From positions 1-38,478 of the forward strand of contig NIVC01004671.1 of the NCBI GenBank assembly GCA_002269645.1: a stretch of DNA of 38,478 nt, given 5' to 3'. The position numbers and the translations under genes were made by a program. Of the stretch, positions 1 to 38,478 are shown piece by piece; the stretch's first letter is position 1; each line of letters opens with the position of its first letter. This stretch comes from Macrostomum lignano. Taxonomy: Eukaryota. Under the pieces are notes generated by a model, which saw nothing but the letters and a program-made list of their open reading frames with translations, was not told the DNA's origin and did no database searches.

Positions 1-59
1 GAAAAAAATTGTTACAGCTGAAGTTTCTTTTTGCATTCTGTAGGATTGTAAACAAATGG

Positions 60-680
60 ATCTGTGGGGGTTTAGTCGCTACCTGGATCTATAGGTATGT
101 GGTCGCTACCCGGATCTATACGTGTGTATTTGGTTCCTACGCGGATTTAGGTGTGTATTTGGTTGCTATCCGGATCTGTGCGTGTTTGGTTGCTACCGCG
201 GATCTATAGGTGTATATGTGATAGCTACCAGATCTGTAGATGTGTATGTGCTTACTACCCGGATCTATAGGTGTTTGTATATGTTTGCTACCCGGATCTA
301 TAGGTGTTTGTTTATGTTTGCTACCCGGATCTATAGGTTGTGTGGTTGCTACCCGGATCTATAGGTGTGTATGTGATTGCTACCTGGATCTGTCGGTATG
401 TGGTCATACATGCGCAGCCTTGGGAATCACCGCCGTTTCTATTAGCAACATACATGTAAGTCGCTATTGGCTGAGAGCAGTCACGTGACTACTATTCTGT
501 CCAATAGCGACTTACATCGTGTGTGTTTCCAATAGGAACGGCCGGGTGAATCACCAAGGTTGCGCCCAAGCATGTATGTGGTTGGCGGTTGCTACCTAGA
601 TTTAGGTGTTATGTGCGTATGTATTTGGTTTTTATCTGGATCTATAGGTGTGTATTTGGTTGCTACCCGGATCTATATGT
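60..680 (+). repeat. Degenerate ~30-bp minisatellite (GCTACCCGGATCTATAGGTGTGTATGTG-like), probably intronic
   Basis: The GCTACC(C/T)GGATCT core recurs about every 30 bp; interrupted by a foldback at 405-578. Confidence 0.8.
405..578. mobile_element. ~175-bp foldback / MITE-like element
   Basis: Nested inverted pairs: CATACATG/CATGTATG, GCGCAGCCTTGG/CCAAGGTTGCGC, ATGTAAGTCGCTATTGG/CCAATAGCGACTTACAT; central palindrome AGTCACGTGACT. Confidence 0.6.
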
Positions 681-771
681 GTGTATGTGGTTGTGCTCCA
701 TAGATGCATGTCAAATAAGCATAGATAAAACAGAGCCACCGCATTTCCCCCCCCCCTCTACCCCGCCGCAG

Positions 772-941
772 TGTGGCTGGTGTCATTCGTGGCCATTCTG
801 ATCATCAGCATGGTGGGCCTCGCAGCCGTGGCTATAGTGCCTCTGGTTCAGTCCACCTATTACAACCACTTCATCCAGTACCTGGTGGCTCTGGCTGTCG
901 GCTCCCTCACAGGCGATGCCATGCTGCACTTGCTGCCTCAC
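772..941 (+). CDS. SLC39A10-like: ZIP (SLC39, LIV-1 subfamily) zinc transporter, internal exon (TM1-TM2); gene 5' end not resolved in window
   Basis: CCGCAG acceptor, WLVSFVAILIIS...ALAVGSLTGDAMLHLLPH, GTAAGC donor at 942. LALAVG.L.GDA.LHLLPH is the ZIP TM2 signature. Confidence 0.92.
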
Positions 942-947
942 GTAAGC

Positions 948-1148
948 AGAGATGCCATTTTTGCACAGAGGGATGCCATTTTTGCACAAAAAGGTGCCAT
1001 TTTTGCACAGAAAGGTGCCATTTTTGCACAGAAAGGTGCCATTTTTGCACAGAGATGCCATTTTTGCACAGAGAGATTCCATTTTTGCACAGAGAGATTC
1101 CATTTTTGCACAGAGAGATGCCATTTTTGCACAGAGAGATGCCATTTT
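948..1148 (+). repeat. Intronic 21-bp minisatellite (GCCATTTTTGCACAGAAAGGT / ...AGAGAT)
   Basis: About 9 tandem units between donor 942 and acceptor 1182. Confidence 0.9.
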
Positions 1149-1182
1149 GAACCTCTCTAATGAAGCCCTTCCACCCCTGCAG

Positions 1183-1350
1183 GCCATAGTCAAGTCAGCC
1201 ATGGAGAATGCTCATGCTGAGCGATGCCACAACGAGCGGCAGACGGTGCTGAAGGGCCTGGTGGCTTTGGGTGGAGTTTATTTCTTCTTTATGGCCGAGA
1301 AGATTGTTGCCCTGGTTACTGAGTACCGCTCGGAGCGGCAGGCCTTGGAG
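1183..1350 (+). CDS. SLC39A10-like: ZIP transporter exon (TM3)
   Basis: CTGCAG acceptor (phase 0), AIVKSAM...VLKGLVALGGVYFFFMAEKIV...QALE, GTGAGA donor. Matches the ZIP6/10 KGL.ALGG.Y..F..E motif. Confidence 0.9.
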
Positions 1351-1370
1351 GTGAGACAGATTCGTGCTAC

Positions 1371-2303
<933 letters not shown>

Positions 2304-2351
2304 TCTGCTCCCCTACCCGCTCCCCTGTCTGCTCATCCGCCCGCTCACCAG

Positions 2352-2390
2352 ACGCTACAAAAAAGTCGAGAACAGAAGCAGCAAGCAGGA
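2352..2390 (+). CDS. Possible 39-nt in-frame micro-exon of the ZIP gene ([13 protein letters not shown])
   Basis: Long pyrimidine tract + CACCAG acceptor, phase 0-0, weak GTAAAA donor. Confidence 0.35.
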
Positions 2391-2599
2391 GTAAAAATGT
2401 TTAGAATTCTTACATCCCAGCTGTGTGAAATTGTCGACTGCAATAGTGGACATTTATTTGTCTCAAAGCTTAGATTGAGGTTGCTTAGCATTTGTCTTTG
2501 AGACTTAGTACAGACATATGGATGCCAATCACAGTTCTCTGTTCGCTAATTACATTCTTTTACACGATTGAGTTCATTAAGCACTCCCATAATTATAGG

Positions 2600-3270
2600 G
2601 ATATAATCCCAAAATTGGGAGATAAAAATCTCATATTTGGGGCTAAAAATCCCATGATTCGGAATGAAAATCCATGATTAGGGATAAATATCTCATGATT
2701 AGGAATGGAAATCCCATGATTGGGGATAAATATCTCATGATTAGGAATGAAAATCCCATGATTAGGGATAAATATCTCATGATTAGGAATGAAAATCCCA
2801 TGATTGGGGATAAATATCTCATGATTTGAAATGAAAATCCCATGATTGGGGATAAATATCTCATGATTCGGAATGAAAATCCCATGATTGGGGATAAATA
2901 TCTCATGATTTGAAATGAAAATCCCATGATTGGGGATAAATATCTCATGATTAGGAATGAAAATCCCATGATTGGGGATAAATATCTCATGATTTGAAAT
3001 GAAAATCCCATGATTGGGGATAAATATCTCATGATTCGGAATGAAAATCCCATGATTGGGGATAAATATCTCATGATTTGAAATGAAAATCCCATGATTG
3101 GGGATAAGTATCTCATGATTCGGAATGAAAATCCCATGATTGGGGATAAACATCTCATGATTCGGAATGAAAATCCCATGATTGGGGATAAATATCCCAT
3201 GATTCGGAATGAAAATCCCATTATTGGGGATAAATATCTCATGATTCGGAATGAAAATCCCATGATTGGG
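2600..3270 (+). repeat. Intronic 42-bp (2x21) minisatellite AATGAAAATCCCATGATTGGG-GATAAATATCTCATGATTCGG
   Basis: About 15 near-identical 42-mers; the two halves share the ATC(C/T)CATGATT core. Confidence 0.95.
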
Positions 3271-3327
3271 AAATGAAAACCTCAAGCTGCAGCAGTTGAG
3301 TCACCAGTGCACCTTCACCATCTCCAG

Positions 3328-3478
3328 GAAGAGGCCGAGCGTGACGCCGCCGCCGGGGACGCCGACAATCGATGCACCAGCGGCGCCACCTCGCAGGAAG
3401 AGCAGCGGCGCCGCGCAACCCGGCTGTTGGGCGCAAAATCCTGCGATGACATTTTCACCACCGGGCTGAGCAGCAAGG
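3328..3478 (+). CDS. SLC39A10-like: ZIP transporter exon (cytoplasmic loop)
   Basis: CATCTCCAG acceptor (phase 0), [10 protein letters not shown]...[25 protein letters not shown] donor (phase 1) compatible with the next exon. Low-conservation sequence, so inferred from splice phase and GC content. Confidence 0.6.
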
Positions 3479-3509
3479 GTGAGCAGAATTTTTGTAGCTT
3501 TTTATGACA

Positions 3510-3805
3510 GATTGGGAATCAGGATCTGGAGATTGGGAATCGGGATCTGGGGATTGGGAATCGGGATCTGGAGATTGGGAATCGGGATCTGGGATTGGGA
3601 ATCGGGATCTGGGGATTGGGAATCGGGATCTAGAGATTGGGAATCGGGATCTGGGATTGGGAATCGGGATCTGGAGATAGGGAGTCGGGATCTGGGATTG
3701 GGAATCGGGATCTGGAGATTGGGAATCGGGATCTGGAGATTGGGAATCGGGATCTGGGATTGGGAATCGGGATCTGGGGATTGGGAATCGGGATCTAGGG
3801 ATTAG
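3510..3805 (+). repeat. Intronic ~21-bp minisatellite GGGAATCGGGATCTGGAGATT
   Basis: About 14 tandem units. Confidence 0.93.
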
Positions 3806-3862
3806 GGATCATTCTCGCTTGATTCCGAGAAGTCCCTCAAATACCACGCCGTGACCCCGCAG

Positions 3863-4408
3863 CTCTCCGCAGCATCGACACATTCAAGAACGCCGCCGAC
3901 TGCAGCAGCGACGACGAGGAGGGCTGCCGCCTGCTGGAAAAGTCGCAGCCGCCGAAGCCCGAGGAGGACGCCAACAGCGGCCCGCCTGCTGTTTCCTCGG
4001 CCGCAGCGAGCGCCGCGCAGTCGTCGCCCCGACGCTGCCTGGAGCCACCGCCGTCGCCAGGCGCTCCAGCCGACGGCACCGCCGCCGCTGCCACCGACGC
4101 TGCCGCCGAAGCCGGCAAATCCGACAACCACGACGTCCAGCTGGTTGTGCCGTCCTCTGCCGCTAGAAAATCCTCGCTAAAGGAGAAAGGTCACGGGCAC
4201 GGTCACGGTCACGGGCACGGTCACGGTCACGGGCACGGTCACGAGATGCCCCAGTCAATGGTGTCGGTGGCTTGGATGGTGATTTTTGGTGACGGCCTGC
4301 ACAACTTCACTGATGGCCTCGCGATCGGGGCGGCCTTCGCGCAGAGCATCACGGGAGGCATCTCAACCAGCATTGCCGTGTTCTGCCACGAGCTGCCGCA
4401 CGAGCTGG
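3863..4408 (+). CDS. SLC39A10-like: ZIP transporter exon: loop, (GH)9 tract, TM4 and TM5 start
   Basis: CCGCAG acceptor (phase 1); open to [23 protein letters not shown]...[13 protein letters not shown]; GTGAGT donor at 4409. Contains the LIV-1 HEXPHEXGD motif. Confidence 0.92.
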
Positions 4409-4409
4409 G

Positions 4410-6400
4410 TGAGTGGGACCTAGGAGCGGGATCTGAGAGCGGGATCTGGGAACGGGATCTGGGAGTGGGATCTGTGAACGGGATCTGGGAGTCGGGATTT
4501 GAGAGCGAAATCCAGGAGTGGGATCTGGGAGTCGTGATCTCTGAGTTGGATCTGGGAGTCGGGATCTTTGAGTTTTGAATCTGGGAGTCGGGATCTTTGA
4601 GTTGGATCTGCGAGTCAAGATCTCTGAGTGGGATCTGGAAGTCGGGATCTCTGAACGGGATCTGGGAGTCGGGATCTCTGAGTGGGATCTGGGAGTCAAG
4701 ATCTCTGACCGGGATCTGGGAGTCGGATCTCTGAGTGGGATCTGGGAGTCGGGATCTCTGAGCGGGATCTGGGAGTCGGGATCTCTGAGCGGGATCTGGG
4801 AGTCGGGATCTTTGAGTGGGATCTGGGAGTCGGATCTCTGAGTGGGATCTGGGAGTCGGATCTCTGAGTGGGATCTGGGAGTCGGGATCTCTGACCGGGA
4901 TCTGGAAGTCGGGATCTTTGAGTGGGATCTGGGAGTCGGATCTCTGAGTGGGATCTGGGAGTCGGATCTCTGAGTGGGATCTGGGAGTCGGGATCTCTGA
5001 CCGGGATCTGGGAGTCGGGATCTCTGACCGGGATCTGGGAGTCGGATCTCTGAGTGGGATCTGGGAGTCGAGATCTCTGAGCGGGATCTGGGAGTCGAGA
5101 TCTCTGAACGGGATCTGGGAGTCAAGATCTCTGACCGGGATCTGGAAGTCGGGATCTTTGAGTGGCATCTGGGAGTCGGGATTTCTGAACGGGATCTGGG
5201 AGTCGGGATTTCTGAACGGGATCTGGGAGTCGAGATCTCTGAACGGGATCTGGGAGTCGAGATCTCTGAACGGGATCTGGGAGTCAAGATCTCTGAGCGG
5301 GATCTGGGAGTCGGATCTCTGAGTGGGATCTGGGAGTCGGATCTCTGAGTGGGATCTGGGAGTCGGATCTCTGAGTGGGATCTGGGAGTCGGATCTCTGA
5401 GTGGGATCTGGGAGTCGGGATTTAAGAGCGAAATCCAGGAGTGGGATCTGGGAGTCGTGATCTCTGAGTTGGATCTGGGAGTCGGGATCTTTGAGTTTTG
5501 AATCTGGGAGTCGGGATCTTTGAGTTGGATCTGCGAGTCAAGATCTCTGAGTGGGATCTGGAAGTCGGGATCTCTGAACGGGATCTGGGAGTCGGGATCT
5601 CTGAGTTGGATCTGGGAGTCGGGATCTCTGAACGGGATCTGGAGTCGAGATCTCTGAGAGGGATCTGGGAGTCGGGATCTCTGAACGGGATCTGGGAGTC
5701 AAGATCTCTGACCGGGATCTGGGAGTCGGATCTCTGAGTGGGATCTGGGAGTCGGGATCTTTGAGTGGGATCTAGGAGTCGGGATTTCTGAACGGGATCT
5801 GGGAGTCGAGATCTCTGACCGGGATCTGGAAGTCGGGATCTTTGAGTGGGATCTGGGAGTCGGATCTCTGAGTGGGATCTGGGAGTCGAGATCTCTGAGC
5901 GGGATCTGGGAGTCGAGATCTCTGACCGGGATCTGGAAGTCAAGATCTCTGACCGGGATCTGGAAGTCGGGATCTTTGAGTGGGATCTGGGAGTCGGGAT
6001 TTCTGAACGGGATCTGGGAGTCGGGATTTCTGAACGGGATCTGGGAGTCGAGATCTCTGAACGGGATCTGGGAGTCAAGATCTCTGACCGGGATCTGGGA
6101 GTCGGATCTCTGACCGGGATATGGGAGTCGGATCTCTGAGTGGGATCTGGGAGTCGGATCTCTGAGTGGGATCTGGGAGTCGGATCTCTGAGTGGGATCT
6201 GGGAGTCTGGATCTCTGAGCGGGATCTGGGAGTCGGGATCTCTGATCGGGATCTGGGAGTCGGATCTCTGAGTGGGATCTGGGAGTCGGGATCTCTGACC
6301 GGGATCTGGGAGTCGGGAACTCTGACCGGGATCTGGGAGTCGGGATCTCTGAGCGGGATCTGGGAGTCGGATCTCTGAGTGGGATCTGGGAGTCGGGATC
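4410..6400 (+). repeat. Intronic 26-27-bp minisatellite (GGGATCTGGGAGTCGG(G)ATCTCTGAGT), ~2 kb
   Basis: Direct reading. A variant block near 4490-4700 recurs ~923 bp later, indicating a higher-order duplication. Confidence 0.95.
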
Positions 6401-6465
6401 CTGTCACCTGAATAAGACGAGCGTCAATTAGAAGAGAGGCGGCTTGACTCTCATCTGCATTCCAG

Positions 6466-6653
6466 GCGATTTCGCCGTGCTGCTGAAGACCGGCATGCGG
6501 GTGAAGCAGGCGCTGATGTACAACATCCTGTCCTCCGGGCTGGCCGCCGTTGGCATGGTGATCGGCATCTTCCTTGGCAACGTGACCAGCGCCAGCTACT
6601 GGATCTTCGCCATCACTGGTGGCATCTTCATCTACATCTCCCTGGTGGACATG
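6466..6653 (+). CDS. SLC39A10-like: ZIP transporter exon (TM5-TM7)
   Basis: TTCCAG acceptor (phase 1) completes HELG-DFAVLLKTGM...WIFAITGGIFIYISLVDM; GTGAGC donor. Confidence 0.95.
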
Positions 6654-6714
6654 GTGAGCTGGATCAACGCTGCAGCCTGGAATTCCTGGCCTTACCTAGT
6701 AGCAAACCTAATGC

Positions 6715-6910
6715 CAAGATCCCAGAATCCCAGATCACAGGATTCCAGATCCAAGATCCCAGAATCCTAGATCCCAGAATCCCAAATCCCAGATCCCAGA
6801 ATTCCAGATCCCAGATCCCAGAATCCCAAATCTCAGAATCCCAGATCCCAGAATCCCAAATCCCAGATGCCAGGATTTTAGAATCCCAGATTCATATCTC
6901 AAAATCCCAG
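6715..6910 (-). repeat. Short-unit (7-8 bp) CCCAGA(A)T repeat, the reverse complement of the GGGATCTGGG arrays
   Basis: Runs of CCCAGATCCCAGAATCC. Confidence 0.8.
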
Positions 6911-6937
6911 ATACAAATCTTGGATCTTGGCACCTCT

Positions 6938-7138
6938 GAATTCGAACCCAGGACCTATGGGTCCGATCCCGGGACCGATGGATTCGAACCCAGGACCTAT
7001 GGGTCCGATCCCGGGACCGATGGATTCGAACCCAGGACCTATGGGTCCGATCCCGGGACCGATGGATTCGAACCCAGGACCCATCGATCCGATCCCGGCA
7101 CCCATGGCTTCAAACCCAAATGCACATGGATTCGAATC
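6938..7138 (-). repeat. 42-bp (2x21) tandem repeat containing GGTTCGAATCC (Pol III B-box consensus) on the minus strand
   Basis: Plus-strand unit GGATTCGAACCCAGGACCTATGGGTCCGATCCCGGGACCGAT; about 4 units plus degenerate ends. Confidence 0.85.
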
Positions 7139-7233
7139 TGAAAGATTTAGTCTCTAATCCCTTAGATTGCGGACCGCCATGAAGTCTTAGGAAAAGTCCT
7201 GCTCAATAAAACTCCTCAATTTGCCGTCCGCAG

Positions 7234-7416
7234 CTGCCCGAGCTCAACCTGGTGAACGTAAAGCCGGGCGAGTCGCGAATCGCGCACTTCTTCCTGCAGA
7301 ATGTTGGCATCATGACGGGCGTCGGGGTGATGTTCACCATCGCCGTATTCGAGGAGGACATCAAGGGGATGCTGGGAGACGAGGAGAAGAAGGTCGTCAT
7401 GGACGGTCCCTGCTGA
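7234..7416 (+). CDS. SLC39A10-like: ZIP transporter terminal exon (TM8 and stop)
   Basis: CCGCAG acceptor (phase 0), LPELNLVNVKPGESRIAHFFLQNVGIMTGVGVMFTIAVFEEDIK...GPC, TGA at 7414-7416. Missed by the ORF track because it has no start codon. Confidence 0.92.
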   Translation: MPELNLVNVKPGESRIAHFFLQNVGIMTGVGVMFTIAVFEEDIKGMLGDEEKKVVMDGPC

Positions 7417-7674
7417 GATGCCGAAATCGGGAATTTTAGCCACTGAATTCTCGCCATTTGCACTTTTATTTAGATCAAATACGGAAAATTATATTTTTTA
7501 GCTAAAAAGTCATCAATTCTACTGATCGGTCGCTTTTAAGTAGCGTGATGCGAAAATTATGTCAGTAAATTGTTTTTTTTTCCTAGAATTTTCAAGTGCT
7601 TCCCTGATAAACCTTTTTGTAAATTAATAATTAAAAAATTGTTGTGGAGTTCTAGTGCGGCCGACCCTCTTTGA

Positions 7675-8765
7675 ACTGACCTTCATTGACCTGACCTTCA
7701 TTAACCTGAGCTTCATTGACCTGACCTTCATTAACCTGAGCTTCATTGACCTGACCTTCATTGACTTATCTTCATTGACCTGACCTTCATTGACTTGACC
7801 TTCATTGACCTGACCTTCATTAACCTGAGCTTCATTGACCTGACCTTCATTGACTTATCTTCATTGACCTGAACTTCATTGACTTGACCTTCATTGACCT
7901 GATCTTCATTGACCTGACCTTCATTGACCTGATCTTCTTTGACCTGACCTTCTTTTGACCCGATCTTCATTGACCTGACCTTCATTGAACTGACCTTCAT
8001 TGACCTGACCTTCATTGACCTGACCTGCTCGTACATTGACGTATTCTTTGACCTGACCTTCATTGACCTACCTTATTTGACCTGACCTTCATTGACCTAC
8101 CTTCTTTGACCTGACCTTCATTGACTTGACCTTCATTGACCTGACCTTCATTAACCTGAGCTTCATTGACCTGACCTTCATTGACTTATCTTCATTGACC
8201 TGACCTTCATTGACTTGACCTTCATTGACCTGATCTTCATTGACCTGACCTTCATTGACCTGATCTTCTTTGACCTGACCTTCTTTTGACCCGATCTTCA
8301 TTGACCTGACCTTCATTGAACTGACCTTCATTGACCTGACCTTCATTGACCTGACCTGCTCGTACATTGACGTATTCTTTGACCTGACCTTCATTGACCT
8401 ACCTTATTTGACCTGACCTTCATTGACCTACCTTCTTTGACCTGACCTTCATTGACTTGACCTTCATTGACCTGACCTTCATTAACCTGAGCTTCATTGA
8501 CCTGACCTTCATTGACTTATCTTCATTGACCTGACCTTCATTGACTTGACCTTCATTGACCTGATCTTCATTGACCTGACCTTCATTGACCTGATCTTCA
8601 TTGACCTGACCTTCTTTTGACCTGATCTTCATTGACCTGACCTTCATTGAACTGACCTTCATTGACCTGACCTTCATTGACCTGACCTGCTCGTACATTG
8701 ACGTATTCTTTGACCTGACCTTCATTGACCTACCTTCTTTGACCTGACCTACATTGACCTGACCT
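7675..8765 (+). repeat. 15-bp satellite (TTCATTGACCTGACC) with a ~331-bp higher-order period
   Basis: The marker CTGCTCGTACATTGACGTATTC recurs near 8025, 8356 and 8687. Confidence 0.95.
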
Positions 8766-9819
8766 CGCTTCAGTGCTGGAGGGGCATTCAGGATAATGGC
8801 CATCTGTCTCATCAGTCATCACCAAGCTTTAATTATAAATCTCTTTTTATTAAACAATTTTGCTGCCGAATGAAACATTTGAGAACGCAGTGATTGTCTG
8901 TGCCTAACTTCTGGAATATGAATTGCATTACGACTTATTATTTAGCAAATTTATCTGTAATTATCGCACTATTAATCCAAATATTTATGTCACTTTTTTG
9001 TATAATACACTGTGTAGAGTCGTTATTACCAATTTAAACAAAACTTGCACACAAATTTTCTATGCAAATCGGCCACGAGAAATGTGCGAAAGTTCGACAC
9101 CGAGTTTGGATAGAGTTTGCCATCAATGTATTACACCTGTAAGCCACATAATCTATTGTGCTCATAAAATGTTCATCACGAGCCGTTGTGTTAATCCACT
9201 CTTTAATCCCAAATTAGCATTAATACTTGTTGAGCTTCTCCAGTGCTTTGGAAGTTTTTTCATTATTAGGTGTTCGAGTAAAAAACCTGCTGTTTCTACT
9301 ATAAGTAGTTGAAGCTGCACTGAAGGGCAGGCTGCCAATTCTCGCACTGGACACTGCGCAGTGTTTTGCGTCACAACTCACACAATGTTTTTTTTAGCTC
9401 TCGCTACATTTGCTGAAATTCTTCTTTTAAAAAATTGTTTTACCTGCTGGCTACCTCCCAGTTGCTTAATTCGGCACTGGGATTCGAATTCTGCCGCTTC
9501 TCTCTCTCTCTCTCTGTCTGTCTCAGTTATTACCGTTTTGTTCACAGTTCTATGGTTTTATCCTCGTTTTTATTTAAGTATTCCGCAGTTTCTGCTTGGC
9601 ACCTGTTGCTGGTTAACCATAGTTAAGTCATAAACTGACGCCAGACTGCTGACCACGCTGATTGTACGAATAACCTGGCATTGAAATCCAACTAGTTAAT
9701 ATACACAAGTGCTTGCTATGGAATTTTGAGCAACTTGACTTTTCGCTTCATGCTTTTGCTAGGCTGGCTAGGTCTGAGAGTCAGGGAGTTGCACTCTGAG
9801 GCGGTCTGGGGCTACAATC

Positions 9820-12800
9820 TGGGGGCCGGAATCTGGGAGCGGGATCTGGCAGTGGGATCTCGTAATGGGATCTGAGATCTGAAACTAGCATCTGGGATTG
9901 AGAATGGGATCTAGAACTGCAAAAGGGATCTGGGATTGAGAATGGGATCTGGAACTGAGAATGGGATGGGGCCGGACTTGAGAATGGGGTGGGGTAATGA
10001 GAATGGGATCGGGAGCTGAGAATGGGATCTGGGACTGAGAATGGGTTCTGGGACTGAGAATGTGATCTGGGACTCAGAATGGGATCTGGGACTGAGAATG
10101 GGATCCGGGACTCAGAATGGGATCTGTGACTGAGAATGGGATCTGTGACTGAGAATGTGATCTGGGACTCAGAATGGGATCTGGGACTGAGAATGGGATC
10201 CGGGACTCAGAATGGGATCTGTGACTGAGAATGGGATCTGTGACTAATTATAAGGGGATCTGAGACTGAGAATTGGATCTGGGACTGAGAATGGGATCTG
10301 TGACTGAGAATGTGATCTGGGACTCAGAATGGGATCTGGGACTGAGAATGGGATCTGTGACTGAGAATGTGATCTGGGACTCAGAATGGGATCTGTGACT
10401 GAGAATGGGATCTGTGACTAATTATAAGGGGATCTGAGACTGAGAATTGGATCTGGGACTGAGAATGGGATCTGTGACTGAAATGTGATCTGGGACTCAG
10501 AATGGGATCTGGGACTGAGAATGGGATCTGTGACTGAGAATGTGATCTGGGACTCAGAATGGGATCTGTGACTGAGAATGGGATCTGTGACTAATTATAA
10601 GGGGATCTGAGACTGAGAATGGGATCTGGGACTGAGAATGGGATCTGTGACTGAGAATGTGATCTGGGACTCAGAATGGGATCTGTGACTGAGAATGGGA
10701 TCTGTGACTAATTATAAGGGGATCTGAGACTGAGAATGTGATCTGGGACTCAGAATGGAATCTGGGACTGAGAATGGGATCCGGGACTCAGAATGGGATC
10801 TGGGACTGAGAATGGGATCTGTGACTGAGAATGTGATCTGGGACTCAGAATGGGATCTGGACTGAGAATGGGATCCGGGACTCAGAATGGGATCTGTGAC
10901 TGAGAATGGGATCTGTGACTAATTATAAGGGGATCTGAGACTGAGAATTGGATCTGGGACTGAGAATGGGATCTGTGACTGTGAATGTGATCTGGGACTC
11001 AGAATGGGATCTGGACTGAGAATGGGATCTGTGACTGAGAATGTGATCTGGGACTCAGAATGGGATCTGTGACTGAGAATGGGATCTGTGACTAATTATA
11101 AGGGGATCTGAGACTGAGAATGGATCTGGGACTGAGAATGGGATCTGTGACTGAGAATGTGATCTGGGACTCAGAATGGGATCTGTGACTGAGAATGGGA
11201 TCTGTGACTAATTATAAGGGGATCTGAGACTGAGAATGGGATCTGTGACTGAGAATGGGATCTGTGACTAATTATAAAGGGATCTGAGACTGAGAATGGG
11301 ATCTAGGACTCAGAATGGGATCTGGGACTGAGAATGGGATCCGGGACTCAGAATAGGATCTGTGACTGAGAATGGGATCTGTGACTAATTATAATGGGAT
11401 CTGAGACTGAGAATGGGATCTGGGACTGAGAATGGGATCTGGGACTGAGAATGAGATCCGGGACTCAGAATGGGATCTGGGGCTGAGAATGGGATCTGGG
11501 GCTGAGAATGGGATCTGTGAATAATTATAATGGGATCTGAGACTGAGAATGGGATCTGGGACTGAGAATGGGATCTGTGACTAATTATAATGGGATCTGG
11601 GACTGAGAATGGGATCTGTGACTAATTAAAATGGGATCTGGGACTGAGAATGGGATCCGGGACTCAGAATGGGATCTGGGACTGAGAATGGGATCTGTGA
11701 CTGAGAATGTGATCTGGGACTCAGAATGGGATCTGGGACTGAGAATGGGATCCGGGACTCAGAATGGGATCTGTGACTGAGAATGGGATCTGTGACTAAT
11801 TATAAGGGGATCTGAGACTGAGAATTGGATCTGGGACTGAGAATGGGATCTGTGACTGTGAATGTGATCTGGGACTCAGAATGGGATCTGGGACTGAGAA
11901 TGGGATCTGTGACTGAGAATGTGATCTGGGACTCAGAATGGGATCTGTGACTGAGAATGGGATCTGTGACTAATTATAAGGGGATCTGAGACTGAGAATG
12001 GGATCTGGGACTGAGAATGGGATCTGTGACTGAGAATGTGATCTGGGACTCAGAATGGGATCTGTGACTGAGAATGGGATCTGTGACTAATTATAAGGGG
12101 ATCTGAGACTGAGAATGGGATCTGGGACTGAGAATGGGATCTGTGACTAATTATAAAGGGATCTGAGACTGAGAATGGGATCTAGGACTCAGAATGGGAT
12201 CTGGGACTGAGAATGGGATCCGGGACTCAGAATAGGATCTGTGACTGAGAATGGGATCTGTGACTAATTATAATGGGATCTGAGACTGAGAATGGGATCT
12301 GGGACTGAGAATGGGATCTGAGACTGAGAATGGGATCTGGGACTGAGAATGAGATCCGGGACTCAGAATGGGATCTGGGGCTGAGAATGGGATCTGGGGC
12401 TGAGAATGGGATCTGTGAATAATTATAATGGGATCTGAGACTGAGAATGGGATCTGGGACTGAGAATGGGATCTGTGACTAATTATAATGGGATCTGGGA
12501 CTGAGAATGGGATCAGTGACTGAGAATGGAATCTGTGACTAATTATAATGGGATCTGCGACTGAGAATGGGATCTGGGACTGAGAATGGGATCCGGGACT
12601 CAGAATGGGATCTGTGACTGAGAATGGGATCTGTGACTAATTATAATGGGATCTGAGACTGAGAATGGGATCTAAGACTGAGAATGGGATCTGGGACTGA
12701 GAATGGGATCCGGGACTCAGAATGGGATCTGTGACTGAGAATGGGATCTGTGACTAATTATAAGGGGATCTGAGACTGAGAATTGGATCTGGGACTGAGA

Positions 12801-13485
12801 ATGGGATCTGTGACTGAGAATGTGATCTGGGACTCAGAATGGGATCTGGGACTGAGAATGGGATCTGTGACTGAGAATGTGATCTGGGACTCAGAATGGG
12901 ATCTGTGACTGAGAATGGGATCTGTGAATAATTATAATGGGATCTGAGACTGAGAATGGGATCTGGGACTGAGAATGGGATCTGTGACTAATTATAATGG
13001 GATCTGGGACTGAGAATGGGATCAGTGACTGAGAATGGAATCTGTGACTAATTATAATGGGATCTGCGACTGAGAATGGGATCTGGGACTGAGAATGGGA
13101 TCCGGGACTCAGAATGGGATCTGTGACTGAGAATGGGATCTGTGACTAATTATAATGGGATCTGAGACTGAGAATGGGATCTGGGACTGAGAATGGGATC
13201 CAGGACTGAGAATTGGATCTGTGACTGAGAATGGGATCTGTGACTAATTATAATGGGATCTGAGACTGAGAATGGGATCTGAGACTGAGAATGGGATCTG
13301 GGACTGAGAATGGGATCCAGGACTGAGAATTGGATCTGTGACTGAGAATGGGATCTGTGACTAATTATAATGGGATCTGAGACTGAGAATGGGATCTGAG
13401 ACTGAGAATGGGATCTGTGACTAATTATAATGGGATCTGAGACTGAGAATGGGATCTGAAACTGAGAATGGGATCTGGGACTGAG
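9820..13485 (+). repeat. ~3.7-kb 19-20-bp satellite (GAGAATGGGATCTGGGACT with AATTATAATGGGATCT variants)
   Basis: Direct reading; variant units recur in repeated blocks. Confidence 0.97.
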
Positions 13486-13640
13486 AACTAAATTTAATGA
13501 GCTAAAAATCATCGTGTACACGACAAAAACCTGTTGAGCAATTCCGATCGCAGTGCCCGCGGTTTCTAATGAGCCGGTTATAATTATCACCTTTCCAAGT
13601 TCCATAATTACCAAAAGCAAGAGTTGCTAAGAATCTGAAT

Positions 13641-13850
13641 TACGAGGGTTGTCAGGAAAGTAGTGTTACTTTTACTTGTTGCGGACGTTTGGTCAGTTGC
13701 ATTGACACAAGTTTGGTGTCGTTTGAAAGTGTCGTTTGAAAGAAAATCCGACTGCAAAAACGATGGGGCAGACCGGCAGACTTCGTGAAACGGGAAGGCT
13801 GCACGACCGAGACGTGTGCGTGGATTGATATTAGAAGACGAAAGAACTTT
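13641..13850 (+). mobile_element. Possible degenerate mariner 5' end
   Basis: TACGAGGGTTGTCAGGAAAGT resembles mariner TA+CGAGGG termini; fragments GRPA and RGLILEDER resemble the mariner N-terminus. No partner TIR found. Confidence 0.35.
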
Positions 13851-14994
13851 ATTATTTCTTCAGTTCATCTGCACCTGTCTCTGTTTTCTCTCCCTCTCTG
13901 TCCAGTTTAGTCTTGTTATTTTCTCTCTCTCCCTCGCTGCTTTCTGATTGGCTCTCCAATCTTGCCTCTTTCCTCAGTCGCGCAATCGATCCACCCCTCA
14001 TTTTCTTACTTGCACTCAACCGCCCCACCCCAAGTTTAATGTCAAGGACCACTAGAAGTTACCGTTGTATCAAGACGTCTAGTAAAATGCTGTTTTGAAG
14101 GCAAGCATCGCTAAATAGGTGTAAACAAAAGGGCCTTCAAATAATTCTGCAATATTTACGAGTGTTACGACCTGATACAATGGTAACTTCTGAGCGTAGT
14201 GGTCCTTGGACCTTGTTTAATGTCTTATAAATTTTACTCATTTGGGCCCTGCACCCACTTACTGTTTCTTTTCAACTCAAATTAGGTGTCAGATAATTAC
14301 CCTCAAAAAACGTTTTATACTGCCTCATGGCAGTCGGCGGAGGACGCACTCCTCTGGCCGAGGCGAAGCCGAGATATTTTCAGAGCAGAATAGACATCGA
14401 AGAAGCAAAGAGATAAGATTTGTTGCTCGAACCTTACTGCCAGAAAGGATTCTGCACAAAGTAATCACTTGCGAGAAGAGCTTTTAATTTGAGGCAACCG
14501 AGCCATCAAAGAAGCTTACACAGACATGCTACTTTAAAATCGAAGTTTACCGAGCTGGGGATTTTATGAAAAGCCACTGCATCCGAGGTTCTTATGACAA
14601 TGTTCAGCCCGATACAAAAGAAACGCTTATGAAATAGAGGACCAACCACTTTAAATTTATACCCTTTTGGCCGCGCCGAATAAGTCTATGGTCCAATGTA
14701 CCTCGTAACAGACGTTTATTTGTCCCGGCCAAATAAACGATCCAAATAAATAATAAGGCAAACGAATGAGCCATAAGAAAGTACTCAAAGAAATGTACAT
14801 GTACAAGTAACAGATTATAATGTTTTAGAAAAGCGAGCAGTTGTTAACCAGTTTTTTGGCTTGACAGTTAAAAGTGAGTCAACGGGTCGTAACAGATCAA
14901 CTCAATCAAAGTAGACAATCACCCCGCACAACTCCACATTGACCCCCTCCCCCAAGTCACAGAACTCACCAGTTGTCGTGGACATCACTACCAA

Positions 14995-15230
14995 TCACAC
15001 CTTCACACCAGAGTTTCTCTTCGGACGTCGGCTCTCATTGAATTCCTCGTCCTTCCAGAGGCTCCATGGCTTTCCGCATTGGTTGAGCAAGTAGTATTGC
15101 AGCATGCTGTAATCCTTCAACGTAGAAGCACGTAGAAGTAGAATTAGTAAGCGATCACCACGTGAATTTCGGATCTCTAAGCTAAAACACTTAAGAACGT
15201 AGTTGAGATCGTTGCTCAAACTCGATAGTC
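14995..15230 (-). pseudogene. Crypton-like (ZMYM2/KCTD1/QRICH1-type, region upstream of DUF3504) coding remnant
   Basis: DLNYVLKCFSLEIRNSRGD...STLKDY.SMLQYYL...KPWSLWKDEEFNESRR resembles the family pattern ELNY.L..F..E(I/V)R...G..Y...(T/S)L......LQ.YL......(N/S)I..D..F...R (recalled, not searched). Confidence 0.55.
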
Positions 15231-15964
15231 GCTTGCGGTTGCCAATGGCAAGTCACTTAAGACAGCTTAGACTTCAGCAAGACTACTAAGTGATTCAAGG
15301 CAAATAACTCGAAAATGTCACAGAAAAGGTTTAGTAGAGATTGAGACAACTACTCGCCTCGGCCAAGAAACTAGTCCTCTGCTTTTGCTTCAGACCAAAG
15401 AAATAAATAAACGGAAATAAGTGTCATTTAATACCTACTTGACTACAAGCCAACGCGTAATAATATCAAACGCACATGTGCCGCAAAGGTTATTCCACCC
15501 TATTCGTGGTTCTTGCCAATAGCTGGTATCATCTTGATGGACTCCCCAAACCTTTCAATGCTGTCGAGCAGCGTCAACGAACGAGCAACGGATAAATTGG
15601 ATCTCACTAGAGTTTACTACAATTTTGACGACGGGTGCATCCACCCTATGAATAAAAAAGCATTCAATATTCACTTGGTGGACGCCACTCGGCTCTTAGC
15701 CCTTCAACACCCGCGACAATTAGTCGAAAAAGCTATTTTTTTAAGAAGCCGATCTCCAATCGAAGACTTGGTCAGGAATAATAACGGAATATAGACGTCC
15801 AATGGCTATACTGCAAATGCTATCGGGGGCCGCGATTGGTTAGGGCTGACTAAAAAAAGCAATTCTAGCTTCTAAATCTTCTAAGTAGCTACGAGCGTGG
15901 TACGGATACATTCTGATTTTAGCGGCACAAAATTTTTGAGTAAGCTTGACTCCAGAACCATCAC

Positions 15965-17068
15965 AATGAATCTCAAACTGCTGACTGCCGCTCTGCTCCT
16001 GCAGGCCCTCGTCATCGCCGACTGCCAGGCCAGTTCGAAGAGAAACGAGTTCCGACTCGACTCAAGCGACAGCAGCTCATCGCCAGTGAGCTTCGCTTCG
16101 CGCAAGTCGGCCAGCCGGATCCACTGCTCCGGACTGTGCTCAGCCAGGTCTGGCTGCTTTGGCATCTGCTGGCTCAGCTTGCTAGAGACTGCCGGCTCTT
16201 CACGGTGTCCGCCTTCTTCAACAGGGACTCCTGGACACTGCTCACGACCGGGCGTTGCGACATCTATGCTCGCGTGGTCCAAGGTAAGTGGAAGGTGCGA
16301 GGTCACACTGAGTTTTATGCTGTTTACCAAGCACAATAAAAAACACCTATAATTTCAAATGCAAGCATTAGAAAGATTCTGTTCACAGACTGCACTCAAA
16401 GCAGGGTTTCATCGGACCGATTTTGCAGCCGGGATATTGATGGAGACAAGCGTCAAGAATATCTTGACGGATCTTGCAGCCACACATTTAACGAGCCATC
16501 TGAGTGGTGGGAGGGCCGGCTGTCACAGCAGTCCATGGTCGCATCCGTCACCATCTACAACAGGCAGGACTGCTGCCCTCAACGTTTGAACGACTTCCAG
16601 CTGCTGGTTGACGGAGTTGTGTGCCACGAGGTGAACATTGAGACTCCATTCTTGGTGAAGAACCTCAGCTGCTGGCAGCTCGGCAATCGAGTTCGAGTTC
16701 TGAATCGGCAGGTCCAGGCGTTTTCCATCTGCGAGATCGAAGCATATGGCTTCTTCTATCCTGGCTGATCCGGAAGCTTCAATGGAACTCTGTTAGATAG
16801 TTGACTAGCTTAATTTTCTAAGCGACATTCATTGAACAGTTTTTTTCAGAATTCAATCGTTCTAATGGTCGATAAATATACCAAAGCATGTCACAAGGAT
16901 CTGAAGATTAAAGTGAAATCCCTGCTGACAAGTAAAAGCAATAATTTCAATGACTTCGATGTTTTTATTGATTCACTGTTGACAAGTTTGCTCCCTCACA
17001 GTGGGGTGCTTTTTCTCAGTGCCAAGTTTTTTGCAGTGAAGGCAAGTGCTTGACAGCACCTTCTGAGC
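15965..17068 (+). repeat. Segmental duplication unit, paralogous to 22839-24241
   Basis: Near-identical exon 1, exon 2 and ~300 bp of 3' flank; the introns differ (75 vs 396 bp). Confidence 0.93.
15966..16768 (+). pseudogene. PAN/Apple + F-type lectin gene, copy 1 (disrupted)
   Basis: Exon 1 15966-16283 is 1 nt short relative to copy 2 (AGCTTGCT vs AGCTCTGCT, ~16180). The exon 2 acceptor reads TTCAA instead of TTCAG (16357-16358). Exon 2 (16359-16768) is still open. Confidence 0.85.
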
Positions 17069-17785
17069 ACACCCTTGTACAAATTTAATTGTTAGCATCA
17101 ACCTTATCTGACTAAAATGTATATTATCTCGTAGCGTGTCCCCCCCCCTCGAAGCAGTCTTAGTAAGCGAGTGGTCATTTAAACTGAGCTGCAAATGAAC
17201 ATGCAATAGGAATGCAGACTGGGAGTTATGAGCCGCACTGTCTCAGCCCTGCATCTTGAGCCAACCTGAGTCGCAGGCGTAAAATTCTGGTTGTCTACTG
17301 CAGATTTGAATCCTCAAGGTTCGAATTAGACTTCGCCGTTCGATAAAAGCTTTCCTGACCAAATGTTTGACAATGAAGAAACGTGTGCGACTGCAATTTT
17401 GGGGTGAATTTGCGTGAATTACCCCAGGGAAAATCGACGGCTCACAGCAGGCTTATATATTTAGTTTAGCTTAAGTTGCACTGCAGTATTGACTATTATT
17501 TCAGCAGAAGAAAAGATTGAGTTGCTGAAATATGGAAATTTATGACTGTTATGACTGTGAAGGAACAAAACCCATCGTAACTGTTTCGGTCGAGTAACAT
17601 TGCTCCTCAGAAAAATTCTCAAGAGTCCATTGGCTGTACGAAAACTTTGAGAAAATTTAAATTTCAAAGGTAAAAAATCAATTATTATACTCGGTTTACT
17701 CGTAGTAGCATACAAAGAATATTTCAGTCCTAATTTTATTCATAGCATGTCTAACGCTTCGAGTCTTCGAGTATTGTACTAGGAA

Positions 17786-18400
17786 GTGGCTCCTTTCATC
17801 GCAACATGGATTCCGCGTTTTGGAATACCGCTCTACGTCATCACAGATCGCGAACCACAGTCAGAGTTTGAAGAGGAGCTTTCCGACGTCTTCTCATCCA
17901 CTGTTGGGCTCCACAGACTTCGCACCACGGCTTACCATCCACAGTGCAGCGAGAAAGTGGGGAGAGCCCGTCGCACTCCCAAGACGATCCTCAAGGCGCG
18001 AGGTGTTTCATGACTCGACAATCTGCCCCTAGCGTTACTTGCGATGCACATCGCACCGGACGATGCAGGTGTCAGCCCTTTCAGCAGACTTACCGGCGAG
18101 AACCCCATGCTCCTCGGTCAGCGCTTCGGACCCTGCAACGATTCCATTGAATGTTGAGCAACTGCTCCAACACCCGCCCAGGGCAATCCGCCGTCAAAAC
18201 CACGCTCCTAAAGACCTGTGAACAACCGACAAAGTCTGAATCCGAGTGGACAGGGTTAGAAGGCCACTGGAAGCGCCATACACAGGACCACCCAGTCAAC
18301 CGACGCACGCCCAAGTTCTTCATTGTCGAGACGCGACCAAGTCAGGAAGCAATTTCCATCGACTGTCTGAAACCATGCCCCTCAGCAGTCCGCAGCCAGA
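17786..18400 (+). mobile_element. Decayed Ty3/Gypsy integrase
   Basis: WIPRFGIP..VITDR..Q, GLHRLRTTAYHPQ, *LDNLPLALLAMH, and later ISIDCLKP; contains stops and frameshifts; no LTRs recognised. Confidence 0.88.
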
Positions 18401-19722
18401 TCACAAATAGGACCCGCCACATCGCCACCCAGCGACGGAGACACCCAGGAGTCTCATCAGGACACTGTGGCCACCGAAAACCACGAGGGAAACCAGAACC
18501 ACACCAGCAGCAGCCTGCACCCCCAACACAACGGACGACCAGCAAAGAAGAACCCTTTTTCTACTTCCGACTGCTGACCTTTGCAAACTTGAATATGAAC
18601 CCAACTTACCCGGCCAACCCATTTCTACATCTCGTAATTGCTGCTTATCGTTGTACATAACTTCATTGCCATAACACCACACCCACAAGTTGCTACCTGA
18701 AGTATATGTATCACCCGATACATAAGACGACTGGGTCACACCAGCAGAACCACACCAGCAGACGACTTGTACTTAAATCCCATCTCCGTACATGTGCAGC
18801 ACAAGGGCAACTTAAGTAGAAGGACGCAACACTCGAAATCTATGGTAAATGTTTTGAAGGCAACTTTTCGCCGAAAAATACACTACAGAGATAGGAGGTT
18901 TTAATTTTTTCAGCAAAAAAATTGTTATTGCTTTTGATAGGAGACAGGTCCACTGTTCATCTTTTGATATGTTGTGCATTTTATATTTCTCTATCGATAT
19001 TCATAAAGCTTTTCGTTCAGTTTTAAAGACAGGTTTCGCCGGAAAAATACACTACGGAGATAGGAAATTTCACGATTTTCAACACTAAAGCAGTGATTGA
19101 GTCTCTTAACAGTGTCAGAGAAAGTTCTAATCACACTATTTTGTGCCTCACAAATGATAATTCTAGCCTTTTGGGTGCAGTGAACGGTAACATCGCGAAA
19201 ATATGCAGTAAATGCTTGTTGCTATGCTCCATGTCTGAAGTTAAGCTTTTTCCCACTCCGTTGCTATGCAGTTTCAGCGTCCTCATGCGACTGTCAGTCT
19301 TCATAATAGAATTATTCAGCCTCCGGACCGAGCAACAGGGCAACGGACCTGTCAATCATTACTTTATTGAGGCCACCAGCTACGAAAATTTACTTATTGC
19401 GAGTGAGCCATGCATGGCCCTAGAATGCTTCATTGTATGCGATTATACAATGCTAAATACAGCCTTCATTGTACGCTCGTATTCTCGCGAAAACAACAAA
19501 ACAAAACAAAAAGCATCCGTCTCAAAAGAATGCAGTCACTCCACCCACACTGTTAGGTTGTCAAAATACATATTTTATGTTCAAAGCACGAATAAAGAGG
19601 CCTTCTGTACCAGCATAGCTTAAGCCTCCATAGAACCTAATAGCCACTGACCATTGTTGCAGCAGATAGGGAACCATCAATCTTTTTAACTGTGAAATTT
19701 GGAATACTCCATTTCTGTCACC

Positions 19723-19857
19723 ATGTCACTCCGGGCAGATTTAATGTTTCTTTCTAATGACTCAGGTAACAGGTGGACACTAACAGTCGTTGACATTGAC
19801 ACCCAGTATAAAGAAGCTCGCCTACTAAAGACAAAAAAGTCTACAAGAAGCAGTTGA
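19723..19857 (+). mobile_element. Polinton/Maverick-type integrase fragment
   Basis: RADLMFLSNDSGNRWTLTVVDIDTQYKEARLLKTKKS resembles the Polinton integrase pattern QADLLFLP.D..YKYALTVVD.ASRYKEA.PL.SK (recalled). Confidence 0.6.
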
Positions 19858-19956
19858 AAATTCTGCAAGATACTCTAAGAGTATCTTAGAGTATCTTAGA
19901 GCACCCTTCAGCTATAGACAAAAGTCTCCTGCAAAAGCACAATGTAAGATTACTAA

Positions 19957-20854
19957 TATTGGTTTTTGCATGCTAAGTGAGACATTTTTCAAGCAATCTG
20001 AGACTGAATAGCAAAAACACTATTGTCTATGGCCATCCCTCGCTGCAGCCCAGCTTTTTGGGCGCGCCTTGCAAGTAAAGTGAGAAATTTTTTCAAGCTA
20101 AGTGAGAACCAACCACCGTTCGTCGCACAGGCTGGCCAACTCTTGCTCGACCCTGCGTCCTTCTCGTCCATAGGTTGTAGCCAGTCTCATCGATAAACAC
20201 AGCCAGGTCATTCACAGGCAGTCCCGTCATCATCATAGCATAGTCGCGCCTCGCTTGTATCACATCCTGTGTATTCGCAGCAAGCCTCACGTCGGCATCC
20301 TTGGTGGCGACTTTCAGTGAGATAAGCATGGAGTTCATCGCTCTAGCAATGGTGGATTCAGAGATAGCCGGCTTTTGTGGCAACTCCAAAGTCAGTTTTC
20401 TCTGCACATCCGTCAGAGTAACATAGGGATTTTGCTCAACTATCTGCTCAACGGCGTTCCGCATTTCAGCATCGATTTTTGTTGACCCCGGCTTGCGGCC
20501 ACCGCGTTGCAACGCATGGAATTCACCAGTAGCTGCGTAGCGACTCCATATCCGATAGGCCGTCTTCTTGTTCAGATTAAGGATTTTGGACGCAGTCGAA
20601 ATTGAGTAACCATCTTCGACGGCATTGACCAGGCGCTCTCTATCCTCGTTGCTTGTTAGACGCAGTTGATTTGCCATAGCCCAGCCTTTGTTTTCAATAT
20701 GGTTCTCACTTAGCTTTAAAAAATTTCTCACTTTGCTTGCAAGGCGATCCCAAAAAACTGGGCTGCAGCGAGGGGTGGCCATAGACAATAGTGTTTTTGC
20801 TATTCAGTCTCAGATTGCTTGAAAAATGTCTCACTTAGCATGCAAAAACCAATA
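19957..20854 (-). mobile_element. Internally deleted IS630/Tc1-like DNA transposon with ~155-bp TIRs
   Basis: Inverted arms 19957-20111 and 20700-20854 (about 6 mismatches), TA-containing termini, transposase 5' half inside. Confidence 0.9.
20093..20677 (-). pseudogene. Truncated IS630/Tc1 (DDE_3-type) transposase
   Basis: ATG at 20677; HTH (LNLNKKTAYRIW, GGRK), ISESTIAR, and first catalytic Asp in VFIDETGYNLWTRRTQGR. The ORF then runs into the TIR, so the second D and the E are absent. Confidence 0.88.
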
Positions 20855-20899
20855 CTAGGCTTTCGAGTGCGATAATAGTCTTGGCTCGAGTGCGCGAAG

Positions 20900-21300
20900 T
20901 TGTCAGCCTAACTGAGAATAAAGCCATCCAAAGTGAGAATCCTGCCTACGCTGACTGCGAAGGGCCTGGCTGCGTGCAGCCTTAGTCTATGGGCCATAGA
21001 CAATAAAGGACAAGCAAAGTGATAAAAAGCCATCCAATGTGAGAATCCTGCCTACGCTGAATACGAAGGGCCTGGCTGCGTGCAGCCTTAGTCTATGGGC
21101 CATAGACAATAAAGGACAAGCAAAGTTTTAAAAGACCAATCGATTCTCACATTGGATGGCTTTTTATCACTTTGCTTGTCCTTTATTGTCTATGGCCCAT
21201 AGACTAAGGCTGCACGCAGCCAGGCCCTTCGCAGTCAGCGTAGGCAGGATTCTCACTTTGGATGGCTTTATTCTCAGTTAGGCTGACAAAACCAATATTA
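20900..21300. mobile_element. Foldback MITE related to the adjacent IS630/Tc1 TIR
   Basis: 147-bp arms 20900-21046 and 21143-21289, apparently perfect. The spacer is a direct partial copy of arm 1. The right end AAAACCAATATTAG matches the neighbour's terminus. Confidence 0.85.
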
Positions 21301-21304
21301 GGCA

Positions 21305-22214
21305 TATTGTCCCATGACTGAGCGTGCGTTGAAAAAATTCTTCGTCACAGCACTGTACTTTATTATCTGCACGCTTTTTGTTCCTGCAGCTAGGAGTTCC
21401 TACCATAGACATTTTCTTAGTGACCATAGACAATTTCTTGCTATGCACAAGCTTCTGATCGTGAGTTTGGCCACATATGGATTCATTATTTCCTAACGGC
21501 ATGAGAAGCGGCATGACGGCCGGTGAGATCTCCCACCATTTGGAGTGGGCCGACGTTGAGAAGCTTGTGGACGAGCAGTTACGTCTCCAATCAACTAGTG
21601 TGGACGACAACGAGGAGCTGAACCGCCTATTCGACTCCATCCCTGATTTAAACGACGACTTGGCCTCGATCGACCTTGACGCATCAATCCGGGCGCTGGA
21701 GCAAGAGACCGATGTCAAATCGTCTAAGAAGCATGAGACCAATACGTCGCGAAATTTCGCGATTTCTTGGCCAAGTATCCGCACCTGCGCGTCGATTTGG
21801 ACACCTCGCAACCTGAGGAGCTGAGCGTTGGCCTGCGCTACTTTTACGGCACTCTTCGCAAGACTGATGGCCAGCCGTATGCTCCTAGCAGCTCCTATGC
21901 TCCGGCTGCAAGTTTGGACGCATCTAAGATCTTCGTCGACCTTTCTGCTGTCATCTGTTTTACTGCTGACTTTTTGTTTCTGTGCATCGGTGTTAAATTC
22001 TGCTGTGTTTTTCTCCTTTGTTTTAATAAACGTTGCTTGCAAACTGCTGTTTTTTGTGGCGCTGTACGCTATTATCTGCACGCTTTTTCATTATCTGCAC
22101 GCTTTTTCATTATCTGCACGCTTTTTTGGCTACGCCGCGTAGGGTTGGGCCATAGACTGTAAGATTATTGCACGCTTTTTGGACCAAAAACGCACGCTCA
22201 GTCATGGGACAATA
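21305..22214 (+). mobile_element. Non-autonomous element with 26-bp perfect TIRs carrying a Crypton-like coding fragment
   Basis: TATTGTCCCATGACTGAGCGTGCGTT (21305-21330) and its reverse complement (22189-22214); internal 19-bp ATTATCTGCACGCTTTTTC repeats. Confidence 0.8.
21477..21895 (+). pseudogene. Crypton-like N-terminal fragment with a 1-nt frameshift near 21741
   Basis: KSSKKHET/YVAKFRDFLAKYPHL..DLDTSQPEELSVGLRYFYGTLRKTDGQPYAPSS matches the Crypton/DUF3504-associated pattern EEL...L..FY...RK.DG..Y..SS; homology stops there. Confidence 0.65.
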
Positions 22215-22839
22215 CAAAAATGCTTTGTGGCAGAGTGGAACAACATAGGGACCAAGCCTATGTAGAAAGAGTATTCAACCGAATAATTAACAATTCAATG
22301 ATTAAGTCGGAATCGGGCCACGCAGCATCACGGATGAAAATTCAGACAGTTTTTTTACTTTTGTCAAAAGAAGTCAAAAGTCAAACCCTTCGCAGCTCCT
22401 ATCCTTAATCATTGCAGGCGCTCTAGGAGCCGCAGGCAGAGTAAGCTGGAAGCGGTGGCATCTGCAGTTAAAGACAGCAGCGATACGAGAGCATACCAGC
22501 TAGAAATCCGAGAAAGAAAAGATTCCAAGAGACAATGGGGTCACAACAAAAGCACGAAAGGGATTCAAAATTATAAAAAAACCAAGACTTTACGTACTAG
22601 CGTGCGGGGAAGGATTTTCAAATGCGGATGAAAAGCTCAGCTCAGCTCATTGTTATATGCTGCTATATGCTCGTCGATTGAGCCATTAAAATAGGCGGCT
22701 ACGATTGGCCACCACAATCGATGTTATTGACTACTTAAGTCTCTTCCGTGCCTGGCGAAGAATGACATCTGCACAGTGGAAAGTTGTTGCTAGCAATTCT
22801 GATTCTTGCGAGACTACCGATAGCTAAAATATTGAAAGA

Positions 22840-23149
22840 ATGAATCTCAAACTGCTGACTGCCGCTCTGCTCCTGCAGGCCCTCGTCATCGCCGACTGCC
22901 AGGCCAGTTCGAAGAGAAACGAGTTCCGACTCGACTCAAGCGACAGCAGCTCATCGCCAGTGAGCTTCGCTTCGCACAAGGCGGCCAGCCGGATCCACTG
23001 CTCCGGACTGTGCTCAGCCAGGTCTGGCTGCTTTGGCATCTGCTGGCTCAGCTCTGCTAGAGACTGCCGGCTCTTCACGGTGTCCGCCTTCTTCAACAGG
23101 GACTCCTGGACACTGCTCACGACCGGGCGTTGCGACATCTATGCTCCAG
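22840..23149 (+). CDS. Secreted PAN/Apple + F-type lectin, copy 2, exon 1 (signal peptide and PAN-like domain)
   Basis: MNLKLLTAALLLQALVIADC signal peptide; HCSGLCSARSGCFGICWLSSARDCRL Cys pattern; G|GTAAGT donor (phase 1). Confidence 0.82.
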
Positions 23150-23545
23150 GTAAGTGGAACTTGTGGCTGGTGTCACTACGCTGGTATGAGTCTTGTGAGC
23201 ACTCTACGAGTGCATATGCTGTTTATGTTGGCTACGAGTTCAACGTCGTGCTGTATGTCAGCGCCTGCCTTCTGGCCTGCTGCGCGAGAGGCGACTCAGG
23301 CTCACTCGTCACGTCATCCGGTCGGAAAGTCGCTGCCGCCAGCCGTTACACGACCAGCTGTTGTGGACGGCAGGTTCCGCAGAGACTTTTGACGGATGCG
23401 CGAACCCCGGTCTGACTCTGACTTGGGAAGCTGACTTTTTGAGATGTGCAGCACAAAGGCGTGCGTTCTAACACCTCCCCCTCTGTGGCGTATGGTGTTG
23501 TTGTTGTTGTTGTTATTAAAGCATATTAAACGCCAACAATTTCAG

Positions 23546-23955
23546 ATACAAGCATTAGGAAGATTATGTTCACAGACTGCACTCAAAGCAGCACTTCATC
23601 AGGCGGCGTTTGCAGCCGGGCTATCGATGGAGACAAGCGTCAAAATTATTTTGACGGATCTTGCAGCCACACCACCAACCACGGCTCTGAGTGGTGGGAG
23701 GGCCGGCTGTCACAGCAGTCCATGGTCGTATCCGTCACCATCTACAACAGGCAGGACTGCTGCCCTGAACGTTTGAACGACTTCCAGCTGCTGGTTGACG
23801 GAGTTGTGTGCCACGAGGTGAACATTGAGACTCCATTCTTGGTGAAGAACCTCAGCTGCTGGCAGCTCGGCAATCGAGTTCGAGTTCTGAATCGGCAAGC
23901 CGAGGCGTTTGCCATTTGCGAGATCGAAGCATATGGCTTCTTCTATCCTGGCTGA
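23546..23955 (+). CDS. PAN/Apple + F-type lectin, copy 2, exon 2 (fucolectin/FTP domain); 239 aa in total
   Basis: TTTCAG acceptor (phase 1); AIDG Ca-site; exact H-X26-R-X-D-X4-R fucose motif (CSHT...NRQDCCPER); ICEIEAYG C-terminus. Confidence 0.93.
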
Positions 23956-25962
23956 TTCGACAGCTTCAATGGAAGTCTGTCAGATAGTTGACTAGCTGAA
24001 TTTTCTAAGCGACATTCATTGAACAGTTTTTTTCAGAATTCAATCGTTCTAATGGTCGATAAATATACCAAAGCATGTCACAAGGATCTGAAGATAAAAG
24101 TGAAATCCCTGCTGACAAGTAAAAGCAATAATTTCAATGACTTCGATGTTTTTATTGATTCACTGTTGACAAGTGGGGTGCTTTTTCTGTCAGTGCCAAG
24201 TTTTTGACATGGAAGGCAAGTGCTTGAAGCACCTTCTGAGCTGTACATAGCACAAAAAGAAGTGTTCTAGTTTTTTGCAGCTAGTTTGATTCAGTTACCA
24301 TGTAAAAATCGCTAAGGTCTTCTCATTCTGAAGCTGCAGACAGAGCAGCACCGTTTTGAGCGACAGGTGCTTGCAGCGCGCTATTGACGGGGCTATCATC
24401 AGAATTGTCATCAGAAACGCTCATGCAGCCTCTCCGGCAACCAGTAGGGGAAGGCTGAATAAGCGCGCATGTGTACGAGAGTATTTATACAATATTTGAC
24501 AATTTTGATGGCACTCACCTCGCAAATAATTCTACGACTTGTGACCCAAACCCAATAGAAAAAATCTTGGATTATCAAGCATTGTGAAACGAGCTGTAAC
24601 TTTATTTTTGGACGAGCAACTACAGTGTAGTAGTAAAATAAAAAACCCAAATGAAGCAAAGTACAACTACCGGTATGAAAGCAGATGCTTTGATTAAACC
24701 AGATTTACATTCATTTAAGTTCAAGAAGCAGCAATGGATTCAACAAAATTGGTTGCAGCTGCAAAGTGATGAGTTGCCACACGAAGGCCAGCGGATGCTC
24801 GGTCGGTACAAATCTTCTGTGTACAGCGGTCAAGACTCCGGTTCGGTCTCTGTCCTTGCCGCACTGGAATCCTCGATACCGATAAGCCGAACAAATAATA
24901 ACGAATTTTAAGCTTGTGAAGTTTTCGCTCAAACAAATCCGACTGATTGTTTTTGCATATTTTATTTGCATCTCCCGCCAGTATCATCTCCCACTAAGTG
25001 ACATCATCTGTATGACCGAACCCATTCATACGGTTTTGTTTGAGCCACAACTTCACAAACTTACAATGATGTAGCATTTGTTATTAACTCTTCTGTTGAT
25101 GGCTTTTTGAGTTTTGATTTATTCAGCCGAACAGACAGATGATATACTTCGAGTATTGGGCTAATGCTGCGATTTTTTGCGTTTCGAAAGCAGTTGGCAG
25201 CAAGTCTTCTCGATTGAAGCTTCCAAGAATCTCTGAAATCAGGTTAATATTTGATATTAAAAGCTTTTTTGCATTTAGATTTCTTTTTCAGTTGGAGTTG
25301 TTCTCACGGAGATTTGCAATTCATGCAAAAAGTCGCTGAAAAATGGATTATCGAGATTTCGGAATATTTATGTTTTTTAGCACTGAATTCCCGATGTCTC
25401 TCATTTTCTGGTCTTCCGAACTACAAGCAGAACAAGTATATTTTATCCGAGGTGCACTCACAACTTTGTCTGTGGTTAGAATGTGGGGCTTTGGACCCCC
25501 GCTAGCAGCCAAAGGAAATATCTATGGAAAAAGCCTACTAACAATCATCGCCCCTCCTTTTTGGGCAGAACTGGGAAAACTCCACGCTGGGAAGAAAAGA
25601 GACAAAAAATAGCTTGTTCCGTTAGTAATTCGGAAGTCGAGAAACCGGGGGTATTGTGAGGCATAGTGCCGAAAACTTCCTATCTCAGTGATGCATCACC
25701 GTCAGCAGGCCTGTCAAAGATTCAATATAGACTACTGAGAAAAGTAGACAAATAAATATTTGAATCGTGAAATCTCTCAAATAGCCCAAAAATGTCTCCA
25801 TATAAAAGAAATGGCAGCATAAAAGAAACGTCAGTGCACACTGCGAGTGGTGGGAGAGGACGGCGTGTGGCTGAGGCTGACTGACGAACGGAAACCGGTC
25901 TGGGTCTGTACGAATTTAGCATCATTTTGCTTTCGTTGCGGATGCCCCAGTTAAAGCTTTAT

Positions 25963-27470
25963 CTATAGCTCGCATAATGCCACTGCAGCAGTTCCCTTAT
26001 GAGGACTCACAGTGCCTACAGTGCTATCCTTGAAAAGCCGGTCCCGCATCGCTCGCTGCAGTTCCGGCTCTCGTCCGATGACGCTTCTGTGTCGGTGAGC
26101 GATGCCGACCAGCCTGTCAACGTCCTGGCCGAATATCAGCGCCAGATAGATCTCCTGAGGGTCGGCAGACGGATCTTCTGCCAGCGCAGTGGTGTCTTCA
26201 ATAATTGGCAGGTTGCACTGGCCCGGCAACAAAATTTTGGCCAGGTAGACAGCCAAAGCGTTGAAGTTCATGTAGAAAGCATTGATGTGGTTTGACAAAT
26301 GAGCTGGAAAGATGTTGGAGTTGAATTCGCGCAGCACCTGTTTATCTGTGTCAATTTTATATTCGTCATCAAGCCGACAACAGAATTTAGCGATGTAGTT
26401 CTTCCTTAGCAGTTGCTGGCTCAGCTCAGTAGCAGTCCGACAGTGTTCGGGGTCCAGTCTTCCTGACGATGACCAGTCTGGTTCGCTGCAACTGGTTAGA
26501 ATATGCAGCAGCTCTTCTCGAGCTTTGTCTCTCTGGCTGCGTCTCAACAATAACAGAACCCTCAAACAGACCTTTGCTGCGATCGCGAAGTCACCAATAG
26601 TTTCTGTCAAGGCCATGGCTTCTGCAAATTCATCGTCAGTTTTTGACGATTCGTCTGTAGAAAGTATTTCCATGCACCTGGTTACAGCTACCGTGGCATT
26701 GTAAATGGCAGCGGAGTGGGCAGGTAAACTCTCCGATGCAGTCCCATCTTCCGGCTTGACGAGGTTCAATCGACAAAAACTCAGTGAAAAGTGGAGAAGC
26801 GGGTTGTAGATAATCTTCTCGTCCCCGACCTGCGGTCTCAACATCAGGGCAAATTCATTTAGAACCTTGTCCAAACTGTTAATTACTTTAGTAGTCGACT
26901 CGGCAATTGAAGCCGCGCAGCTCGATTCCTTCAGGTACAGTGCTGCTTCAGGCAGAAAAAAGTGCTTCATTAGTTTGAGGTCACCCGGTTGGACGGCTTT
27001 TAATGCGCTCTCCAATTCTGTCAGAGATTTTAGTAACAACGGGCGCAGGTTTTCCTTCTGCCAACACTCCGGTGGAGTGGCATCAAGAGCCTGGAATAGC
27101 AGCGTCTTCACGTGATAAGTCTTCAGGCCGAAAGTACTCGTGGAGGTGCAGATCGCATGCTTCACGATGTATTTTAATGTAACAAAGAACCAACACTGCA
27201 CAGTGTTGAGACTCTTCATGACAATGTTTTCAAGAAAAGCGGTGCTGATTCTCTTCTGTCGGCCCCTCCTACCCGGTGCAGCTGCAGAGACCACGTGACA
27301 GGACTGCGGCCGATCGATCTCGATTTTCAAGGCTTGTAGCACATTCTCGGGAAAGTACCGAGCATTGTCCAGCAGAAATATTGTCGGGTAGCAGCAGCAA
27401 ATCTGCGCTGCAACCATGTCCATGGACGGTTTGAGGTGCGACGGACCGTAGTATTTAGTCGGGTTGGATG
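25963..27470 (-). CDS. ANK-cGAS/Mab-21-like protein, exon 3 (third catalytic Asp, Mab-21 C-lobe, helical tail)
   Basis: CTTTTAG acceptor (phase 1); DMVAA, CHVV, RISTAFLENIVMKSL, LKTYHVKTLLF, KHFFLPE are Mab-21 family motifs. A possible further donor (ACT|GTGAGT, ~25995) leaves the C-terminus uncertain. Confidence 0.85.
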
Positions 27471-27553
27471 CTAAAAGACACGACGGGAAAGAAATGGAAG
27501 CCAATGGTACAGAATTACAACAAAGTTCACTGTCACAAGATGAAGGCACTCAC

Positions 27554-27900
27554 TGACTCCTGAAATCGTCACGTGCCCATCCTCGTACGCCATCTTGCTG
27601 CTGTCCGATACTGTTGGGCAACGACAGAACGATGCAATGTGAATCGGCTCCCGAGTCTTGTCCAACAACAGTACGTCGATGTCAGATTCCAAGTCCGTGC
27701 TGCCATCGGCACTCACAATAGAATTGCCGCATCCGTCACTGTAGCTGCCGACGAGGTGAGCTTCGAAGCCGCTCCAGTCGGCGCTGTCGGCAAACTGACA
27801 GCGCAAGATTGCCTGCTGAACTTTCGCCCTGACTTGCAGGCACTGCATTCGCTCCTGGTTGAAACCGGCTCGTTCCAAAGCCTCGACCAATACAGACACA
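27554..27900 (-). CDS. ANK-cGAS/Mab-21-like protein, exon 2 (NTase G-S loop and DxD)
   Basis: TAGCAG tandem acceptor (27903/27900); VGSYSDG...LESDIDVLL; A|GTGAGT donor, 83-bp intron in phase with exon 3. Confidence 0.85.
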
Positions 27901-27992
27901 CTGCTAGGATTGAAAGCAAACAAAAGCATACAAATAAGTAACAATTTCAAACAGGTTCCGTCTTGGTCGTCTGCAGTTTGATTAGTGGTAAT

Positions 27993-28183
27993 GCACTCAA
28001 TTCTAACTGTCAGGATGGTACCAATGTCATCCAGCACTCTATTCTGACTGTCAGGACGGTACCAATGTCATCCAGCACTCCATTCTTACTGTCAGGATGG
28101 CACCAACGTCATCGAGCACTCCATTCTAACTGTCAGGATGGTACCAATGTCATCCAGCACTCCATTCTGACTGTCAGGATGGC
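27993..28183 (+). repeat. Intronic 41-bp tandem repeat (CTGTCAGGATGGTACCAATGTCATCCAGCACTCCATTCTGA)
   Basis: Units start at 28007, 28048, 28089, 28130 and 28171. Confidence 0.92.
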
Positions 28184-28283
28184 TGCAACACACTCCTTCG
28201 ACGCCAACGGTTGGTTAGCTAGTTCCGATAGGAATATAACACAAAATATTTGTTAAACTGAAAGATAAAGAGACAAAAATTAC

Positions 28284-29176
28284 TTGAATCCATCGGAACA
28301 CATTTCAGCCTCGGTAATTAGAGTCAGCATCTGCTCATTGTCTAGTAGCCTAACCAGTCCTTGGACCGAATCAGTTTGCGGCAAGCTCAGCAGAGCACTG
28401 ACCGCCTCCTCCTTGCTGCACTGCATCAAGAGCTCCTTGCAGCATTCGACGTGGCCAAACGTCAACTTTGACGAGCGCTCAAGATACGGTAGCAGGCATT
28501 TTAGGCTTTCCAAATGTCCGCTTCGCGCAGCCAGCTCGATCGGCGTCAGGTTTTCAGCGTTAGAAGCGTCAGGATTCGCTCCATGGCGGAGCAGAAGTCC
28601 AACAATCGCTGCGTGACCTCGCATGACAGCAGTGTGCAGCGGCGTCATCTTCGAAGCGTCGGGATGTCCGATTAAACTTGGCGAACCGAGCGCCTCCAAG
28701 AGCAGCCTGGCTGCCTCTAGGTGTCCATCTCGACAAGCCAGGTGCAGCGGCATTCTTCCAAAGTCGTCTTGCCTGTCAGCCTCAGCTCTCGCCTTCAGCA
28801 GTCGCTGGATGACGTCAGAGTAGCCATACAGGGTGGCCACATGCAGCGGCGTGGACCTTTCGCAGTCCGGTGAGTTTACATCGTCACCAGCTTGGATCAA
28901 GCGCTGTACAACTAAGCCGTGACCATTATAGGCGGCTATGTGCAGTGGCCTCCAGAGATCACTCTTGCACTTTGTTATGCTGGCGCCTCGTTCAAGTAGC
29001 AGTCCGACCACAGTTTCGTGACCCCTCTCAGCTGCCAGAATCAGAGGCGTGGAGTTGTCCAACTCGTCCTGCTCATTCACGTCTGCTCCGGAATCGAGAA
29101 GCTGCTCTACCTTATCAAGTCTGCCTTCTGAAGCAGCAGCGTTTAGAGGCGTCCGGAAGCAGTTTCTGTTTTCCAT
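28284..29176 (-). CDS. Ankyrin-repeat exon (7 repeats plus a partial one), predicted exon 1 of the ANK-cGAS/Mab-21-like gene
   Basis: TPLNAAA, TPLILAA, RPLHIAA, TPLHVAT, MPLHLAC, TPLHTAV, TPIELAA. The apparent stop overlaps an AA|GTAATT donor (phase 2). First ATG is at 29176; an upstream exon is possible. Confidence 0.88.
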
Positions 29177-30013
29177 TAGAAATTTCAAACATGCATGGTT
29201 TTTGACGCTTTGTATGGCGAGTTAAAAATCTGAAAAGTAATTAGAGAGCTCCAGAGCCATCAGAGGATGGCTCAGAGCTAAAAAGAAAGCGCATAAGGAC
29301 GCTAGGAGAAGAAACAAGCCGCGCCCCTGAGCTCCCTCATTTCAACCAGCCAGCCCGATGGAAAAGCCACGGAGCTGCCGCGGACCTGCCTGGCAAGGGA
29401 ACAAGATAGAGCCGATCGATGGGCCTCCCGGACGAAGCTGGATAAGGCTCGTATCCTTTCCTAAGATGAACAGAAGCATGTGTACTGTTGACGGTGAAGG
29501 GATTAAAGTACTGTAGGGGATGGCGTAGCCGTATAGCTGCATCTAGCTTCTAGCACAACCTATGCATTAGAAATCCCCCACTCCGTTACCCCTGCGAGGC
29601 CAGAGCGGCCTTTTTATAGGCTGGCTAGTTTTTAAAGTGCTTTGGGACAGAACTTTTATCGGGGCCCGGGGGTTGCGTCCCCAATCCAAACTCTCCGAGT
29701 ACCGTGTGCATGTAAAGCCATTGGTAAATTTTTTAACTCCTCGGAGGACAGGAATTTCGGAATTAAATTAAAGGAGGAGTCTCATTTTTTATTTCTCCTC
29801 GCTCCCATGAAGCTTGGCAACCTATCAGTCGTAGAATTGATGTTCTAGATAATCACAGTTCTTCTTTGTCTCTGATATCGCGGGTTAGATTCACCTGAGA
29901 CCGACGACATATATATGTTAGGCATGCAGTACTGCTCAAACCGTACAGAATCAGTACGTTGTAATAGGTGCGCTATTGTCCAAATTGCCCCACCACCCGG
30001 AAAAGTCCCACAT

Positions 30014-30083
30014 CCCGTTTAACAATCCGCGACGTCGGTCTGCGGTCGGTCCGACGTCGGCCATCGTCGGATTGCTGTACGGG
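30014..30083. repeat. Small imperfect foldback (possible MITE remnant)
   Basis: CCCGT..CAATCCG / CGGATTG..ACGGG outer arms and GACGTCGG / CCGACGTC inner arms. Confidence 0.4.
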
Positions 30084-30417
30084 CATCGGCCCAATAATAT
30101 GCCATAAGACAAAAGCTATGTACAGAAGCCATCAGCTAAAAACTGTCTCGAGAAGGGCCGGGGTTCATTTTAGGTTTTAATAATTCGAAGTTAGATATAT
30201 AGCAGGTCCACCTAATTGTGGGAGGTATTTAATTGACACAGGTATACTACAGTCTGAGAAGCCTAATGTAGGCTGTAGTATAGTGTCTTTCCAAGTTTAT
30301 AACTTATGAATTACATGTACATTTAGGTAGTCTTTAATTATAATGATGTATTACGGGCACTGCTATAGAGTTTCTCACAGAGAATCACAATAACAATAAA
30401 CTTAACATGGCAGAAAA

Positions 30418-30625
30418 GTTCAAGAAACGAATTCTGACTCGAATCAAGTGGAAGCAGCTCCTCGCCAGAGTTTTATTTCACACAATTAGGTAGGCATTAA
30501 TCACACAATTATAGATTCCCACTGCTCCGCGGACTGTGCTTAGGTTTTAGCTGCTTTGGAATCTGCTGACTTAGTGCTGCAAAGAGACTGCCGCGACTCT
30601 TCACGGTGTTTGCCTGTTTCAACGT
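30418..30625 (+). pseudogene. Third, decayed copy of PAN/F-lectin exon 1
   Basis: AAGAAACGAATTCTGACTCGAATCAAG, CCACTGCTCCG-GGACTGTGCT, GCTGCTTTGGAATCTGCTG and AGAGACTGCCG-GACTCTTCACGGTGT align with 22910-23095; carries indels and a short insertion flanked by TCACACAATTA repeats. Confidence 0.8.
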
Positions 30626-32187
30626 AGCACAGTACAGGGAACTAGATGCAGAAATAATGTATAGTAGACATCTGCATTAAAGCATTCTATTTGTCATACA
30701 TGTACATGCATTTTGCATAGTCAATACAAATTACTATTGGATTATCATATTCGAATTGAAGTGGTTTCTATAAAATTTTTCCTTTATTTTATTACCAGGT
30801 TGCACCAATGCAGTGAACATAATTACTACATGTAAGTAAGAGTTACAGAGATACCCGTTGCTACAAAGGTTGCACAAAAAAATGTTCCTATCTGGGTGAT
30901 TTGCTATGTTGCACGTCAACATTCCTGCAACAGTCCTGAGCGCGACAAATGAAACATAACATCTTCTACTTGTTGTCATCAACGTTCCTGCAACAGTGCT
31001 GCAACAAACTTGGCACTAGGGGATTATTAATTGCCGGCTTCTGGCGATCGGCACAGTGCGTGTACAAATGGCATGTATTCGTAGAGAGGAACAAAAACGG
31101 ACTGTCTTATTAGATGTATTTTAAATGTAAATGCACATGAATGTACGTCTTTATAGTATTTTCCCTTCAAACTCCGACCCATGCAAACTTACTGCCATGT
31201 CACTTTACACGTAACATGCGTGGTACACAATGAACCAAAGTCAAAGTGGTGGTTTTCAGGGTACGCCACCGGTCGTCGGAGCCACCATAGTTACTTTGCC
31301 AATGACCTACCCTGTGCGAAAAAAAGCCAAAGTTTTTTGTAGAACTGCAGCTAACTCTGCGTTGTTTGAGCGTAATTGTTACGTAGTCACCGTGTTCACT
31401 GCTTTTAAATAGAACTGAGATCGATTTTTTCTAAGAAACTTATTTTAGCTTACTTCTTGTATTTCGGCGCTGCGCTTGACTTCACTTGATGCCTAAGGGC
31501 TAAGAGTGTAGTGTTATTGTGTTAACTATTTTCTAGCTAATAAAAGTCGTTTGGGTGTGTTCAGATCAATTTTTACATAGCTAGAGAGCAAAGATACAAT
31601 TAAGTCAATCCAAGCCGAATACATAAAATGCCTGTCAATGTAAGCCTAAGGCCCAGGATGGAATTCTTGCTCAGAGGAAGGAAAACGCGCGCGCACGTTT
31701 TTGGAGCAGCGCGCAAGTGCGCACGCCAGGGTCGCCAGCTAAAAATAAGAGAACTTGAGCGCACATAACCATGTTGTATACAAATTTTATCAAATTTTAA
31801 CAATCGAAGTATTTTGTGTACATTTGCTACTATTTTTGCTTTTCGATTATGCAATTACGAGTAAGGCAACAAAAAAGATAATGACACGTTTTACATTCAT
31901 AAAAAATATTGCTTTGTATATTTTTGAGTACATGTATGCAACTGTGTATATTTTTGTTTTAATAATAACTTTTAATTAATTAGAAAAAGAGAAACACCTG
32001 CAAAAATGACAATTTTAGTACAGTTATGTTTTTAGTATAATATTAGACGTTTAGTATAGTTGGATTTAGTATAGTTGGGTTGATGTATATTGTCGCAAAA
32101 TTCAAATCGAAATGTTGCGTTTCATGTACATGTTTAATTAAAATAATGATTTTTCTTTGCCCTTCCTGCAAGTTACATGTAGCTATA

Positions 32188-32435
32188 CAGTGGCAGATCA
32201 ATTTTTTGGGGGCGGTCTAAGTTTGGGCGCCAACACGAGTATAAGGGTGCCAATTTAGGGGCTTAAAAATGCATGTAGGGGGCGATAAGATATTAGCTTA
32301 GGGCGCAAAAAATGGTGTTTCGGGGCGAAAAAATCAAGTTTAGGGGGGGGGGGCGCAAACTTTGGCTTTTTCTGGGGGTGCACTATGTTCCGTCAAAAGT
32401 ACTTATTTTAGGGACGCCCCCCAAATCCGCCCCTG
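32188..32435. mobile_element. hAT-type MITE nested in the large hAT element
   Basis: CAGTGGCAGATC ... AATCCGCCCCTG termini; 8-bp TSD TAGCTATA / TAGCTAGA (7 of 8 match). Confidence 0.8.
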
Positions 32436-32807
32436 TAGCTAGATGTACATTCAACCCTCTCTGTGCTGCGTCGTCCCATCTTCATTTCTGTCCTTTTCTC
32501 TGTGGCCTGCATGCCTAGGTACAAGTACAAACCCCCACTCTTGTTTTTCTATCTGCCCCGCACTTCATGTACGCTAGGCATATTATTAGCGTCCCCTCAT
32601 TCTAAAATTCAAGACAAATATAAGTTTTGTTGCACTAAGCGTGCTGGTGTGCTTGTCCATTTGTGGTTATTGCCTGGAGAGTTCTGAATTGTTTACGCAT
32701 TATATAGCGAATGATTTATTGAGTCAAACATCTTAACAAGTCATTGTACATGCATTGTGGTTCATTTCAACTTGCGTATAAATGCTAGTCAGACGTTACA
32801 GTCGGCA

Positions 32808-35776
32808 TTACACGAGGTGGCCCAACCGTGGTTTAACACAATTTTTTCGGCGCTGAACTGCGCTTCTAAACCCACTATTTAAATATCCGCGGATGGTACG
32901 GGGATCGGATGCAAGTGGACATGCCGCAATCTTTAAATACTTAGACGCGATTTCGTTGACTGAACGTTCGATTAGAGAGCTGATGGGCGGGAGGCACCAA
33001 TCGATCTTCGTTCGCAACTGCAAGGCTTTATTTTTTTGCCTTCCCATAATGCGTTGGCTACGCATTACGCCGTAGAAACTTTCAGCAATTGCCTCCCCAC
33101 CACCTGTGTTCAGTGCAACGTCAAGAAGAATGCACACAGCTCGACCAGCTTCTTCAAAGACTGGTTGAACTGTGTATAATTGTTTTATAAGTGCTGCCTC
33201 ATCCAGAATACAGTTGTCATAACAGCGTACATCAGTTTCAACTTTAAAAACCTGCTGGAGGCGCGAATTCTCTTCAATTTTTATGGAATTAATGATTTGG
33301 CCCTTAATTGGCTTTTTTGACTTGGAACATACAAGGCACTGTATCCCATACGGAGCAAGGTGACCCCAAAAGAGGGATTCAATAACATTCTTGTACTTTA
33401 CATGTACGTAGCTATGGTTTCCAAGTATCAGTTCTGAAAATAATTCGTCTGATTCAGCCACCTCAGAAATATATGGGAGTGAAACCACATAATTAAAAAA
33501 CGAACAAAACTCTGGCTCACCAGCCTCCATGAAGCCAGAAAAGTTTATGCACTGCCGAATAGGCTTGGCTGTACCATTGGAAGCAGTTTCACGGGAACCA
33601 CATAAAAGGTATAGTAGCTGCTCAAAGTCCATAAACTTGGCTAAGATATTTGAGCATGCTGAGGTTCCCTTATTTAATCGATTAGCCACACTTTGACGGA
33701 GAGAGCTGGAAACGACTTCGACCTCTCTGACTGCATCATTAGTTGTTCTCTCCTCCCAAAGGTATACTTTCTTCTTATTACACCTCCGACGTCTTCCTCG
33801 ACTACTTTCTGCTTCTTGCCCGACATATTCTTCGCCAATTACATGCCAGCCCTCTAGAAGCCGCACCTTCTTAAAGCTCATACCTTCAATGTCAGCTCGG
33901 TGCTTGTCATATAATGGACGACACTTTCTATCCATCATTTGTAGAAGGCGATTCCCCATGAAACAATTTTCCAGTGATTGAATTGCAATCCCTGGGCCAG
34001 CTCCATCATTTCAACTAGTGGTTGAAACACATCTAGTAGCAGACACAGATCGGTAGCAAAGTCTGCTCCCAAAACCCTATATTGGAGGGGAAAGTCTTCA
34101 TCTTCATCGTGAATGCGACGAAAAGTTGCTGCATACAGACTGTAAGCTCTTTCAATTTTGACCCACTGCTTAACAGATGAGCTTGTAAATCGCTGTGTTG
34201 CATATGGTATTGGTACAGACACTTTTTCCTTCATTTTGGACGCCACTTTTGACATTAAAGTATGGTTTTTGCCCCTTCCCATTAAATGGTTAAACTCGTT
34301 GGCCCTTTCAATAAACAATGTTAAGCAATCTGCCGCAGGTTTACCGTACTTTGACTCGCGAACATCTAACACCGCTAAATTAAGTAAGTGCGATACATCC
34401 CATATTACAGGTTGAAATGTAGAACTGTCCGCGATATTGCTACGCCCTGACAAGCGGGTTATTTCATTTGCAAACATTGCCGGTTGATACTGGCCATCAG
34501 CTGCTGTACCACAATACCGCAAGAGGTCCTTTTCCCCCAGTTTTAATTCATCTTGAATCGTGCGAAAGATAAGCTGCGCTAGCTCAGCCAGACTCCCCCA
34601 GTAACTACTACGCGATCTAAGTCCTGACTCGTGCTTGTGTCAGAATCTGATTCATTCGATTCACCAGAATCAGAAACATCACTATTTACTGAAGCACTGG
34701 AGTTCTCCTCGCAGACGTCTTCATTTTGTACAAAATAAACACATGGGGCACCAACTGGGAATGCGACTCTTTCCCCTCGGCTTATAGTTGCAAGCAAGAT
34801 AGCCTGGTTTGTCTCGCGGGTCTGTGTCGCTTTATCAACAATTCCCATGAAATGTGGAGGGAGACCTGTAGACTCCAATGGCGTCAAAAGAAGCTTCCGG
34901 TTTTCATCATTGATCCATTCGTTAGCTGCATTAATAATAATTGAAAGCTGTTTTCTTCCGTGCCCCCGATTTCCAATTTGACAGCCATTGAGTTCTAGAA
35001 AAGTTACTTGATTTTCATAGTGTACAGCACCAGCCTTGGATCTAATAGTTTGGATTGCTGAGCGGACTAAGCGTTTAGCAATTTCGTGAGATAGTTTGTC
35101 TTCTTCTGCTTGATCCTTTTGTTTTTTACAGAGAGCGCATGCTGCCGTCCCTGTGAATTATTTGATGACCCTAAAAGATGCCCTCGCAGTTTGCTCTTGA
35201 AATTTCGCCAAAACTGTGTATCTTTTTTATTAGAAGTCCCTTTTATAATCAACTCAGTTTCGCTGGGATTCATGTAAACACCTGTGCCCAATGTGCAATT
35301 ATCACTATAGTGACGAGACACTTGAAAAACAGACATTTTACTCAGCTTTCGAGTATCTAAAGCTTCCCAGCATGTTTTACACCTTACTACAGAGTGTCCA
35401 TCTTCTTCATTCAAAAATAATTCTATGTCTGGGACTTCCCGCGCTACGTCTACAATAGAGTTTAGCGTCATCCACTTCTCCAAGTCCAATACAAACTCGC
35501 TGTTAGTTACACTTGCGCTGTGACTTCGATTGGAATTCTCAGATGGCTTACCTAATGTCTCAAAGGCAAAGGCGAGTTTTCTTTCAACTATATCTCCTAT
35601 CATACTAGGCAGTTTTTTAACAAGATCGGAAAATGCATTGGCACAGTCACCAGCACAGGATGGGTTTATTACACCAGAGTTTGTTGGTGGTAGAGTAGTA
35701 CTTTCTTCGCGATCAGCCTCAGAACGAGTCTTCTTTGCCTGAGGTGCCTCAGTATCGCTAGAAGCTAAAAATTCAT
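32808..35776 (-). pseudogene. hAT-type transposase, roughly 990 codons, with 3-4 single-base frameshifts as sequenced
   Basis: Four frames join: RCKTC Zn motif; STGLPPHF..IVDKAT; GTAADGQY; WDVSHLL; YATQRF; C-terminal dimerisation-like GEAIAESFYGVM. The 5' end is uncertain. Confidence 0.8.
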
Positions 35777-37829
35777 TTTTTCTTTTATATTAATGTGTTG
35801 CTCATTCTAAAAGCATATTGTAAAATGTGTAAAAAGCCATAAGAAACACTTTAAATTACATGAAATGGTCTCTCTTTCATCTGGTGCAGCAACAGGGTGA
35901 GATCTCTTTGAAGTCCTATGTGTTTTAGCAGCTTCATGTTCTGAAAGTGAAATAGTTATGAAGTAGTAAATAGAAATGATCAAAAAAACAGATGAAGTTA
36001 TACTTCTAAAAAAACTTAAGCCATACCTCTAACAAGCAAGATGGCCTCCTGGGAAGAATTCCTAACCAAATTGCAAGTTTTGGCAGTGTGGAATTTACTC
36101 GCAGTGTGCCGATCCTTGTCTCTCTTTTGAGAGACAGTGTACTTCAACTAAAATATTTCAACTATAATAATCAAACTATTGAAAACAATATATATAAATA
36201 ATATTTAGAAATAGTGAACCAAATTTACCTTTCCTTGTAGATAACATTCCTTACATATAAAAATGTTAGGACCTCTATCCTGAAAGGCAAGGCCTAGTGG
36301 CTGTGACTGGCCTGAAGACATACTAGAACCAGCACCTTTATCTTGGCGCCATAATTCTAAAAAAAGAAATTTGAATAGCAGTTACTTTAATTGAAAAGTT
36401 TGAAATATACCATCCTATTTAAACTATATATTCAATGTTAAATAATCTTAACTAACCAAAGGAAAAAAGCTTGTCCATCCTCTCGATTTACAGAAGGGGT
36501 AGTAGTAATAGTGATAGGTGAATCTGGCCTAGGAATGGATCCAGCACCACTGCTATTGTCAATTGGACTAGCAGTAAAAACAGAAACAGTTGCTCTTTGC
36601 AAAAGCAAAGGAGTGCCAGTAGGACTAGGTTCTGGTGGGGCCTGGATTTCATTTTCAATATCAATTGTGTCTTTGGCAGTTATCATAAGATATGAAATAA
36701 TGGCAATTGTCCAAATCCCTGGCACAACAGCAAGGAAAGCCATTATGATATGATGTTGTCTTATTGAATGTTGCAGATGCTAAGATGCAGATCAGTTAAA
36801 AAATAATCATGAAATAAAAGATTTTATTTCTTATTATTAGTATTAATAAATATTACTATTTTAGTATTATTGAAACAAACAGTGGAACTATATATAAGTT
36901 ATTTATAAACACTATAGCTTTTAGTTTTAAAATAGTATTGCAGACTTGCAGTGTAGTATTGAAAAAAATTACAAAAATAAAAAGTATAAATCAAATGATA
37001 AATTCCAAATCATAATGTATAAACCTTTGACCTGCCTCATGGCTTATGCTTGACACTGAAAGCTTTTTAATAGCCAATATCTTAATCTTAATTCTTAATG
37101 GCCCTATGTGTAGTAGGGCTGTAGGCTAGTTTAGTTATGAAATCCTATACAAAAACAAAATGTCTAAGTCCAATTAGTCCAAATTATAAGTGTAAATTGT
37201 TCGATTCTTTTTATTTTAGGCACTGCAGTTGCCCTTCAATAAAACTCGAAAACTAAACTCGCTATATTGATTGTTTGCCAATTGCCATCACCGATGGCTG
37301 GCAATGCCATTCGCATAGTCACTTCAAATCTAAAGAAATTGTACGCGTAAAATATTAGTATTTCTTAGAAAAAAAGTTAAGCAAATGGTTTAACGTGAAA
37401 TTTCAAAACAGTTAATTGTGCAAAGATTAAAAAAATGAGAAAGTAAATTCATCTTTTCGCATTTGTTAAAGACTGTAGTGACTTTTTCTTAAAATCTCTG
37501 AGAAAATGTAGGAAAGAGTTCAGACAACACGGCCAATTAATAAAGCTGGGAATTTACGGTATATTGAACGAACATAGAATCAAATCCGTATTTAAAATAT
37601 TAAAAACTTGTTCTTACGAATGGTGCATCAAACGTTTCAATTTCCTCAAAAGCAAAAACATAACATTGGGGCGAAAATGGGTCGGATTTTGACGGATCAT
37701 ATACGTACAATTATAAATTAATATGCATTACATGTATATTTGTATGTGGTATTACATGTACTGTACTTACATGAATGATGTTTTTTCTCACTCGTCGAAG
37801 GGACATCTCTGCAATTTTTTTTAAAAATG

Positions 37830-37985
37830 TGCGCACTTATGCACGCAAGGGGTCACAAGCGCGCACGCGCGCGCAAGCGCGCACGCGCGCACAAGTGCGC
37901 ACATACCTTTCATGAGAGCGCGCACGTAGGCCCCTTTCAAGCGCGCAAGCGCGCACGAATTTGACAAGCGCGCACAAACGCGTAA
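37830..37985 (+). repeat. GCGCGCAC/GCGCGCAAG subterminal repeat cluster of the hAT element
   Basis: Many copies next to the right TIR and a few next to the left TIR (31685-31765); probable transposase binding sites. Confidence 0.8.
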
Positions 37986-38478
37986 CGACTTTCGTGCAAG
38001 AATTCCATCCTGGCCTAAGGCTAAATGTCTGGCTCAGTGTCTAAAATTAAACGGTTTCTTTGCTAGGTCAATGCTGTGCCAGTACCCACCTATTTTAAAT
38101 TGACATCTATTCGCTTTTTATTGCACATAATATTGCTTTTTGTTGTCATGTTTAAAAAACTGCGCCAAAAGATTGAAGAAACTGATGGAATTAAGAAGGT
38201 AAGCCAGCATATTTTAAATTTTTGTTATCTTTATCTGGACATTTTATTATCCAACGTAATTATCTTGATACTAAGTCATTAACTCGTCTGTATGCATGTA
38301 TCATACCAAAAGGTTAGCAAAAATGAGAATGATTGATTGATTGCCTACTTATTGCATTGGCTTAGACTAGGGACAAGGTCTAGGTCTATATTTTTATTTC
38401 TACTTTGATAAATTTGCCCAAAGTATATTAAAATTCTTGTTTAGCTAAAATTGTTATAGGCCTATAGCATTGTATAAA

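What the first reader, a model, noticed from the sequence alone, without database searches (positions are those of the whole stretch)
25963..29176. Ankyrin-repeat / cGAS-like nucleotidyltransferase fusion gene (candidate ANK-cGLR immune sensor)
Seen: three separate ORFs join through canonical GT-AG introns with matching phases (29176-28284, 27900-27554, 27470-25963) into ~915 aa with no stop or frameshift. The product has 7 ankyrin repeats, an NTase with G-S-x20-D-I-D and a third Asp (DMV), a Mab-21 C-lobe and a helical tail of roughly 300 aa. Known: this catalytic signature defines cGAS/Mab-21 enzymes, and animal cGLRs make cyclic dinucleotides that activate STING. Inference: the ankyrin array may replace nucleic-acid sensing with protein-ligand sensing or autoinhibition. 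I know of no functional characterisation of this architecture but cannot search for one.
Basis: partly seen in the sequence, partly recalled or inferred. Interest (0 to 1): 0.85.

Follow-up and report, generated by a model that had tools for sequence, protein, structure and literature searches.

The report
Flatworm ankyrin–cGAS-like enzyme fusion gene
This is a real, transcribed gene of the flatworm Macrostomum lignano that joins seven ankyrin repeats to a cGAS-like nucleotidyltransferase; it is one of 50 or more similar fusion lineages in a genome where I could not find STING, and its type is catalogued but its function is untested.

Summary
On the minus strand, 29176-28284, 27900-27554 and 27470-… join through GT-AG introns in matching phases. 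They encode seven ankyrin repeats, a flexible linker, a cGAS-fold nucleotidyltransferase (G349-S350, D371-x-D373, D431), a Mab-21 C-lobe and a helical tail.

One correction: database proteins from transcript-based annotation splice out a third intron (26010-25233) and end in a fourth exon (25232-25161). The product is 923 aa, not 915.

The window is Macrostomum lignano. The gene matches GenBank BOX15_Mlig016808 and UniRef A0A1I8GL45. Two paralogues carry ankyrin repeats and the enzyme domain in a single uninterrupted ORF, so the fusion does not depend on the splice call.

An AlphaFold model (pLDDT 87) hits cGAS and Cv-cGLR1 first. The catalytic residues are kept in 44-46 of 50 paralogues. At least 56 clusters at 50% identity share the ANK→NTase order.

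Li et al. 2023 already list ANK-cGLR fusions, including M. lignano entries. The five M. lignano enzymes in their screen carry no active-enzyme name in Table S3.

STING and SAVED were not detected in the assembly, which is a weak negative.

Verdict: a new member of a known but uncharacterised kind, and a probable protein-ligand-gated cGLR with an unknown receptor.

The parts
28284..29176 (-). Exon 1. ATG at 29176, preceded by an in-frame TAA at 29224-29222. Encodes seven ankyrin repeats (residues 1-235, 29176-28472) and a helical, partly flexible linker (residues 236-297).
   Evidence: P0117 (PAA70212.1) starts at the same MENRNCF.
27901..28283 (-). Intron 1, 383 nt, GT...AG. It holds a 41-nt tandem repeat x4.6 at 27993-28182. 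The acceptor is a tandem tag|cag (27906-27901).
   Evidence: The junction is used in P0118, P0119, P0001 and P0117. Repeat copy number differs between homeologues.
27554..27900 (-). Exon 2. Encodes the N-terminal spine helix and the first part of the nucleotidyltransferase core: G349-S350 (27749-27744) and D371-I-D373 (27683-27675).
27471..27553 (-). Intron 2, 83 nt, GTGAGT...TTTTAG.
   Evidence: Spliced in all database proteins.
26011..27470 (-). Exon 3. Encodes the rest of the nucleotidyltransferase core with the third Asp D431 (27420-27418), the Mab-21 C-lobe (PF20266, 27177-26935) and most of the helical tail (from 26790).
25233..26010 (-). Intron 3, 778 nt, donor ACT|GTGAGT and acceptor gatttcag|.
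   Evidence: P0118, P0119 and P0001 skip it.
25161..25232 (-). Exon 4. Encodes the last 23 residues, RFLEASIEKTCCQLLSKRKKSQH, and the stop TAG at 25163-25161.
   Evidence: It is identical to the C-terminus of P0118.
25118..25123 (-). AATAAA polyadenylation-signal motif, 38 nt after the stop.
   Evidence: Read directly from the sequence. Its use is inferred.

Best explanation
The gene encodes a cytosolic 923-aa ankyrin-repeat cGAS-like receptor (ANK-cGLR) of Macrostomum lignano. It is one deep-branching member of a large flatworm-specific family.

Proposed mechanism:
- The seven-repeat ankyrin array is the input module. It binds a protein or other non-nucleic-acid ligand, holds the enzyme in check, or both.
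- Ligand binding frees or orders the cGAS-fold nucleotidyltransferase.
- The enzyme's G-S loop and three aspartates (D371, D373, D431) then make a nucleotide second messenger from NTPs.
- The family-specific helical C-terminal domain, packed after the C-lobe, probably serves regulation or oligomerisation.
- The signal goes to a receptor that is not a recognisable STING.

Shown here: the gene structure, the fusion, the fold, the conserved catalytic residues and the family expansion.

Inferred: catalytic activity, the product, the role of the ankyrin array, an immune role and the receptor.
For: Gene and fusion:
- The splice model checks out.
- Database proteins identical or 99% identical span the junctions: A0A1I8GL45, A0A1I8HI38, PAA47279.1 and PAA70212.1.
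- The GenBank annotation is built from RNA-seq and transcriptome assemblies (PMC5730564).
- Paralogues on C4379 and C854 have ANK, NTase and tail in one uninterrupted ORF of 1036 and 967 codons.

Fold:
- The AlphaFold2 model of the 99%-identical homeologue has pLDDT 87.3 and pTM 0.82.
- The best PDB matches are human, pig and mouse cGAS and Cv-cGLR1, with E 3e-6 to 1e-5 and TM 0.5-0.61 over about 390 columns.

Active site:
- GS sits at the end of strand 1, DxD on strand 2, and the third D on a later strand of the model.
- A global profile alignment pairs them with cGAS G212/S213, E225/D227 and D319. The cGAS sequence used was verified against 5v8o_A.
- The five positions are kept in 44-46 of 50 paralogues, against a mean column identity of 13%.

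Selection: 19 synonymous and 18 non-synonymous codon differences separate the homeologues. By a rough 3:1 site ratio this gives dN/dS of about 0.3.

Ankyrin array as input:
- ANK lies N-terminal of the NTase in 56 of 115 representative clusters, and in 39 of 55 members spread across the family tree.
- Array length varies from about 200 to more than 800 residues.
- Four of the 11 replacements in the ANK/linker exon between homeologues (E106K, R107S, A174K, K176N) sit just before TPLH motifs, the usual binding face (the structural placement is from general knowledge of ankyrin repeats).

Not a nucleic-acid sensor:
- Core pI is 6.8 and whole-protein pI 5.8. Li et al. report higher pI for dsDNA/dsRNA-responsive cGLRs.
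- There is no Zn-thumb insert.
- The five M. lignano cGLRs in Li et al.'s screen carry no active-enzyme name in Table S3.

Cell-death or immune flavour: paralogues are fused to caspase, RING or WSC domains.
Against: - No enzymatic, expression or infection data exist for this gene or any ANK-cGLR.
- The Pfam N-lobe model PF03281 does not match it. In the whole genome that model finds only three MAB21L-type loci.
- The sequence-only PDB search is insignificant (E 0.8).
- The local profile alignment to cGAS covers only the C-lobe. The global alignment that pairs the triad has low probability (39.6%).
- I could not superpose coordinates.
- A Trp that is nearly invariant in the family, five residues after the G-S loop (46 of 50), is Cys here.
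- No STING or SAVED receptor was found.
- The five relatives without an active-enzyme name in Li et al.'s screen could equally mean that the clade is catalytically dead.
- Two of the four genomic copies carry 1-bp deletions. These may be assembly errors or decay.
Confidence: 0.55

Rival explanations
1. Pseudoenzyme or scaffold. The Mab-21 fold is kept as a nucleotide-binding or purely structural module, as in MiD49/MiD51 or MAB21L1. The protein works through ankyrin- and tail-mediated protein interactions and makes no messenger.
For: - No active-enzyme name is given for the five M. lignano relatives in Li et al.'s Table S3.
- No STING or SAVED receptor was detectable.
- The N-lobe is too divergent for PF03281.
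- A family-conserved Trp next to the G-S loop is Cys in this gene.
- The protein has large protein-interaction modules on both sides of the fold.
Against: - G-S, D-x-D and the third D are kept in 88-92% of 50 paralogues that otherwise share only 13% mean column identity. That pattern is hard to explain without catalysis.
- This gene keeps all five positions.
- Absence from the screen's list of active enzymes is expected for enzymes that need an unknown ligand.
Confidence: 0.2
2. An active nucleotidyltransferase with OAS-like or other chemistry, such as linear 2'-5' oligonucleotides, or nucleotidylation of a protein held by the ankyrin array, rather than a cyclic dinucleotide signal.
For: - No STING is detectable in the genome.
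- The fold is shared by cGAS, OAS and other Pol-beta-type transferases (general knowledge).
- The G-S to D-x-D loop is nine residues longer than in cGAS.
Against: - The best structural matches are cGAS and cGLR entries, and no OAS entry appears in the 50 listed.
- No OAS1_C hit appears in Pfam.
- Nothing in the data speaks to the product.
Confidence: 0.15
3. Two separate genes. An ankyrin protein ends at TAA 28282-28280, and an independently initiated or trans-spliced NTase protein starts at Met317 (MQCLQ...). The fusion would then be an artefact of a polycistronic precursor transcript.
For: - About 7% of M. lignano transcriptional units are polycistronic precursors (PMC5730564).
- One UniRef model (P0002, 552 aa) starts at MQCLQ.
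Against: - The junction is in phase with consensus GT-AG signals.
- Four database proteins from two annotation sets span it.
- Met317 would cut off the conserved spine helix (family consensus S..LH..L..AGF...RA), which begins exactly at exon 2.
- Paralogues have ANK and NTase in one exon.
- The ANK-then-NTase order recurs in 56 clusters.
Confidence: 0.03
4. The ankyrin array is a nucleotide-messenger receptor, as in RNase L whose ankyrin repeats bind 2-5A. The protein would then sense the product of other family members and amplify the signal.
For: Only an analogy with RNase L (general knowledge), the very large number of paralogous enzymes and the lack of another receptor.
Against: No sequence or structural evidence supports it. 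The ankyrin part matches generic designed ankyrin proteins best.
Confidence: 0.05

Closest known systems
Animal cGAS-like receptors (cGLRs) with appended ankyrin repeats, catalogued by Li et al. 2023 (Cell 186:3261; preprint 10.1101/2023.02.22.529553): Stylophora pistillata ANK-cGLRs and M. lignano entries such as PAA67649.1 and PAA58690.1 in Table S2
   Same: The architecture class is the same: ANK plus a cGAS-like nucleotidyltransferase with an intact active-site motif. It comes from the same flatworm clade as the five M. lignano cGLRs they cloned, at 28-33% identity and E 1e-33 to 1e-60.
   Different: - None of these fusions has been characterised.
- This gene is a long-branch singleton lineage, at most 41-43% identical to any paralogue cluster.
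- No coral ANK-cGLR appears among the 114 hits at E <= 1e-3, so the coral and flatworm fusions are probably independent. That last step is inference.
Human cGAS (for example PDB 6CT9, 6LRK) and Crassostrea virginica Cv-cGLR1 (8GJW)
   Same: They share the bilobal fold and are the top Foldseek hits. G-S, acidic-x-acidic and the third acidic residue sit at equivalent positions. The C-lobe motifs R.S.s.E and (S/T)YH.KT are shared, as aligned.
   Different: - Identity is only 12-15%.
- There is no Zn-thumb.
- The G-S to D-x-D loop is nine residues longer.
- The core is near-neutral rather than basic.
- It has seven extra N-terminal ankyrin repeats and a C-terminal helical domain of about 283 aa with no PDB match.
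MAB21L1/MAB21L2 developmental proteins
   Same: Both match the Mab-21 C-terminal domain (PF20266).
   Different: The genome's true MAB21L-type loci (C401, C402, C835) score 102 bits on PF20266 and 128 bits on PF03281. This gene scores 32-36 bits on PF20266 and nothing on PF03281. It is not an orthologue.
OAS / RNase L system
   Same: It is a conceptual neighbour: a cGAS-related transferase paired with an ankyrin-repeat module in one pathway.
   Different: In that system the ankyrin repeats are on the receptor (RNase L), not on the synthase. There is no OAS1_C or RNase L domain here.

Membership tests
cGLR (cGAS-like receptor, as in Li et al. 2023) | cGAS-like bilobal nucleotidyltransferase fold | tested here: met
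   The AlphaFold2 model has pLDDT 87.3. The top Foldseek PDB hits are cGAS and Cv-cGLR1, at E 3e-6 to 1e-5 and TM (target) 0.5-0.61. The model is of the 99%-identical homeologue P0001, because spliced sequences could not be submitted.
cGLR (cGAS-like receptor, as in Li et al. 2023) | Intact active site: [G/S]S ... [D/E]x[D/E] ... [D/E] | tested here: met
   G349-S350, D371-I-D373 and D431 are present. They sit on the expected strands of the model. A global profile alignment pairs them with cGAS G212/S213, E225/D227 and D319, though at low probability (39.6%). They are kept in 44-46 of 50 paralogues. No 3D superposition was possible.
cGLR (cGAS-like receptor, as in Li et al. 2023) | Pfam Mab-21 C-terminal domain (PF20266) above the gathering score | tested here: met
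   32.0 bits against a cut-off of 24.1, E 1.4e-7, residues 512-592. The genome scan gives 36.3 bits.
cGLR (cGAS-like receptor, as in Li et al. 2023) | Pfam Mab-21 nucleotidyltransferase domain (PF03281) | tested here: not met
   No hit at E <= 1. In the whole genome PF03281 finds only three MAB21L-type loci. The N-lobe of the whole flatworm clade is too divergent for this model. This is a model-sensitivity failure. The fold itself is supported by the structure-based test above.
cGLR (cGAS-like receptor, as in Li et al. 2023) | Ligand-activated synthesis of a nucleotide second messenger | not testable with these tools
   This needs biochemistry. The five related M. lignano enzymes carry no active-enzyme name in Li et al.'s Table S3.
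cGLR-STING pathway | A STING receptor in the same genome | tested here: inconclusive
   PF15009 finds nothing. Human STING LBD, validated as PF15009 at 1e-74, finds nothing at E <= 1. The tool warns that an empty answer proves nothing. PF03281 did find three low-copy loci in the same genome, which serves as a partial positive control. Planarians and parasitic flatworms are reported to lack STING.
Vertebrate-type cGAS (DNA sensor) | Zn-ribbon thumb and basic DNA-binding surfaces | tested here: not met
   The cGAS Zn-thumb segment aligns to a gap. Core pI is 6.8 and whole-protein pI 5.8.
Ankyrin-repeat proteins | Tandem 33-residue ANK repeats | tested here: met
   Ank, Ank_2, Ank_3, Ank_4 and Ank_5 match at E 1e-30 to 1e-44. 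There are seven repeats by eye, residues 7-240. Designed ankyrin proteins are the structural hits for this part.
MAB21L1/2 orthologue | Strong match to both Mab-21 Pfam models in a protein of about 360-410 aa | tested here: not met
   The orthologue-type loci lie elsewhere, on C401, C402 and C835.

The most novel reading that the evidence does not exclude
Macrostomum lignano, alone among the flatworms examined so far, has built a large innate-immune receptor family (50 or more lineages) in which ankyrin arrays of variable length take the place of nucleic-acid-binding surfaces as the sensor of cGAS-like enzymes. These enzymes would signal without STING, through a new receptor or directly through appended effectors such as the caspase domains seen in some paralogues. 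The window's gene would be a minimal, soluble member suited to working out that pathway in a transgenic-tractable animal.
Probability: 0.25. Interest if true: 0.8.

Novelty: new member of a known kind. Interest (0 to 1): 0.5.

Why it matters
Most animal cGLRs have no known ligand, and none fused to a protein-interaction module has been characterised. Here the ankyrin fusion is the commonest form of the family: 56 of 115 clusters, spread across the whole tree. The catalytic residues are conserved, the phylum is otherwise reported to lack cGLRs, and STING is not detectable.

If the enzyme is active, two open questions become testable:
- What non-nucleic-acid cues can switch on a cGAS-like enzyme?
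- What reads its product when STING is missing?

M. lignano has transgenesis and RNAi, so the tests are practical.

For this window alone the result is modest. It is one already-annotated 'hypothetical protein' from a large family.

Tried and rejected
I used the database proteins P0002 (search) and P0001 (fold) instead, and the contiguous exon-3 translation for the tail.
- The sequence-only PDB search gave only cGLR1 8gjy at E 0.8.
- Pfam PF03281 gave no hit.
- Local hhalign against human cGAS aligned only the C-lobe. I needed a global alignment to place the triad.
- The tail has no Pfam family and no Foldseek hit better than E 0.12. The weak TPR-like matches (Ctr9, Rap/NprR, Fis1) are not enough to name a fold.
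- STING and SAVED were not found in the assembly.
- Literature searches found no ANK-cGLR function, no Macrostomum cGAS work and no mention of Mlig016808.
- M. lignano is absent from Li et al.'s Table S5, which gives cGLR and STING counts per species.
- I considered and rejected a two-gene or operon reading (see the rival explanations) and a MAB21L orthologue.
- A homeologue comparison for positive selection on the ankyrin exon gave 11 non-synonymous against 10 synonymous codon changes. That is too few to conclude anything.
I could not examine the ANK-NTase contacts or make a true superposition of the triad.
Full report
**What is in the sequence**

On the minus strand, three long ORFs lie in series: 29221-28280, 28067-27471 and 27549-25963. 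Joining 29176-28284, 27900-27554 and 27470-25963 gives 2748 nt with no stop. The donors are GT (AA|GTAATT and CA|GTGAGT), the acceptors are pyrimidine-rich AG sites, the introns are 383 and 83 nt, and the phases match. The ATG at 29176 follows an in-frame TAA at 29224-29222.

**Organism and existing annotation**

A word-indexed protein search with the NTase-plus-tail part returned only Macrostomum lignano proteins. The assembly, 764 Mb in 5269 contigs, matches the published Mlig_3_7 assembly.

Cluster look-up gave four relevant proteins:
- **UniRef A0A1I8GL45 (P0118, 747 aa).** It is identical to the window's allele across the exon 1/2 and 2/3 junctions.
- **A0A1I8HI38 (P0119, 929 aa), PAA47279.1 (P0001, 793 aa) and PAA70212.1 (P0117, starts MENRNCF).** These come from a 98-99% identical second copy.

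The GenBank models derive from a genome-guided RNA-seq transcriptome (StringTie/TACO/TransDecoder; PMC5730564). They therefore count as transcript evidence that the ankyrin and enzyme exons are spliced together. Two models differ by one Ser at the junction, which is explained by a tandem acceptor tag|cag at 27906-27901.

**Correction of the 3' end**

All of these proteins leave exon 3 at ACT|GTGAGT (26011|26010). They continue with RFLE(A/V)SIEKTCCQLLSK(R/C)KKSQH. I found this sequence at 25232-25161, behind a gatttcag acceptor, followed by TAG and by AATAAA at 25123-25118. The gene thus has four exons and encodes 923 aa.

**Copies in the genome**

There are four copies:
- The window (C4671) and C763 are 99.95% identical.
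- C4507 and C1258 form a second pair, 98-99% identical to the window.
- The second pair has a 30-nt insertion at 28462, which adds GAVLRLASAF and completes an eighth, degenerate repeat.
- The second pair also differs from the window by one 41-nt repeat unit in intron 1.
- Each copy of the second pair carries one private 1-bp deletion, at window 29051 (C4507) and 27351 (C1258).

This fits the known redundancy of the DV1 assembly.

Between the two pairs there are 19 synonymous and 18 non-synonymous codon differences, roughly dN/dS 0.3. There is only one substitution between 28283 and about 26600, introns included. That looks like gene conversion, not constraint.

**The fusion does not depend on the splice call**

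Paralogues on C4379 and C854 carry, in one uninterrupted ORF of 1036 and 967 codons:
- a hydrophobic helix that looks like a membrane anchor;
- ankyrin repeats;
- the nucleotidyltransferase (GSFADGWGSSLQRLNGSVASSSDVD ... RPSMDF);
- the C-lobe and the tail.

**Domains**

- **Ankyrin repeats.** Pfam finds them at E about 1e-44.
- **Mab-21 C-lobe.** Pfam finds Mab-21_C above threshold.
- **N-lobe.** The N-lobe model PF03281 does not hit. In the whole genome it finds only three MAB21L-type loci. The expanded family therefore has a divergent N-lobe and is not MAB21L.
- **Fold.** An AlphaFold2 model of P0001 with 50 family sequences is confident (pLDDT 87.3, pTM 0.82). Foldseek against the PDB puts human, pig and mouse cGAS and Cv-cGLR1 first, at E 3e-6 to 1e-5 and TM 0.5-0.61 over about 390 columns. 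Designed ankyrin proteins follow for the N-terminal part.
- **Tail.** Modelled alone (pLDDT 82, pTM 0.82), it is mostly helical. It has no significant PDB match and only weak TPR-like similarity, and no Pfam family.

**Active site**

- G349-S350, twenty residues, D371-I-D373 and D431 are present.
- In the model, GS ends strand 1, DID lies on strand 2, and D431 lies on a later strand.
- The family profile aligns locally to the human cGAS C-lobe (probability 77.5%, E 1.9e-5).
- The global alignment pairs the residues with G212/S213, E225/D227 and D319, and shows the Zn-thumb as a gap. The cGAS sequence used is identical to PDB 5v8o_A.
- Across 50 paralogues with 13% mean column identity, these positions are kept in 44-46.
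- One nearby Trp, conserved in 46 of 50 family members, is Cys in this gene.

**The family**

An exhaustive HMMER search of 1.84 billion representatives found 114 clusters at E <= 1e-3 and 75 at E <= 1e-10.
- The 21 clusters I looked up among hits at E < 1e-8 were all M. lignano, as were two weaker ankyrin-bearing hits (P0089, P0107).
- The named non-Macrostomum hits, Lingula and Dreissena, appear only at E about 1e-4 over the C-lobe.
- 56 of 115 clusters have ankyrin repeats N-terminal of the enzyme.
- On a tree of 55 enzyme domains the ANK-bearing members (39) are spread over all major branches. The window's gene sits on a long branch without a supported sister. The fusion is therefore old within the lineage.
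- Some paralogues add a caspase domain (PAA59752.1, PAA93319.1), WSC plus RING, or a P-loop kinase-like domain. A caveat is that some transcript models may be read-throughs.
- The genome holds at least 144 Mab-21_C matches, many of them clustered on the same contigs.

**What is known**

Li et al. 2023 report the following:
- 87% of cGLRs are stand-alone enzymes, some carry TPR or ankyrin modules, and three S. pistillata cGLRs carry ankyrin or death domains.
- Their Table S2 lists M. lignano proteins with Ank_2.
- 'Most platyhelminthes' have no cGLR other than Mab21-like proteins.
- They cloned five M. lignano cGLRs, #89-93. In Table S3 the column that names active enzymes is blank for all five.

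My gene's enzyme-plus-tail region is 28-33% identical to those five. I found no paper that characterises an ANK-cGLR.

**Downstream partner**

- The STING ligand-binding-domain model finds nothing in the assembly.
- Human STING LBD finds nothing at E <= 1. I checked that this query is PF15009 at E 1e-74.
- SAVED is not found either.
- The tool warns that empty answers are not proof. The same kind of search did find the three MAB21L loci.
- Planarians are reported to lack cGAS and STING. Parasitic flatworms score 0/0 in Li et al.'s Table S5.

**Mechanism and confidence**

The best reading (about 0.55) has four parts:
- The protein is a soluble ANK-cGLR.
- The ankyrin array is the ligand-binding or autoinhibitory input.
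- The cGAS-fold enzyme is the output, making a nucleotide signal.
- The receptor is unknown and probably not STING.

The gene structure, fold, motif conservation and family pattern are shown. Activity, product, ligand, receptor and an immune role are inferred.

The rivals are a pseudoenzyme or scaffold (0.2), a different transferase chemistry (0.15), an RNase L-like nucleotide-binding ankyrin array (0.05) and two separate genes (0.03).

**Verdict**

The thing is a new member of a known but uncharacterised kind. Interest is moderate (0.5). The single gene is ordinary within its family. The family itself, ANK-gated cGAS-like enzymes in an apparently STING-less flatworm, is a worthwhile lead.

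Noticed in passing
window 27993-28182 (intron 1): A 41-nt tandem repeat x4.6 lies inside intron 1. The second homeologue pair (C4507, C1258) differs from the window by exactly one 41-nt unit.
   Followed up: partly
window about 28283-26600, compared with C4507 and C1258: Only one substitution separates the homeologue pairs across intron 1, exon 2, intron 2 and the first 870 nt of exon 3. The flanking ankyrin exon differs by 2.6% and intron 3 by 1.5%. This looks like a gene-conversion tract rather than selection.
   Followed up: partly
G000:C4507 (L035) and G000:C1258 (L034), at window-equivalent 29051 and 27351: Each of these copies has a private 1-bp deletion in the coding sequence. That explains the truncated GenBank models PAA47279.1 (starts at MPLHLACRDGH) and PAA70212.1 (471 aa). 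It could be assembly error or early decay.
   Followed up: partly
window 28462: The window allele lacks 30 nt that encode GAVLRLASAF in the other homeologue. This removes most of an eighth, degenerate ankyrin repeat.
   Followed up: yes
M. lignano proteins P0063 (PAA59752.1), P0072 (PAA93319.1), P0056 and P0061: Paralogues of this enzyme are annotated as fusions with other domains: a caspase domain (Peptidase_C14, E 1e-25 to 1e-27), WSC plus RING, or an AAA_33/Zeta-toxin-like P-loop domain. Some may be read-through transcript models.
   Followed up: partly
L036 (G000:C4379:25401-35400) and L038 (G000:C854:216401-226400): These single-exon paralogues (1036 and 967 codons) have a hydrophobic, transmembrane-like helix (LLALALAAVALATVLIGLAV) ahead of the ankyrin repeats. 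Some family members may therefore be membrane-anchored.
   Followed up: no
window residue 354 (codon about 27734-27732): A Trp conserved in 46 of 50 family members, five residues after the G-S loop (consensus GSFxEGWGNS), is Cys in this gene and its homeologues (GSYSDGCGNS).
   Followed up: no
window 3823-4578 (+): This exon-like ORF has a His-Gly repeat and a ZIP zinc-transporter match (PF02535, E 1e-21). It is embedded in very long microsatellite and minisatellite arrays that fill most of 1-13500.
   Followed up: partly
window 20093-20803 (-): This ORF has the helix-turn-helix domains of a Tc1/IS630-type transposase (HTH_32, HTH_28, HTH_Tnp_IS630). It is probably a transposon remnant.
   Followed up: partly
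window 15885-16352 (+) and 22828-23415 (+): Two ORFs share an almost identical start that looks like a signal peptide plus a Ser-rich stretch (NLKLLTAALLLQALVIADCQASSKRNEFRLDSSDSSSSPVSFAS...). This is a local duplication flanking the transposase remnant. Pfam found no match for the second copy; the first was not scanned.
   Followed up: no
window 32808-35789 (-): Four overlapping long ORFs (192-400 codons) lie on one strand and have no Pfam match. They may be one frameshifted large gene or a mobile-element ORF.
   Followed up: no
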